Source: a virus. From it: a DNA stretch of 48,160 bases. The notes below the pieces were generated by a model that did not search any database, was not told the origin of the DNA, and was given only the letters and a program-made list of their open reading frames with translations. Where the stretch lies: UHGV virus genome UHGV-1333633; one strand, 5' to 3'. The position numbers and the translations under genes were made by a program. How positions within the stretch are numbered: position 1 is the first letter of the stretch; the number at the start of each line of letters is the position of its first letter. Shown piece by piece: positions 1 through 48,160 of the stretch.

Positions 1-421
1 CGTCCATCGAGGCTAGTTGTTTGTTTAGCCATATCGCTGATTGTCCGAACTTCTGGGCGATCTGAGTGGCGTTATATAGACCATTGCGTTCTACAATCCG
101 ATCGTAGACGTCTGCTTTTGGCGTCATCTCCTTATTCTCTAGTGCAAGACGTTCTTTCTCTTCCCATAAGTCGGCCGCCAACCTCAAAGCTTCGCCCATT
201 GTTTGTGGTACCGGTAGGGCTGATTTACTTGCGGCATCCTGTAATTCTTTGAGCGTATTGATGACGCTGCGCCGGACTGCTTTGGATTCGCGCATACCTA
301 CCAGCAGCATTTGGTCAATGTTAAGTGTGGTATAAAATGTTTTATGGCGGGTTTTCCCAACTACGAAAATTTCGTAGTTTAAATTTTCACCAATCTCATC
401 GTTTACCCGAGCGAAGGCGAC
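1..421 (-). pseudogene. Rha/KilAC antirepressor-like paralog 3, C-terminal (KilAC) part. Continues across the window junction from 47997..48160. Out of frame (+1) with its own N-terminal ORF at 396..590.
   Basis: Minus-strand translation from 421 downward gives ...NLNYEIFVVGKTRHKTFYTTLNIDQMLLVGMRESK...EEKERLALENKEMTPKADVYDRIVERNGLYNATQIAQKFGQSAIWLNKQL..., which aligns to paralogs 45449..46165 and 46985..47674. The frame is closed by a TAG at 422..424. The N-terminal Rha-domain ORF is in another frame. Confidence 0.55.
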
Positions 422-590
422 CTAACGAGTCGGTTTTTTGTTCATCCTCAATTTGAGGACGGACGATCACACCGTTGTCCGCCAGAGTTTCGATGGTGCG
501 CTTCACGTTGTCATGACGCTTCTCAACCAGCGTCGCAATCTCGAGGCTAGACATAGTTAGTTCTAATTTCATGTTTATTAGATCGTTCAT
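396..590 (-). CDS. Rha-family (phage regulatory protein Rha, N-terminal domain) fragment of paralog 3, truncated by a frameshift
   Basis: MNDLINMKLELTMSSLEIATLVEKRHDNV... matches the N-termini of the other two copies (MSSREIAELTGKEH...). Stop at 396..398. The same leader sequence and RBS as the other copies lie upstream. Confidence 0.5.
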   Translation of the reverse strand: MNDLINMKLELTMSSLEIATLVEKRHDNVKRTIETLADNGVIVRPQIEDEQKTDSLGRLRSGKR

Positions 591-603
591 CTCTGTTCTC
601 CAT

Positions 604-688
604 TTGTTTGTGTGAGTGTAGTTTCGATGAAAATCACGACCCATTCAAATCGATTTGTTTATGGTCACGATTAACGATAGAATTAATG
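604..688. repeat. Conserved ~80-bp leader repeat found upstream of each Rha-like gene. Copies at 604..688, 46185..46260 and 46608..46682. An internally deleted copy is at 47688..47720.
   Basis: Near-identical sequence gtgtgagtgtagtttcgatgaaaatcacgacccgttcaaatcgatttgtttatggtcacgattaacgat at all four sites. Confidence 0.8.
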
Positions 689-711
689 GTATCTAACTGA
701 GGGGGAATAAA

Positions 712-1086
712 ATGTCACTTGTTAAATCTTTCACAGTGGGCGACACAACATACAACGCCGCAATGCCGTCCGCAATTGAGCAGGACGAAATCTTGTCATT
801 GGTTGGCGCACAATTCATCGTGCACGCCGGGAACGTCTATAAGAACGGTGGCACATTGTCGGTCAAGGATGTTGTCCTAATGCTCACCACGCTACCGCAC
901 GTTGTCAAAAAGCGCATTTCAGAAGTATTACTGAGTAAAACTTTCGTCGCCGGTCAGGAACGTAAGGTCGATGTTGCTGATTTTGCCGGACGCATGATGA
1001 GTTTCAACACCCTGTTGGCTGAATTGTTTCTGTGGGTTTACGCCGATTTTTTCGATTACGTGCAAAACGCAAACAAAGACGAGTAA
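712..1086 (+). CDS. tail assembly chaperone (lambda G-like), frame-0 product
   Basis: Lies immediately upstream of the tape measure gene. Its 3' end overlaps a -1 frame ORF (1032..1295) across a slippery heptamer. Confidence 0.55.
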   Translation: MSLVKSFTVGDTTYNAAMPSAIEQDEILSLVGAQFIVHAGNVYKNGGTLSVKDVVLMLTTLPHVVKKRISEVLLSKTFVAGQERKVDVADFAGRMMSFNTLLAELFLWVYADFFDYVQNANKDE

Positions 1087-1295
1087 GGGACACCGGGCGA
1101 CCCAGCCCGGTTAACTGGTACTTCATGCGGGTTTGCACGGGTATCGAGGGAGTGTGCCCACCTCTTTGTACATGGGCGCAGTTAAAAGATGGTACAATAT
1201 CGCTTGCTGAAGTCGAACAGTTTCACTTTGCGATGGATGAATTGCAGGGTAAGTATATCGAGGCGATAAACAATGCAAGAAATTCCCCTAAATAA
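1032..1295 (+). CDS. -1 frame extension of the tail assembly chaperone (GT-like fusion product via programmed frameshift)
   Basis: Slippery T_TTT_TTC at 1047..1053 sits in the 0 frame of the 712 ORF. A -1 slip reads FFRLRAKRKQRR..., which continues the 1032 ORF to a stop at 1295. Confidence 0.5.
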   Translation: MGLRRFFRLRAKRKQRRVRDTGRPSPVNWYFMRVCTGIEGVCPPLCTWAQLKDGTISLAEVEQFHFAMDELQGKYIEAINNARNSPK

Positions 1296-1569
1296 TGGCG
1301 CGGCTAACGCTCATCAGACCTTCACGGTCAAGCTGGGTGACAACGTTCTCGACTTTGCGCTGGATTACATTAGCTATACTGACAAGCCCGCGTGGACAAT
1401 GACTGTCTCACAGGATGGTATCAACTACATCACCGGTGCAATGCTTGTCCCAAATGCTGAGGTCAGTAAAGCATACCGCGCCGGACTGGGTCGTTTCTTC
1501 TTTGTGGGCGATGAGGTGACCATTGACAACCTCGGCGTTGATAACCATCTTCTGTGGGTGCCTGAATAA
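1273..1569 (+). CDS. hypothetical protein (tail module)
   Basis: 98-aa ORF packed tightly between the chaperone and the tape measure. ATGA overlap with the 1569 start. Confidence 0.45.
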   Translation: MQEIPLNNGAANAHQTFTVKLGDNVLDFALDYISYTDKPAWTMTVSQDGINYITGAMLVPNAEVSKAYRAGLGRFFFVGDEVTIDNLGVDNHLLWVPE

Positions 1570-2915
1570 TGGCTAATGTGATTACGCAGTTTCTGGTCGG
1601 TCTCGGCATCTCTTACGATGGTAAAGGTGCTGACGACATAGGTCGAGACCTCGATGAGTTAACAGACCGAGCGCGCGACGCATCTGACTCAATGGACGAA
1701 GTTGGCGACAACCTCGGTGAAAGTGTCCGGAGGGGTTCCGAAAGCGCCAAGTCACGCATCATGAGTCTGGTCACCACTTTCAAAGCTGCCGGACTTGCAA
1801 TGTCCGGTGTTGCCGCGGGTGTCGGTGCAGCGTGGGCGTTTGAGTCGAAGAAAGCGCAACAGGCTTACGACCTGAACAACCAGCTTGTAACCAGTCAGTT
1901 CGGGCCAACCGAGGTTTATGGACTTGGTGCGCTGGCTGAACAGCGTGGCGGCGACCGACAAGCAACAACAAACAGCCTTTTAAATATCGAGCGTGGGATT
2001 AACCGCATTCAGACTGGTGACGCCGGGATGATTCAGCAACTGGCGGTTGCGGGAATTCGTGTCGATAATCCCACGGGGCGCACACGCGAAGATATTTACA
2101 GCGACATCGCCGGACAGTTCCAGCGCCTTGATACGACACGTCAGAGCAACGTGGCAGAGGTTTTAGGTCTCGACCCGGCCACCGTCAGAGTGTGGCAGGA
2201 GTTCGGCGCTACAACGCTGGAAGTGTCAAAAGCACGTGCCGCTGAACTGGGTTACACCGAACAGCACAATGCCGCGCTGAACGCAATCAATCAGACCATT
2301 CTCGACACGCAGCAGAAAATGGAAGGACTGGGCAACACCATTGCCGACATTCTTGCGCCCAGCATTAAAACTCTGGCTGATGACCTGCTGACGCTTGCCA
2401 GCGGTGTAACCAACTGGATGAACAATCACCGTGACCTTATTGATGATATCTCCAGTGGCTCATGGTATGACAAGTACGTAGTGGGAAGTGCTGACAAAGC
2501 CGCTACATGGATTGGTGATAAAACAGGATTTGACCCCCGGAACGTCGGCAAAAATACACAAGATTTTCTCAACACTACCGGGGCAACCGTTAATAATAGC
2601 ATCGTAAATAATACGACGAATACTGAACAGCTTCCACCGTGGGCATGGCAACCACAGCGGGAGAACTCATCTCCGGTTAATGACGGTTCGTACGGTGCTG
2701 AAGTGAGTCCGGTAACTGATAACTACGCGCAGCAAAGTCAGCAGATGAATCAGATTATGGAGTCCATAAACCGTCCGATTCAGCTTAACGGCAATTTCAC
2801 CACACAGGGTGACGTGATACTGGACGGTAACGCAATTGGTCGTTATACCGTAAATCATCTTGAGACGCAGGTGTATCCGCAGGCGATTGACCAGACCCGG
2901 CAAAGGAGTTACTGA
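1569..2915 (+). CDS. tail tape measure protein (short, 448 aa)
   Basis: Position after the frameshifting chaperones. Gly/Ala-rich hydrophobic segment (AAGLAMSGVAAGVGAAWAF), helical Q/N-rich repeats and a C-terminal W/P-rich region. Confidence 0.5.
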   Translation: MANVITQFLVGLGISYDGKGADDIGRDLDELTDRARDASDSMDEVGDNLGESVRRGSESAKSRIMSLVTTFKAAGLAMSGVAAGVGAAWAFESKKAQQAYDLNNQLVTSQFGPTEVYGLGALAEQRGGDRQATTNSLLNIERGINRIQTGDAGMIQQLAVAGIRVDNPTGRTREDIYSDIAGQFQRLDTTRQSNVAEVLGLDPATVRVWQEFGATTLEVSKARAAELGYTEQHNAALNAINQTILDTQQKMEGLGNTIADILAPSIKTLADDLLTLASGVTNWMNNHRDLIDDISSGSWYDKYVVGSADKAATWIGDKTGFDPRNVGKNTQDFLNTTGATVNNSIVNNTTNTEQLPPWAWQPQRENSSPVNDGSYGAEVSPVTDNYAQQSQQMNQIMESINRPIQLNGNFTTQGDVILDGNAIGRYTVNHLETQVYPQAIDQTRQRSY

Positions 2916-2917
2916 CA

Positions 2918-4342
2918 ATGGATTTGCGCCAGTATGAAATACTCATTGACACAAAGAATTTCATTACACAGTCGTACCCTATGCTCCGGTGCTCGTTCGA
3001 TGTGACAACATATACCGGCGACAGCCTGAGCACCTGTGAGCTTCGCTTGTGGAACCTTGCACCGACAACGAAGATTGAACCAAATCAGACCATTGTCTTT
3101 CGCGCGGGGTATCAGTCGCGCATTGGTCAGATTTTTACTGGGTTTGTCACCAACGTTTTCACCATTCGTGACGGTACCGACATTATCACCCGTGTGACGT
3201 GTCGCAGTGGTAGCAACGTGCTCGACGGCGGGACAACGAGTGCGAGTTTCGGTAAGGGGGTGACATTGTTTGACGTCTTGACCAGTCTCGCACAGGACTG
3301 GTCGAAGCCGTTATATCTTGTCAATAGTGAGGACAAATTTACCTCTATTGTCATGGCTGGCGGCTACAACGTCAGCTCTGATATCAGTAAGGAGATTGAC
3401 ATTCTGGCTAAAGCGTATGGCTTCGAATGGCACCTGTACGCTGGGCAGGTGTTTGTCGGATTTCCATCTGATGACCGTAAAGCCACCCCCATCAAAATCA
3501 GTTCTGCGACCGGGATGATTGATGCGCCAACGCTTCACGGCGGCATTGATGGTGTATTCTGTGACGTTAAGATGCGTCTTGACCCCCGTATGACACCCGC
3601 ATCGGTGCTCAATATCGAATCGAAATGGCCTAAATTCGATTTCGGAGCTGTGGAGTTCCAGACAACCGTCGACGCTAAACTGGAAGGTGACTGGAACGTT
3701 CAGACCATTCAGCATACCGGAGACACACATGGTCCCGACTGGTACACATTTGTCAAAGCTGTGCGTGCCGGGTCAATGGATACCACCACGACAAACAGTG
3801 ATGTCGGTAATCGTCTTATTTACGGGCGTGTTAGTGTGCAGGGTGAGGATGCCAGTCAGCAGCAGGATTTCCGTACCGAGGTGCGTAAACTTGGACAAAG
3901 CCTGAGCATCAGTCCTAACTGGATTATGGCTGTAATCTCTGCGGAGTCTAACTTCAATCCACAGTCAAAGAACAGCAAATCCGGCGCGGTAGGACTAATT
4001 CAGTTTACCGACACCGGATGGACAAGTGCGTTTCAGAGTAAGTACGGTCGGAATAAAAATATCATCCTGTCAATGACCGCGGCCGAACAGGTGAAAGGCC
4101 CGGTGACCGACTATCTCAACCAGTACAAAGGGCGTTACAAAACGATGGGCGATGTGTACATGGCTGTATTCAGTCCAGCATTCATCGGCAAACCTTCCTC
4201 GACCGTGATGTACTCATCACCGTCCAAAGCGTATAATCAGAACGCAGGGCTTGACACGGACCATAAAGGTTACATTACTGTCGGCGACGTGTGGCGACGT
4301 GTTGAGGAACGATTCAGACAAGGTAAGGCGTACATGTTATGA
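2918..4342 (+). CDS. tail/baseplate hub protein with C-terminal lytic transglycosylase (SLT) domain
   Basis: The C-terminus carries ISPNWIMAVISAESNFNPQSKNSKSGAVGLIQFTDTGW, a goose-type/SLT lysozyme motif with a catalytic Glu in the ES pair. The N-terminal half is of the tail hub (gpD/gp44-like) size class. Confidence 0.6.
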   Translation: MDLRQYEILIDTKNFITQSYPMLRCSFDVTTYTGDSLSTCELRLWNLAPTTKIEPNQTIVFRAGYQSRIGQIFTGFVTNVFTIRDGTDIITRVTCRSGSNVLDGGTTSASFGKGVTLFDVLTSLAQDWSKPLYLVNSEDKFTSIVMAGGYNVSSDISKEIDILAKAYGFEWHLYAGQVFVGFPSDDRKATPIKISSATGMIDAPTLHGGIDGVFCDVKMRLDPRMTPASVLNIESKWPKFDFGAVEFQTTVDAKLEGDWNVQTIQHTGDTHGPDWYTFVKAVRAGSMDTTTTNSDVGNRLIYGRVSVQGEDASQQQDFRTEVRKLGQSLSISPNWIMAVISAESNFNPQSKNSKSGAVGLIQFTDTGWTSAFQSKYGRNKNIILSMTAAEQVKGPVTDYLNQYKGRYKTMGDVYMAVFSPAFIGKPSSTVMYSSPSKAYNQNAGLDTDHKGYITVGDVWRRVEERFRQGKAYML

Positions 4343-4989
4343 GTTTAATTAACCTTCTGGTAAAGCGCGGCCCACAGCTTGGGTCGCTTCAGTTCGATGC
4401 TGTCCTGTCTGATGACCTTGATGCCAGCGTGGACATTGTGCAGTACCCCATTGAGACGGGTACGCCAATTGCAGACCACATCATCTATCAGCCTATTCGT
4501 TACACGATGACGGGCGCAGTATCGAACAACCCACTGAAAGTTAGTATCACTGATTTCACCGGGGCGTTGACAAATCTCGTCGATGACAATCCGTTCATTG
4601 CTGCAGGTGCTGGTCTGTTCGCGGGGTGGTTGAGCGGCTCAAATGAAACTCGCTCCAGTACGACACTGAACACTTTGCTTGATTTCATGTACTCCGGCCA
4701 GGTATTCACGGTGGATACGGGTGAAATAACGCTGAACAATATGGTCATTCAGCGTATCGGGCGCTCTAAAGACCCGGAGAATGAGAACGGACTGATATTT
4801 GTTGCTGAACTGCAGCAGATTGTCACGCTTGACCGCGTGGCGAACGGTTCACAACCGGCACAGTATCAGCTGAGCAGTAACGACGTTTCCAGCACATCCA
4901 TATCCGGACTGATTGAGCATGGTTACATCAATGTGAAGACAGCCGCAACGAATGTTGCCAGCCAGGTTACGACACTTTTAGATTTGTAA
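4339..4989 (+). CDS. hypothetical tail/baseplate protein
   Basis: 216-aa ORF translationally coupled (ATGA) to the upstream hub gene. Confidence 0.4.
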   Translation: MSLINLLVKRGPQLGSLQFDAVLSDDLDASVDIVQYPIETGTPIADHIIYQPIRYTMTGAVSNNPLKVSITDFTGALTNLVDDNPFIAAGAGLFAGWLSGSNETRSSTTLNTLLDFMYSGQVFTVDTGEITLNNMVIQRIGRSKDPENENGLIFVAELQQIVTLDRVANGSQPAQYQLSSNDVSSTSISGLIEHGYINVKTAATNVASQVTTLLDL

Positions 4990-5011
4990 AAAAAGCCCCG
5001 GGGACCGGGGC
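4988..5011 (-). terminator. intrinsic terminator oriented for the minus strand (hairpin gccccggggaccggggc followed on the minus strand by U7)
   Basis: Perfect 7-bp GC stem at 4995..5011 with an A7 run at 4988..4994 on the plus strand (U7 on minus). On the plus side it is followed by caaacatg, which is not U-rich. Confidence 0.5.
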
Positions 5012-5224
5012 AAACATGCAGGAGCACAACAGAGAGAGAGCACGGTTTACAGGTTAAACGTCATCTAAACTCTAAACCGTTATATTGGTCGAACCGCCGC
5101 GGTGACCAACCGCTCAGTGTACACTTGGCTACACATTCCGGCTACCCGCTGATGCAAGGAAAGGAACACCCCGGACCTCTAAAGACACATGTGCTATATG
5201 CCTGTGAATGAATAATTGCATTGT

Positions 5225-5240
5225 TTGACGTGAGTGTCAA
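5225..5240 (-). promoter_or_regulatory. imperfect family palindrome TTGACGTGAGTGTCAA. Candidate minus promoter TTGACA-17-AATTAT directing transcription into the 5040..5200 non-coding gap.
   Basis: Read on the reverse complement. Confidence 0.35.
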
Positions 5241-5275
5241 TAGTATACTTGACATTATTTTCACAGGAGGGCGAC

Positions 5276-5950
5276 ATGACCGACATTAACCAGCGCCGCT
5301 CGTTTTTACAGAACGTCACTAATGACACGTTTTTCGAGAACATGAAGGATGTGTATACGTGTATTCCGGGTTACGTGCTGACATTCGACCCGGATACACA
5401 GCGCGCGCAGATTCAACTGGGAATCACCCGGACCGATGATGTCGCTAAAACTACGTTCGACCCGCCACCCATCGTGGACGTTCCCGTAAGTTTCCCGGGC
5501 GATGACTTCGTACTGGAATTTGCCGTCAATCCGGGTTGCGAAGGGATGGTACATTTCAGTCAACGTTGCATCGATGGATGGAAGCAGACCGGCGGCATTG
5601 CTGCTAATCCCGTTAAACGCTTTCACCACAAACAGGACGCAATGTTCGTACCGGGAATTCGTTCGCTTGATAACCTGATTGCAAGTTTTTCCAACGATGG
5701 GATACGCTTGCGCAATGCCGACGCGTCACAGCACGTCTGGTTAAAGGGTGATGGTTCGTGCATAATGGCTAATGGGAACGGCAACGTTCAACTTCTTGCG
5801 AACGGCACGGTGAGTATCAATGGTGTGACCATTGATAAAGACGGGAATATCACCGCTCTGAATTCTCTGGTGCTGGACGGTAAAGAACTCAATGGTCATA
5901 CTCATGGCGGCGTTGCTTCCGGTGGTTCTAATACGGGGCCGAATAACTGA
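5276..5950 (+). CDS. baseplate central spike protein (P2 gpV / Mu gp45-like), probable start at MTDINQ
   Basis: RBS ggaggg lies 6 nt upstream of the ATG at 5276. The C-terminus is a G/N-rich beta-helix-like stretch with an HxH apex motif (NGHTHGGVASGG). The gene is followed by gpW- and gpJ-like genes. Confidence 0.45.
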   Translation: MTDINQRRSFLQNVTNDTFFENMKDVYTCIPGYVLTFDPDTQRAQIQLGITRTDDVAKTTFDPPPIVDVPVSFPGDDFVLEFAVNPGCEGMVHFSQRCIDGWKQTGGIAANPVKRFHHKQDAMFVPGIRSLDNLIASFSNDGIRLRNADASQHVWLKGDGSCIMANGNGNVQLLANGTVSINGVTIDKDGNITALNSLVLDGKELNGHTHGGVASGGSNTGPNN

Positions 5951-6297
5951 TGACAGTACGTAAATTAGATAAAGATGGTGACATCGTTACCCAGGGTTCG
6001 ATGTTCATCACTGAACAACTGGAAATAGAGCAGACGATACGTACCCGTCTGCGTTTGTTTCTGGGTGAGTATTTCCGGGATGTGACTGACGGTACACCAT
6101 GGTTTCAGGAGATACTCAATAAACAAACTTCCATGGATGTCCGCGAAGCACGCCTCCGTGAACGCATCTCCGGTACTCCGGGTGTCCAGCAGTTAACCAG
6201 TTTTAGCACCGATTTCGACATCGACAACAAAACTTACATGGTCACCGCCAGCGTGTTGACCTCCTACGGATTATTAACGGTGACCGAGAATGGCTGA
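5950..6297 (+). CDS. baseplate wedge protein (gpW / T4 gp25-like)
   Basis: 115 aa, ATGA-coupled to the spike gene. The TEQLEIEQTIRTRLRLFLGEYF motif is typical of the GPW_gp25 family. Confidence 0.55.
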   Translation: MTVRKLDKDGDIVTQGSMFITEQLEIEQTIRTRLRLFLGEYFRDVTDGTPWFQEILNKQTSMDVREARLRERISGTPGVQQLTSFSTDFDIDNKTYMVTASVLTSYGLLTVTENG

Positions 6298-7498
6298 ATT
6301 AACCAGTACCGGCTATAGCGTAAAATCACAGAATGACTGGTTTGACGAAGAAAAACAGTTATATCTGGATATCGACAGTAACTGGAATCTTGACCCGTCC
6401 ACCCCCGATGGGTTGAAGATGGCGCACGATGCTGAAATCTTCTCCGCGCTCGATGAGGTATTGCAACAGGCGTACAACTCCAAAGACCCGAACAAAGCCA
6501 GCGGTTATGACCTCGATGTAATTTGCGCGCTGACAGGTACCGTCAGGAGTGAAGGTACTGCGTCCACTGTTACAGGGTTTGTGTTAACGGGTGTTGCCGG
6601 TACTCAGGTTCCTGCGGGTACACGCTTTGAATCATCTGTGACGGGTTATCGATTCACGCTCGACCAGACGTGGACGCTGGATAGTTCAGGTACCGCAACG
6701 GTGGATATCACCTGTACCACGGTTGGTGAAATCGAAGCGGACGCCAACACTATCACAACAATCGTGGACACAGTTGCCGGACTGGTGTCAGTTAACAACC
6801 CCACTCCAGCAACACCCGGTACATCTGCTGAATCGGATGGGTCGTTACGCCTTAAACGAGCGACGGCCGTAGGTCTGCCGGGTAGCAACCAGGTTGATTC
6901 AATGCTGGGACAACTGTTCAATGTGGATGGTGTACGCCGTGTTCGCGTCTATGAGAACGACGAAGCCACAACCGACAGCAACGGTCAACCGGGTCACAGT
7001 ATTGCACCCATCGTCGATGGTGGCACGGACGATGATGTAGCGATGGCTATCTACCTTAAAAAGAATCCGGGCGTCGCACTTTATCAGGCTGGAACCAGTG
7101 TGACAGTCACGGTCACGTCGCCTACTTATCCAACGATGACCAAAGATATCAAATTCAGTCGCCCCGTGTATGTGGACATGGTGATAGTCATTGAGATTAA
7201 AGATGATGGTACGTTACCGTCTCAGGCAACTCTCGAGCCACTCATTCAGGACGCAATAATGGAATACGCCGCGGGTGGTCTAATTCCGACAGAGTACGGG
7301 TTTAAGCCGGACGGGTTTGATATCGGTGAAACAGTCCCGTACAGTTCACTTTACACGCCTATTAACAAAGTCATTGGTTCATACGGTAACAGTTACGTTA
7401 ATAGTATGACGTTGAATGGCAGCACGGCGAATGTTACCATTGACTTTAACGAATTATCCCGCTGGACAACCTCAAACATCACGGTGACTATCGTATGA
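6290..7498 (+). CDS. baseplate J-like protein (gpJ / Mu gp47-like)
   Basis: 402 aa. Overlaps the gpW-like gene at its 5' end and follows it directly, the canonical W-J order. Confidence 0.55.
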   Translation: MAELTSTGYSVKSQNDWFDEEKQLYLDIDSNWNLDPSTPDGLKMAHDAEIFSALDEVLQQAYNSKDPNKASGYDLDVICALTGTVRSEGTASTVTGFVLTGVAGTQVPAGTRFESSVTGYRFTLDQTWTLDSSGTATVDITCTTVGEIEADANTITTIVDTVAGLVSVNNPTPATPGTSAESDGSLRLKRATAVGLPGSNQVDSMLGQLFNVDGVRRVRVYENDEATTDSNGQPGHSIAPIVDGGTDDDVAMAIYLKKNPGVALYQAGTSVTVTVTSPTYPTMTKDIKFSRPVYVDMVIVIEIKDDGTLPSQATLEPLIQDAIMEYAAGGLIPTEYGFKPDGFDIGETVPYSSLYTPINKVIGSYGNSYVNSMTLNGSTANVTIDFNELSRWTTSNITVTIV

Positions 7499-9660
7499 CC
7501 ATTATCAAACGCGCAGACCTGGGTCGACCCTTAACGTGGGACGAACTGGATGATAACTTCCAGCAGGTTGATAATTTGACAGCTGCCGCATCAGCGGCTG
7601 TATCAAGTGCTGCTGCTTCAGCTGTGGCCGCTGCAGGCAGTGCTACGAATTCCCTCAACAGTGCAAATAGTGCTGCTAGTTCGGCGGATGACGCCGCAGC
7701 ATCAGCAGCATCGGCAATCGATGCGTTAATGAATTCGGCATTCGAACCGAGTGGTTTCGACTTCACCACCGGTGGCACACTTGATACCACTGACCGCAAT
7801 AAAGCCGTGTACAACCCGGCGGACAATAACTGGTATTCGTGGTCTGGTACACTACCGAAGGTTGTCGCGGCTGGGACTGACCCGACGGCGGACAGTAAGT
7901 GGATACCGCGCACAGACCAGTTACTGCGACAGGAGTTGTCATCACCCTCTGGTGCATCTAAGGTGGGTTTATCTCATGGTGGCACCGTACAGGATGCAAT
8001 TTACTGGCTAACGGTTGAAATGTTCGGCGCTAAAGGTGATGGAGTAACAGATGATTACCCGGCGTTTCAACGTGCCGCTATGTACGCGGAATCTATCGGT
8101 GGCGCGATTATTGAAATCCCAACGCCTGCGGTTGAATACAAAATTGGTTTTCCCGTTTATCTGTTCAATAACACGCACTTTAAAGGTACTGGCATTAACT
8201 GCCGTATCAACTTTACTGACCCGCTATATGCCAGGAAGTCACGCAGCGGTTTTGTCATTGGCAGTGGCCGAGAGCAAAACAGAGATAAGGCAATTCAATG
8301 CCTGAACGATGGCACATGGTCCACCACAGGTTCAGTAGTTGATTCCACGTTTGTTGAACTTGACCGCGGGGTTTACCTGCGAGATAACCTTGACAAAGTT
8401 CAATCATCTAACTGCTGTGTCAGTGATGTCTACCTGGTGGCCTCTTACCCTAACGGAACAACGTTAAAGGGCGGGTATGGCGTATCCTTTGCGAACGCTA
8501 TTGATTGCGAGGCGTATAACATTTGGGGTGAGGGTTGGACGGAAATAATCAATATTGGTTCTGACGTTCCGCCAGCAACGCCAAGTTGTCATAACTGCCA
8601 CGCTTATAACATTGTAAGCATTGAGCCGAACAATTACGAAACCTACTATAGTATTGGTTTTATTGCTAACTCAACGTCGTGCTCTATACACGACTGTTTC
8701 CAGCTAAAGCCGATTGCAGATGATTCTCCGCATGGTTCTGGCGCATCGATGAACTACACGGAAGATTGCTCATTCTATAACCTCAATATTCCTAGTCTTG
8801 GGCGTACAGCGACCTCGGAAGGCGTTCTGGTTAACAACTCTAAAGGCGCACGGATATTTGACATTAGCATCGGCAACGCCAAATCCGGTGTTGCTGAGTA
8901 TTACACTACTGAAGCGGGCATATTCTACGATGCTGCGAAGCCGAACATTTTTTACGATATTCACGCAAACAACTGCGATCACGCGGTTGCCCTACGTTCT
9001 AAATACAGCGTATGGGAAAACGTTACGCAGTCTAACTGCACGGTCCACGTTTACTTTGGGACCAGCAATGCGCAATATTGCAAGGTAAAATTCAGGCCTG
9101 ATAGTATCGCTTATGGTGGCTCGACAACGCCGGCGACCTACCTAAAGAACAACAAGGTAGAAGGGAGACGCCTCAAGCGAATCTATTTCCAACCGCTGCA
9201 ATATCTCGTGTCCGACTACGCAAGCGTGAGGGCTGGTGATTCCCCTATCAGTAAGGCGGTTTATACTGTCGTTGATAAACCACTTACGTTTATTTTCCCT
9301 ATCCCAGACGATGCGTACGCAATAGATGATTTCCGTATGTTTTTCAGATGGGGAGATGGCGCGCAAACCAAGGGTTCTAGCGTTGTAGTTTCGCTTATAG
9401 CAATGCGAACGTTCGATGGAAACTCTTCTTTATCGCCAGTAACCCTGCTCTCAACCACGCGGACACCGACCTCAGATACAGCATCTGAAGTAGCCCTGGT
9501 GTTGCAGGCTGCTGCTACAACTCCCGGGTACATCCCAATTTATGGACCAGAAGTAACCGGCTACCTGCCTCGTGCAGCCCAGCTGGTGATTCAGGTCTTA
9601 AACCCTGTAGACAACATAATCCTAAAGGAATGTTCTCTGCAGTATTATGGTAACATTTAG
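7495..9660 (+). CDS. tailspike / tail fiber protein with pectate-lyase-like right-handed beta-helix (probable depolymerase) domain
   Basis: N-terminal anchor with an Ala/Ser-rich coiled segment. Central FGAKGDGVTDDYPAFQRAA...IEIP motif is characteristic of Pectate_lyase_3/GH28-like beta-helix domains. Many N/G/S-rich beta-strand repeats. Confidence 0.6.
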   Translation: MTIIKRADLGRPLTWDELDDNFQQVDNLTAAASAAVSSAAASAVAAAGSATNSLNSANSAASSADDAAASAASAIDALMNSAFEPSGFDFTTGGTLDTTDRNKAVYNPADNNWYSWSGTLPKVVAAGTDPTADSKWIPRTDQLLRQELSSPSGASKVGLSHGGTVQDAIYWLTVEMFGAKGDGVTDDYPAFQRAAMYAESIGGAIIEIPTPAVEYKIGFPVYLFNNTHFKGTGINCRINFTDPLYARKSRSGFVIGSGREQNRDKAIQCLNDGTWSTTGSVVDSTFVELDRGVYLRDNLDKVQSSNCCVSDVYLVASYPNGTTLKGGYGVSFANAIDCEAYNIWGEGWTEIINIGSDVPPATPSCHNCHAYNIVSIEPNNYETYYSIGFIANSTSCSIHDCFQLKPIADDSPHGSGASMNYTEDCSFYNLNIPSLGRTATSEGVLVNNSKGARIFDISIGNAKSGVAEYYTTEAGIFYDAAKPNIFYDIHANNCDHAVALRSKYSVWENVTQSNCTVHVYFGTSNAQYCKVKFRPDSIAYGGSTTPATYLKNNKVEGRRLKRIYFQPLQYLVSDYASVRAGDSPISKAVYTVVDKPLTFIFPIPDDAYAIDDFRMFFRWGDGAQTKGSSVVVSLIAMRTFDGNSSLSPVTLLSTTRTPTSDTASEVALVLQAAATTPGYIPIYGPEVTGYLPRAAQLVIQVLNPVDNIILKECSLQYYGNI

Positions 9661-9672
9661 TAAGGAGCAGAT

Positions 9673-9957
9673 ATGTCGAAATATATTTGGACGACCAGTA
9701 TCCCGGTGGAACGCTCCATAGGCGGTGTGGTTATCGATACAGAGTATGTGGATAATGAGGTTGAACTCTTTATCCCAGAGGTCACTGTTAGAGCGAATGG
9801 AGTAGCCGTATGTCCGGTTTATATGAGCTACAACAACACTCAACAGCTCATTAAGTTCATGGAGTTCTCCTCCGGCGGTAACGACCCGTTTGCGAGCGCA
9901 TACGAGCACCTGCTCTCTGACCCTCAATTCGAAGGGGTAAGGGTCGAGGCAGAATAG
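9673..9957 (+). CDS. hypothetical protein (possible fiber assembly/chaperone)
   Basis: 94-aa ORF with RBS aaggag directly after the tailspike gene. Confidence 0.4.
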   Translation: MSKYIWTTSIPVERSIGGVVIDTEYVDNEVELFIPEVTVRANGVAVCPVYMSYNNTQQLIKFMEFSSGGNDPFASAYEHLLSDPQFEGVRVEAE

Positions 9958-9963
9958 TTCATC

Positions 9964-9988
9964 ACCCCGCTTCGGCGGGGTTCTTTCT
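9964..9988 (+). terminator. intrinsic terminator (ccccgc-ttcg-gcgggg followed by ttctttct)
   Basis: GC hairpin plus T-rich tract immediately after the 9957 stop. Confidence 0.55.
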
Positions 9989-10133
9989 GGTGTCGTGAAC
10001 AACACTCATTTTACGAAGAATGAAGAGATACGCATCAAGCTGCCTCGGCCTACGCCGGTGCAGCAGAAGACCATGAACAAAGCCAGCTAATGCAATCCTT
10101 AAACCCATGCGCCACGATAAACTTGTAGTTAAA

Positions 10134-10163
10134 TTGACTAATGAGAGATTCGCGGGGTATCAT
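10134..10163 (+). promoter_or_regulatory. sigma70-like promoter TTGACT-18-TATCAT upstream of the 10197 gene
   Basis: Hexamers read directly. Lies in a 237-bp non-coding gap inside the fiber module. Confidence 0.35.
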
Positions 10164-10196
10164 TAGTGTATCTTCCGTCAATTCCTGTGGGTACTG

Positions 10197-10910
10197 ATGA
10201 ACTTCTTCCCGGCTCCCTACTTCGTACCGCTGACAATCGTCAGCGGCTACGTCACAAATGAGTTAGATGCTCCAAATCGCATCTACGCTCAGTACCGTAA
10301 TAAGCCAAAGGCTGTCGCGTGGTATAACATCACCCGAAGTCTGGCCACGCAGATTGCAGACGTGGCCGCAGCTGTCCGTATCATGTATTCGATCGATGCT
10401 GCACAAGGTGATCAACTCGACATTATTGGTCGCATTGTGGTGGTACCCCGGGATTTTATGGGTGAAGTCACGATGGAAACGGCGATGTGCGCCAGCGATG
10501 TTAATGGTCCTGCTGAATTTGGTGACACCTCTGCGATGTGTAGTGTGCCATCTGTTGACCAGTCGATGGCAATGTCGGACAATTTATACCGTCTCGCAAT
10601 CAAATCTAAAATTCTCAAAAACAACTCATACGCGACCATTGAAGACATTATTAATGGGATGAATTTCCTGTTACCTAATGCACGGGTTACCCGTCTGGTT
10701 GATGGTGAGGATATGACTTTTTCAATAGAGTTCTATGGGGCCGTAACCGACCTTGAACGATGGGCACTCGTCAATGCCTCTTTCGTTCCGAAGCCGCAGG
10801 GTGTAAAATTCAATGGCTTCCTTGAGGCTTACGATTATGTACAGGCAGGTGATTCATCAACTCAGTTTGGTGATCCATTGGCACAAGCGACCGGATTCAT
10901 AGGAGTTTAA
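10197..10910 (+). CDS. hypothetical tail-fiber-associated protein
   Basis: 237-aa ORF immediately preceding a fiber-like gene. No recognisable motif. Confidence 0.4.
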   Translation: MNFFPAPYFVPLTIVSGYVTNELDAPNRIYAQYRNKPKAVAWYNITRSLATQIADVAAAVRIMYSIDAAQGDQLDIIGRIVVVPRDFMGEVTMETAMCASDVNGPAEFGDTSAMCSVPSVDQSMAMSDNLYRLAIKSKILKNNSYATIEDIINGMNFLLPNARVTRLVDGEDMTFSIEFYGAVTDLERWALVNASFVPKPQGVKFNGFLEAYDYVQAGDSSTQFGDPLAQATGFIGV

Positions 10911-10913
10911 ATA

Positions 10914-11513
10914 ATGGCTTTAGACCGTAGCAACCGTTATCCAGGGCGGTTTTTAAATCCCACGACGGAGCAACCTCAAGGTGCATTTAAAAACCGCACA
11001 TCACCGACAGCGGAAGATGGTTCGTATTTTGAAGCCGATTGGGCTAACGACATGAGCGGTTTTTTTGGTGCCATTCTCTCCAACGCAGGTGTCTCCCCCA
11101 ATGGCTCCGTGGACACAGCGTCGAGTAGTCAGGTATACGATGCGCTCAAAACATTATTCCCACTCGCCGCCGGGTTCACCGGCTCGTTAGGTTCTTCCGG
11201 GTATGTGCAGATTCCGTTGATTATATCGGGGACATCACGAATATTAAAAATTAACTGGGCACCGTGGAGCAGTACCACCGGTTCCAGTGATACAAATGGT
11301 ATCTATGAGACATCAGGTATACCCATTACATGGGCATCACCATTCTCTACATCCGTGTACGGGATTATACCGTCGGTAAATGACGTGTCCGGTAGTGGAC
11401 TTCAGGAAATGGTGTGGCGTTCCGGAATGACACTAACCGGATGTTCATTATTAGCCTCGTGCCGTCAGGCAAGTACTGCGATGAGTGGATTTGTTATCGG
11501 TATCGGTTCATAA
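10914..11513 (+). CDS. tail fiber protein (short)
   Basis: N-terminus FKNRTSPTAEDGSYFEADWANDMSGFFGAI resembles side-tail-fiber N-termini. S/G/T-rich. Confidence 0.4.
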   Translation: MALDRSNRYPGRFLNPTTEQPQGAFKNRTSPTAEDGSYFEADWANDMSGFFGAILSNAGVSPNGSVDTASSSQVYDALKTLFPLAAGFTGSLGSSGYVQIPLIISGTSRILKINWAPWSSTTGSSDTNGIYETSGIPITWASPFSTSVYGIIPSVNDVSGSGLQEMVWRSGMTLTGCSLLASCRQASTAMSGFVIGIGS

Positions 11514-11741
11514 GGTTTTACAACCTTCCCACCAGTTTTGCCACCGGGACACTCTGTCCCGGTCGGCCATCAGAACTTCCCCATTATGCGGAATTACCGT
11601 GGCGGCCTTTTCGGGGTCGCCATCGGTTGTCCACAATTCACCGCTTGGTGTAAGCAGGTCGTTAGATGGTGGCGCACATTCGCGCACTTGAGCACACGCG
11701 GTTAAAGTAAGTGCAGATACTATCATGATAAGTTTTTTCAT
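11508..11741 (-). CDS. o-spanin (Rz1-like outer-membrane lipoprotein)
   Basis: MKKLIMIVSALTLTAC with lipobox LTAC. Small proline-containing periplasmic part. Adjacent to the i-spanin and endolysin. Confidence 0.65.
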   Translation of the reverse strand: MKKLIMIVSALTLTACAQVRECAPPSNDLLTPSGELWTTDGDPEKAATVIPHNGEVLMADRDRVSRWQNWWEGCKTL

Positions 11742-12094
11742 TTTACAGTCGCATCATACAGGTCGAGGATACCGCTCTCTTTGACACATTGAGCGGTGGC
11801 GGAGTCTTTGATTCGGTCACGGTAAATGGTGACTTTTTCAACGACTTTTTTGGCCCGGGCTTCTTTCAGTTCCCATTGCTTTTTCTGCAATTCCACATCG
11901 GAAGCATTGAGTTTTTCCTGCAGCGCGTCACGGGCTTCGACGGCCGCCTTATATTCTTTGAAATCGTCCAGCTTGACCGACTGCTTACCGTGATAATAAC
12001 CCAACCAATATATACATATCACGAATACGATTCCCACAATAGTTACTACCCGCTGTAACATTGTCATTTCGATTCCCCCAGTGTATACAGACAC
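11738..12094 (-). CDS. i-spanin (Rz-like)
   Basis: N-terminal TM (VVTIVGIVFVICIYWLGYY) followed by a coiled-coil charged region (KEARAKKVVEK...). ATGA-coupled to the o-spanin gene. Confidence 0.55.
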   Translation of the reverse strand: MSVYTGGIEMTMLQRVVTIVGIVFVICIYWLGYYHGKQSVKLDDFKEYKAAVEARDALQEKLNASDVELQKKQWELKEARAKKVVEKVTIYRDRIKDSATAQCVKESGILDLYDATVK

Positions 12095-12624
12095 AGATAC
12101 TCCTCCTGCTCCCGGCGAATCGGCTGCCCGGAACAGTTGTTACTTTTAATGCGGCAGTCACGACCACCATCAAACACCCAACGAGGAATCTGTTTGCACG
12201 CGTTCTTCCAGTCGCCTTTTTGCAGCAATTTGAAGAATGTCGACCCCTTACATTTAGTGGGACCAATGTTGTACGGGCAGAACGATGCAATGCCAACCTG
12301 TTGTACCGGGTTTAGTTTTACCGGGATATTGTCACGTACCCATTTGAGTGACTTCTGCGCTTCCTTATCATTCAGAAGGTCACACTGCTTTTCGGTGAGC
12401 CGCATACCCTTTGTCACTGGCTTACCATCGATGCGCGTCACACCCCGGCAGATGGTCCAGATTGGTGGATTTGCACTGTCCAGATATGCCGTCAGCCTGT
12501 TTCCTTCCTTCTCGTTCAGGAACTGATTGAGGATATCCGTCTGCGTAACTACCGCAGTACCTGTACCACCCATTGCAAATGCGGTGAGAAGGGCGGTCAT
12601 TTGTTTACTTAAAGGATTTTTCAT
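12064..12624 (-). CDS. SAR endolysin, phage lysozyme (GH24, T4/P21 R21-like)
   Basis: N-terminal weakly hydrophobic SAR segment MTALLTAFAMGGTGTAVV. Catalytic E-8-D-5-T triad (EKEGNRLTAYLDSANPPIWTICRGVT). Probable start at MKNPLSKQ. Confidence 0.75.
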   Translation of the reverse strand: MKNPLSKQMTALLTAFAMGGTGTAVVTQTDILNQFLNEKEGNRLTAYLDSANPPIWTICRGVTRIDGKPVTKGMRLTEKQCDLLNDKEAQKSLKWVRDNIPVKLNPVQQVGIASFCPYNIGPTKCKGSTFFKLLQKGDWKNACKQIPRWVFDGGRDCRIKSNNCSGQPIRREQEEYLCLYTLGESK

Positions 12625-12783
12625 TCGGTAACACCTGCTGTACAATTAGGGTTAATCCTAACATACAAGGGCAATAAAATGTACAAGACTAAACCACGTA
12701 AAGCAGGCGACGCCGGTGGGGCGTGTGTTAAACCCCGTGGTAAAACCGGTGACGCGAAAGTAAAACGGCGGGCCAAGTAAGCA

Positions 12784-13206
12784 GTGTACACCCTCCTGAT
12801 TGCCTCGGTAATCGCCAGACCCAGGGGAGCCTCGTTTCTCTTCGTGATGGTGGCAACTCTTTTCCAGAAGTTGTGCGGCAATCTGGATGGTTCGATTTAC
12901 TTTTTCCTCGCCGCATTTTGCGATTTCGCAGTGGTCGGTATTCTGTACCGGTTTGGAACATCCCGGAAGTCTCTTGACATGATGCTCATCAGCATTGTCT
13001 CCATGTCGATTAATCTGATGGGCTGGTTTCTGTGGTTTTTCTATCGACCACTCGACATCTATGCGGCAACGTTCACGGTGCTGTACTGCGTGGCGATCTT
13101 CATGATACTGAAAAAGGACAGTGACGATGCTGGAGGTATTGCGGTTCATATCGACAACTCTGGCCATCGTTCTCATGTTGGTGCGGGTTGTCGAGTGGTA
13201 CATTGA
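12784..13206 (+). CDS. multi-TM membrane protein (holin candidate), GTG start per ORF track
   Basis: 3-4 predicted TM segments. Divergent from the endolysin. The overlapping minus ORF 12658..13203 is His-rich and non-protein-like. Confidence 0.35.
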   Translation: MYTLLIASVIARPRGASFLFVMVATLFQKLCGNLDGSIYFFLAAFCDFAVVGILYRFGTSRKSLDMMLISIVSMSINLMGWFLWFFYRPLDIYAATFTVLYCVAIFMILKKDSDDAGGIAVHIDNSGHRSHVGAGCRVVH

Positions 13207-13220
13207 AGCGAGAAAACGCT

Positions 13221-13502
13221 ATGAGCTTTACTGGAAACACACAAGTCGGAACAGTAGTGGCGAGCGGGACGACGATAACGGGACTGATGACTAAATACGG
13301 CATTACCCCGGAAACCGTCGGTATCTTCGCCACCTTGTGTGGTATTATACTGACGGTTGTCATGATTTGTGGTCACATACAACGAATTCGTAATGAGTCC
13401 GCCGAGCGCAAGGAGGAGGAAATTATTAGGCGAATCGAACGCGAAAAGGCGGAAATTGAACTTGCTGAAATGCGTCAAAAGATGAACAAACCGGCGCAGT
13501 GA
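13221..13502 (+). CDS. single-TM holin/antiholin-like protein with charged C-terminal coiled coil
   Basis: TM IFATLCGIILTVVMICGHI followed by ESAERKEEEIIRRIEREKAEIELAEMRQKM. Lies in the lysis neighbourhood. Confidence 0.4.
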   Translation: MSFTGNTQVGTVVASGTTITGLMTKYGITPETVGIFATLCGIILTVVMICGHIQRIRNESAERKEEEIIRRIEREKAEIELAEMRQKMNKPAQ

Positions 13503-13519
13503 TGCGCCGGTACTTTCTC
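13491..13519 (+). terminator. hairpin ccggcgca-gtga-tgcgccgg plus tactttctc
   Basis: 8-bp stem enclosing the stop codon of the 13221 ORF. Confidence 0.4.
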
Positions 13520-14102
13520 ACCTCAACAACGGTAAAACTAACTTTTCCACTTCTTTCACATAATATTCGTAGTCCAGACTGCCCCAGTCGAAATCCTTAG
13601 CGTCCGCACACTCTGTCACCTTCCATCCGACATACATCCCAGTTTCACGTACTGCAGCGTGTTTACTGCGACTCTTTGCGTGGATACGCTCATCCCACGG
13701 TGTACCAATGCTGTCGAGGTCTCCCGGTTGACCAGTAATCTCGCGCATTACAGCATTGTACACGTCGTCTTTGATGCCGTTCTTACGCTTCCATGTACCC
13801 GGTGCACCAGTTGGTGGCAACAGTTTGACCAGTGACCCACCATTGCGCGAGATAAACACACGCGTGGTGTTCTGCATCTCTCGTTCAGCGCCCCACTCGG
13901 GCCAACGCATTACCAGACGTGCGGAACGAGGCACTTTTGCTCGCAGCATAAAGTCAAACGGGTCACGGTGCTGCGTGATGAACGTGCGGATGTCCTCACC
14001 GTGTACGAGGGCGGCTTCGGCAGCGCGAGCAACAATCATCGCCGATGGGTCTTGGTGCCACTGGTATTTGTACTCGTAACACCCTTTTCTTTTAATTTTC
14101 AC
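13518..14102 (-). CDS. hypothetical protein carrying GTPWDERIH motif
   Basis: 194 aa. The motif DSIGTPWDERIHAKS is shared with the 18686..19542 protein. Confidence 0.5.
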   Translation of the reverse strand: MKIKRKGCYEYKYQWHQDPSAMIVARAAEAALVHGEDIRTFITQHRDPFDFMLRAKVPRSARLVMRWPEWGAEREMQNTTRVFISRNGGSLVKLLPPTGAPGTWKRKNGIKDDVYNAVMREITGQPGDLDSIGTPWDERIHAKSRSKHAAVRETGMYVGWKVTECADAKDFDWGSLDYEYYVKEVEKLVLPLLR

Positions 14103-14928
14103 GGGTTGCCTCCAGCATTTCTAAAATTCGATTGTCCCATTTCAACCATTCGGTACAACCATCAAAACCAGATAATCCAGCATTAACGAAAGAAGAATGA
14201 TATTTTCTCTCCAAGTTCCTAGCGTCGTCGACCATCATCATTCTCACGAGTTTGAATCCGAACGGGGTTGCCCTTTTCAACTGCGAGAAGCGCCTGGTGG
14301 GCCTATTGGTTATTCCCACCTTTACGAATTTCGAGTCATCACTACGGAGGAAATAGATATATCCGGGCAAGGATGGATTGAAACCGCCGTATTCGCAACA
14401 ATATGGACACCCCGTACCCTTATTGCATACGTTATCGGAGGTGGCATCCCATTCGTGACCATTACCACATCGGAATCGAGATAACTTTCGACTGCTACCA
14501 CGATAAATCAGACAACTTAGTCCTCTCGCCGCTATCCTTTCATTTATATCTTCCACCGACAATCTCACTCTCTTCGAGCAGTGAGGGCAACCTGATGAAC
14601 GCATCACACTATCGGCGGTCGTTTCCCATTCGTGACCGTTGACACAGCGGAATCGCGATTTACCCATGACACTACCCGAATACCTAATGCACAATATACT
14701 CCTAGTCGACAACCTTTTATTTATTTCTTCTAACTTAAGCTTCGCCCTACCGGCACAATGAGGGCATCCGTTACCAGACAGTACCGCATCTGCGCGGACA
14801 GACCACGAATGCCCGTGAGAGCATTTAAAATCGGATTTCCTCATTGTCGAACCGGCATAGGATATACAAATCAACCCACGTTCATGGATTCTCTCGTTGA
14901 TCGAATCGATGGTGTGTCTCATTTTCAT
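14092..14928 (-). CDS. free-standing homing-endonuclease-like protein: 3 tandem Zn-ribbon repeats + C-terminal GIY-YIG/T5orf172 domain
   Basis: Three ~50-aa repeats with CxxGHxW...GCPxC. The C-terminus PGYIYFL...KVGIT...ERKYH...GCTEWL fits T5orf172/GIY-YIG. The start ATG overlaps the polymerase stop (ATGA). Confidence 0.6.
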   Translation of the reverse strand: MKMRHTIDSINERIHERGLICISYAGSTMRKSDFKCSHGHSWSVRADAVLSGNGCPHCAGRAKLKLEEINKRLSTRSILCIRYSGSVMGKSRFRCVNGHEWETTADSVMRSSGCPHCSKRVRLSVEDINERIAARGLSCLIYRGSSRKLSRFRCGNGHEWDATSDNVCNKGTGCPYCCEYGGFNPSLPGYIYFLRSDDSKFVKVGITNRPTRRFSQLKRATPFGFKLVRMMMVDDARNLERKYHSSFVNAGLSGFDGCTEWLKWDNRILEMLEATREN

Positions 14929-16448
14929 TCTATTACCATTATATAATTGTTCACATCGCGCTGATAAAGAGACTTCACAATGTCGGTCTCCAGATTCAGC
15001 ATTGTCGTTTTTTCCCACTCTGCACAAATCGATTCGACTAAAGTTTCATATTTATTTTCATAAAAAATGACGATTCCGTCGGTATTAGTTTGGGGTACTA
15101 CTAACCCTGGTACGCGAGTCGTGAGTCGGTCTACCAACATCGCCAGACAAAGTTGCCCCGTGATGGTGATACTCAGGAGGCACTTGTGGTCGCAGAATGG
15201 GCTAAACTTGCTCCCCATGTTCCCAAAGGTAGAATTTAACGCAAGTTTCAATGTCGCGTCGACAGTTTTATCTCCCGCTCGTTTGGCATCGCGACGACGA
15301 ATGAATAGTTGTTCATATACGTCACAAAAAGTTTCACTAAGGTGTTCGGGGTAATAACGATTCTTAATTGAGATGGATGGATACATACTTGTACAGTCTT
15401 TGTTTTGCAAATTGTGTGTTTGGGTAGAATGTACAACGTAGTTCGGAATCCCACTGTGGATACCACCCAAACCAAAAGTATATTCGACGCCGTCAATAGT
15501 GGCGACCATATCATTGAAGACACCCTTCGTGGTCAGTAATTCATCCTGCTGTTTCTTCGTGAGTACAACCCCGCGAATGCGTTCCAGAATTTGATTGAAC
15601 TCCGGTCGTTCGAATTTGATATACGGAGGTATACAATCCGCAAGTGCCACACGCTCACGGATGGTTGACCGGGAGCAATCCACCCCGGCCTTTTCCAGTT
15701 CGTGAACGAATATATCTTTGCCGATTTTAGTGTCGGCGTGATTCATAAAGTTACGACCGTATTGCTTTGTTAGTTCCTCACGGAAATGAATTTTATCAAG
15801 TGAACGCACGAAGAATTTGAGTGTTTCGCGGACGTCGTGCTTGTTGTATGCGATAAGGACATCTTTCTGCGCATCGTTCAACACCATTTCGACCGGGAAT
15901 GGCAGGTCTTTTACGTTGGGGGACCGCATACCTACTTCTAACGCCTTCAGGCTGGTGCGCCGGGCTTTATTATCAAAGTGATAAATTTTGTACAGGTCAA
16001 TCTGCTCGAAAATCTGGTCGCGGTCCCATATAATTTCTGGCCACTGACCTTCGGGCTTAATCTGTGATTGCGCCTTCGCATAAATCTGTTCCAGTGTACA
16101 ACCCGGCGTATTGACCACGTAGTGTAGCACCGGATAGTCGAATGCCAGGTTATTAAATCCAATCCCACGGGCCTTACTGCGTCCCAGGTTGAACACGAAT
16201 TCGATTAATTGCGACTGCTCGTTTTTACGGTCACTGATTTCGAAGATTAACTCCATGCCCGTCGCAGCATGAATAAATGAGGCGGTAAATATGTTCTTGT
16301 ACGTCTCTAAATCATATCCCCAGTCTCGCGGGTCCAGTGGTGCAATGCTGGAGAACGCCGAATCAGCCCCACAGTGGGGGCAATTGTGGAGGTCAGCGGG
16401 ATAAGCTTTACCGCAAGTTGCATCCTCGCATTTTGATAAATAGTGCAT
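14925..16448 (-). CDS. family B DNA polymerase (miniature, 507 aa) with 3'-5' exonuclease
   Basis: Exo I WGYDLET, Exo II FNNLAFDYPVL, Exo III YNKHDVRET. Pol motif A DCTSMYPSI, motif B KLALNSTFGNMG, motif C TNTDGI. N-terminal C4 zinc ribbon CEDATCG...CPHCG. Confidence 0.75.
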   Translation of the reverse strand: MHYLSKCEDATCGKAYPADLHNCPHCGADSAFSSIAPLDPRDWGYDLETYKNIFTASFIHAATGMELIFEISDRKNEQSQLIEFVFNLGRSKARGIGFNNLAFDYPVLHYVVNTPGCTLEQIYAKAQSQIKPEGQWPEIIWDRDQIFEQIDLYKIYHFDNKARRTSLKALEVGMRSPNVKDLPFPVEMVLNDAQKDVLIAYNKHDVRETLKFFVRSLDKIHFREELTKQYGRNFMNHADTKIGKDIFVHELEKAGVDCSRSTIRERVALADCIPPYIKFERPEFNQILERIRGVVLTKKQQDELLTTKGVFNDMVATIDGVEYTFGLGGIHSGIPNYVVHSTQTHNLQNKDCTSMYPSISIKNRYYPEHLSETFCDVYEQLFIRRRDAKRAGDKTVDATLKLALNSTFGNMGSKFSPFCDHKCLLSITITGQLCLAMLVDRLTTRVPGLVVPQTNTDGIVIFYENKYETLVESICAEWEKTTMLNLETDIVKSLYQRDVNNYIMVIE

Positions 16449-16469
16449 CTCTGTTCCTCTCTGTAAGAA

Positions 16470-16493
16470 AAGCCCCGGTTAAGGGGCTTGGAT
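16470..16493 (-). terminator. minus-strand hairpin gcccc-ttaacc-ggggc followed by ttttctt
   Basis: Read on the reverse complement. Lies between a small ORF and the polymerase gene. Confidence 0.4.
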
Positions 16494-16498
16494 AATTA

Positions 16499-16618
16499 TT
16501 TATTGAGTCCTTTCCGGTTAATGTATTCCCTGCGTTGCTCCTGCACCTGTTTAATAGTCTTTTCCAGTTCGGCTAACTTCTCATCAAACTGTTTCAGTCG
16601 TTGGTCTTGTTCGGTCAT
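16499..16618 (-). CDS. small coiled-coil ORF (40 aa)
   Basis: RBS agagagg lies 7 nt before the ATG. MTEQDQRLKQFDEKLAELEKTIKQVQEQRREY... is a charged helix. Confidence 0.25.
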
Positions 16619-16666
16619 GGTGTACCTCTCTGTTAAATTACCCCGGCTCGCACCGGGGCGTTGTGG

Positions 16667-17470
16667 TTATGCTACTTTCTGACAGTGTTGTGCGATTAAC
16701 TCTTCACTCCACCCTGGCATATTGAGCAACTGTGCCTTGGTATACACCGCGCCATTGTAGCTGTACTTCTCTTCAACAACCGGCGGCGGCGTTACCAGCA
16801 GGTCAGTTGCTGGCGGCGGTGTTGCGGGTGCCGGAGCAGCTGGAGCCGGGGTTGGAGCGGGTGCGCTGCCACCGAATACGCTTGCTGCGTCCGGACCGCT
16901 ACCTTCACGAACAATCGCTTCGCCCGGGCGTGACAGTTCGAGCAGGTTCGGGTTCAGATACACGCCCGGAGTTTTGGACGGCTTATTACCTTTTGCCACA
17001 ATATTCACACGAACGTAATCACCGAGTTTAATAGCATTTGCGTCCTGAATCGCATCGAGCGGGTTATATTTACCAACATGATAACAGTTGTACGGAATAC
17101 GGGTGTTCAGGTGCAAGACCCAGTGACCGCGTTTATATTCGTCCTCATTCGGTGCGTGACCAGCTTTGTTAGGGATATCACTGTCACCGTCGATCACTTT
17201 CCAGGAAAAGTCGGGGCGGCGAGTGGTGGCGGCATCGTAACCGTTTTCAGCGTCCAGCGCCGCCATTGCGATTTGTTTACCCCATTCGGTATCTTTCCAG
17301 TCCGCTTCACCGGTTTTAGGAATTGCAATACCGATGTAAATCTCTTTAACGGGCTGACCATCTTTACCAAGAACCGGTTGTTTTGTAACTCCATCAGTGC
17401 GCACATTCTGTTTCAGCGGGTGACCGTGAATCAGGCGAGCAACAGGGGTAACGAAAGTAAATTGAGCCAT
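16667..17470 (-). CDS. ssDNA-binding-protein candidate (T7 gp2.5-like / DUF2815-like), Pro/Ala-rich linker
   Basis: N-terminus FTFVTPVARLIHGHP resembles the first strand of the gp2.5 OB fold. Flexible PAPTPAPAAPAPATPPP linker. Adjacent to a DUF2800-like nuclease and a polymerase. Confidence 0.3.
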   Translation of the reverse strand: MAQFTFVTPVARLIHGHPLKQNVRTDGVTKQPVLGKDGQPVKEIYIGIAIPKTGEADWKDTEWGKQIAMAALDAENGYDAATTRRPDFSWKVIDGDSDIPNKAGHAPNEDEYKRGHWVLHLNTRIPYNCYHVGKYNPLDAIQDANAIKLGDYVRVNIVAKGNKPSKTPGVYLNPNLLELSRPGEAIVREGSGPDAASVFGGSAPAPTPAPAAPAPATPPPATDLLVTPPPVVEEKYSYNGAVYTKAQLLNMPGWSEELIAQHCQKVA

Positions 17471-17537
17471 CTTGTAAATCCTCTCTGCTAAGTGTGGGAG
17501 ACCCTCTGTCTCCCGGTGATTCGAATACTACGTTAGT

Positions 17538-17553
17538 TTGACGAGTACGTCAA
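17538..17553 (-). promoter_or_regulatory. operator/promoter palindrome TTGACGAGTACGTCAA. Minus-strand promoter TTGACG-17-TAGTAT for the SSB-like gene.
   Basis: Perfect 6-bp arms. The minus-strand -10 TAGTAT lies 17 bp downstream. A leader hairpin gggagacagagggtctccc and RBS agagagg follow. Confidence 0.55.
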
Positions 17554-17556
17554 CAA

Positions 17557-18681
17557 CTATTTTCGGGAAAATACATTTTTAATTACACGTTCATCAACCT
17601 GTTCCAGCTTGACACCCGTGACAGGTGTTTCAGCGTACTGCTCAATAACGGACGGGTCGATACCTTTTTTCACACACTGTGCAGGTGTGTCCAGTTCCTG
17701 CGGCTTACGAAGATTTTGCCCTAACAAATCCCCCATCATAATCACCTGGTCCACCGGAACATCTTTCTTCCAGCGCTTACGACCGTATGTGGTTTTAGCG
17801 GTGTAGAATGTCACATGTTGACCCTGCTTAATCTCATGCAGTGCTTGTTCCTCCAGACCACTGAGACGCATTTTAATCATCTCCTGTGCACGCTGCAGGA
17901 GTCGCAACTCAACACCCAGCGCGTGACCAGACAAGCTGTGCGTCTGCAGCGACATTGCGTAGTCCACACCAGCGTAACTCTGTTGCTTCAGTGTGTCACA
18001 GTGTGCACGTGCGCTACAGTCGAGGCAATGTGGTCCGGGCGCACACATTGGCGCGGTGTCCAGAACACGGGGCATCGTCTCGTTCACATGCTGCCGGTAC
18101 GCACACAGCCCATCGTATGTGAGCACCCATTTACGCACCGTACCCTCACTAGTGAATCCACGTGGCTGCACGATGACCAGTTCGATAATGTCCGGCGGCG
18201 ACTGGAATTGTTCACAGATGCTAAACGCTTCAATTAACAGTTGCCAGTTTTCAAACGGGTCAACAATGCGGTGACCGAATTTAGCGTCCCAGACGCGCAA
18301 CACCTTTCCTTCCGGTACATACACCCACGCATCGGGAATACAGTACCAGTCACCGTAACCCGGGACAGGACACACTTCTTCGACGTGAAGGTCGTGCACT
18401 CGTCCGTGAGTGTTACAATAACCCCACACCTCGTTAAAATACTCACGGGCAGCGTCAAACAGTTCATCTGTGATGACAATCCCATCCTTTGACAGACTGC
18501 CCACCAGTTCACTGAATGGCTCATTTTTGAATAACTTCTGAGCCACTTCGTGTGCGGCACGTCCCTCGAGACGTGACTGCGACGGTTCGACGTCCAGTGG
18601 CGGATAAGCCTGTTGCGCCCGGAATGACCCGTTACAGACCATCCATTGTCCGGCGTCAGATACTTTGGGTAAGTTACTCAT
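17557..18681 (-). CDS. PD-(D/E)xK nuclease, DUF2800/Cas4-like, with C-terminal Cys cluster
   Basis: N-terminus GQWMVCNGS matches the RW-x-CPGS signature of DUF2800. Cys cluster CLDCSARAHCDTL. Confidence 0.5.
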   Translation of the reverse strand: MSNLPKVSDAGQWMVCNGSFRAQQAYPPLDVEPSQSRLEGRAAHEVAQKLFKNEPFSELVGSLSKDGIVITDELFDAAREYFNEVWGYCNTHGRVHDLHVEEVCPVPGYGDWYCIPDAWVYVPEGKVLRVWDAKFGHRIVDPFENWQLLIEAFSICEQFQSPPDIIELVIVQPRGFTSEGTVRKWVLTYDGLCAYRQHVNETMPRVLDTAPMCAPGPHCLDCSARAHCDTLKQQSYAGVDYAMSLQTHSLSGHALGVELRLLQRAQEMIKMRLSGLEEQALHEIKQGQHVTFYTAKTTYGRKRWKKDVPVDQVIMMGDLLGQNLRKPQELDTPAQCVKKGIDPSVIEQYAETPVTGVKLEQVDERVIKNVFSRK

Positions 18682-18685
18682 CGTC

Positions 18686-19542
18686 TCACTCCCCCAAATG
18701 CGCTTTAACGCGTGCCACGAACGGACCGATTTTATCCGGGTGGGCGTTCAGTTCCTGTACCGATGACATGCCGTCCTGCGCCAGCAATGTGTTCACCGTT
18801 ACCACATCAATCTTACCGTGACGCTCGGTCAGGAAGGTCATGAGGCGCGGGAAGTCCCACTCGGTTACTTCCGGTACAGGTGGTGCAACAACTACCGGAG
18901 GCGGTACAGGGATTGGCGGAATACCCGCAACAGTTTGCTCAGTTACCACGCCTGCGTCAGTGTGGAAGTCATCGCCCGGTGGTGTTACAGGTGGTTCGAC
19001 TTCTTCACGTGTCGGTTCGCCAATTTCCAGGGGGTCCAGGGTTTTAACTTCTTCATCGGTCATTACTGGTGTTTGAGTATGCAACTCACCCTTAACTGAC
19101 TCAACAAATGCCGCCCATTCCAGTTCATCCATATCCTTCGGCTTACGACGCAGACGCCACGTACCGTCCGCATTGAGCGCCTTACTGGTGGAGTGGATAC
19201 GCTCGTCCCACGGTGTACCGGTTGAGTCGGTGGTGGAAGGTGCTTGCTCTTCATCGTCTCCCATTGGTGCAGCCAGTGACTCAACCTGTTGAGCAGTCGT
19301 ATCGACTTCCGGCTCACCCATCATTTGTGGCGCGGCTTGCATTAATTCACCAGTGGCACCATTGAGACGCTCCAGCGCGGCAGTCGCTTCGCTCGTGTCA
19401 ATGTTCAACTTATACGACAGTTCGCCGACAGTCTTACGTGGCTCAGCACCGTGCGCCAGTGCCATTTCTTCCAGTGCTTTACCAAACGCACGCAGCGCGA
19501 TGTGGTCGTCGTTTGGGATGGTTAAGGTGATATTGCTCATGT
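18686..19542 (-). CDS. hypothetical acidic/Pro-rich protein with GTPWDERIH motif
   Basis: Start MSNITLTIP follows RBS ggaggacagagagac. Low-complexity acidic and PPVVVAPPVP segments. Motif DSTGTPWDERIHSTS. Confidence 0.5.
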
Positions 19543-19587
19543 CTCTCTGTCCTCCATTGTTGTCGATGTGGTGAACTCTATACCACC

Positions 19588-19603
19588 ATGACGCACTCGT
19601 CAA
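19588..19603 (-). promoter_or_regulatory. palindrome ATGACGCACTCGTCAA. Minus promoter TTGACG-17-TAGAGT for the 18686..19542 gene.
   Basis: Hexamers read on the reverse complement. Confidence 0.5.
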
Positions 19604-19643
19604 CACTATTTTAAATTTGACACGGGGAGGGTGGTGATGCACA

Positions 19644-19910
19644 ATGACGGGAGCGTCAATAACAACGGAGAACGGAGAGATGATTAACGATAACTACAGG
19701 GCGAGAGCAACCCGTGCAGAACAAGAATCGGCGAAATTGCGTGAAGAATTAGCAAAACGACCCAATTATGAGTGGTTTGTTGAACTGGTTCGCAAACATT
19801 TGAAACAAGAGGAAGGTGTTTGTCCTCAACGTTTGGCACATCAAGTTAAACAACTGAAAGAGGCGAGTACCAAACGTAGACAAAATCGGGAGTGTGCAGA
19901 AGATGAGTAA
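19644..19910 (+). CDS. hypothetical protein
   Basis: 88-aa ORF with RBS gggagggtgg. Confidence 0.4.
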   Translation: MTGASITTENGEMINDNYRARATRAEQESAKLREELAKRPNYEWFVELVRKHLKQEEGVCPQRLAHQVKQLKEASTKRRQNRECAEDE

Positions 19911-20100
19911 AAATAATACTGCATATTGGAGTTTATCACTCGATGTCACCTGCCCGAAATGTGGTCATTATTTTGACTTACTATGTGACCCTGATTTTTG
20001 GGAGTTCTCTGGTGCGAAACAGGTTTGTGAACCAATTGAAGGTTATGAAACGTGCTGTCCAGAGTGTGACCACGAATTTAAAACTGACTTCGTGTATTGA
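19894..20100 (+). CDS. small zinc-ribbon protein
   Basis: CPKCGH...CCPECDH forms a C4 pair. Confidence 0.45.
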   Translation: MQKMSKNNTAYWSLSLDVTCPKCGHYFDLLCDPDFWEFSGAKQVCEPIEGYETCCPECDHEFKTDFVY

Positions 20101-20108
20101 GGTGCGAC

Positions 20109-20267
20109 ATGAAAATTAAACAACTGCTCCGGCCGTCTTACGGCTGGTACAAGTCGACCAGTCGTAAGGACAAATGGTTCCTCGACGACGTGCAGATACC
20201 GATGTATGTGGCACGTAAACTAATCAGAAAGGCAGGCTTTAAACCGAACCAACACGCTCAAATATGA
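20109..20267 (+). CDS. small ORF (52 aa), basic
   Basis: RBS gaggtg-cgac-ATG. Below the ORF-track length cutoff. Confidence 0.3.
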   Translation: MKIKQLLRPSYGWYKSTSRKDKWFLDDVQIPMYVARKLIRKAGFKPNQHAQI

Positions 20268-20281
20268 ATACCGGGGTCAGA

Positions 20282-20434
20282 TGTACGACATTCGTGAATT
20301 ATCAGAATTGTCAGGTATAAACTATTACACCCTGAAAGGCCGATTGACGCACTATGGGTGGACTGTTGAACGGGCAATTTCTGAACCGTCTTTCAAAGGT
20401 AAGAATCAGACATATAAAGGTGCGGTAGAATGTT
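20282..20434 (+). CDS. small HTH-like ORF (50 aa)
   Basis: DIRELSELSGINYYTLKGRL is helix-turn-helix-like. Overlaps the helicase start. Confidence 0.3.
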
Positions 20435-22103
20435 AATAATGCGACCATACCAGCGGGATGCAATTGATAATGTGTATGCAAACTGGGCTGTCGGTAAACG
20501 ATTCGTAGTGCTTGTCATGCCAACCGGAAGCGGGAAAGCGTCCGTACTATGTGAGATTGCTAGAATCGAAGCGGCGCGCGGTCAGCGCGTCTTGATTACT
20601 GCTCATCGTTCGGAATTAATATCACAGTTGAGTAATACGCTGGCGAGAAACGAACTTCGTCATAATATAATCGCAGCACATCCGACAATAAAATATTCAA
20701 TCAGACTACACATGGAAGACCACGGGCGAACGTATTATGACCCATCGGCGAAAATTACCGTGGCTTCTGTGCAGTCTGTTAAACAGTCTCATATTGATGA
20801 ACTCAAGGCTTATAAGAATAAACTAACAATTATAGGTGATGAGTTTCACCATTATACGCGCGACTCTAAAACGTGGGGTGGTGTTTTCACGCCTCTGGAT
20901 GAAGCTGGCGCGCAGGGTCTGGGACTTACAGCCACACCGTGCCGTGCCGATGGAAAAGGTTTGTCGCGTGAAACAGACGGGTACGGGGACGCACTCGTTA
21001 TCGGTCCGGGGATGCGTGACCTTATCGAAATGGGTTTTTTGGTTGATTACAAAATCTATTGTCCGCCATCTGACCTACATCTTGATAAAGTTAAAGTCAG
21101 CGCTACAACTGGCGATTACGCGGAAAAAGAACTCAAGGAGGAGATTGGTAAGTCTCATATCGTGGGGGACATTGTTCAACACTGGCTTAAATTTACCCCC
21201 GGTAAACGCGGTGTAACTTTCACCGTTGGTGTGGATATGGCGGAAGAAGTTGCCGATGCGTATCGCGCAAAAGGTGTACCTGCGGTAGCCGTATCGGGAC
21301 GCATGAAAGACAGTGAACGTATTCAGGCACTACGTGATATTGCCAGCGGAAAAGTTTTACAAATTGTAAACGACAGCGTTCTGACAGAGGGAACTGACGT
21401 AAGTTCACTCGAAGTGGTGTCATTTGCACGCCCTACACAAAGTTATGCGCTTTTTTGCCAGATGTTCGGACGAGGTACACGTACCAGTCCTGATACTGGA
21501 AAGACACATCTCACAGTTATCGACGCCGTGTCAAATGTCATGCGCCACGGTTTACCAGATGCACCGCGTGAGTGGAGTCTTGACCGTCGGGAGCGTCGCA
21601 CGGGTAAAAGTGAACCATCGACGGTGCGCGTGTGTACAGCTTGTGCAGCGGTGTACGAGCGGTTCCGTGACACATGCCCGGACTGCGGTGAGCCTGTACC
21701 AAAACCGGCAGACCGTTCCGGACCGATACAGGTAGACGGAGACCTGTACGAGCTCGACCAGGACGTACTTACACGGATGCGTAATGAGGTTGTGGGAGCA
21801 CGTGAGACACCTGAGGCGATGCGTGACAGACTGACTGCACAACACGTGCCACCCGCTGGGGTGATGGCTAATGTCAAGCGTCAAAGTGAGCGCCTGGAAG
21901 TGCTGGGACGACTGGATGGTCTGATGGCGACTATTGCCGGTTACTGGCGACACGACGGCATGAGCGACAAAGAAATATTTCGTAAATTTTTCCTGACTTA
22001 CCATATCGACTGGTTAAGTGCACAAGGCCTGAAAAAAGATGATGCACTAACACTTATGGAAAAAATACAAAATGACGTTGACGGACTCGTCAAAACGCAC
22101 TAA
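20430..22103 (+). CDS. SF2 DNA helicase (DEAD/DEAH box) with C-terminal zinc ribbon
   Basis: Motif I VMPTGSGKAS, motif II IGDEFHH, motif VI QMFGRGTR. C4 ribbon CTACAAV...CPDCG. Confidence 0.8.
   Translation: MLIMRPYQRDAIDNVYANWAVGKRFVVLVMPTGSGKASVLCEIARIEAARGQRVLITAHRSELISQLSNTLARNELRHNIIAAHPTIKYSIRLHMEDHGRTYYDPSAKITVASVQSVKQSHIDELKAYKNKLTIIGDEFHHYTRDSKTWGGVFTPLDEAGAQGLGLTATPCRADGKGLSRETDGYGDALVIGPGMRDLIEMGFLVDYKIYCPPSDLHLDKVKVSATTGDYAEKELKEEIGKSHIVGDIVQHWLKFTPGKRGVTFTVGVDMAEEVADAYRAKGVPAVAVSGRMKDSERIQALRDIASGKVLQIVNDSVLTEGTDVSSLEVVSFARPTQSYALFCQMFGRGTRTSPDTGKTHLTVIDAVSNVMRHGLPDAPREWSLDRRERRTGKSEPSTVRVCTACAAVYERFRDTCPDCGEPVPKPADRSGPIQVDGDLYELDQDVLTRMRNEVVGARETPEAMRDRLTAQHVPPAGVMANVKRQSERLEVLGRLDGLMATIAGYWRHDGMSDKEIFRKFFLTYHIDWLSAQGLKKDDALTLMEKIQNDVDGLVKTH
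22078..22093 (+). promoter_or_regulatory. palindrome TTGACGGACTCGTCAA. Plus promoter TTGACG-17-TAACAT for the VRR-NUC/TetR/primase block.
   Basis: Lies in the last codons of the helicase gene. RBS ggag lies before the 22138 ATG. Confidence 0.5.
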
Positions 22104-22137
22104 CATGTTCCCGATGTGAATGAATTAGGAGTGTATC

Positions 22138-22608
22138 ATGAACAACCTTCTCGAATGGCAACGTAAACACAGTATCACAGGGGAGGCATTGGCTGACCTT
22201 GTGACGATGGTGGGATTGGATGCCCCACGCTCAACCAAAGATACACCCGAAGCGCGCGTACAGGATGAGGCGCGGCTGCTGGCAAGTAAGATGGGCTGGC
22301 GACTTTTTCGCAATAATTGCGGTGCGTTAAAAGACGAAAATGGTCGAGTTGTACGTTACGGTCTGTGCAACGACTCTTCAACGATGAACAAGCGTATCAA
22401 GTCGAGCGACCTCATCGGTATCCGCCCCGTGGTTATCACGCCTGATATGGTCGGGTTAACCATTGGACAGTTTGTGGCGCGTGAGGTGAAGAAAGCTGGC
22501 TGGAAATACAGGGGTACGGAACATGAAGAGGCACAGCTTGCGTTTGGGACGCTCATTATCGGGCTGGGCGGTGATTTTAAATTCTGGAATGGTGAGGAGG
22601 AGTTGTGA
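22138..22608 (+). CDS. VRR-NUC domain nuclease
   Basis: DLIGIRP...EVKK PD-(D/E)xK core typical of VRR-NUC. 156 aa. Confidence 0.6.
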   Translation: MNNLLEWQRKHSITGEALADLVTMVGLDAPRSTKDTPEARVQDEARLLASKMGWRLFRNNCGALKDENGRVVRYGLCNDSSTMNKRIKSSDLIGIRPVVITPDMVGLTIGQFVAREVKKAGWKYRGTEHEEAQLAFGTLIIGLGGDFKFWNGEEEL

Positions 22609-22799
22609 TGACTGAGCAAGAACTCGAACGAAGATTGATTGCACTGGAAATAATGGAAGCGGTACTGCATATCCATGATTATTATTTTCCACGGCATGAG
22701 AAATGGTCGCCGGAATATCAATATGCAATCGAAGGTTTGCGAATAGCCAATAAATGTCAGGCTCTCATCGCACACGACCGGACACTATTGACCAGTTGA
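22605..22799 (+). CDS. hypothetical protein
   Basis: 64-aa ORF, ATGA-coupled to the VRR-NUC gene. Confidence 0.4.
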   Translation: MMTEQELERRLIALEIMEAVLHIHDYYFPRHEKWSPEYQYAIEGLRIANKCQALIAHDRTLLTS

Positions 22800-22811
22800 C
22801 CACACCGTCAA
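22796..22811 (+). promoter_or_regulatory. palindrome TTGACCACACCGTCAA. Plus promoter TTGACC-17-CATACT immediately upstream of the TetR-like gene.
   Basis: One mismatch to the family consensus. -10 at 22819..22824. Confidence 0.5.
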
Positions 22812-22853
22812 CCTGTGCCATACTGCAACAAATTACCTAATGGAACCGAAATT

Positions 22854-23132
22854 ATGAGCAAAGAACACATTCTGGAAGTAGCTTACACGATGGCACAGCG
22901 CGACGGCTTTGGTACTCTTACCCGCGATGGCGTGGCAGCCGAGGCTGGTGTGGCAATGGGCACCATCAACCATCACTGGGTCAGGATGGACGCACTTCGT
23001 GAGGCAGTGATGCAACGAGCAGTGGAAGAAGAAAACCTCGAACTGATTGGACAGGGTATTGCACTGGGTGACAACATCGCTAAGTCTGCACCACTGGAGC
23101 TACGTGCTCGCGCGTTGACCACCTTACTTTAA
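22854..23132 (+). CDS. TetR-family-like HTH transcriptional regulator (short, ~93 aa)
   Basis: ILEVAYTMAQRDGFGTLTRDGVAAEAGVAMGTINHHW fits the TetR_N HTH signature. Start taken at MSKEH, downstream of the promoter -10. Confidence 0.45.
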   Translation: MSKEHILEVAYTMAQRDGFGTLTRDGVAAEAGVAMGTINHHWVRMDALREAVMQRAVEEENLELIGQGIALGDNIAKSAPLELRARALTTLL

Positions 23133-23154
23133 TAACCAAAACGGAGAGACAGAG

Positions 23155-25512
23155 ATGACACATACGAATCCCCCTGTGCAGGGGGCTGATTCCCTGCACT
23201 TTATCGTCTGCAAAACAGTACCTTCACAGAAGAAACCAGGGCGCACGGAGAAGATGCCGTGTAATGCTGCTGGTGAAGTGGTCAGTCTGCACGTTGCGGA
23301 CCGCATGTCTCATGCTCAGGCGGTCGCGGCGGCTTCTGCACTGGGTGAGTCATATCGTCCCGCGGTCATTCTTACGGGTGATGGTCGTTTCTGCGTGGAT
23401 ATCGACGGTGCACTACAGGATGATAACACCTGGTCACCGCTCGCGCTGGAATTATGCACAACTTTTGCCGGTTGTTACGTGGAAGTGAGCAACAGCGGTA
23501 AAGGCTTGCACATTTTTGGTTACAGTCCGTCCATCCCTGAGCACAGCTGTAAAAATGTTCCACTGCACATCGAACTGTACACGTCCGACCGTTTCATCTG
23601 TCTGGGAAGTGGTGCACGGGGTGACATGATGTTTAACGCATCCGCACCGCTCAACGCCACGGTTGCCCGGTATTTCCCGCAGACCGAGCAAGTTGCAGCG
23701 GTGGAGTGGTCAACAACTCACGCCGAAGGTTCGTGTCCGATTGAGGACGACGCGAAACTCATCGAAAAAGCCTGTTCGAGTAAAGGTGGTGTCGCGGCTG
23801 TTTTCGGTGGTAAAGCAACATTTAAAGACCTGTGGACGCGTAACGTCGAGGTACTGAGTGATGCGTATCCGGATGAGGACCGCGAGTATGACGGGTCGAG
23901 CGCCGATGCCGCACTGGCCCAACATTTATCGTTCTGGACCGGTGGTAACTGTGAACGTATCGAACGCCTGATGCGTCTGTCTGCGCTGGCGCGTCCTAAA
24001 TGGGACAGTCACAAGTCGTACATGCGACGCACCATTCTGGGTGCTTGCGCACGTCAGACAACCTACTACAGCGTCGGCGCACCGATTGAACTGGTGACTC
24101 CCGCGCAGGTTGTCGAGACGGGTGCACCGGTTATCCGAAGCGGGTATCAATTCATTGGAGGCTCACAGCTTGTTGACCATTTCAAAGGCTGCGTGTATGT
24201 GGCAGACAGTCATCGCGTACTGACCCCAAATGGTCAAATGCTGAAATCGGAACAATTCGACGTTATGTATGGTGGTTACGCCTTCGCGTTAGACGACAGT
24301 AACGAAAAAACAACAAAGTCTGCCTTTGAAGCCTTCACACGGAGTCAGTGCATTATGTTCCCGAAGGTTGACCGCTCGACATTTCGTCCGGACTTGTCAC
24401 AGGGTGCCATCATTGAAGAAGATGGTTTGCGTCATGTCAACGTATACGTGCCGGTCACGGTGGCGAGCGTCCCGGGCGATGTGACACCTTTCCTCACTCA
24501 TCTGGCTAAACTTTTACCCGTCGAGCGCGACCGTGAGATTCTGTTGTCATACATGGCAGCGTGTGTGCAGTACAAGGGGACTAAATTTAAATGGGCACCA
24601 TTGCTCCAGGGTGTTGAGGGTAACGGTAAAACACTGTTCACACTGTGCGTAATGGAAGCGGTAGGTTCACGTTACAGCCACATGCCGCCAGCGCAGGAGA
24701 TTGGCGAGAAGTTCAACGCGTGGCTGTTCGATAAAATATTTATCGGCGTGGAAGATATTTACGTTCCGGAGCAGAAACTCGAACTGATTGAAACGCTCAA
24801 GCCGATGATTACCGGTGAGTACCTCGCTAAACGTGCGATGCAGCAGGACCAGGTAATGCACCGCCTGTGTGCTAACTTCATGTTTAACAGTAACCACAAG
24901 AACGCCGTGCGCAAGACGGCTAATGACCGCCGGTTCGCTATTTTCTACACCGCGCAGCAGGAGCATATCGACATCGTGCGCGACGGTATGGGTGGAGACT
25001 ACTTCCCCAACCTGTATGACTGGCTCAAACGTGGTGGTGGATTTGCAGCCGTGACGCATTATCTGGAGAACTACGCCATTCCCGCACAGTTTAACCCGGC
25101 GACACATTGTCAGCGTGCGCCAGAGACCAGCAGTACTCACGAGGCTGTGACAGCATCACTTGGCAGCGTCGAACAGGAAATCATGGAAGCAATTGACGAG
25201 GGTCGCCAGGGCTTTGCGGGTGGTTGGGTGAGCAGTAAGGCACTGGACAACCTGTTACGCCAGATGCGTGCCGACCGCGCTGTACCGGTGGGTAAACGTC
25301 GTGACATGATGCGTCAACTAGGTTACGACTGGCACCCGGCGCTCAAGGATGGACGCGTGAATAACGTGATAATGATTGACGGTGGTAAGCCACGGTTGTA
25401 CATCAAGATTGGACACATTCACGCTAACCTCACAAATGCAGCAGACGTGGCGCGCCATTACGCGGCGGCACAGGGTGATACGAGTACTATTGCCTTTGCG
25501 GAAACTAAATAA
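23155..25512 (+). CDS. primase-polymerase + SF3 helicase replication protein (P4 alpha / D5-like)
   Basis: Prim-pol motif VEVSNSGKGLHIFG. Walker A GVEGNGKT and Walker B FIGVEDI in the C-terminal half. 785 aa. Confidence 0.7.
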   Translation: MTHTNPPVQGADSLHFIVCKTVPSQKKPGRTEKMPCNAAGEVVSLHVADRMSHAQAVAAASALGESYRPAVILTGDGRFCVDIDGALQDDNTWSPLALELCTTFAGCYVEVSNSGKGLHIFGYSPSIPEHSCKNVPLHIELYTSDRFICLGSGARGDMMFNASAPLNATVARYFPQTEQVAAVEWSTTHAEGSCPIEDDAKLIEKACSSKGGVAAVFGGKATFKDLWTRNVEVLSDAYPDEDREYDGSSADAALAQHLSFWTGGNCERIERLMRLSALARPKWDSHKSYMRRTILGACARQTTYYSVGAPIELVTPAQVVETGAPVIRSGYQFIGGSQLVDHFKGCVYVADSHRVLTPNGQMLKSEQFDVMYGGYAFALDDSNEKTTKSAFEAFTRSQCIMFPKVDRSTFRPDLSQGAIIEEDGLRHVNVYVPVTVASVPGDVTPFLTHLAKLLPVERDREILLSYMAACVQYKGTKFKWAPLLQGVEGNGKTLFTLCVMEAVGSRYSHMPPAQEIGEKFNAWLFDKIFIGVEDIYVPEQKLELIETLKPMITGEYLAKRAMQQDQVMHRLCANFMFNSNHKNAVRKTANDRRFAIFYTAQQEHIDIVRDGMGGDYFPNLYDWLKRGGGFAAVTHYLENYAIPAQFNPATHCQRAPETSSTHEAVTASLGSVEQEIMEAIDEGRQGFAGGWVSSKALDNLLRQMRADRAVPVGKRRDMMRQLGYDWHPALKDGRVNNVIMIDGGKPRLYIKIGHIHANLTNAADVARHYAAAQGDTSTIAFAETK

Positions 25513-25532
25513 GCCCTTCGGGGCTTTTTTTT
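25511..25532 (+). terminator. intrinsic terminator agccc-ttcg-gggct + T8
   Basis: Read directly after the primase stop. Confidence 0.7.
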
Positions 25533-25542
25533 GCAATTAGTA

Positions 25543-25558
25543 TTGACGGACTCGTCAA
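25543..25558 (+). promoter_or_regulatory. palindrome TTGACGGACTCGTCAA. Plus promoter TTGACG-17-TATCTT.
   Basis: Identical to the 22078 site. Drives 25608 onward. Confidence 0.55.
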
Positions 25559-25607
25559 GGTGGGTTATCTTCAACTCATCGGAACAACAATTAAGGAGAC
25601 TAAACAA

Positions 25608-25781
25608 ATGAAAAATATCATCAGCCATCACAAACTGTCCGACATGATGGACAATATGACAGAGGTTCAGGCGCTGACCACACTGTCACGTATGCGTGCG
25701 CAGGCTGACCGGGACGGACTGTGTGTCACTCGTCTCATTGTTGAAGGTAAAGTACGGGAACAGTGGATATGGAAGCACTGA
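25608..25781 (+). CDS. hypothetical protein
   Basis: RBS aaggag. MKNIISHHKLSD... Confidence 0.4.
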   Translation: MKNIISHHKLSDMMDNMTEVQALTTLSRMRAQADRDGLCVTRLIVEGKVREQWIWKH

Positions 25782-25954
25782 GTTATTGCCAGCTGATGGA
25801 GCGCTGTTTAGCGGCTGAGGCGCGTGTTGCTGAGTTAGAGGAAACATTCAAATATCCGGTAGCTTACATCACCTATAAAGGCTATCTAATTCACGCTGGC
25901 GACCCAAAACTGAAAGAGTATAGCGACCCCACACCATTATATGAGGCACCTTAA
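25763..25954 (+). CDS. hypothetical protein
   Basis: 63-aa ORF overlapping its neighbours. Confidence 0.35.
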   Translation: MDMEALSYCQLMERCLAAEARVAELEETFKYPVAYITYKGYLIHAGDPKLKEYSDPTPLYEAP

Positions 25955-25956
25955 CC

Positions 25957-26253
25957 ATGATTAAATATTTACCACTTGTAGCGCTCCTGGCGGGCGCTCA
26001 GGTTAACGCAGCTGTTACTGCTGAGACAAATGAATCACGGGTTGCTAACCTGCTCTTTAACGGTTGCAGCGCTCAACGTGCACAGATGGGCGTGCAGGAA
26101 ATGATTAAACGGGCTAACCCGGGCGGTAATCCTGCAGCGACCGACCTTATCATCAAAGGTTACAAGTTCGGCATTGATTACCCGAATGTTGGTTGTAACC
26201 AGTTCTTTACGGTTGTTATCGACCAGTTAGTTAAAAGCCGGAGCAAAGTGTAA
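25957..26253 (+). CDS. small secreted protein (signal peptide, 2 Cys)
   Basis: MIKYLPLVALLAGAQVNAAV is a Sec signal with an AxA site. Confidence 0.5.
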   Translation: MIKYLPLVALLAGAQVNAAVTAETNESRVANLLFNGCSAQRAQMGVQEMIKRANPGGNPAATDLIIKGYKFGIDYPNVGCNQFFTVVIDQLVKSRSKV

Positions 26254-27395
26254 TGAGTATACTGACTGACGAGCAATTACTGACAGACGTGACTGCGGGA
26301 ATGAGTGGTCATGCCATTGCGAAAAAGTACGGCATGAGCCCCGGCAATATTAACCGCCGCATCAAACGTCTCGGTGCGCGCGGGCTGGGTCATGGCGGTA
26401 ATGTGTCTCGCTTTGTGCCGGACGGTTACAAGGTGAAAGGTACATCGTCACTGGTGAAGGAGGACGGGACTGTAGCGCTACAATGGGTCAAGACTGATGT
26501 GGACGCCGAGCGCCAGTTGAAAATGATGCAGGAAGCGATTGTGGCGCTTACAGAGTGCTTATCCCCACTAGAGGAAATTAATTTAATATCCCGTGATGAG
26601 GATAGCACTCTCCTGAACATGTACACAGTAACAGATGCACACATTGGTATGTTGGCATGTGAAGAAGAGGGTGGAGACGATTACGATACCAACATTGCAG
26701 AACATCTCATATCGTCGTGGTTCAAATCAGCGACAGCATTGGCACCCAACGCAACAGAGTGTCTCATCAACCTTCAGGGGGATTTCCTGCACTTCGACGG
26801 CCTGAAGGCGGTTACACCAACATCCGGGCATATTCTCGACTCTGATACGCGTTTCTTCAAAGTGGTCCAGACTGCTATCCGTGTGATTAAGCGAGCCGTG
26901 AATATGTGTCTGGAGAAGCATCGGAAAGTGACGCTGCTAATCGCTACGGGCAACCACGACCTCGCGTCATCCGTGTGGTTGCGAGAGATGTTTAAAGAGG
27001 TGTATTGCGATAATCCCCGTGTGACCATTGTAGACGAACAGAGCCCCTACTACGCAATCGAATTCGGTAAAGTAATGATTGGCGTACATCACGGGCACTG
27101 TTCCAGGATGGAAAAGCTGGACGCAGTATTTGCCAGTAAGTTCCGGGAGATTTACGGTCGTACTAAGTTTGGCTACCTACACATGGGACACTATCATCAT
27201 CGGAAAGTAGCAGAGAGCAACATGTTCATCACTGAGATGCATCAAACTCTGGCAGCTAAAGACGAGTATTCAAGTAACGGAGGTTACGACTCTGGAAGAA
27301 GCGCTACCGTCATAACATATCATCGAGACTACGGTGAGATTGGTAGAATATCAATTCCCGTAGAGATGATTAAGGACCAGTATGGACTGGAATAA
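26253..27395 (+). CDS. calcineurin-like metallophosphoesterase with N-terminal HTH (sigma-70 region-4-like)
   Basis: Phosphoesterase motifs TDAHIG, GDFLHFD, GNHD, HHGH, GHYHH. N-terminus GMSGHAIAKKYGMSPGNINRRIKRL. Confidence 0.6.
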   Translation: MSILTDEQLLTDVTAGMSGHAIAKKYGMSPGNINRRIKRLGARGLGHGGNVSRFVPDGYKVKGTSSLVKEDGTVALQWVKTDVDAERQLKMMQEAIVALTECLSPLEEINLISRDEDSTLLNMYTVTDAHIGMLACEEEGGDDYDTNIAEHLISSWFKSATALAPNATECLINLQGDFLHFDGLKAVTPTSGHILDSDTRFFKVVQTAIRVIKRAVNMCLEKHRKVTLLIATGNHDLASSVWLREMFKEVYCDNPRVTIVDEQSPYYAIEFGKVMIGVHHGHCSRMEKLDAVFASKFREIYGRTKFGYLHMGHYHHRKVAESNMFITEMHQTLAAKDEYSSNGGYDSGRSATVITYHRDYGEIGRISIPVEMIKDQYGLE

Positions 27396-27445
27396 TATCA
27401 GGTAAATAAAAGGCCCGCATTTAGCGGGCTTCGTTTTATTTATGG

Positions 27446-27685
27446 TCAGTCGCGTAATTGCATTAGTAACGATTCATAAATACCTTTCTTTCTTAAAATA
27501 TAGCTGGCAGGTTTGTCTCCAGTGTTATCAGCAATAACTTCGAATAAATCAGCTGGCGCTCGTAATGTAATGAACCCCATTCCAGTTATAGAGTCATATT
27601 CGTGCAGTTCTATTTTGATATCATCGAGCTTAAACCCAGCAACAAGAATGCGCCCAACCATTATCAGAAACTTTTCATTACCCAT
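27446..27685 (-). CDS. hypothetical protein
   Basis: Start MGNEKF. Followed by hairpin gcccgctaaatgcgggc at 27414..27430. Confidence 0.4.
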   Translation of the reverse strand: MGNEKFLIMVGRILVAGFKLDDIKIELHEYDSITGMGFITLRAPADLFEVIADNTGDKPASYILRKKGIYESLLMQLRD

Positions 27686-27686
27686 C

Positions 27687-28289
27687 TCATTTACCTCCAC
27701 AATTACGGCAGCGACCATTTGCTACATAACGTTCAGATATTTTATTGCAGTTCTTACAGGGTTCGTAAGGTATGTACCACTTCTGACCTGCCTCAATAGC
27801 TATTTGACGCGGTGTTTTCATCTTGACAGTGGTCAACGTGATGTTGCCGGTATTTAACCCCATCTCAGCCAACTGTATGGCCTGTTCCAGCATTGTCCGT
27901 TGACGGTTCATTTCCTCAATAGTTGCGTTTAATTGTTCAAGAGTGAAACGCATTGTGTCTGCATGGTTAGTGCTTTTTTGAAGCGCCTGAGAGGCTTTAG
28001 CGTCTTTACTAATCTTAGAACATATCGCGCATTTACTACCGCGATAAACGCCCGGGTGACCGCATTTTGACATGCGTTTGGTGCCGATTCTGAGGCCGTT
28101 ATTTGGGTTGTTCCATAACTGGTCCAGTAACCATTGCTCATGCTCATCGTCAGAATTGGTTCTGTTTTTGAAATGTCTCACGAAGTCCTCGTGATTGTAT
28201 CGGGCGCAAAGTGTGCAAATACCTGTGTCTTCATGAAAAGTTTTGCAATCACAATTTTCTTTAAGATGGTGCATTTGTATAAGTCCCAT
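27687..28289 (-). CDS. Cys-rich zinc-finger protein (candidate DNA-binding/late regulator)
   Basis: Several CxxC pairs (CDC, CTLC, CAIC, CKNC, CRNC). Start MGLIQMHH sits inside an operator-like palindrome. Confidence 0.45.
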   Translation of the reverse strand: MGLIQMHHLKENCDCKTFHEDTGICTLCARYNHEDFVRHFKNRTNSDDEHEQWLLDQLWNNPNNGLRIGTKRMSKCGHPGVYRGSKCAICSKISKDAKASQALQKSTNHADTMRFTLEQLNATIEEMNRQRTMLEQAIQLAEMGLNTGNITLTTVKMKTPRQIAIEAGQKWYIPYEPCKNCNKISERYVANGRCRNCGGK

Positions 28290-28316
28290 ATACTGTATAT
28301 TTAGTTTATACAGTAT
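28290..28316. promoter_or_regulatory. perfect 10-bp inverted repeat ATACTGTATA-N7-TATACAGTAT overlapping the start of the Cys-rich gene. Minus promoter TTGACG-17-GATACT just upstream.
   Basis: Read directly. Confidence 0.45.
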
Positions 28317-28351
28317 CACACGGGTTATTTGCCGCGTCAATACCTCATTTT

Positions 28352-28624
28352 ACCCCGAAAATGGTAAATCATCAGGGTGGAGAATTTACTTTCACAATCA
28401 GCAGCTTACGCGCATAACCGAAAACCCCGTACATTTTCGCTATATTCTCTCTTCTCTCTTGTTACCGTTTGTATGTTGTCTATATACATTCTTTTACTAT
28501 CTTACTACTATACTAATTATTATTTTATAAGGGTATAAGGGTAATAAGTAGTATAGTACTGAAAACTAAAGAGTTTTTCGTACCCCGATGAAGTACCCCG
28601 AACGAGTTTCAACGGGGTATGTGG
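28352..28624. repeat. 273-bp regulatory module, copy A (near-identical to 40515..40787), upstream of the terminase operon
   Basis: A few mismatches over 273 bp. Contains the AT-rich core tataagggtataagggtaataag and the hairpin taccccg-N12-cggggta (28594..28619). Confidence 0.85.
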
Positions 28625-28681
28625 CAATGACGGGGCAGTCATGATAAAATTGTGGCATTAGAAACAAACGAGTGAGTACAC

Positions 28682-28918
28682 ATGGCAATCAACCTGCACA
28701 CTGGGAAACCTGACCGGAGAAGTAAGTTTCGGAGGACTAAACCGAATCCGAAACAACGCGCATTCTGTGAACTTGTTGCCAGGGGTGAAACATATCGGGA
28801 AGCCTACAGGAAGGTGTATGGGTCCATTAGTTCGAGTGGGTTGAATACCGTACTATCCAGCCGTAGAATTAAATCATTCATCAGGACTCTCAAGGAGTGT
28901 CAACATGGCAAGGGCTAA
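28682..28918 (+). CDS. small HTH protein (terminase-small-like N-terminal motif)
   Basis: KQRAFCELVARGETYREAYRKVY resembles the Terminase_2 N-terminal helix. 78 aa. Confidence 0.4.
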   Translation: MAINLHTGKPDRRSKFRRTKPNPKQRAFCELVARGETYREAYRKVYGSISSSGLNTVLSSRRIKSFIRTLKECQHGKG

Positions 28919-29363
28919 ACTCAACGAACATGGTGTGACAGAGCAGCAGGAGAAGTTTGCTCAGGCGTTTGTGGAAACGGGTAACGCGTCCGAGTCATAT
29001 CGTCGCTCGTATAACACCTCCCGTATGGCCGTGAACACCATCGCTAAACGTGCATCTGAAATGCTAGATAACGGGGCAGTTGCGGGGAGAATTGCTTCAC
29101 TTCGTCAAGTTCATTCAAAGCGCCACAACGTGACAGTTGATTCACTCGTTGCAGAACTGGAAGAAATTAAAAACGTTGCGTTGTCCGCCGAGACGCCGCA
29201 ATCATCCGCAGCTGTGGCAGCGGTGCTCGGTAAAGCGAAACTGATGGGACTGGATAAGCAACTGGTTCAGTTGTCCGGTGGTCTGGATAATACGAATACG
29301 AACATCAACATTACCGCCGAAGATGTGAAAGTATTTAAAAAGGCATTCAACGATGAATTTTAA
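28905..29363 (+). CDS. terminase small subunit (Terminase_2 / P27 family-like)
   Basis: TEQQEKFAQAFVETGNASESYRRSY signature. Directly upstream of the large subunit. Confidence 0.55.
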   Translation: MARAKLNEHGVTEQQEKFAQAFVETGNASESYRRSYNTSRMAVNTIAKRASEMLDNGAVAGRIASLRQVHSKRHNVTVDSLVAELEEIKNVALSAETPQSSAAVAAVLGKAKLMGLDKQLVQLSGGLDNTNTNINITAEDVKVFKKAFNDEF

Positions 29364-30801
29364 TTCCCCAAAAGAATTAAAATTACTGCGCCTTGCACTT
29401 GAGGAAGATTTTACTTTATTCGCTCGTTTCTTCTTCAAAGTTTTAAAAGGGACTAAATTTGTATTCAGTGACCATCATCATGTAATTTGTGATGCGTTGA
29501 TGGATGTATTTTACGGTCGCACCACTCATTTAATAATTAACATGCCGCCGCGTTATTCAAAAACTGAACTGGCTGTTAAATTATTTTCCGCATGGTGCTA
29601 CGTTAAAAATCCTAAGTGCGAATTCATTCATCTGTCGTATGCTGATATTCTCGCACTGGATAACTCCGAATCAATCAAATCAGTTTTGAAGTCTGAAGAG
29701 TTTCAGAAACTGTGGCCCCATGTGACCATCAAGGCGAACAAGGATTCGAAGAAAGCGTGGGGTACTGACCAGGGTGGTGTATTCTATGCGACGGCTGCGG
29801 GTGGCCCTATCACTGGTTTTGGTGCTGGCAAACTGGACGACTTCGAGAACGGTAATGGGTTTGGTGGTGCAATCATCATCGATGACCCGTTAAAACCGGA
29901 TGACGCGTATTCTGATCCAAAACGCAACGGTGTTAACCGTCGTTGGGATGAAACTATTAAATCACGTTTTAACTCCACAAAGACGCCTTGCATTGTCATC
30001 ATGCAGCGACTTCACGAGGAAGACTTCTGCGGCACACTGCTGAAGGACGAGGAGTATAATTTCCGTCATCTGGTGCTTCCTGCCATTGTGGACGAGGGTT
30101 TACCGACGGAGCGTGCATTGTGGCCCCAGAAACACTCTCTGGAAGCCCTCAAAGCGATGCAGAAGAAAAACTCGTACATGTTCTCCGGTCAGATGCAGCA
30201 ACGTCCCTCACCGCTCGGGGGCGGCATTCTGAAGGGGTCATGGTTCGGACGTTACACCGTTGTGCCGAAGCTGAAATACAGAGCGGTGTTCATCGATACG
30301 GCGCAGAAAGCCAAAGAGCATAACGACTATCAGGTCGCCGAACTGTGGGGACTGGGTGAGGATGGGTATCTGTATCTCCTCGACGTCATGCGTGACAAGT
30401 TCGAAGCGTATGAGCTTGAGGTAAAAATTCCCGACTTCTGGAACAAGCACCGCAATGACAAAAACGGTCGTTTGCGTTACATGGCTGTCGAAGATAAATC
30501 ATCCGGTACAGAACTTATCCAGAAGATTCGCCGCAAAATTAAGCCCGTGATACCCGTGCGGGAGATACCACGTGGACCGGCGGCAAATAAATTAACCCGT
30601 GTGATGGACGTACAGGGTTACATTGAGTCAGGATATGTTAAGATACCCGAAGATGCCCCGTGGGTTCATGACTTCGTTACGGAGTGTGAAGCGTTTACCG
30701 CTGATGACACACACGCTCACGATGACCAGATTGACCCAATGTGTGATGCAATTAGTCAAATGCTCCACAATGGCAAAGCAACCGTTTCGGAGATTTTATA
30801 A
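29353..30801 (+). CDS. terminase large subunit
   Basis: ATPase Walker A region NMPPRYSKTE and Walker B IIIDDP. C-terminal nuclease acidic residues. 482 aa. Confidence 0.8.
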   Translation: MNFNSPKELKLLRLALEEDFTLFARFFFKVLKGTKFVFSDHHHVICDALMDVFYGRTTHLIINMPPRYSKTELAVKLFSAWCYVKNPKCEFIHLSYADILALDNSESIKSVLKSEEFQKLWPHVTIKANKDSKKAWGTDQGGVFYATAAGGPITGFGAGKLDDFENGNGFGGAIIIDDPLKPDDAYSDPKRNGVNRRWDETIKSRFNSTKTPCIVIMQRLHEEDFCGTLLKDEEYNFRHLVLPAIVDEGLPTERALWPQKHSLEALKAMQKKNSYMFSGQMQQRPSPLGGGILKGSWFGRYTVVPKLKYRAVFIDTAQKAKEHNDYQVAELWGLGEDGYLYLLDVMRDKFEAYELEVKIPDFWNKHRNDKNGRLRYMAVEDKSSGTELIQKIRRKIKPVIPVREIPRGPAANKLTRVMDVQGYIESGYVKIPEDAPWVHDFVTECEAFTADDTHAHDDQIDPMCDAISQMLHNGKATVSEIL

Positions 30802-30803
30802 AC

Positions 30804-32198
30804 ATGGCTAAGGCTGCTAAAACAAACCTTCACACCACCGACGGGCTGGTCAACGTCGTGTCCGGGTTAGGGACATGGAAAGCGAAGCGCTCTCACAACA
30901 TGTTCACATACGCCAATTTAGGCGACTGGAAATCCCTGGACAATGCCTACCAGACTAACTGGCTGGCCCGTCAGATTGTGGAAATACCCGCAGAAGATAT
31001 GTGCCGTGAGTGGCGCACTATAAAGTGCAAGGAAGCTGATGACATCCGTATCGAAGAGGACCGTCTGATGATACCTGCCAGCGTGCAGGAGGCTGTCACA
31101 TGGGCGCGTCTGTACGGCGGCGGCGGTATTCTCATGCTGACCGGGCAGGACCTGTCAAAGCCGCTCGACGTGCGCCGTATTCGTAAAGGTGATTTAAAAC
31201 GTTGCATCGTGTTTGACCGTCACGATATGTCACCGCTCACCATGAACACCTGGGATATTCTGGCACCCAACTACATGATGCCGGAGCATTACACCATTAC
31301 CGGCGGCGGTCAGCAAATCCACTGGACCCATTTTGCGCGCTTCAATGGTAAGCGTTTGCCGCGTCGCCAGATGGTCCAGACTCAGGGATGGGGTGACAGT
31401 GAGTTACGTGTGTGCCTCGACGACATCATGGACATGGTTGCGTCGAAGGACGGTATTGCGGAACTGATGCAGGAAGCCAACGTTGATGTGGTCAAACGTG
31501 AAGGATTATCCGATGAGTTAGCCAGCGACCAGGATGACGCGATTGTGTCGCGTTACACCTTGTTCAGCCAGATGAAGTCACTGGTGCAAATGGCTCTGCT
31601 TGACGGTGATGAGTCATACGAACGTAAGACGCTCGACCTGGGCGGTGTTGCGCCAGTGCTTGAGACGTTCATGACGTGGATTAGTGGTGCGGCTGACATT
31701 CCTGTCACGCGCCTGTTCGGTACCTCCGCCAAGGGCATGAATGCCACTGGTGAGGGGGATATGAACAACTACAACAACTCCATCCGTTCTAAACAGCTGA
31801 CACAGGTTGACCCGGGGTTGCGCCAGCTCGATGAGGTGCTGGTACGTAGCGCCTTGGGTTACTGGCCTGACGACTTCAATTACGTGTGGAATCCACTCGC
31901 ACAGCCTAACGAGCTACAGATTGCACAGGCTGCTAAAACCCGCGCCGATAAGGACATGTTGTATCTCGCTGAGGGTGTCATCACCGTGTCACAGGTGCAG
32001 CGCAATCTGGAAGCTGCCGAAGAGTATCAGTTTGAAGATGGTCAGATTGATGAGCAGTCAGAGACTGAGAAAGAGATGTCCACTGTGCAACGCCCGGAGC
32101 CTGACGAGCAGACCACGGACGCATTCTGGATACGCTACAGCGGATATGTAGCTGACGGACTGTCGCACGATGAGATAATGGAAAAACTGGCCCAGTAA
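30804..32198 (+). CDS. portal protein (DUF1073-like)
   Basis: 464 aa immediately after TerL. Acidic C-terminus. Confidence 0.6.
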   Translation: MAKAAKTNLHTTDGLVNVVSGLGTWKAKRSHNMFTYANLGDWKSLDNAYQTNWLARQIVEIPAEDMCREWRTIKCKEADDIRIEEDRLMIPASVQEAVTWARLYGGGGILMLTGQDLSKPLDVRRIRKGDLKRCIVFDRHDMSPLTMNTWDILAPNYMMPEHYTITGGGQQIHWTHFARFNGKRLPRRQMVQTQGWGDSELRVCLDDIMDMVASKDGIAELMQEANVDVVKREGLSDELASDQDDAIVSRYTLFSQMKSLVQMALLDGDESYERKTLDLGGVAPVLETFMTWISGAADIPVTRLFGTSAKGMNATGEGDMNNYNNSIRSKQLTQVDPGLRQLDEVLVRSALGYWPDDFNYVWNPLAQPNELQIAQAAKTRADKDMLYLAEGVITVSQVQRNLEAAEEYQFEDGQIDEQSETEKEMSTVQRPEPDEQTTDAFWIRYSGYVADGLSHDEIMEKLAQ

Positions 32199-32316
32199 CG
32201 GGCCAGTTAGTTAACCCTTCCGATACCCCGCATCATACAGAATCTTAGCCGCACCGATTGACACACCGGACAACCGCCACGCTTTGGTAATTCCTGACGC
32301 AATAGTTCAAGCAATG

Positions 32317-32715
32317 TCATTTTGTCTCTCCTGTTGCTTTGTTGATGGCTGCGCGGGCGAATTCTATTTTATCAACTTCATCTTGATAAATACCCACCCA
32401 TGACTCGCCATTTCCATATGTTCCTGAAATGTCCGTGTGTCCATTTTTCACTCGCTCCATTCGATGCTGTTCCGTAGCGAGAATTGCCATTGGTAATGCC
32501 CACTGTAACGCTTCCAGCAGTTCGGAATTGATTTGGTATACGTCCGTTGCCAGCTCAACAATGTCAATGGTCGCAGAACCATCGCGCCCTTGTTCATCTT
32601 CACCGTATACTTCGAACTCACCGTTTAAAAAGTCTTCCGACCCGGATTCATACTGTGAAAGTTCATATAAAAAATACATTGCGTTGTTACCGTAGGTCAG
32701 TTCTCGATTACTCAT
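32317..32715 (-). CDS. highly acidic hypothetical protein on the opposite strand inside the late operon (moron; candidate anti-defence/DNA-mimic)
   Basis: 132 aa, rich in E/D. Has its own promoter at the palindrome site 32766..32781. RBS aggag. Confidence 0.5.
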   Translation of the reverse strand: MSNRELTYGNNAMYFLYELSQYESGSEDFLNGEFEVYGEDEQGRDGSATIDIVELATDVYQINSELLEALQWALPMAILATEQHRMERVKNGHTDISGTYGNGESWVGIYQDEVDKIEFARAAINKATGETK

Positions 32716-32765
32716 CTCTCATCTCCTGTGATAATATTTAACTAACACGTACACTCTACACCATA

Positions 32766-32781
32766 CTGACGAGGCCGTCAA
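32766..32781 (-). promoter_or_regulatory. palindrome CTGACGAGGCCGTCAA. Minus promoter TTGACG-17-TAGAGT.
   Basis: Read on the reverse complement. Lies 3 nt before the plus-strand ATG at 32784, so it is not a plus promoter. Confidence 0.5.
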
Positions 32782-32783
32782 GC

Positions 32784-33548
32784 ATGTCACGACAAACAGA
32801 GCTAAATTATTATCGCCAGCTGAAACAGGTTGCCCGACTTGTTCGTGAGGATGTGGACGCCAACATCGTACCACTGGTGAAACAGCTTGCGCCGGAGTAC
32901 ACCGCTGACGGCTGGAGTGACACCATCACCTCGGCGATTAACCAGTTGCTCACACGGTGGCTTGGCGCGTTTGCTCGTCGTCAGGCTGAGACTATCGCGT
33001 CACAGTTTGTACAGACTGCGGCAAAGGATAACGCCCGCTCATTCGCTATCAATCTGTACGGCGGCGATACACAGCTGCAGGAATATCTCAGCGCGGCATC
33101 GTATCAGAACGCTAAACTCATTCAGTCTATTCCTACTCAGTATCTGGAGCAGGTGCAGAACATTGTCATGACCAATATGCGTAACGGTATGCGCCCCAGT
33201 TACATCGAGGAAGCACTCGTTAAACAATTTGGTGTCACGGAGCGTCGTGCTAAATTAATTGCCGCAGACCAGTATGGGAAGATACAGGGTGACATGAATC
33301 GTATTCGCCAGGTTAATTCTGGTATTGAGTATTTCACATGGATAACGTCACAGGATGAACGGGTACGTCATAGCCACGTGGAGGTCGCCAAACGCGATGT
33401 GGGGTATGGTCCGGGCGTATTTCGATGGGATGATTTACCAGTTGTCGATGGTGTTCCCACTTTTCCAGGGCAACCAGTGAGGTGTAGGTGTGTAGCCCGC
33501 GCAACCCCACGGAGCAAGATTGAGCGCTATCTGAAAGCTAAGAAATGA
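32784..33548 (+). CDS. head morphogenesis protein (Mu gpF / SPP1 gp7-like)
   Basis: ERVRHSH...CRC motif of the Phage_Mu_F family. Confidence 0.7.
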   Translation: MSRQTELNYYRQLKQVARLVREDVDANIVPLVKQLAPEYTADGWSDTITSAINQLLTRWLGAFARRQAETIASQFVQTAAKDNARSFAINLYGGDTQLQEYLSAASYQNAKLIQSIPTQYLEQVQNIVMTNMRNGMRPSYIEEALVKQFGVTERRAKLIAADQYGKIQGDMNRIRQVNSGIEYFTWITSQDERVRHSHVEVAKRDVGYGPGVFRWDDLPVVDGVPTFPGQPVRCRCVARATPRSKIERYLKAKK

Positions 33549-33555
33549 AGCAATT

Positions 33556-33588
33556 GCCGCTGTGTGGCGAGACCAGTCACACAGCGGC
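33556..33588. terminator. 11-bp perfect hairpin gccgctgtgtg-N11-cacacagcggc between convergent genes
   Basis: Read directly. Confidence 0.4.
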
Positions 33589-33608
33589 GGCAGTGGCGCG
33601 GTATAAGG

Positions 33609-33806
33609 CTAAGAAGTAACCTTATTGACAAGTCGGTCCATAGCGACCCATCGCTCAGATACTGAACCGTCCTCTTTGGTCGCGGTAAATGTCACGATAT
33701 CCTCGTGGAAGTTCATTTTAAAGTTTGTTACAGTGATGACACCGTCCACATCAATAATTCGGTCGTTGTTGCGGAGCATTACCGCTTTGACATATTTGTA
33801 GTTCAT
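33609..33806 (-). CDS. hypothetical protein (65 aa)
   Basis: ATGA-coupled to the upstream small ORF. Confidence 0.4.
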   Translation of the reverse strand: MNYKYVKAVMLRNNDRIIDVDGVITVTNFKMNFHEDIVTFTATKEDGSVSERWVAMDRLVNKVTS

Positions 33807-33955
33807 TTTCCATACGCCTCACGTAACACAGCGTTAGCAAGCGCCCAATCTTCATGTTTGCGTGCGAGCTGCTGTGCGGTCTGTAACAGTTCTTTATCGA
33901 CAACGAGTGCCTCTGATACGGGACGGTTGTAGCCGGGAAGTAGCGTGTTAATCAT
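33803..33955 (-). CDS. small ORF (50 aa) MINTLLPGYNRPVSEALVVDKELLQTAQQLARKHEDWALANAVLREAYGK
   Basis: Below the track cutoff. Preceded by RBS gaggg and the minus promoter at 34004..34019. Confidence 0.35.
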   Translation of the reverse strand: MINTLLPGYNRPVSEALVVDKELLQTAQQLARKHEDWALANAVLREAYGK

Positions 33956-34003
33956 CTCTCAAACCCTCTCTGTTGTTGTTGATGAACTGAGTATACGTCA
34001 TCC

Positions 34004-34019
34004 CTGACGAACTCGTCAA
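34004..34019 (-). promoter_or_regulatory. palindrome CTGACGAACTCGTCAA. Minus promoter TTGACG-18-TATACT.
   Basis: Read on the reverse complement. Confidence 0.5.
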
Positions 34020-34052
34020 CTTAAATATACGACCCAAATCACAATGCCGATA

Positions 34053-34256
34053 CTAAGCATGAGAAAGTCCATACAATGTCCCCACTCGTTTCAAATCGCG
34101 CTGTGCGTGACAGCTGTAATTACCATCGTCCCACTGTACATAGTAGCGTGGTGGCTCATCCATAATCACATTCATCACAGTGCCGGTGACGACACCATCG
34201 GGGAATAACTTCACAAGTGTCCCGGTTGGGTAGCGTGGGATGGTTGTGCTCATCAC
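34053..34256 (-). CDS. hypothetical protein (67 aa)
   Basis: ATGA overlap with its upstream gene. Confidence 0.4.
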   Translation of the reverse strand: MMSTTIPRYPTGTLVKLFPDGVVTGTVMNVIMDEPPRYYVQWDDGNYSCHAQRDLKRVGTLYGLSHA

Positions 34257-34438
34257 TCACCCTCGTACAGTGGTTTCAGTTGATACCCGAACATGACAGC
34301 GTTGTTATGCGCCACACTACCCGCGCGGACCAGATATGTCGTACCGCGGTTGGTTGTCACTTCGTATGCGTATGGTTTTAAAATGGTGTCGATTTTATCC
34401 AATTCAGTTTCACATTGGGCGATGAAATCGTTACTCAT
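34253..34438 (-). CDS. hypothetical protein (61 aa)
   Basis: Coupled to the DUF3310-like gene. Confidence 0.4.
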   Translation of the reverse strand: MSNDFIAQCETELDKIDTILKPYAYEVTTNRGTTYLVRAGSVAHNNAVMFGYQLKPLYEGE

Positions 34439-34663
34439 TACTCGTTCTCCAGTTCATTAATCAGACGCTCCAGATACCAGCGAGCCTTTTTCACATCTTC
34501 CAGACCGTTCTTCTCTTCATAGCGCCACAGATATTTAACGACATTCGCCACACATACTGCCTCGATACCGGTTTTACCAACGGTGGCGGCCTTAATAGCG
34601 TCGATACATTCGATACTACCTTGTGTGTAGTGTGACGGATGGTTGACCATGTCGGTCATGTTG
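34438..34663 (-). CDS. DUF3310-family small phage protein
   Basis: NHPSHY...IECIDAI...KYLWRY signature. RBS taggag. Start MTDMVNHPSHY. Confidence 0.55.
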
Positions 34664-34718
34664 TATCTCCTATGAAATATATGTATTATGTGTTTAACGA
34701 TTATCACTATGGCATACT

Positions 34719-34734
34719 CTGACGGACTCGTCAA
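34719..34734 (-). promoter_or_regulatory. palindrome CTGACGGACTCGTCAA. Minus promoter TTGACG-17-CATAGT for the DUF3310 cluster.
   Basis: Read on the reverse complement. Confidence 0.5.
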
Positions 34735-34735
34735 C

Positions 34736-35830
34736 ATGCAAATCACCGTAACGCACAATGACCGTAAAAGTTTCGCACTGAATTCCCAACGTGTTTACAC
34801 GGATGAGGGATTTCTGCGTGTGCCGGGTAAAGCCGCTCGTACTGGTATTCAGGAATATCTCGCTTCGGAACTGGGACTGAAAGACCGCGCACCGAACGAC
34901 ATTATCCGTGTATACCGTCCCGCCGAAGAAGTGTTTAACGATGAATCACTTCAGAGCTATCTCGGCGCAGATGTCACGAATAACCATCCTCCTACGCTTG
35001 TCAATGCTTCCACGTACCGTAACACTTCCGTTGGTGTTGTAACGAGTGTTGGTCGTCAGGATGGCGATTTTGTCATTGTGGATATGGTTATCAAGGATAA
35101 AGACGCGATTAAGGCTGTCGAAACCGGTAAGTGTGAGTTGTCAGCGGGTTACACGGCGGTGTATGATGACACACCAGGGACAACGCCGGAAGGTGAACCA
35201 TACGACTTCCGACAGACTCAGATTAAAATTAACCACGTTGCAATTGTTGACCGTGCTCGTGCGGGTGCAATGGCGCGTATCTTCGATAATATGGAGAAAA
35301 AACCCATGTATCAAATCACCACTGACACCGGACTAAAAGTTGATGTGGCGGATGCTGCGGTGGTAGACGCGTTCAAACGCTTGGAACAGCGTGTCAGTGA
35401 CGCCGAAGCCGCCAAAGAAACCGTACAGGCTCAACTCGACGCAGCAATGGAACAGGTTGCCGACCTGACCACCAAATGCAGCGACGAAGCCCTGAAAGCA
35501 CGCGTGGAAGCAATTGCACGTGTTACCACCTCAGCGCGTAAAGTTGCTGGCGATGAATTCACCTGTGACAGCATGGACCCGGTTGCAATCAAACGTGCCG
35601 CTCTTGCTGTCAAACGTCCGTCTGTTGACTGGGCTGAAAAATCTACCGCCTATGTTGAAGCCGCTTTCGACATGGCGGTGGAAGAACCGGTGAAACCTGT
35701 GGTAGACTCACAACTTGAGCAACTGGCTAAAGATGGCGCTAAAGACATCAAACAGCCGGTAGCCGACGCAAAACCTGTACTGTCCCGCGCACAAGAAGCA
35801 CTGCTGCGTCAGACTGGTAAACTTAAATAA
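34736..35830 (+). CDS. scaffold/prohead protease-like protein (DUF2213-like); start uncertain (34709 or 34736)
   Basis: Precedes the DUF2190-like and DUF2184-like capsid genes. C-terminal coiled-coil, Ala-rich scaffold-like region. Confidence 0.45.
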   Translation: MQITVTHNDRKSFALNSQRVYTDEGFLRVPGKAARTGIQEYLASELGLKDRAPNDIIRVYRPAEEVFNDESLQSYLGADVTNNHPPTLVNASTYRNTSVGVVTSVGRQDGDFVIVDMVIKDKDAIKAVETGKCELSAGYTAVYDDTPGTTPEGEPYDFRQTQIKINHVAIVDRARAGAMARIFDNMEKKPMYQITTDTGLKVDVADAAVVDAFKRLEQRVSDAEAAKETVQAQLDAAMEQVADLTTKCSDEALKARVEAIARVTTSARKVAGDEFTCDSMDPVAIKRAALAVKRPSVDWAEKSTAYVEAAFDMAVEEPVKPVVDSQLEQLAKDGAKDIKQPVADAKPVLSRAQEALLRQTGKLK

Positions 35831-35841
35831 GGGTGACATAG

Positions 35842-36330
35842 ATGGCTATTACTGCAACCAGCTACGGTCTGAATCACGACGCAGCCTTTACCGGGATGGT
35901 CGCCGACGGACAAGTGGCAAATATCGTTTCCAAAATCAACGATGACACCGCAACCGTCGCATATGGTAAAGGTGTTGTACGTAGCGGCGAGAAAGGCTTT
36001 AAGGCTGCAACCTCCGCATCTGTAGCGGGTGACTTCGTAGGTGTACTGGTTCGTGAACTGAACCGCTCATACGCTGACGGCACAACTTTCGGCGCTCCGG
36101 TCGACCGTCCGGCATCTGTGCTCACCGCTGGCGTAATCTGGGTAACCGTGGCGGAGGCTGTTGCCGTTGGTGACGCTGCATATCTGCGTGTTGGTGCGAC
36201 TCAGACCGGTGATTTCGCTAACGCAGTGGGTACTGATGCGACTCTGTCGGTTGCCATTCCTGGTGCTAAATTCCTCACTGCCGCGGCATCCGGTGGTCTG
36301 GCTAAACTGTCTCTGGTTGTTGGGGGTTAA
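35842..36330 (+). CDS. structural protein (DUF2190-like; decoration/head fiber candidate)
   Basis: Gly/Ala/Val-rich 162 aa located between the scaffold and the capsid gene. Confidence 0.4.
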   Translation: MAITATSYGLNHDAAFTGMVADGQVANIVSKINDDTATVAYGKGVVRSGEKGFKAATSASVAGDFVGVLVRELNRSYADGTTFGAPVDRPASVLTAGVIWVTVAEAVAVGDAAYLRVGATQTGDFANAVGTDATLSVAIPGAKFLTAAASGGLAKLSLVVGG

Positions 36331-36332
36331 TA

Positions 36333-37367
36333 ATGGATAAGTTAAACAGCGTTGTACTTGACGCACAGACTATCGCGGGTAACCCGTGGGTTAAACAGTA
36401 TCTGGACGGTCAGAACGCTATCAACGTTCCGGCTGAATTCCGTGATGCTGACGGCGGTATCGCGTTCTATATCTCTCAGCTGGCACAGATTGAGCAGACT
36501 ATCTATGAGACGCCGTATGCGGATATCACCTATCTGCAGGACATCCCGGTTGTATCCGGCATCCCGGAACATGCGAACCACTGGGTGTATCGGAGCTTCG
36601 ATGGGCGCACTATTGGGAAGTTCATCGGCGCAAACGCATCCGACCTGCCGCGTGTTGCTCAGTCTGCGAAACTCCACACTGTACCTCTGAACTACGGCGG
36701 CATCGAGTGCCACTATAGTATTGACGAGCTGCGCACCACTGCGTCTCAGAACATGCCGATTGACACCATGCAGCAGCAGCTGGCATATCGTGGCTACGAA
36801 GAGCACAGTCAGAAAGTGGCTTACTTCGGTGACTCACAGCTGGGAATGGCCGGTCTGTTCAACAACTTGAATGTGACGACCACTTCGGCGACTGTTGACT
36901 ACACCACCGCCACTGGTCAAGAGTTGTTCGACATGCTCAATGACCCACTGTTTGACATCATCAAACTGTCCAAAAATTTCCATGTTCCGAATACCGTCCG
37001 TGTGTTCCCGGACCTGTGGAAACGCATGAACAGCCTGCTGATGACTGGTTACTCCGACACCACCGTGATGGAGTTTTTCAAAACCAACAACGCGTACACT
37101 CTGATGACCGGTCAGGAAATCGACATCGCAATCCGTTTCCAGCTGACCGCTGCGGAACTGGCCGCAGGTGGTGTGTCCAACGGTTCAAAAGACCGTGTGT
37201 TCATCTACGAGAAGAACGACCGCAACCTGGGTGTTGCCAAGCCGATTCCTTTCCGTATGCTGGCACCGCAGAATAAGGGTCTGGCTGTAACTGTACCAGC
37301 AGAGTACAAAATTTCAGGTGTGGAAATTCGCTATCCTTTGAGTGCGATCTACCTCGATATGCTGTAA
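36333..37367 (+). CDS. major capsid protein (DUF2184 / encapsulin-like fold family)
   Basis: 344 aa. Followed by the strongest terminator in the window. Confidence 0.7.
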   Translation: MDKLNSVVLDAQTIAGNPWVKQYLDGQNAINVPAEFRDADGGIAFYISQLAQIEQTIYETPYADITYLQDIPVVSGIPEHANHWVYRSFDGRTIGKFIGANASDLPRVAQSAKLHTVPLNYGGIECHYSIDELRTTASQNMPIDTMQQQLAYRGYEEHSQKVAYFGDSQLGMAGLFNNLNVTTTSATVDYTTATGQELFDMLNDPLFDIIKLSKNFHVPNTVRVFPDLWKRMNSLLMTGYSDTTVMEFFKTNNAYTLMTGQEIDIAIRFQLTAAELAAGGVSNGSKDRVFIYEKNDRNLGVAKPIPFRMLAPQNKGLAVTVPAEYKISGVEIRYPLSAIYLDML

Positions 37368-37390
37368 TACCTACCCTCAGTAGCATCCCA

Positions 37391-37416
37391 AGCCCTCTTC
37401 GGAGGGCTTTTCTTTG
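37391..37416 (+). terminator. intrinsic terminator agccctc-ttcg-gagggct + T-tract
   Basis: Read directly. Confidence 0.75.
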
Positions 37417-37471
37417 ATTATCGGAAAGGGTAGAATAATGACGGGTATGTATTACAACTAAGGGTGATTTT

Positions 37472-37789
37472 ATGATTACTGTAAAGAATGTCTCACTGCG
37501 TGCGTTCGCGTTTCCGGGTAAGGGCGACATTCACGAGCGAGTTGTTGCGCCGGGTGATGCGAAGGAGATTGAACTAACGATTCCGGTATATAAGTTCGTA
37601 TCGACATACGTGAACGCGGGTGAACTGGAGGTTATTTCCGGTGAACTGGTCAACCCTGACTCAGACGCAGACGATGTGACCATTGACGAACTTCGCGTAG
37701 AAGCCGAAGAACTGGGTATCAAAGTTGACGCGCGCTGGAAGAAGTCGCGACTTCAGCAGGAAATTGAGGCAGCAAAATCAGCCTCTTAA
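37472..37789 (+). CDS. hypothetical protein with C-terminal Rho_N-like helix
   Basis: DELRVEAEELGIKVDARWKKSRLQQEIE. Confidence 0.4.
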   Translation: MITVKNVSLRAFAFPGKGDIHERVVAPGDAKEIELTIPVYKFVSTYVNAGELEVISGELVNPDSDADDVTIDELRVEAEELGIKVDARWKKSRLQQEIEAAKSAS

Positions 37790-37807
37790 TTAACATAGGG
37801 GTGTGAA

Positions 37808-38392
37808 ATGGCTTTTCCGTCAAATGTAATTCCACCCTCACAACAGCCCCTGTCTGAACTCCTGGATATCTGGGAGAGACAGGGGTATGTTTTTGAGGCT
37901 TCCACTGTTACCAGCGTTGCCGCAGGTGCATCGAATAAAACCATCTTCGTCGCCGGGTCACGTCCGGTAATCCTCTTCGACCGTCAGTTGTCATACGATG
38001 GCGTCGGTGTGAACGCCGCAATCTTTCGCGCGCCCACGTACACTGGTGGCACACTTGTTACTGAAATTAACAACGCCAACGACATCATTGCACAGGGCAA
38101 TACGGCCAACATCTACAGCGGTGCAACGGTGACGGCAGACGGTATCCAGACCCGTTCGGTAAAATATATTTTCGGTAATACCAGTAACCAGTCCAGAGGC
38201 GCAGCATTAAGTGCAATATCAAGTCCACAATTGATTTTACCTGGCGCAGTGCTTAATCTGGTACTGACGAATCGTGACACTAACGCGGCGCAGAACATTG
38301 CAACACATTTGCGCTGGGCCGAACCACCAACAATTCCAGGACTGGTCATTCAGAATGGTCAGTTTGTAAGCTACAACGGGGTCAATCTATGA
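37808..38392 (+). CDS. hypothetical structural protein
   Basis: 194-aa ORF in the head-completion region. Confidence 0.4.
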   Translation: MAFPSNVIPPSQQPLSELLDIWERQGYVFEASTVTSVAAGASNKTIFVAGSRPVILFDRQLSYDGVGVNAAIFRAPTYTGGTLVTEINNANDIIAQGNTANIYSGATVTADGIQTRSVKYIFGNTSNQSRGAALSAISSPQLILPGAVLNLVLTNRDTNAAQNIATHLRWAEPPTIPGLVIQNGQFVSYNGVNL

Positions 38393-38745
38393 GCGGTTAT
38401 CAATACACTATCACACTGGCTACAACGGCAGACGGCACGTATGAGACTGGACTCATTGACCAGAATCACAACAAATGCGACTTCCGTGTGGCGTTCTATA
38501 ACTCCAGTGGTGCTATCGTTACGCCGACAGCCGGCACCGTCACACCAACGATGCAGTTACTTCCCGGTCAGTGGATGGCACCCGGCACCGGTGATGTGAG
38601 CGTGGATGCAACGAAATGCGGTGCCGCTGCGACATACAGTCCCCCGGTGTTCAACACGTCTGCAACGAAAGGTCGTATCGTACTGTCTGGTATCACTGGT
38701 ACTGACATTGCCAAAGTCGTCGCTGTATTCACTGTGGGTATGTAA
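38389..38745 (+). CDS. hypothetical structural protein
   Basis: 118 aa, ATGA-coupled. Confidence 0.4.
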
Positions 38746-38746
38746 C

Positions 38747-39166
38747 ATGGATATCACCGCCGAAGTTATCGCAGATTTTCGCATCTGGCCGCTCGGTGGT
38801 CAGGCTTTCTCGTCCACTACCGATTTCCCGGACAGCCTCATTCAGTACGCATTGTGTGAGGCTGATACCGAGACGGGTAGTAAGCGCTGGGGAAGTTACG
38901 AGGCGGCGTGCGGGAACCTGAAACAACGCGGAATGTTCTATTATGCCGCACACTGGCTCGCTGTTTACTATCCGGAAGGACTGAACAGTGATGTCAATCA
39001 GGAAGCACGTCTTAACGTGGCGACAAAATCCGTAGGGGATGAGTCTATTTCATATCGTGTCCCGGCAATGCTTGAGGTCAACAATGACTGGCTAACCTGG
39101 TCCGTATATGGGCAGCAGTTCTACAGGCTCCGTAAACGCGTCGGTATGGGCGCATTAGCCATATGA
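38747..39166 (+). CDS. head-tail connector-like protein (DUF4054-like)
   Basis: Start MDITAEV immediately after the previous stop. Family typical near DUF2184 capsids. Confidence 0.4.
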
Positions 39167-39175
39167 GGTAATTGA

Positions 39176-39805
39176 ATGTCGGTAACAACTTACGAAGTTC
39201 TTTCTGCTAATACAGTTAGCGAACTCGTTGCGCTCGTCAATGCTGCAACAGGTAAAACGCCACTTGGTGAGATATTCATCCGAGGTGGTGCGCCTCGACA
39301 GGTGGTTGTCACAGGTGAGCCGGTAAGCGGGTACATCTCCGACGATTATCAGGCTGTTGTTGGTGTAGACCCCCAGGGTCTGGCTGACGCTGTAATGGCT
39401 GTCATGACTGATGAGATTCAGCCATTAGGTGCGCCAATCATCCGTAACAATACAATGATTCAAATGATGGGAACCGTGACCCCTTCAAGTAGCGGCTCTG
39501 TGGCGTGGGGTGATATTACCGGGAAACCTACTGTTATCGCCGCGGGTGCGGACGCCACCGCGGCACGTACCGCAATTGGTGCGGGCACTTCGAGTCTGGT
39601 CATTGGTACAACCGCATCAACGGCGATGGCTGGTGATAAGTTTACGCAAGGCTCAGCGGTCCACAATGTCGGATCGCAGACGGTATCGGGAGAGGATGCG
39701 ACAGCCGTGGCTGCCTCGGCAACTACGGCTGTTAACACGGTGGCGACAAAATTAAATGACCTGCTTACCCAACTGCGTGCCTCTGGCATTATTGCATCGA
39801 ACTAA
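39176..39805 (+). CDS. fiber-repeat-containing structural protein
   Basis: GDITGKPT...TAARTAIGAG resembles phage tail-fibre repeat motifs. Confidence 0.4.
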   Translation: MSVTTYEVLSANTVSELVALVNAATGKTPLGEIFIRGGAPRQVVVTGEPVSGYISDDYQAVVGVDPQGLADAVMAVMTDEIQPLGAPIIRNNTMIQMMGTVTPSSSGSVAWGDITGKPTVIAAGADATAARTAIGAGTSSLVIGTTASTAMAGDKFTQGSAVHNVGSQTVSGEDATAVAASATTAVNTVATKLNDLLTQLRASGIIASN

Positions 39806-39813
39806 TTAATATG

Positions 39814-39835
39814 AGCCCCTCACGGGGCTTTATTC
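39814..39835. terminator. hairpin agcccct-cac-ggggct between convergent units
   Basis: Read directly. Weak U tract. Confidence 0.4.
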
Positions 39836-39964
39836 ACCAATCCTCCCGGCGTAGTGACGACCGTAATACTTCATGATGACCTTGTCAGCACATAAATAAC
39901 CTTCATCCTCAACCACGATACCTCTGATAATGAAGAAGCTACGATAGTGTTTTGTTCTCATCAT
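39830..39964 (-). CDS. small ORF (44 aa), ATGA-coupled to the AP2 gene
   Basis: Below the track cutoff. MMRTKHYRSFFIIRG... Confidence 0.3.
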   Translation of the reverse strand: MMRTKHYRSFFIIRGIVVEDEGYLCADKVIMKYYGRHYAGRIGE

Positions 39965-40257
39965 GACCTCGAATATGGTTCGCGTTTTGGACCTTTCGGT
40001 ATCTCCTGCGGAGTGAATCCGCGCTCACGCCAGAAGTACCACAGTTTTCTTGCCAACAACGCGCGATGTGGAGTATTGAAACAACCGACCGTCAGCGTGA
40101 CATTCCTGTAGAAGACCACCGCCTCCCACTTGCCATACCTGTGATGAATCCCGGGAACTCGCGCGAGATGTAACTCACGCGACGCAATCCTGTCACACTT
40201 CTTACGCCATTGTTTCGTGGGGACATGACGCAGGATATCTTCAACAAGGCTTCCCAT
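39961..40257 (-). CDS. AP2-domain DNA-binding protein (HNH-endonuclease-associated type), stand-alone
   Basis: HHRYGKWEAVVFYRNVTLTVGCFNTPHRALLARKLW fits the AP2 beta-sheet/helix pattern. Confidence 0.5.
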   Translation of the reverse strand: MGSLVEDILRHVPTKQWRKKCDRIASRELHLARVPGIHHRYGKWEAVVFYRNVTLTVGCFNTPHRALLARKLWYFWRERGFTPQEIPKGPKREPYSRS

Positions 40258-40305
40258 AATTTATAAACCCTCTCTCTCTAATTCGTGTACTGAGTGTATC
40301 AATGG

Positions 40306-40321
40306 TTGACGAATCCGTCAA
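40306..40321 (-). promoter_or_regulatory. palindrome TTGACGAATCCGTCAA. Minus promoter TTGACG-17-TACACT for the AP2 gene.
   Basis: Read on the reverse complement. RBS gagagagaggg. Confidence 0.5.
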
Positions 40322-40343
40322 TACCACGCGATGACGTCGAGGC

Positions 40344-40500
40344 TAATTTCATTCCGATCAAAAAGTGAACAACTTTGTAGTACAATATAATTACAGTGTA
40401 CTACCGTATAATTTCATTCCGATCAAAAAGTGAACAACTTTGTAGTACAATATAATTACAGTGTACTACCGTATAATTTCATTCCGATCAAAAAGTGAAC
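40344..40500. repeat. 65-bp direct tandem repeat, 2.4 copies. Each unit carries the 8-bp inverted repeat GTAGTACA-N12-TGTACTAC and a cgTATAAT element.
   Basis: Period 65 (40344, 40409, 40474). Palindromes at 40377..40404 and 40442..40469. Confidence 0.85.
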
Positions 40501-40514
40501 GATTACCCGAAAAC

Positions 40515-40787
40515 ACCCCGAAAATGGTAAATCATCAGGGTGGAGAATTTACTTTCACAATCAGCAGCTTACGCGCATAACCGAAAACCCCGTACATTTT
40601 CGCTATATTCTCTCTTCTCTCTTGTTACCGTTTGTATGTTGTCTATATACATTCTTTTACTATCTTACTACTATACTAATTATTATTTTATAAGGGTATA
40701 AGGGTAATAAGTAGTATAGTACTGAAAGTTAAAGAGTTTTTGATACCCCGATGAAGTACCCCGAACGAGTTTTAACGGGGTGTGTGG
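40515..40787. repeat. 273-bp regulatory module, copy B, upstream of the neck/tail operon
   Basis: Near-identical to 28352..28624. Confidence 0.85.
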
Positions 40788-40836
40788 ATACTGGCGCAAC
40801 GTTGTGTGATAATGTCTTGACAAACGAGGGCACACT

Positions 40837-41340
40837 ATGTCAGTCAACATTAAAGCGCTACAGCAAGCCAAACAGGCAATACGTTCGAAACTGGAGCAAT
40901 ACGCTAAAGCCGGTCAGAAGACTGTGACCGTCGGTATCCATTCGGACGCAGGTGAACATCCTGACTCCGGTATGACAAATGCCCAGCTTGGCGCATTGCT
41001 GAATTACGGTAACCCGAATAACAAGCTATACGGTAATCCCGCACCTATTCCACCGCGCCCCTGGCTGATACCCGGTGTGCAAAGCGGTAAACAGGACATC
41101 GTGGATACCATTGCTCATGGTATAGCTAATGATTTACCGCTTGACCGGGTGCTGGAACAAGTGGGCGCGTTTGCGGCTGGTGCGGTTCAACAATACATGA
41201 CTGACCTCGACACTCCTCCGAACAGTCCGTACACTATCGCTCGGAAGGGTTCCAGTTCGCCGCTTATTGATACTGGCGCTCTACGGGCGAGCGTAACGTA
41301 CAAGGTCACCAACGAAAAACCTGATGAGGGTATCTTATGA
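40837..41340 (+). CDS. neck/virion morphogenesis protein
   Basis: 167 aa. First gene after repeat copy B. Confidence 0.4.
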   Translation: MSVNIKALQQAKQAIRSKLEQYAKAGQKTVTVGIHSDAGEHPDSGMTNAQLGALLNYGNPNNKLYGNPAPIPPRPWLIPGVQSGKQDIVDTIAHGIANDLPLDRVLEQVGAFAAGAVQQYMTDLDTPPNSPYTIARKGSSSPLIDTGALRASVTYKVTNEKPDEGIL

Positions 41341-41690
41341 GTCTGTCAATGCGTGGTCACATTGACAACGCGTTTAAATCTGTACCGGCGACACACGTGG
41401 GTAAATCTGGTACATACGTGGATGGTATCTGGACGACAACGACCTCCCACCCCGTGAGCTTCACAGTCAACGTCCAGCCACTTAATGGTAGGGAGTTGGA
41501 CTTCCTTCAGCGTGGTGGTCAGCGCATTGTTGACCCGCGTAAAATCTACGTCAACAGCGGCGACCTCGACTTAATTGCACTCGATGGTGAGTGGGTGTTC
41601 CTGGGACAACGTTGGAAAGTAATCCAAACCGATAATCGTCCGTGGCGGAAATATTGCAAGGTGGTGGTAGACCGGTATGACCAACAATGA
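41337..41690 (+). CDS. tail completion/neck protein
   Basis: 117 aa, ATGA-coupled. Confidence 0.4.
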   Translation: MSLSMRGHIDNAFKSVPATHVGKSGTYVDGIWTTTTSHPVSFTVNVQPLNGRELDFLQRGGQRIVDPRKIYVNSGDLDLIALDGEWVFLGQRWKVIQTDNRPWRKYCKVVVDRYDQQ

Positions 41691-42258
41691 AATCTTTGCG
41701 GCTCTCAGACCGCATATAATCAACGTGACGGGCATTTCTGAGTGTATCCTTGCCGACCCTAATGGTATGGCTCCGGAAGGTCCCTACGCCTCTCTGAGGC
41801 CGCGACAATCGATTCGTGAGCGGGGTCAGGCGAACATCGTCGTGAGAGACGGCGAGAATGACACTATCGTGTATGAAATTCGCGCTCAAATCGTCGCCGA
41901 CTGTGATGTCAACTTCTTTCGTGGTGAAGCGATGCGATACGCCGAACTACTCAAGGAGTGTCACAAACGCCCGGACGTGTGCTGGCCCCTGTGGAAATTG
42001 GGTATTGGTTGGGGTGGGACCGAACCGGTACAAAACCTAACTGCGCTGCAAGCCAGTAATTTCGAAGAACGGTCACAGATAACCATCAAGTTGTTATACG
42101 AGTCGGTCAATACGGTAACTGTGAATAACATTCGCCGGGTACCGTTCAGCATCGCCGACGGTAACGCCGAAGTCTATTTCGAGAACGGAACGGTCCAATT
42201 ACGTTACGTGGAAACAGAATCCGGTATACTCTATCAATCCGGTGAAATTTCGATATAA
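41677..42258 (+). CDS. tail terminator/sheath stabiliser candidate
   Basis: 193 aa, overlapping coupling. Confidence 0.35.
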   Translation: MTNNEIFAALRPHIINVTGISECILADPNGMAPEGPYASLRPRQSIRERGQANIVVRDGENDTIVYEIRAQIVADCDVNFFRGEAMRYAELLKECHKRPDVCWPLWKLGIGWGGTEPVQNLTALQASNFEERSQITIKLLYESVNTVTVNNIRRVPFSIADGNAEVYFENGTVQLRYVETESGILYQSGEISI

Positions 42259-42283
42259 TGGTCAACGTGTGCACACTGTAACT

Positions 42284-42299
42284 TACGAGGACTCGTAAA
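42284..42299. promoter_or_regulatory. variant palindrome TTACGAGGACTCGTAA 2 nt before the sheath-like gene ATG
   Basis: Perfect 7-bp arms. Shares the GGACTCGT core with the family. Confidence 0.3.
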
Positions 42300-42300
42300 C

Positions 42301-43434
42301 ATGTTTCCAATTGAACAAATCATCCCAATCACAACCCGGATTTCTCCGGCGGGATTAAGTACGGCAAACTTCGCTTCCGCGATGTTGTTTGCCAATAAGA
42401 CCGAACTCCCGAGCGACTTCACCAAAGACACGGTGCGTACCTACTATTCCACCTCGTCTCTCGCTGCTGACTTCGCTCCCACAACCGAGACGTATAAGGC
42501 TGGTGCCAAATTCCTTGGCTCCACTCCGGCGGTACCGAAACTCACCGTGTGGGCTACCGCTGACGATGATGTCGATATCAAAGCAACGCTTGCCAAGGCG
42601 TTCAATAAGTATTACTGGTACTGGACTCTTGTCACCAAAGATGTACTGGGGACGGAGGCCGACGTACTGGCGATTGCATCGTGGTGTGAAGAGAACAGCG
42701 TCATGTTCCCTAACAGTCAGACCGGTGAAGCCGTGGTTAAAATTCGTAACCCGGACGCCAATGACGACATCTGTTCGAAGCTGAACACGCTGGGCTATCG
42801 TCACGCGTTTACCGTTGCTCATGCAACCGACCCGTATGCGGCCTATGCGCTCATCAAGCACTCTGCCTCGGTCAACTACAGTGCCGATAACAGCACTATT
42901 GACACTGAGTTTAAGAAATCTCCTGGTGTTGCTGCTGAAGACCTGTCCGACACCGAACAGAACGCGATGGTCACCAAACGTTGCGCATTCTACAGCGTGC
43001 TTGACCTACAGGGGAGCACCGACAGCGGTCGCTGGCTGCAGACGTGGTCGCACAGTACCTACGGTGAGTCCATTTCCGACATCGTCGATTTGGACGCGTT
43101 TGTGAACTCTCTGCGTGTGGAACTGTACAATACCATTGTCAACCAGACCACCAAACTCCCGCAGACTCCGGTTGGTCAGGAAGCGCTCATCGGTGCGGCC
43201 AAACGTGTGGGTAGACAATATATTCGCAACCGTTATCTCGGCCCACGCAATTACATCAGTCCCGACACCGGTCTGGAAGCGTACACCGAGGGATTCGAAG
43301 TGCTGACTAAAGCGACGGATATTCTCGACCTGTCCGATTCTGACCGCGCGGCACGTAAGTCTGCACCGATTAACATGCGTGTGTTCAAAGCTGGTAGCGT
43401 CAGAATTTGTGACGTCACCGTTGACGTTTATTAA
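42301..43434 (+). CDS. major tail protein, sheath-like (DUF3383-like)
   Basis: 377 aa. Followed by a small tube-like gene. The baseplate genes are of contractile-tail type. Confidence 0.4.
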   Translation: MFPIEQIIPITTRISPAGLSTANFASAMLFANKTELPSDFTKDTVRTYYSTSSLAADFAPTTETYKAGAKFLGSTPAVPKLTVWATADDDVDIKATLAKAFNKYYWYWTLVTKDVLGTEADVLAIASWCEENSVMFPNSQTGEAVVKIRNPDANDDICSKLNTLGYRHAFTVAHATDPYAAYALIKHSASVNYSADNSTIDTEFKKSPGVAAEDLSDTEQNAMVTKRCAFYSVLDLQGSTDSGRWLQTWSHSTYGESISDIVDLDAFVNSLRVELYNTIVNQTTKLPQTPVGQEALIGAAKRVGRQYIRNRYLGPRNYISPDTGLEAYTEGFEVLTKATDILDLSDSDRAARKSAPINMRVFKAGSVRICDVTVDVY

Positions 43435-43447
43435 TGGAGAATGACCG

Positions 43448-43864
43448 ATGTCATTAGAAAACTTTTCCACAAGTAACACGGTCATCACAATTAATGGCCG
43501 CATCATCACTTCATTCGGGGAGTCCGACCCGCCGTACACTGACGAGCCGATTGACGCGTCAACTGTGTTACGTCGTGGTCTGGGTGGTAATGCTATTCGT
43601 CTGGACCGTATCAACCCGGGTCGTCGTGTCACACTGAACCTAAACCCTGGTTCGGCTGACTCCGCGTATATTAACGGACTGTTTCAGAGTAAGGCCAACA
43701 TCGAGTTGACCTATACTCAAATCGGCACACTTGACGCCGCTGTGGGCACAGAAGGTGTGATTGTGAATGATGGTCCGCGCGGGCGTGGTGGTCAGACAAT
43801 TACCGATGACCAGTGGATTTTTGAGTTCAATTCATGGACTGCGACAAAGGGTCCAGCAAGCTAA
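43448..43864 (+). CDS. tail tube-like protein (DUF3277-like)
   Basis: 138 aa directly after the sheath-like gene. Confidence 0.4.
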   Translation: MSLENFSTSNTVITINGRIITSFGESDPPYTDEPIDASTVLRRGLGGNAIRLDRINPGRRVTLNLNPGSADSAYINGLFQSKANIELTYTQIGTLDAAVGTEGVIVNDGPRGRGGQTITDDQWIFEFNSWTATKGPAS

Positions 43865-43890
43865 ATGAAAGGGGCCATCAGGCCCCTTTT
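43845..43890. repeat. direct repeat L (tube gene 3' end + terminator) flanking the homing-endonuclease gene. Partner at 45393..45435.
   Basis: caaagggtccagcaagctaaatgaaaggggccatcaggcccctttt versus caagggtccggcaagctaaacaaaaggggccatcgggcccctt. Confidence 0.8.
43866..43890 (+). terminator. terminator aggggcc-atca-ggcccct + TTTT after the tube gene. The stop codon of the minus-strand HEG lies in its loop.
   Basis: Read directly. Confidence 0.6.
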
Positions 43891-45326
43891 CTCCACATGT
43901 ATTTTTTAGTACCCGAATTTTCCGTAATCAAACACCCCGCCTCATCCATCATTTGACGTTGAGTCTTTTTCTTGGAAAATACCGACGGGTCAACCCCTAA
44001 CTTACTTAGCGTTTTTGGGATGTTAATCTTCCACCATTGTTGCCGACTCATGAAACCCACTTTCCGGTGCCATATTCTGAATGATGTGACCGAATCATCA
44101 ACCAGTTCGAATCCTGAGTTTTCATAACTTGACCCGTCGAAATAGTCACAATCTACGAACGATTGGCACCATTGCATATTTAGAGCCGCGGCCGCGTGTT
44201 TGAACAGCTTGGACTGACCACCTCTGACCATACAACTCGTGGCATAACGTACCATATCGAATCCACCCTCAGCAATTTGGTTAAATGTCATAACTGCGAC
44301 GATTTGACCGGATTTATGGGTGAGTGCGAAATTATGTGAGGCCCGAGCATAGCCCTGAACGTGATGTTCAATCAGGAACTTCCGGGCATCTTTGCCGGGG
44401 ATATTCACAATCTTACAGTCGCGAGCGTTGACTCTCACATCTTCGGAGTGCCCCGTGGCGTTTTTTATGATTCGCGTAATGATTGGTTTTTTATCTTTCC
44501 AGTCTTGTTCTGATATTGATATCAATCTATACCCAACACTGTTAGTTCTGATACGTTTGTTTTTGTGATATCCCCTCGGTCGTTTCTGCAGGCTGTGCCA
44601 GTATGTGCCATTGAATTCTATTGCCACTTTTGAAGCGTGGTCCACTATGTCGAGTTCTTGAGGTGCGATTAGTGAGCGATTCGAAATGTCAACATCACCG
44701 ATTAGCGACTGTATTTCCACTTCGAAACTTGATGGTCCCACGTTCGCGCATTTGGGGCAACCCACCCCGTAAGCATGCTGAAACGCAATCGGTGTGAAGT
44801 CTCCGTGTTTTTCGCATGTAACTACAATTTTGTCGCCAGATTTGGTGTATGATGTTTTGTCATAGGTATATGGACTACCACTGTCTTTCATTTTTTGGAC
44901 GAATGATTCCGTATCGTATTTCCCACCTTGTTTGCACTTGGGACAACCTTGCCCCGTGGTGCAGTGTGCAGATGGAGTCTGGTAGAAATCTCCATGAGTG
45001 GGACAGGTGATTCTCATCTTTGTACGGGTGTCAACATATGTTTCGGGGTGGTACTCATATTTATTTCCGTGTTTCTCTTTGGCGCGGTCGAGCATTTCAG
45101 AAACAGACTTCCGTTTGTTCGTATTTTTAATTTTTTTTGCACATTCTGGGCAGTTGCTGCCATTAGTGTGGTCTGCTGCAATCTGTAAGAAATCCCCGTG
45201 AATGCGGCATTTTATCCGAACTGTGTTCGCCTTACCCGTGTAAACTACCCCCGTGTAATCGTACCTGTCACCGTGTACAGATTTGGCCTTATTGACGTAT
45301 TCTTCGGTTGTCAACTTTTTGGACAT
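43878..45326 (-). CDS. free-standing homing-endonuclease-like protein: 3 Zn-ribbon repeats + Vsr-like/DUF559 PD-(D/E)xK nuclease domain + C-terminal domain
   Basis: Repeats with HGDF...GCPxC. ELDIVDHASKVAIEFNGTYWH matches the Vsr/DUF559 core. Start MSKK after RBS gagggaggag. Confidence 0.6.
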   Translation of the reverse strand: MSKKLTTEEYVNKAKSVHGDRYDYTGVVYTGKANTVRIKCRIHGDFLQIAADHTNGSNCPECAKKIKNTNKRKSVSEMLDRAKEKHGNKYEYHPETYVDTRTKMRITCPTHGDFYQTPSAHCTTGQGCPKCKQGGKYDTESFVQKMKDSGSPYTYDKTSYTKSGDKIVVTCEKHGDFTPIAFQHAYGVGCPKCANVGPSSFEVEIQSLIGDVDISNRSLIAPQELDIVDHASKVAIEFNGTYWHSLQKRPRGYHKNKRIRTNSVGYRLISISEQDWKDKKPIITRIIKNATGHSEDVRVNARDCKIVNIPGKDARKFLIEHHVQGYARASHNFALTHKSGQIVAVMTFNQIAEGGFDMVRYATSCMVRGGQSKLFKHAAAALNMQWCQSFVDCDYFDGSSYENSGFELVDDSVTSFRIWHRKVGFMSRQQWWKINIPKTLSKLGVDPSVFSKKKTQRQMMDEAGCLITENSGTKKYMWRKGA

Positions 45327-45392
45327 GTTCTCCTCCCTCTCATGATGACCAACGTGTTTCGATTGAATAATACACGTGCTACATAGCCAAAA

Positions 45393-45435
45393 CAAGGGTC
45401 CGGCAAGCTAAACAAAAGGGGCCATCGGGCCCCTT
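45393..45435. repeat. direct repeat R (copy of tube gene 3' end + terminator)
   Basis: See 43845..43890. Confidence 0.8.
45411..45435 (-). terminator. minus-strand terminator for Rha copy 1 (hairpin + ttttgttt)
   Basis: Read on the reverse complement. Confidence 0.55.
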
Positions 45436-45448
45436 GGTTATTTTTAAC

Positions 45449-46165
45449 TCAAATCAAACCTTCTTCAGATAATTTTCTGACAATCCACATTTCACCTTCG
45501 GCATAGAACATAGGTTGTGAGAACCCATTCTCTGTCTCCCGCATTATCCCGTACCCCTTATCGATGAACCATTGCTGAAATACACGTCCACGCTTCACGG
45601 AGCGATTGTAGACGTCCATTGAGGTTAACTGCTTGTTTAACCATATCGCTGATTGTCCGAACTTCTGGGCGATCTGAGTGGCGTTATAGAGACCATTGCG
45701 TTCTACAATCCGGTCGTAGACGTCTGCTTTTGGTGTCATCTCCTCATTCTCTAGTGCAAGACGTTCTTTCTCTTTCTCGCTTTCCAGCAGCGCTTCAAGT
45801 GCTTGAATATAGTTTTGTGGTAGTGCGGGTGTATTCACCCGTGATTCCAGCTCTTGCCAACGCTTGATTATCTTCATTCGTAATTGAGCGTTATACCCTG
45901 ACACCAGGCAGATGGTGTTATCTTTATCCAGCCGGTACTCCCATGCGTTTGGGTTGGTGGTATCATACTGAATGCACGTAACCCCATGATTCGTAACGTA
46001 ACTCAAATTTGAGTTACGAACATAATCTTCATCGTGACCACCATGTAGAGCGCAGAGCATTGAGCGAATGTCTCTGCAAACATTGTCGTGACGCTTCTCA
46101 ACTAGCGTCGCAATCTCGCGGCTAGACATGGTTAGTTCCGATTTTGTGTTTACTAAATCGTTCAT
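45449..46165 (-). CDS. Rha-family regulatory protein with KilAC (antirepressor C-terminal) domain, paralog 1 (intact)
   Basis: N-terminus TMSSREIATLVEKRHDNV (Phage_pRha). C-terminus YNATQIAQKFGQSAIWLNKQL... (KilAC). Confidence 0.75.
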   Translation of the reverse strand: MNDLVNTKSELTMSSREIATLVEKRHDNVCRDIRSMLCALHGGHDEDYVRNSNLSYVTNHGVTCIQYDTTNPNAWEYRLDKDNTICLVSGYNAQLRMKIIKRWQELESRVNTPALPQNYIQALEALLESEKEKERLALENEEMTPKADVYDRIVERNGLYNATQIAQKFGQSAIWLNKQLTSMDVYNRSVKRGRVFQQWFIDKGYGIMRETENGFSQPMFYAEGEMWIVRKLSEEGLI

Positions 46166-46172
46166 CTCTGTT

Positions 46173-46182
46173 CCCCCCCCCC
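46173..46182. repeat. C10 homopolymer (G10 on the mRNA) between RBS and the remaining leader of Rha paralog 1
   Basis: Read directly. Absent from the leaders of the other copies. Confidence 0.9.
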
Positions 46183-46285
46183 TCTTGTTCGTGTGAGTGT
46201 AGTTTCGATAAAAATCACGACCCGTTCAAATCGATTTATTCATGGTCACGATTAACGATGTGATTGATCACAATTGACCCCTTAG

Positions 46286-46429
46286 TTATTTTCTTTTACT
46301 CCGAATGTGAAAGTCTGCTTTATCCATCATGTCTTTGCGCCAGCAAACACCGGTGCCCATATACGCCGGGTCGTCACTTTCCGCATAACCAAATTCGTTT
46401 TCATGGTATGTGCAAATCGTGTCGGTCTG
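46286..46429 (-). pseudogene. 3' fragment of the small exported-protein gene (paralog of 46709..46963)
   Basis: Translates to QTDTICTYHENEFGYAESDDPAYMGTGVCWRKDMMDKADFHIRSKRK*, about 90% identical to the C-terminus of the 46709 ORF. No N-terminus. Confidence 0.5.
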
Positions 46430-46590
46430 CCTCCGTTCGACGGCATGACCTTTTCCTCAAAAGTGAGGGAAAGGTCATGCGCCATTTTCGATATGTCGCG
46501 TCGTACATTATCGTGTTCCTTCCCTGTCAATTCCGCAATCTCACGGCTGGACATCGTTTGTACATCGCCGACAGTCATTAAGTCATTCAT
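46327..46590 (-). CDS. truncated Rha N-terminal-domain ORF (recombination remnant)
   Basis: MNDLMTVGDVQTMSSREIAELTGKEHDNVRRDISKM, then unrelated sequence. Contains the inverted repeat 46444..46479. Confidence 0.4.
   Translation of the reverse strand: MNDLMTVGDVQTMSSREIAELTGKEHDNVRRDISKMAHDLSLTFEEKVMPSNGGRPTRFAHTMKTNLVMRKVTTRRIWAPVFAGAKT
46444..46479. repeat. 16-bp-arm inverted repeat catgaccttttcctca-aaag-tgagggaaaggtcatg at the junction inside the truncated Rha ORF
   Basis: Read directly. Confidence 0.7.
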
Positions 46591-46708
46591 ATTTCGTATC
46601 TCCTCTCTTGTTCGTGTGAGTGTAGTTTCGATGAAAATCACGACCCGTTCAAATCGATTTGTTTATGATCACGATTAACGATGTAATTGATGACAATTGA
46701 CCTCTTAG

Positions 46709-46963
46709 TTATTTTCTTTTACTCCGAATGTGGAAGTCCGCTTTGTCCATCATTTCTTTACGCCAGCAAATCCCGGTACCCATATACGCCGGGTCGTCAC
46801 TTTCCGCATAACCGTATTCATTTTCATGATACGTACAAATCGTATCGGTTTGCTCATCGTAAATCTGGAATTGCTCGCTCTGAGCACTGTGGGCACCACT
46901 GCAGTAAATTGCCGCAGCCACGATAACAACCAACTGAATTTTAAATTTGTTTAACATTTTCAC
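46709..46963 (-). CDS. small exported protein (signal peptide, 4 Cys)
   Basis: MKMLNKFKIQLVVIVAAAIYCSGAHSA signal. Its N-terminal leader is paralogous to the 47750..47932 protein (MLNK...IVAAV). Confidence 0.5.
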   Translation of the reverse strand: MKMLNKFKIQLVVIVAAAIYCSGAHSAQSEQFQIYDEQTDTICTYHENEYGYAESDDPAYMGTGICWRKEMMDKADFHIRSKRK

Positions 46964-46984
46964 ATCTCCCCTGTTATTTTTAAC

Positions 46985-47674
46985 TCAAATCAAACCTTCT
47001 TCAGATAATTTTCTGACAATCCACATTTCACCTTCGGCATAGAACATAGGTTGTGAGAACCCATTCTCTGTCTCCCGCATTATCCCGTACCCCTTATCGA
47101 TGAACCACTGTTGAAATACACGTCCGCGCTTCACGGAGCGATTGTAGACGTCCATCGAGGCTAGTTGTTTGTTTAGCCATATCGCTGATTGTCCGAACTT
47201 CTGTGCGATTTGAGTGGCGTTATAGAGACCATTGCGTTCTACGATTCGGTCGTAGACGTCTGCTTTTGGTGCTGCTATCGATAGTTTCTCCTGCGCCAAA
47301 AGCTTCTGTTCGTACTCGGTAGCCCATGCTCTCGCGGCTTCTGCTGGATTTGTGAAGTCTGGTAGTGTCGGTTTGTTGGCGTTCTCAAGTTCTTGCCAAC
47401 GGTTAATCAACTTCTGACGCAAGGGAATGTTATAGCCAGTCATTAACAGTAGTGTTTGATTCTTGGTTAGCAGATACTCGGATGTATACCCTCTATTATC
47501 TGTAAGTGACTGAAATTCCTCATGGTCCAAATTTGGACCATCTTTTAACTGCTCGATAATTGTGCGAATATCGCGAATAATGTGTTTATGTTCCTTCCCA
47601 GTCAATTCCGCAATCTCACGGCTGGACATCGTTTGTACATCGCCGACAGTCATTAAGCCATTCATATCTCGCAT
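46985..47674 (-). CDS. Rha-family / KilAC antirepressor-like protein, paralog 2 (intact)
   Basis: MSSREIAELTGKEHKHIIRDIR N-terminus. C-terminal 100 aa identical to paralog 1. Confidence 0.75.
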   Translation of the reverse strand: MRDMNGLMTVGDVQTMSSREIAELTGKEHKHIIRDIRTIIEQLKDGPNLDHEEFQSLTDNRGYTSEYLLTKNQTLLLMTGYNIPLRQKLINRWQELENANKPTLPDFTNPAEAARAWATEYEQKLLAQEKLSIAAPKADVYDRIVERNGLYNATQIAQKFGQSAIWLNKQLASMDVYNRSVKRGRVFQQWFIDKGYGIMRETENGFSQPMFYAEGEMWIVRKLSEEGLI

Positions 47675-47749
47675 CTCCTCTCTCTCGTTTGCGTGAGTGT
47701 GGTTTGTTTATGGTCACGATGATGACTGACTAGATTTTGAACTCACAAA

Positions 47750-47932
47750 TCATTTTGTCAGCATCCTTTTGAGTTTCATTGCGCACAGGTAGAAGAAGTA
47801 GAGACCTGGTAGAGCCAGAATCATCGGCACAATCTCCCCATTTTTCTCGTGTTCCAGACCCACTGCAATCATGGATGCGGCCACAGCTGCGACAATTAAG
47901 AAACATACCACTGTCATGATTTTGTTTAACAT
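47750..47932 (-). CDS. small membrane protein (2 TM), paralogous leader to 46709 protein
   Basis: MLNKIMTVVCFLIVAAVAASMIAVG...PMILALPGLYFFYLCAM. Confidence 0.45.
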   Translation of the reverse strand: MLNKIMTVVCFLIVAAVAASMIAVGLEHEKNGEIVPMILALPGLYFFYLCAMKLKRMLTK

Positions 47933-47977
47933 TTTCGTGTCCTCTCTGTTGTTTTGTTGATGTAACTGTAACTCGCA

Positions 47978-47993
47978 TTGACGACGCCGTCAA
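47978..47993 (-). promoter_or_regulatory. palindrome TTGACGACGCCGTCAA. Minus promoter TTGACG-17-TACAGT for the 47932 gene.
   Basis: Read on the reverse complement. RBS agagagg. Confidence 0.5.
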
Positions 47994-47996
47994 CAC

Positions 47997-48160
47997 TTAA
48001 ATCAAACCTTCTTCGGATAATTTTCTGACAATCCACATTTCACCTTCGGCATAGAACATAGGTTGTGAGAACCCATTCTCTGTCTCCCGCATTATCCCGT
48101 ACCCCTTATCGATGAACCACTGTTGAAATACACGTCCGCGCTTCACGGAGCGATTGTAGA
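47997..48160 (-). CDS. 3' end of Rha/KilAC paralog 3. The gene continues across the window junction into 1..421.
   Basis: Identical to 46985..47148. Stop at 47997..47999. The window end joins the window start in perfect register with paralog 2. Confidence 0.55.
   Translation of the reverse strand, partial: YNRSVKRGRVFQQWFIDKGYGIMRETENGFSQPMFYAEGEMWIVRKLSEEGLI

Follow-up and report, generated by a model that had tools for sequence, protein, structure and literature searches.

Homing endonuclease genes (HEGs) influence which segments phage genomes exchange, and it is rarely visible how a free-standing gene of this kind enters a tight junction harmlessly and keeps homology on both sides. The question is raised by one locus in the window, the whole 48,160-nt stretch of DNA analysed here, which represents a Klebsiella myophage of Jedunavirus-like type. 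Phage therapy work on Klebsiella makes use of Jedunaviruses, and HEG cassettes of this sort skew which markers are inherited in phage cocktails and engineered crosses. At this locus a HEG on the minus strand is flanked by two copies of the 3' end and terminator of a neighbouring gene, and the origin of each copy is the matter at issue.

The junction and its duplicated terminator

The features of the locus, in the order of their coordinates, are:

42301..43434, plus strand: tail sheath gene, 377 aa (Pfam DUF3383, E=2.5e-27; labelled 'tail sheath' in KpV52, KpV79 and Geezett)
43448..43864, plus strand: putative tail tube gene, 138 aa, directly 3' of the sheath gene (phrog_280 'virion structural protein', E=1e-25)
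43847..43888, plus strand: left repeat copy, with tube codons and stop codon at 43847-43864 followed by a hairpin; co-inherited with the HEG
43868..43889, both directions: left terminator hairpin, AAAGGGGCC-ATCA-GGCCCCTTT, 9 pairs, with a terminator-like call on the minus strand
43878..45326, minus strand: free-standing HEG, 482 aa, with its ATG at 45326 (phrog_559, E=6e-110)
45327..45393, minus strand: HEG leader, 67 nt, with no homologue in HEG-less genomes
45394..45435, plus strand: right repeat copy, a non-coding pseudo 3' end of the tube gene with a hairpin; behaves as an element of the resident genome
45416..45435, both directions: right terminator hairpin, AAGGGGCC-ATCG-GGCCCCTT, with a terminator-like call on both strands
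45449..46165, minus strand: Rha/KilAC anti-repressor-like gene (Pfam Phage_pRha and ANT)

The sheath gene lies upstream in a late structural operon whose end is marked by the left hairpin. The 138-codon ORF following this DUF3383 gene is a plausible, weakly supported candidate for the tail tube gene, and the best match of its product among solved structures is the Pam3 tube protein 8hdr, which is full length and weak (E=0.39). At the other side of the junction, the Rha/KilAC-like gene opens a hypervariable leftward accessory region and converges on the right hairpin. Among 28 loci, at least 12 unrelated contexts are found downstream of the junction, and the HEG occurs in five contexts. The GC content of the HEG is 45%, versus 52% for the sheath and tube genes.

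The repeat search places a 42-nt direct repeat at 43847-43888 and 45394-45435 (start-to-start distance 1547 nt), with 38 of the 42 positions identical. Pairs as good as this one are expected by chance in the whole window at 6e-10, and shuffled sequence gave no match, even at <=3 mismatches. The repeat pair around the HEG, which had been proposed in a preliminary description of the locus, is thus real. Both copies lie where that description put them, and the ends it gave (43845-43890 and 45393-45435) are 1-2 nt too wide: ungapped identity ends at 43888/45435, and leftward extension requires a 1-nt gap (ACAAAGGG vs AAC-AAGGG).

Each copy runs from the five final tube codons through the stop codon into a GC-rich terminator hairpin, in agreement with the composition first assigned to it. 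The left copy reads AAG GGT CCA GCA AGC TAA (K-G-P-A-S-stop) in the frame of the ORF 43448..43864, and both hairpins are terminator-like. Folding energies are -17.7 kcal/mol (plus strand) and -19.0 kcal/mol (minus strand) for the left hairpin, with z ~ -3, and -18.1 and -16.6 kcal/mol for the right hairpin, which is labelled as a rho-independent terminator in the KpV79 and Geezett records. The left hairpin is predicted to serve the tube transcript on the plus strand as well as the HEG transcript on the minus strand, and the right hairpin is predicted to terminate the leftward Ant-type genes ahead of the HEG. No further hairpin copies or HEG paralogues were found within the window.

The endonuclease gene and its protein

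The insert between the repeats (43889-45393, 1505 nt) has as its sole contents the 482-codon minus-strand ORF and the 67-nt leader, and the earlier view that only the HEG lies there is confirmed. The gene is flanked by the tube stop codon and the Ant-type gene and lies in neither an intron nor an intein; in the interval 43000-46300, no Rfam family came near its gathering threshold, the only hits being two sub-threshold chance matches. The TGA stop codon of the HEG is the reverse complement of 43878-43880 and falls inside the loop of the left hairpin, where the preliminary description had placed it. The codons before it (AAA GGG GCC, reverse complement of 43881-43889) code for K-G-A, and all three had been credited to the terminator along with the stop codon. 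Alignment with four distant homologues shows, however, that these proteins end at W-x-K and that K480 is invariant. Because the K of K-G-A is the invariant C-terminal lysine of the family, straddling the repeat boundary, the hairpin truly lends only Gly-Ala and the stop codon, which are given by its stem and loop.

In the leader, a Shine-Dalgarno sequence, GGAGG, is present on the minus strand at 45332-45336, 5 nt upstream of the HEG ATG. A candidate weak promoter at ~45362-45390 (minus strand) is placed from the annotation of the KpV79 record; a consensus promoter scan made no call in the leader. The leader was also considered as a decayed extension of the tube duplication, with which it has a common GATGACCA motif, and this was rejected, the alignments being no better than shuffles (p=0.16 local, 0.34 global).

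The HEG protein has three N-terminal Zn-ribbon (DUF723-like) repeats with C..H...C..C spacing, which match the DUF723 and DUF4379 treble-clef models, a central Vsr-like/EDxHD core at ~ residues 220-290, and an extra C-terminal domain of ~180 aa that is conserved and has no Pfam match. Residues 223-286 match the catalytic domain of I-Bth0305I (3r3p_A; phmmer, E=3e-4), which justifies the label 'Vsr-like' given before, and a weak match to the Pfam MTES_1575 REase-like family is also found. The segment ELD(224-226)...AIEFNG.YWH(235-244) is invariant in five homologues, with E224, D226, E237 and H244, candidates for the published E-D-x-H-D motif (PMC3239194), among the invariant residues, and homologues detected by tblastn bear the label 'Hef-like homing endonuclease'. 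These matches place the protein in a known family, the Hef-like endonucleases of Vsr-like 'EDxHD' type.

Hef and 'Hef-like' endonucleases (Hef of phage U5, F-LimVII, Jersey gp03) share homology with this protein in both its nuclease core and its C-terminal domain. Like the HEG, their genes are free-standing, lie between or beside essential genes, often antisense to and convergent with a structural gene, and are patchy among relatives. Hef has been reported to target nrdB (PMC2988022). I-Bth0305I, the prototype of the EDxHD type (3r3p), has in common with the HEG protein the matched catalytic domain and a bipartite organization with N-terminal DNA-binding modules (PMC3239194). It is intron-encoded in recA and has NUMOD motifs, whereas the HEG is free-standing, with three DUF723-like zinc-ribbon repeats and the extra ~180-aa C-terminal domain.

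Distribution and movement among related phages

The HEG is present in 11 of ~71 related records, and none of the 10 complete copies has a disrupted 482-codon ORF, the eleventh (L023) being cut by the locus end. A single repeat copy had been expected in relatives without the gene and had been named as the test by which the description could be refuted; exactly one copy of the element is found at the junction in 18/18 HEG-less related loci (KpV52, RCIP0045, RCIP0091, ZCEC13, IME346 and IMG/VR contigs). When HEG-less genomes are compared with the window, BLAST alignments break at 43888 and resume at 45394, with a 42-nt query overlap. All 11 HEG+ genomes have two copies of the element, spaced 1547 nt apart, and keep the same inner junction, ..(C/G)AAAC|AAGGGTCC, which indicates that the duplication arose once; the junction reads CAAAAC in eight of these genomes and CGAAAC in the three lineage-B genomes. 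No near-isogenic HEG+/HEG- pair was found, the closest genome, KpV79 (97.2%), being HEG+.

The left copy has four alleles in the 11 HEG+ genomes, tracking three HEG lineages, and is always followed by TTCTCC, the 3' end of the HEG. The right copy has nine alleles in the same genomes and is followed by (A/G)GTTATTT, as is the single copy in HEG-less genomes. Every right copy has a HEG-less allele within 0-3 mismatches and differs from its own left copy at 3-7 positions, and the right copy of L015 is identical to the single copy of KpV52. The earlier proposal that the HEG carried target homology in with it is therefore supported in a specific sense, the left copy being co-inherited with the HEG and the right copy being local. 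Linkage of the left copy to the HEG is partly forced, because the HEG ORF overlaps this copy.

The three HEG lineages are 90-92% identical to each other and 98-99.9% identical within, compared with a within-lineage identity of 91-92% for the adjoining tube gene. For example, HEG and tube identities are 98.2 vs 91.1 for the window and BUCT791, and 99.8 vs 91.1 for FZ14 and L015. Within-lineage mismatch maps reveal a common block that begins at least ~50 nt to the left of the repeat and ends within the right repeat, with non-homology beginning 8 nt past the right hairpin. The HEG block has moved between divergent backgrounds, and purifying selection acts on the HEG protein (dN/dS ~0.05-0.09), in support of the mobility claimed at the outset. 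The shared tracts are short, and general recombination could contribute to the movement of the block.

None of the 145 variable columns of the tube gene holds a SNP diagnostic of HEG presence, and classical polymorphism-based immunity in the neighbouring gene is therefore not seen. A target no longer than 42 bp that falls in the repeat and one of its flanks also survives intact in a HEG+ genome. Since a target within the repeat persists in HEG+ genomes, immunity by disruption of the site upon insertion would need recognition across both flanks (>44 bp). EDxHD enzymes are dimers with footprints of ~60 bp (PMC3239194).

Origin and maintenance of the duplication

This Hef-like HEG cassette, lying between convergent transcription units, probably spreads by homing, and its flanking duplication was probably founded in a one-sided event and kept by use. 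The neighbours of the cassette are the late sheath-tube operon on one side and the hypervariable leftward region of accessory genes on the other; in HEG-less genomes the site has one predicted bidirectional terminator directly after the tube stop codon. Up to ~50 nt of the tube 3' end are inherited as one unit with the left hairpin, the HEG itself and the 67-nt leader, and the right copy represents what the recipient already had, its own tube end and terminator. In the founding one-sided repair, the left end, having tube homology, would have copied terminator, HEG and leader from the donor, and the copied stretch would then have been joined illegitimately to the recipient end still bearing its own tube end and terminator. 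Spread of the HEG in mixed infections would take place by double-strand-break repair (intronless homing). The duplication may persist for two reasons. Both flanking operons would stay terminated, with the HEG insulated between two terminators; and the right copy with the conserved AGTTATTT (~50 nt) may form a right-hand homology arm, presumably the only right-hand homology common to genomes with unrelated downstream DNA.

A comparable arrangement is found in organelles, where free-standing endonuclease ORFs insert near the 3' end of a gene and carry a replacement copy of that end. The displaced original end remains downstream as a pseudo-end, typically with in-frame fusions in mitochondrial genes. 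The HEG resembles these ORFs in that the mobile unit supplies the functional end of the host gene and leaves a pseudo-end downstream; it differs in being antisense and in that the duplicated unit is mainly a bidirectional terminator. Illegitimate 'one-sided' double-strand-break repair has been described for T4 td intron acquisition (Parker, Belisle, Belfort 1999, as summarised in PMC2988022). According to that summary, it uses homology at one side and a microhomology join at the other, which would duplicate the break-to-insertion interval as proposed for the HEG. The T4 case is a laboratory observation on an intron, and as a source of the HEG duplication such repair would apply by analogy. The T4 seg/mob endonucleases are, like the HEG, free-standing and intergenic, and their spread is presumed to involve break repair that co-converts the flanks (PMC2988022). 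They cut hundreds to thousands of bp from their own gene, giving long co-conversion tracts, whereas linkage to the HEG decays over ~50 nt at most to the left, and to the right before the end of the repeat. Free-standing HEGs need donor flanking homology on both sides for inheritance, and the same review makes no mention of flanking duplications for seg/mob genes (PMC2988022).

Much of the pattern could also be produced by general recombination and loss instead of active homing. If loss were dominant, the HEG and the two repeats would be ancestral, and at the empty sites recombination between the 42-nt repeats would have deleted the gene precisely; the endonuclease would no longer drive its own spread, and patchiness would result from deletion and ordinary recombination. 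The element is old, because the three HEG lineages are as divergent (8-10%) as the genomes, and the empty sites match the exact product of a repeat-mediated deletion. The single copy of IME346 is identical to the left copy of BUCT791 and L022 through the loop and then continues into resident downstream sequence, an allele identity compatible with excision and equally with ancestry. Dominant loss is nevertheless unlikely, given that the HEG is found in so few of the related records and that the longest exact run common to the two repeat copies, 12 nt, is a poor substrate for frequent deletion. Within-lineage identity of the HEG far exceeds that of its flanks in several independent backgrounds and five downstream contexts, which requires lateral movement, and the low dN/dS with 0/10 complete ORFs disrupted argues for a selected function.

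Reverse polarity, with a resident left copy and a right copy brought by the HEG from a previous host as an upstream insulator, is disfavoured and clearly less probable still. It draws on the window itself, where three of the four positions at which the copies differ (CCG, ACA) correspond to the natural single-copy allele type of RCIP0045 and ZCEC13, so that the right copy of the window, taken alone, looks foreign. Across the 11 HEG+ genomes, however, the right copy changes from one local background and downstream context to another, and three of its nine alleles are just 0-1 mismatches from KpV52-type or IME346-type single copies, while left copies hardly vary within a HEG lineage, the opposite of what this polarity predicts. 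A transposon-like target-site duplication, chance similarity of terminators and an assembly artefact are effectively excluded. Direct repeats around an insert look superficially like the first of these, but the insert is one gene for a HEG-type endonuclease, with no transposase or integrase and no inverted terminal repeats besides the hairpins themselves, and 42 nt is far above known staggered-cut duplications. The chance expectation given above speaks against fortuitous similarity, and the same structure in 11 independently assembled genomes against an artefact.

Under the preferred reading, that of one-sided founding and spread by homing, the natural population offers an unusually clean picture of one founding duplication, two convergent operons that would still be terminated, and an insulated selfish gene. 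The duplication would have left a ~50-nt conserved arm beside the hypervariable region. Should the repeat act as the right-hand arm, it would give a natural minimum for the homology that is enough for homing in these phages and would explain the terminator as a boundary of module exchange.

Relatives carry a second, unrelated endonuclease cassette (T5orf172-type) that ends in the same hairpin stem as the Vsr-like HEG and adds an extra copy of this stem to a site natively without one. In both genes the last codons, K-G-A, come from the same stem, and the stop codon lies at its loop. It may tentatively be suggested that the hairpin (AAAGGGGCC-loop-GGCCCCTT) is a portable 3' module for unrelated cassettes, with the repeat as a fossil interval and minimal homology arm, although this generalization is more doubtful than not. 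Each cassette would add one extra hairpin copy to the genome; the repeat would be a fossil of the distance from the original break to the insertion site, as well as a built-in minimal arm for homing where downstream DNA is unrelated. If true, the portable module would amount to a way of spreading, anchored on a terminator, that has no described precedent among free-standing endonucleases.

The element is of a known kind, with an instructive flanking duplication, and its novelty is modest. No description of a duplicated-terminator HEG architecture was found in the open-access literature on Jedunavirus and free-standing HEGs, an absence that is no proof of novelty. The HEG is unlike Hef-like genes in the 42-nt duplication of its neighbour's 3' end and terminator and in ending inside a terminator. 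No comparable flanking duplication was found around the four distant Hef-like homologues, and the duplication was rejected as a general Hef-like trait, none being convincing around the KE08, NEB7 and Jersey homologues. In RCIP0045, a 15-nt exact repeat surrounds another Hef-like gene.

Terminator duplication around the endonuclease gene

The window carries a direct repeat of 42 nt (38/42 identical, 1547 nt apart), for which the chance expectation in 48 kb is 6e-10; shuffled sequence gave zero matches even at ≤3 mismatches. The preliminary description of the repeats and of the homing-endonuclease gene (HEG) between them was accurate to within 1–2 nt at the repeat ends, as judged by sequence reading and a repeat search.

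Repeat copies in the window
43847-43888, plus strand: left copy; in-frame end of the 138-codon ORF 43448..43864, then hairpin
45394-45435, plus strand: right copy; same layout, four substitutions

The left copy holds the codons AAG GGT CCA GCA AGC TAA (K-G-P-A-S-stop) of the 138-codon ORF, followed by the hairpin AAAGGGGCC-ATCA-GGCCCCTTT. Both hairpins have folding energies of -17 to -19 kcal/mol and match the terminator consensus. The 1505-nt segment between the repeats consists of a single minus-strand gene, the HEG (43878..45326), and a 67-nt leader. The HEG starts at ATG with GGAGG five bases upstream, its TGA stop is the reverse complement of 43878-43880 inside the hairpin loop, and the AAA GGG GCC ahead of the stop is the 3' arm of the stem. 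Alignment of the HEG product with four distant homologues shows a conserved family C-terminus W-x-K, so K480 is native and only Gly-Ala and the stop come from the hairpin; the earlier view that the terminator encodes K-G-A plus stop therefore stands for the last two residues and the stop, and falls for the lysine. The window contains no further hairpin copy or HEG paralogue, and no intron or other Rfam family.

The ORF preceding the 138-codon gene encodes a DUF3383 tail sheath (Pfam). The 138-aa protein is a member of phrog_280 ('virion structural protein'), and its best solved-structure match, full-length but weak (E=0.39), is the Pam3 myophage tube protein; from gene position, it is plausibly the tail tube. 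The 482-aa HEG product matches phrog_559 (E=6e-110); it carries three DUF723-type zinc-ribbon repeats at its N terminus and, centrally, a segment matching the catalytic domain of I-Bth0305I (PDB 3r3p, E=3e-4). The Vsr-like 'EDxHD' family has I-Bth0305I as its prototype, a homodimeric enzyme whose footprint covers ~60 bp and whose pseudopalindromic core measures 14 bp (PMC3239194). Relatives of the HEG product occur in >900 phage records (tblastn), several labelled 'Hef-like homing endonuclease'. The C-terminal ~180 residues (~300-482; window 43878-44430, minus strand) are conserved across distant Hef-like proteins, with invariant residues including R302, C304, H322, Q324, and GG369-370, and matched no Pfam or NCBIfam model.

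The protein thus belongs to a known family, and its gene is already annotated as an endonuclease in relatives. No description of such a cassette, in which a gene end and its bidirectional terminator are duplicated at the flanks and the loop contains the stop codon, was found in the literature searched; it is the architecture that is instructive. Similar 3'-end replacement by endonuclease ORFs is known in organelle genomes.

Empty and occupied sites in related phages

The window represents a Jedunavirus-type Klebsiella myophage, the nearest record being KpV79 (~97%). The junction was taken from annotated phage records, and IMG/VR contigs were scanned with the tube-end/hairpin motif. Relatives lacking the HEG had been expected to carry a single repeat, and the 42-nt element is indeed present in exactly one copy in all 18 HEG-less loci, with AGTTATTT directly after it; in BLAST comparisons of HEG-less genomes with the window the alignment ends at 43888 and restarts at 45394, using the 42 nt twice. 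The HEG, found in 11 of ~71 related records of the phage collection, is accompanied by two element copies and a common inner junction, ..(C/G)AAAC followed by AAGGGTCC, in all 11 occupied genomes (the window, KpV79, Geezett, BUCT791, FZ14, PCCM_KpPS2, HF1013, RCIP0033, and three IMG/VR contigs), and the duplication therefore arose once. No near-isogenic pair differing solely by the insert was found.

Alleles of the 42-nt element
Left copy: 4 distinct alleles in 11 genomes; tracks three HEG lineages
Right copy: 9 distinct alleles in 11 genomes; 0-3 mismatches to some HEG-less allele, 3-7 to its own left partner
Single copy (HEG-less): 12 distinct alleles in 18 loci; serves as the reference for resident alleles

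One occupied locus (L015) has a right copy that matches the KpV52 single copy at every position. The block shared by members of a lineage starts ~50 nt or farther to the left of the repeat and ends inside the right repeat; where downstream contexts differ, homology stops 8 nt past the right hairpin. The DNA beyond that point represents at least 12 unrelated contexts in the 28 loci compared, and the HEG occurs in five of these contexts. Allele counts, shared block, and downstream contexts together indicate that the left copy travels with the HEG and that the right copy represents the terminator resident at the site. The proposal that the HEG brought flanking homology along is thus supported for the left copy. 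The reverse polarity, with a resident left and a mobile right copy, is disfavoured, since it is the left alleles that track HEG lineages and the right alleles that lie close to HEG-less ones.

The loop supplies the HEG stop codon in 11/11 left copies (ATCA giving TGA, ATTA giving TAA). At window 43877-43880 and 45424-45427, and at the equivalent position of every locus, the 4-nt loop alleles pair as reverse complements (CGAT/ATCG, ATCA/TGAT, GATT/AATC; AATT is self-complementary). This suggests that template switching, or recombination within one molecule, may have inverted the loop repeatedly, the stem being a perfect inverted repeat.

KpV52 (L001, 1449-1868) has TTTT ~35 nt ahead of the repeat, where all other genomes have TTTTT, and its annotated tube protein is therefore frameshifted over the last ~17 residues (...QWILSSIHGLHQRVQQAK), stopping at the TGA in AAATGAAAGG beside the hairpin. 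The shorter T run is either genuine variation or an error of homopolymer sequencing.

A second endonuclease cassette with the same stem

An unrelated endonuclease gene lies antisense between sheath and tube genes in FZ14, RCIP0091, and two further loci (L017, L025).

Second endonuclease gene (antisense, 295 aa)
FZ14 (L005): 3443-4337
RCIP0091 (L007): 1943-2837

Its product combines a T5orf172-type nuclease with three N-terminal zinc-ribbon repeats of the same kind as in the HEG product. The gene is absent from the window (sheath-tube junction 43435-43447), and no hairpin exists at the empty junction, which is 13 nt long in the window. The cassette terminates in AAGGGGCC-TATTT-GGCCCCTT, whose 8-bp stem is that of the tube terminator, and the gene ends ...Y-R-W-L-K-G-A-K-stop, AAA GGG GCC (K-G-A, as in the HEG) being followed by AAA TAG at the loop. 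This tail lies outside the family core, because distant homologues align only to ~residues 281-289 of 295. Across all loci the stem turned up in three settings only: at the end of the tube gene, in the right copy, and where the second gene ends. Thus every endonuclease cassette brings the genome one more copy of this terminator, which supports the hairpin as part of the mobile unit.

The FZ14 tube gene has an antisense endonuclease gene on either side. The 5' ~90 nt of the tube gene (window 43448-43540) form a strongly diverged haplotype common to the carriers of the second gene (L005, L007, L017, L025) and partly present in L024, a classical signature of co-conversion or target-site immunity beside a free-standing endonuclease gene. 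Positions 1-388 of the FZ14 record (L031, NC_071133.1) repeat its last ~390 nt (end of L005), an assembly overlap or terminal redundancy that produces a spurious 'restriction enzyme' CDS over the origin and two small ORFs corresponding to the 5' end of the endonuclease gene.

Selection, spread, and origin of the duplication

The 482-codon ORF is intact in all 10 complete HEG copies, with dN/dS of 0.05-0.09 within and between lineages. The lineages are 8-10% apart, and the element is therefore old. HEG identity within lineages is 98-99.9%, against only 91-92% for the tube gene next to it (window vs BUCT791, 98.2 against 91.1; FZ14 vs L015, 99.8 against 91.1), and the G+C of the HEG is 45% vs 52% for sheath plus tube. 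These values show that the block moved laterally and that the protein is under selection; intact ORF, dN/dS, and identity contrast alone are insufficient to make the HEG's own cleavage the driver of movement. No tube-gene polymorphism was diagnostic of HEG presence. Deletion between the repeats, in a history dominated by loss, may have contributed, as the IME346 single copy is identical to a left-copy allele, although the longest exact run common to both repeats is only 12 nt.

The most likely mode of spread is intronless homing, which is a known mode. [quoted passage not shown] The left homology for repair would be the conserved tube gene, and the right homology would be the right repeat plus AGTTATTT (~50 nt), the sole sequence shared with most potential recipients because the right side is hypervariable; right-hand exchange boundaries fall exactly there. 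The duplication also bears on transcription: two terminators stand where the empty site has a single bidirectional one, so that both the sheath-tube operon and the accessory genes running leftward would still terminate. The HEG would be insulated between the two terminators; it has a ribosome-binding site of its own and perhaps a weak promoter, which is annotated in KpV79 but was not called by a consensus scan.

Tandem Rha/KilAC anti-repressor-like paralogues (minus strand; window 45449-46165, 46985-47674, 47997-48146, similarity continuing at 1-162) have near-identical C-terminal ~49-64 residues (...RGRVFQQWFIDKGYGIMRETENGFSQPMFYAEGEMWIVRKLSEEGLI), and the ends of the window seem to fall within members of this repeated family.

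One-sided, partly illegitimate break repair is documented for T4 (PMC2988022), and we infer that a single event of this kind could have produced the duplication. The donor terminator, gene, and leader would have been copied from the tube side, and the new strand joined to a recipient end still carrying its own tube end and terminator; the repeat length would then equal the interval from the break to the original insertion point. Any target within the repeat plus one flank also exists in HEG+ genomes, and automatic immunity therefore needs recognition across both flanks, >44 bp. A dimer carrying six zinc-ribbon modules could conceivably achieve this, the family precedent being a 60-bp footprint.

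A third Hef-like endonuclease gene, in the head-gene region of RCIP0045 (L012; 1489..2880), lies between the two copies of a perfect 15-nt direct repeat, CGCATGCTGGCACCG, at 1257-1271 and 2979-2993. Within 1.9 kb such a repeat is improbable by chance, and it may represent a further small duplication at the flanks of such a gene.

Follow-up and report, generated by a model that had tools for sequence, protein, structure and literature searches.

Results

Gene content of the island

The window, by which we mean the whole analysed stretch of 48,160 nucleotides, is identified by its relatives and their annotation as a complete, circularly permuted genome of a Klebsiella Jedunavirus, a genus called lytic in passages of the papers devoted to it. 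The genes for the tail tube and the tail chaperone are separated by a 5,010-bp island on the minus strand, which holds four Rha-type heads and three KilAC tails. Only copies 1 and 2 of the Rha/KilAC genes are intact; copy 3 is an out-of-frame hybrid and the fourth head is a remnant. Copy 3 crosses the ends of the window, as had been proposed from the sequence only: the relative RCIP0113 is contiguous across them, and the ENA and JGI contigs are colinear there. The open reading frames listed in that sequence-only reading are present at the coordinates given there, and the repeats it described lie far beyond chance in self-BLAST. Its division of the island into three units, each a small exported-protein gene plus a Rha/KilAC gene, does not hold, given the four heads and three tails and an inconsistent pairing in which, in transcription order, the exported-protein gene comes after Rha in units 2 and 3 and before Rha in unit 1. 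The intact genes and the signals around them are as follows.

43868..43889, minus strand: terminator-like hairpin 3' of the HNH gene (9-pair stem, then a T run)
43878..45326, minus strand: HNH/homing-type endonuclease gene at the island's 3' end, free-standing, encoding 482 aa (the ORF runs to a TTG at 45395)
45416..45435, minus strand: intrinsic terminator-like hairpin at which the Rha array ends; KpV79 and KpV52 have a rho-independent terminator annotated at the homologous site
45449..46165, minus strand: Rha/KilAC copy 1, an intact gene for 238 aa whose N1-type head is 100% identical to that of KpV52 gp30
46173..46182, minus strand: G10 homopolymer in place of the copy 1 Shine-Dalgarno GGGGAG
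46179..46268, minus strand: leader repeat upstream of copy 1
46602..46692, minus strand: leader repeat upstream of the N4 head; contains CAAATCGATTTG
46709..46957, minus strand: Exp, 82-aa precursor of a small secreted protein (phrog_31975, E 3e-58)
46985..47665, minus strand: Rha/KilAC copy 2, intact, 226 aa; head type N2 (the ORF runs to 47674)
47750..47932, minus strand: Mem, 60 aa, two hydrophobic helices of about 20 residues; an orphan found in jedunaviruses only
47965..47993, minus strand: sigma-70-like promoter TTGACG-17-TACAGT; in minimal islands the homologous region lies upstream of Exp
604..688, minus strand: leader repeat upstream of copy 3; contains CAAATCGATTTG

Both intact regulators score above the curated Pfam gathering cut-offs (29.9 for Rha, PF09669, and 25.3 for KilAC, PF03374), copy 1 with 56.4 and 43.7 bits and copy 2 with 64.5 and 41.8 bits, and both match phrog_63, 'anti-repressor Ant' (E 5e-54 and 2e-57). 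The likely true start of copy 2 is 47665, which gives 226 aa and agrees with database entries. Its AF2 model consists of a winged-helix head, a linker helix and a KilAC domain, with a domain pLDDT of about 85; a fold search with this model returned nothing significant (best E 0.06). At the Shine-Dalgarno site of copy 1 relatives have AGAGGGGAGAAC, and the JGI contig L030 also has G10. The leader repeats of ~85 bp lie upstream of Rha starts (self-BLAST), and each head has a conserved leader and a conserved Shine-Dalgarno sequence. The KpV79 record has a promoter annotated at the position homologous to the copy 3 leader; a sigma-70 scan called no promoter in the leader repeat.

Exp likely starts at 46957. 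Read from its sequence, the protein would carry a signal peptide, a variable hydrophobic N-terminus, a cleavage site of the AHS|AQ / AXA type and two invariant cysteines in the mature part. Its homologues fall into 43 clusters, every one at least 58% identical. Exp has no Pfam domain, its sole PHROG match is a family of unknown function, and its AF2 model (pLDDT 55) is unusable. Homologues of Mem form two clusters only; its homology to Exp covers the promoter, the ribosome-binding site and the first codons. Searches of Pfam, PHROGs, NCBIfam and PADLOC matched neither protein to an exclusion or anti-defence family.

The endonuclease matches phrog_559 (HNH endonuclease, E 6e-110), phrog_3339 (homing endonuclease, E 9e-56) and PADLOC HEase (E 7e-6). 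Duplicated terminators flank the gene: a 42-bp stretch at the hairpin 43868..43889 duplicates the terminator region behind Rha copy 1 at 90% identity (45435..45394 versus 43888..43847). Wherever it occurs it lies at the tube-proximal end of the island, at 93-99% amino acid identity and with or without Rha genes, and it appears to be mobile cargo adjoining the array. It cannot be required for shuffling, because it is absent from most multi-copy islands.

Variable heads on a constant tail

The three KilAC 3' ends are alike over 287-328 bp at 95-97% identity (self-BLAST, E 1e-138 to 1e-151). With a pN/pS of 0.06 the tails are under purifying selection, and the tail of copy 3 gives no sign of relaxed selection. 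Tails are 98.3% identical within genomes versus 96.4% between genomes, and exact runs of 104-200 nt are shared between them; permutations reached the observed run in 0/5000, 18/5000 and 0/5000 cases, so that the shared tracts are significantly long. The copy 1 tail also contains a three-site patch that resembles its paralogues, unlike the KpV52 orthologue. In RCIP0045-like genomes the tails are identical within a genome despite heads that are only 50-56% identical. Identity between the C-termini of copies 1 and 2 had been put at 100 residues: the last 94 do agree with a single difference (T/A), but over the last 100 there are seven, six of them in the linker.

At least five Rha head types occur on tails that are 95-100% identical, and P0116 has a Bro-N head on a tail 98% identical to that of the window. 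The Rha head segments reach 80-83% DNA identity to Salmonella Jerseyvirus phages; the matching records further include Stx-converting phages. The ongoing gene conversion and domain shuffling suggested in the sequence-only reading are both borne out by these comparisons: conversion acts on the tails, and heads are shuffled on a constant tail.

Broken copies and their junctions

Copy 3 and the fourth head are each interrupted at a short microhomology, for which the following features are needed.

1..413, minus strand: body of copy 3, with the RCIP0045_00030-type head (N3b) from codon 41 on, then the linker and the first part of the KilAC tail
396..590, minus strand: head of copy 3 (N3a), 64-aa ORF ending at TGA 398..396, with 99% identity to KpV79 gp32 over the latter's first 61 codons
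407..413, minus strand: junction 1, 7-nt microhomology CGCTCGG, where a KpV79 gp32-type head is joined out of frame to an N3b-type head
46286..46430, minus strand: 3' fragment of a second, KpV52-type gene for the exported protein, covering codons 38-84 and the stop
46327..46590, minus strand: chimeric 87-aa ORF, 55 codons of a gp30-type Rha head (N4), then out of frame into the Exp 3' fragment
46422..46430, minus strand: junction 2, 9-nt microhomology GCAGACCGA between a Rha head of the KpV79 gp30 type and an Exp gene of the KpV52 type
47997..48160, minus strand: KilAC tail of copy 3, last 54 codons plus stop; the gene goes on at window position 1

The head of copy 3 likely starts at 590, and its body is 96.5% identical to RCIP0045 over 579 bp. 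The overlap of the two frames is confined to the stretch from TAG 424..422 to TGA 398..396, and any 1-nt deletion in 423..396 yields a 250-codon ORF. A run of six A (A6) is found 21 nt away from junction 1; run lengths of 4-9 nt all keep an early stop and do not restore the frame. The frames do break here, as had been reported, but not by a simple frameshift: the break coincides with the junction of two head types at 413..407. None of the compared relatives has junction 1, and an intact gp32-type or an intact N3b-type gene is found there instead.

Junction 2 was placed by three-way alignment and the ends of BLAST HSPs. The chimeric ORF matches the Pfam Rha profile at positions 1-56 only, and exactly this 87-aa protein is encoded on six contigs of about 48 kb. 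The fragment of the second exported-protein gene has 94% amino acid identity to Exp residues 38-84. The two segments that run from the Exp 3' end into the leader (46853..46602 versus 46430..46179, 252 bp, self-BLAST) share only 90.5% identity, less than the ~97% that links one of them to a KpV79-like and the other to a KpV52-like relative; they therefore derive from recombination between diverged islands, and not from a recent duplication within the genome. The island as a whole is a mosaic, in which 1100..407 matches KpV79 (99.3% identity, BLAST), 413..47995 RCIP0045 (96.5%, across the window ends), 162..46579 RCIP0113 (97.1%, again across the ends, with 162..1/48160..46579 contiguous over 1,744 bp), 47403..46422 KpV79 (96.9%), 46430..45394 KpV52 (96.8%) and 45862..43800 KpV79 (97.8%).

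Another sample yielded a JGI contig with 6 SNPs in 5,461 bp relative to the window, in which both junctions and the A6 run are seen again. The junctions are not assembly errors, because this independent metagenome contig has both, and the truncated forms described earlier are thus real.

Palindromes within the heads

An unexpected finding was a head-specific palindrome at a fixed coding position in the Rha heads of many phages. Those in the window are listed without strand.

359..379: palindrome of 21 nt in the N3b head
445..459: palindrome TCCTCAAATTGAGGA in the N3a head
45997..46018: perfect 22-nt palindrome CGTAACTCAAATTTGAGTTACG in the copy 1 head; unique in the genome, where none is expected
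46443..46480: near-perfect palindrome of 38 nt in the N4 head; intact KpV79 gp30 has it unchanged
47522..47541: perfect 20-nt palindrome ATGGTCCAAATTTGGACCAT in the copy 2 head

The N4 palindrome had been noted before as a 36-bp inverted repeat at the breakpoint. The repeat is there, but it measures 38 nt, lies 13 nt upstream of the junction at 46430..46422 and is native to the KpV79 gp30-type gene rather than made by the break. Elsewhere in the phage genome the palindromes of copy 1, copy 2 and N3b do not recur; should they be operators, they would consequently serve their own gene or non-phage targets only.

Islands of related phages

The island of the window is the biggest among 25 compared, which span 560-5,010 bp. 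Rha/KilAC genes number zero in 11 islands, one in seven, two in two, three in four and four in one; Exp is present in 24/25, including 11 islands without any Rha gene, Mem in 6/25 and HNH in 4/25. The islands of relatives also hold DUF551-like and HslV-like genes in addition to the HNH endonuclease. Rha genes are absent from about half of jedunaviruses, and every phage of the array-bearing clade keeps intact Rha/KilAC copies. Isolate genomes carry similar arrays, each with its own scars, and recombination scars recur in several relatives. In 447 GenBank phage records with this tail there are 25 extra copies in total, and among the records listed the multi-copy entries are jedunaviruses only.

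Copy number is thus variable among relatives rather than fixed at a single conserved copy, and the range of island sizes, Rha/KilAC numbers and cargo agrees with the accessory hotspot that had been postulated in the tail module. The island is a fast-changing accessory hotspot within the tail module of jedunaviruses, seen here after expansion and partial breakage, and Exp is its resident gene.

Discussion

We consider it likely that this hotspot expanded by recombination of Rha/KilAC genes, that these genes place DNA-binding heads on a host-acting KilAC tail and are dispensable regulators, and that Exp is independent of them. In its ground state the locus has a single promoter, the gene for the small secreted protein Exp and a single terminator, encoded on the other strand from the tail genes. 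Sequence comparison shows that in one clade Rha-head/KilAC-tail genes have accumulated around Exp, each with a common leader repeat of ~85 nt at its start and a common KilAC tail of ~300 nt at its end; given this shared leader and tail, recombination between co-infecting relatives or between paralogues can gain or lose copies and swap heads. Gene conversion keeps the tails alike, dead hybrids arise from occasional joins at 7-9-nt microhomologies beside the head palindromes, and the HNH endonuclease beside the array probably promotes exchange. The intact proteins may be dimeric winged-helix DNA binders with a specificity set by the head, which possibly recognises a palindrome inside its own gene. 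The constant KilAC tail could act on a conserved host target, comparable to the effect of the AriS KilAC domain on the SOS response. Rha/KilAC genes would then be dispensable early or host-takeover regulators, and Exp an independent periplasmic factor.

A patchy distribution of zero to four copies per genome, the lack of any Rha gene in about half of jedunaviruses, head segments that match Salmonella Jerseyvirus and Stx-converting phages, an adjoining HNH endonuclease and scars in several relatives might also be expected of selfish mobile cassettes, spread by recombination or endonuclease-assisted conversion without benefit to the phage and decaying after insertion. The strong purifying selection on the tails (pN/pS 0.06), the leaders and Shine-Dalgarno sequences kept at every head and the intact copies in every phage of the clade make this rather unlikely. 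The sequence-only reading had favoured a functional two-gene module, in which a small protein, exported or membrane-bound, acts together with the Rha gene beside it in exclusion, anti-defence or takeover, the pairs having been duplicated into an array. Exp or Mem does adjoin a Rha gene in the window, the segment from the Exp 3' end through the leader to the Rha start is present twice, and the start region of Mem is homologous to that of Exp. Nevertheless, we find such a module quite improbable: Exp occurs in 24 of the 25 islands, 11 of them without Rha, the number of Rha genes varies independently of Exp, Mem is present in six only, the two Exp-leader segments are each closer to a different relative (about 97%) than to each other (90.5%), and neither protein matches an exclusion or defence family.

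That the truncated and frameshifted forms are artefacts of a mis-assembled or collapsed repeat, or of a homopolymer error, is worth considering for a window that is a SPAdes metagenome contig minus a 55-nt overlap, with exact tail runs of 104-200 nt that exceed the k-mer and an A6 run close to junction 1. It is nonetheless very improbable. The junctions lie in unique sequence with only 7-9 nt shared, which no assembler would join, the junctions and the A6 run are seen again in the JGI contig, which stems from a different sample and is 6 SNPs away, A-runs of 4-9 nt all leave an early stop, and isolate genomes have similar arrays with scars of their own. We give hardly any credence to a programmed +1 frameshift in 396..424 that would make copy 3 full-length, even though the frames overlap by 26 nt, the removal of one base gives a 250-codon ORF and the copy 3 tail is without relaxed selection. 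The overlap coincides with the junction of two unrelated parental sequences, this junction is unique to the present lineage and found in no compared relative, and no conserved slippery motif was seen. Moreover, the hybrid would join residue 60 of one head to residue 41 of another, with part of the domain doubled.

Returning to expansion by recombination, a more daring extension concerns the palindromes. Each head's own-gene palindrome would be the binding site of its dimeric product, a self-operator, as well as a mark for breaking and rejoining, and the array would be a recombination-driven library of specificities on a constant, host-directed KilAC effector. We regard this as unlikely. If it were true, a lytic phage could retune the control of resident prophage, satellite and host loci.

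The antirepressor-like array is an ordinary kind of phage accessory locus. In AriS, the KilAC domain inhibits SOS, and heads alternate between AntA/B, Bro-N and pRha (Azulay et al. 2022, PMC9043618). AriS and the AriS-like regulators of Listeria and other Firmicutes prophages share with the jedunavirus genes a variable head on a constant KilAC tail; the likeness of the KilAC domains is at the level of the Pfam family only, and the SOS precedent of AriS comes from Listeria. AriS is, however, a single gene of temperate Gram-positive phages beside the lysogeny module, unlike the zero to four tandem copies in the tail module of a lytic myovirus. In the lytic vibriophage ICP1, Rha or Bro-N/KilAC genes flank a variable anti-PLE locus (Barth et al. 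2021, PMC8263062); as in our case, the accessory locus is hypervariable and these genes covary with the cargo beside them. The ICP1 gene is a single one next to CRISPR-Cas or Odn, whereas here a tandem array lies by a secreted mini-protein gene and an HNH endonuclease.

T4-type lytic phages carry free-standing homing endonuclease genes. The present HNH gene resembles these in its intergenic presence/absence polymorphism, its own promoter and terminator and its place by a recombination-prone region; it departs from the T4-type pattern in that most expanded arrays lack an endonuclease and in that cleavage here is putative. With P22 Ant, P1 Ant1-KilA and phi80 Rha the proteins have common Pfam domains, the source of the RefSeq name 'anti-repressor Ant'. 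Antirepressors are defined by the binding of a cognate phage repressor, and the name is here an annotation transfer. The Bro-N, KilA-N, Rha and KilAC families of DNA viruses, among them the multicopy bro genes of baculoviruses, are likewise present as several paralogues per genome with head-tail shuffling and a patchy distribution; their domain shuffling was reportedly set out by Iyer, Koonin and Aravind in 2002. Compared with the Bro-N and KilA-N families, the shuffling in the jedunavirus island can be traced base by base, in the leader and tail crossover substrates, the 7-9-nt microhomology junctions and the conversion tracts.

Layout of the island

The window is the complete genome, circularly permuted, of a Klebsiella myovirus that belongs to the genus Jedunavirus. 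Its stretch 45300..48160 matches the Klebsiella phages RCIP0113, RCIP0054, KpV79, FZ14, KpV52 and MEW1 at 93-97%, and in the RefSeq annotation of KpV79 and KpV52 the homologous genes have a tail sheath/'virion structural protein' pair on one side and chaperone and tape-measure genes on the other. The ENA contig ERZ1310472 NODE_629 (48,215 bp), less a 55-nt terminal overlap, is the window (100% identity over 4,416 bp, to the contig's own end); the 'genome junction' that the array had been said to span is therefore an arbitrary assembly cut in the KilAC tail of copy 3. The RCIP0113 alignment runs unbroken across the window ends. Every gene of the island lies on the minus strand, and the features are listed here in order of transcription, after the two border genes.

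Features of the island and its borders
43448..43864, plus strand: tail tube gene, island border
712..1086, plus strand: tail chaperone gene, island border
688..604, minus strand: leader repeat
590..396, minus strand: copy 3 head ORF
413..1 and 48160..47997, minus strand: copy 3 body and tail
47993..47965, minus strand: sigma-70-like promoter
47932..47750, minus strand: membrane protein gene (Mem)
47665..46985, minus strand: copy 2
46957..46709, minus strand: small exported protein gene (Exp)
46692..46602, minus strand: leader repeat
46590..46327, minus strand: chimeric 87-aa ORF
46268..46179, minus strand: leader repeat
46165..45449, minus strand: copy 1
45435..45416, minus strand: terminator
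45326..43878, minus strand: HNH endonuclease gene
43889..43868, minus strand: duplicated terminator

Copies 1 and 2 carry both Rha and KilAC domains (Pfam), and two short ORFs carry the first half of Rha only. PHROGs places the full Rha/KilAC genes under 'anti-repressor Ant', Exp in a family of unknown function and the 505-aa ORF among HNH/homing endonucleases. The sequence-only reading had counted three units of exported protein plus Rha/KilAC; this count did not hold, as a conserved leader, ACTCAC(A/G)C(A/G)AAC, precedes each of four Rha heads and there are only three KilAC tails. A sigma-70 scan called no promoter in the leader repeat, and Rfam at the gathering threshold gave no match anywhere in the window.

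The endonuclease gene (43878..45395) is flanked on both sides by copies of the terminator region (45394..45435 and 43847..43888). At 46173..46182 (minus strand) a G10 homopolymer stands in place of the GGGGAG Shine-Dalgarno of copy 1, where all relatives have AGAGGGGAGAAC. The tract is also present in a near-identical JGI contig (L030) and is therefore lineage-specific; its length might vary by slippage.

Variation among jedunaviruses

We extracted 25 islands, from the window, six GenBank phages and 18 IMG/VR contigs. They range from 560 to 5,010 bp, that of the window being the largest, and hold no Rha/KilAC gene (11 islands), one (seven), two (two), three (four) or four (one). This variability, with no single invariant copy, bears out the earlier proposal of a hypervariable accessory hotspot. 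The HNH gene is present in four islands, one of them with no Rha gene, and Mem in six. Expanded arrays accompany one of two chaperone alleles: in the window (712..1086) and its homologues (L001-L028), all islands with two to four Rha genes have an allele 99-100% identical to that of the window, and those with none or one accompany an allele of about 74% identity, as do all islands without Rha. Among the matches listed from 447 GenBank phage records with this KilAC tail, the multi-copy ones were exclusively jedunaviruses, and the extra copies summed over all records came to just 25. Other cargo in the hotspot (L022, L023, L024, L027, L028) comprises an HslV-like 158-aa protein, hydrophobic proteins of 50-59 aa and DUF551-like proteins, the last of which terminate in AAMLN(Q/R)K.

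Exp is found in 24 of the 25 islands (KpTDp1 has none) and is therefore a resident gene of the locus. With 11 islands lacking Rha, the functional pairing of exported protein and Rha that had been proposed is not supported. Exp is a secreted mini-protein with 43 clusters restricted to jedunaviruses. Its predicted signal peptide is variable and is followed by a cleavage site of AXA type, and two of its cysteines are invariant. It is a candidate envelope-acting factor specific to the genus. No usable structure was obtained for it (AF2 from a 21-sequence alignment gave pLDDT 55), and PADLOC and NCBIfam scans returned nothing useful for Exp, Mem or Rha. In three islands of about 730 bp (L015, L020, L021) the Exp homologue is 200 aa long and keeps its signal peptide, with about 42% identity in the first part followed by an unrelated C-terminal extension. 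The promoter (TTGACG-17-TACAGT), ribosome-binding site and first codons of Mem (47933..47996) are homologous to the native Exp start region of minimal islands (L025, L018 and others). Mem thus seems to have been inserted behind Exp expression signals, and the copied segment accounts for the MLNK start common to both proteins.

Broken genes and recombination junctions

Copy 3 and the chimeric 87-aa ORF are recombination scars. In copy 3, the stretch 1100..407, which takes in chaperone, leader and codons 1-61 of gp32, matches KpV79 at 99.3%, and 413..47995 matches RCIP0045_00030, an intact 232-aa Rha/KilAC gene with a head unlike that of gp32, at 96.5%, entered at its codon 41. Only CGCTCGG (413..407) belongs to both parental matches, and the join made there is out of frame; one frame is shut by TAG at 424..422 and the other by TGA at 398..396, and any 1-base deletion in 423..396 would restore an ORF. 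Homopolymer error was rejected as the cause of this break, A-runs of 4-9 nt in place of the nearby A6 run all giving early stops. The first 55 codons of the 87-aa ORF are identical to KpV79 gp30, and from GCAGACCGA (46430..46422) onward it reads, out of frame, a KpV52-type Exp gene entered at codon 38. The array described earlier is confirmed, with corrections, among them that it has four heads and that its junctions lie at microhomologies.

The broken forms can hardly be assembly artefacts, as the sequence-only reading had allowed they might be. The junctions lie in unique sequence with only 7-9 nt in common, so an assembler would not join them. Six contigs of about 48 kb encode the chimeric protein without any change, and a JGI contig from a separate sample, 99.89% identical over the whole 5,461-bp region (six mismatches, no gaps), has the two junctions together with the A6 run and G10 tract. 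Both junctions were recovered through exact-protein look-up only; a search for the exact junction sequences in IMG/VR and JGI metagenome contigs returned zero matches. An assembly swap of whole segments between tails could in principle occur, given that the tails hold exact common runs of 104-200 nt, but the gene order of the window is that of the isolate genomes. Nor did a recent in-genome duplication survive scrutiny: the segments flanking the 'duplication' are each about 97% identical to a different relative and only 90.5% to each other, so two diverged island haplotypes must have merged here.

Relatives carry scars that differ from those of the window: N2-type head stumps of 62 aa (RCIP0045, pKp383), an N1 stump running into the Mem tail (RCIP0113) and a three-part hybrid (KpTDp1). 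The gp32-type head itself exists in two versions (434..439; KpV79 gp32, L002, versus L004 and L028), with an A7 or an A6 run and a compensating indel about 30 nt downstream, which place a 12-residue stretch in different frames (NRLVRSPSLG versus TDSLGRLRSE). This could reflect a genuine frameshift with its compensation, or else a pair of sequencing errors in KpV79.

Constant tails and exchanged heads

The 100 C-terminal residues of copies 1 and 2 had been described as identical. Near-identity is correct, exact identity is not, since the last 94 residues contain a single difference. Across 22 distinct KilAC tail sequences pN/pS is 0.06, and the protein identity of the tails is therefore largely due to purifying selection. 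Concerted evolution of the tails is also evident. Tail identity is 98.3% within genomes versus 96.4% between genomes, and in three islands (L006, L008, L011) the tails are identical or nearly so with heads just 50-56% identical. Among the three tails of the window, polymorphic sites agree over long runs (the observed run was reached in 0/5000, 18/5000 and 0/5000 permutations), and copy 1 departs from its KpV52 orthologue at three sites and no others, at each of which it agrees with its paralogues. Together with the mosaic junctions, these observations uphold the earlier claim of shuffling, gene conversion and erosion. In two proteins with a Bro-N head (PF02498), linker and KilAC tail are close to those of copy 2, at 98% identity in P0116, which is encoded on another contig, and at 84% in P0157; heads have therefore been exchanged across domain families on the copy 2-type tail. 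The locus preserves, as a clean natural record, the way phage regulator genes are put together: crossovers use the common leader and tail repeats as handles, the effector domain is kept uniform by gene conversion, and joins at microhomologies remain as datable scars.

Possible function of the Rha/KilAC proteins

Of the proteins that have been characterised, the AriS-like regulators come closest; their heads alternate among AntA/B, Bro-N and pRha, and their KilAC tail inhibits the host SOS response (PMC9043618); like those of the window, they pair a variable head with a KilAC tail. In the vibriophage ICP1, also lytic, Rha or Bro-N/KilAC genes likewise flank a hypervariable accessory locus (PMC8263062). 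By analogy, we infer that the Rha/KilAC proteins may be dispensable early regulators in which the head sets specificity and the constant tail is directed at the host. AF2 models copy 2 as a winged-helix head joined by a linker helix to a compact KilAC domain (domain pLDDT about 85). Foldseek against the PDB returned nothing below E 0.06 for this model, the weak top matches being winged helices of MarR, MerR, RacA, BldC and excisionase, and a sequence search of solved structures gave no match. The locus is a well-resolved case of a phage accessory hotspot that holds mosaic Ant/AriS-like regulators. The label 'anti-repressor Ant', as used in lytic Klebsiella therapy phages (Jedunavirus), would then denote a dispensable accessory family of variable copy number rather than a lysogeny function, a reading that bears on their safety assessment.

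Palindromes inside the Rha heads

The array itself is of moderate interest; the part most worth pursuing is an intragenic palindrome. Each head of the window has its own perfect or near-perfect palindrome at a common position, where the loop that follows the predicted recognition helix is encoded.

Head palindromes of the window
45997..46018: copy 1 (N1), CGTAACTCAAATTTGAGTTACG
47522..47541: copy 2 (N2), ATGGTCCAAATTTGGACCAT
46443..46480: N4 stump, 38-nt near-perfect
445..459: copy 3 head (N3a), TCCTCAAATTGAGGA
359..379: copy 3 body (N3b), 21-nt

The inverted repeat noticed earlier at the breakpoint is thus real, as one case of a family-wide feature and not as a property of the breakpoint. Of 38 non-redundant heads (<85% nucleotide identity), 25 contain a palindrome whose centre lies 85-130 nt past the MSSREI motif and whose stem is at least 6 bp long; 200 synonymous-codon shuffles gave 3.65 on average and never more than 8. 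Nearly half of the palindromes located anywhere in the surveyed genes (27/55) fall in that one 45-nt bin. The feature was replicated in nine further heads from bacterial genomes, eight of which have it (shuffle mean 0.7), including one perfect palindrome of 34 nt. The palindrome-bearing heads come from many phages and prophages (L032-L142).

A DNA dyad is favoured over an mRNA hairpin, because spacers are 0-2 nt in 23 of the 25 cases, complementarity extends past the perfect stems (Watson-Crick 43% versus 25% expected, p 9e-9) and flanking G.T and A.C mismatches are balanced (29:28), with no strand bias. In the window, each head palindrome tested is a single site in the genome with up to three mismatches allowed, and a regulon of such sites within the phage was rejected accordingly. 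The leading idea is that the palindrome may be a self-operator of the dimeric head; if the encoded protein does bind there, the palindrome would offer a direct handle on DNA specificity in a very large, functionally obscure family. As a rival, it may act as a cruciform-prone recombination hot spot. Searches of the available literature on Jedunavirus, Rha/KilAC and rha/IHF found neither the locus nor the palindromes described, and a palindrome conserved in position and variable in sequence in Rha-domain genes is apparently undescribed.

Both illegitimate junctions of the window lie 13-28 nt from head palindromes, as do some junctions in relatives. Within the window, CAAATTTG is found in the two intact heads only. 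The 12-nt palindrome CAAATCGATTTG has just two sites in the 48-kb genome (646..657 and 46650..46661; 0.05 expected), and each falls in a leader repeat that precedes a Rha head. The 12-nt palindrome overlaps a promoter annotated in the KpV79 record, and its arms are similar to the CAAATTTG core of the intragenic palindromes.
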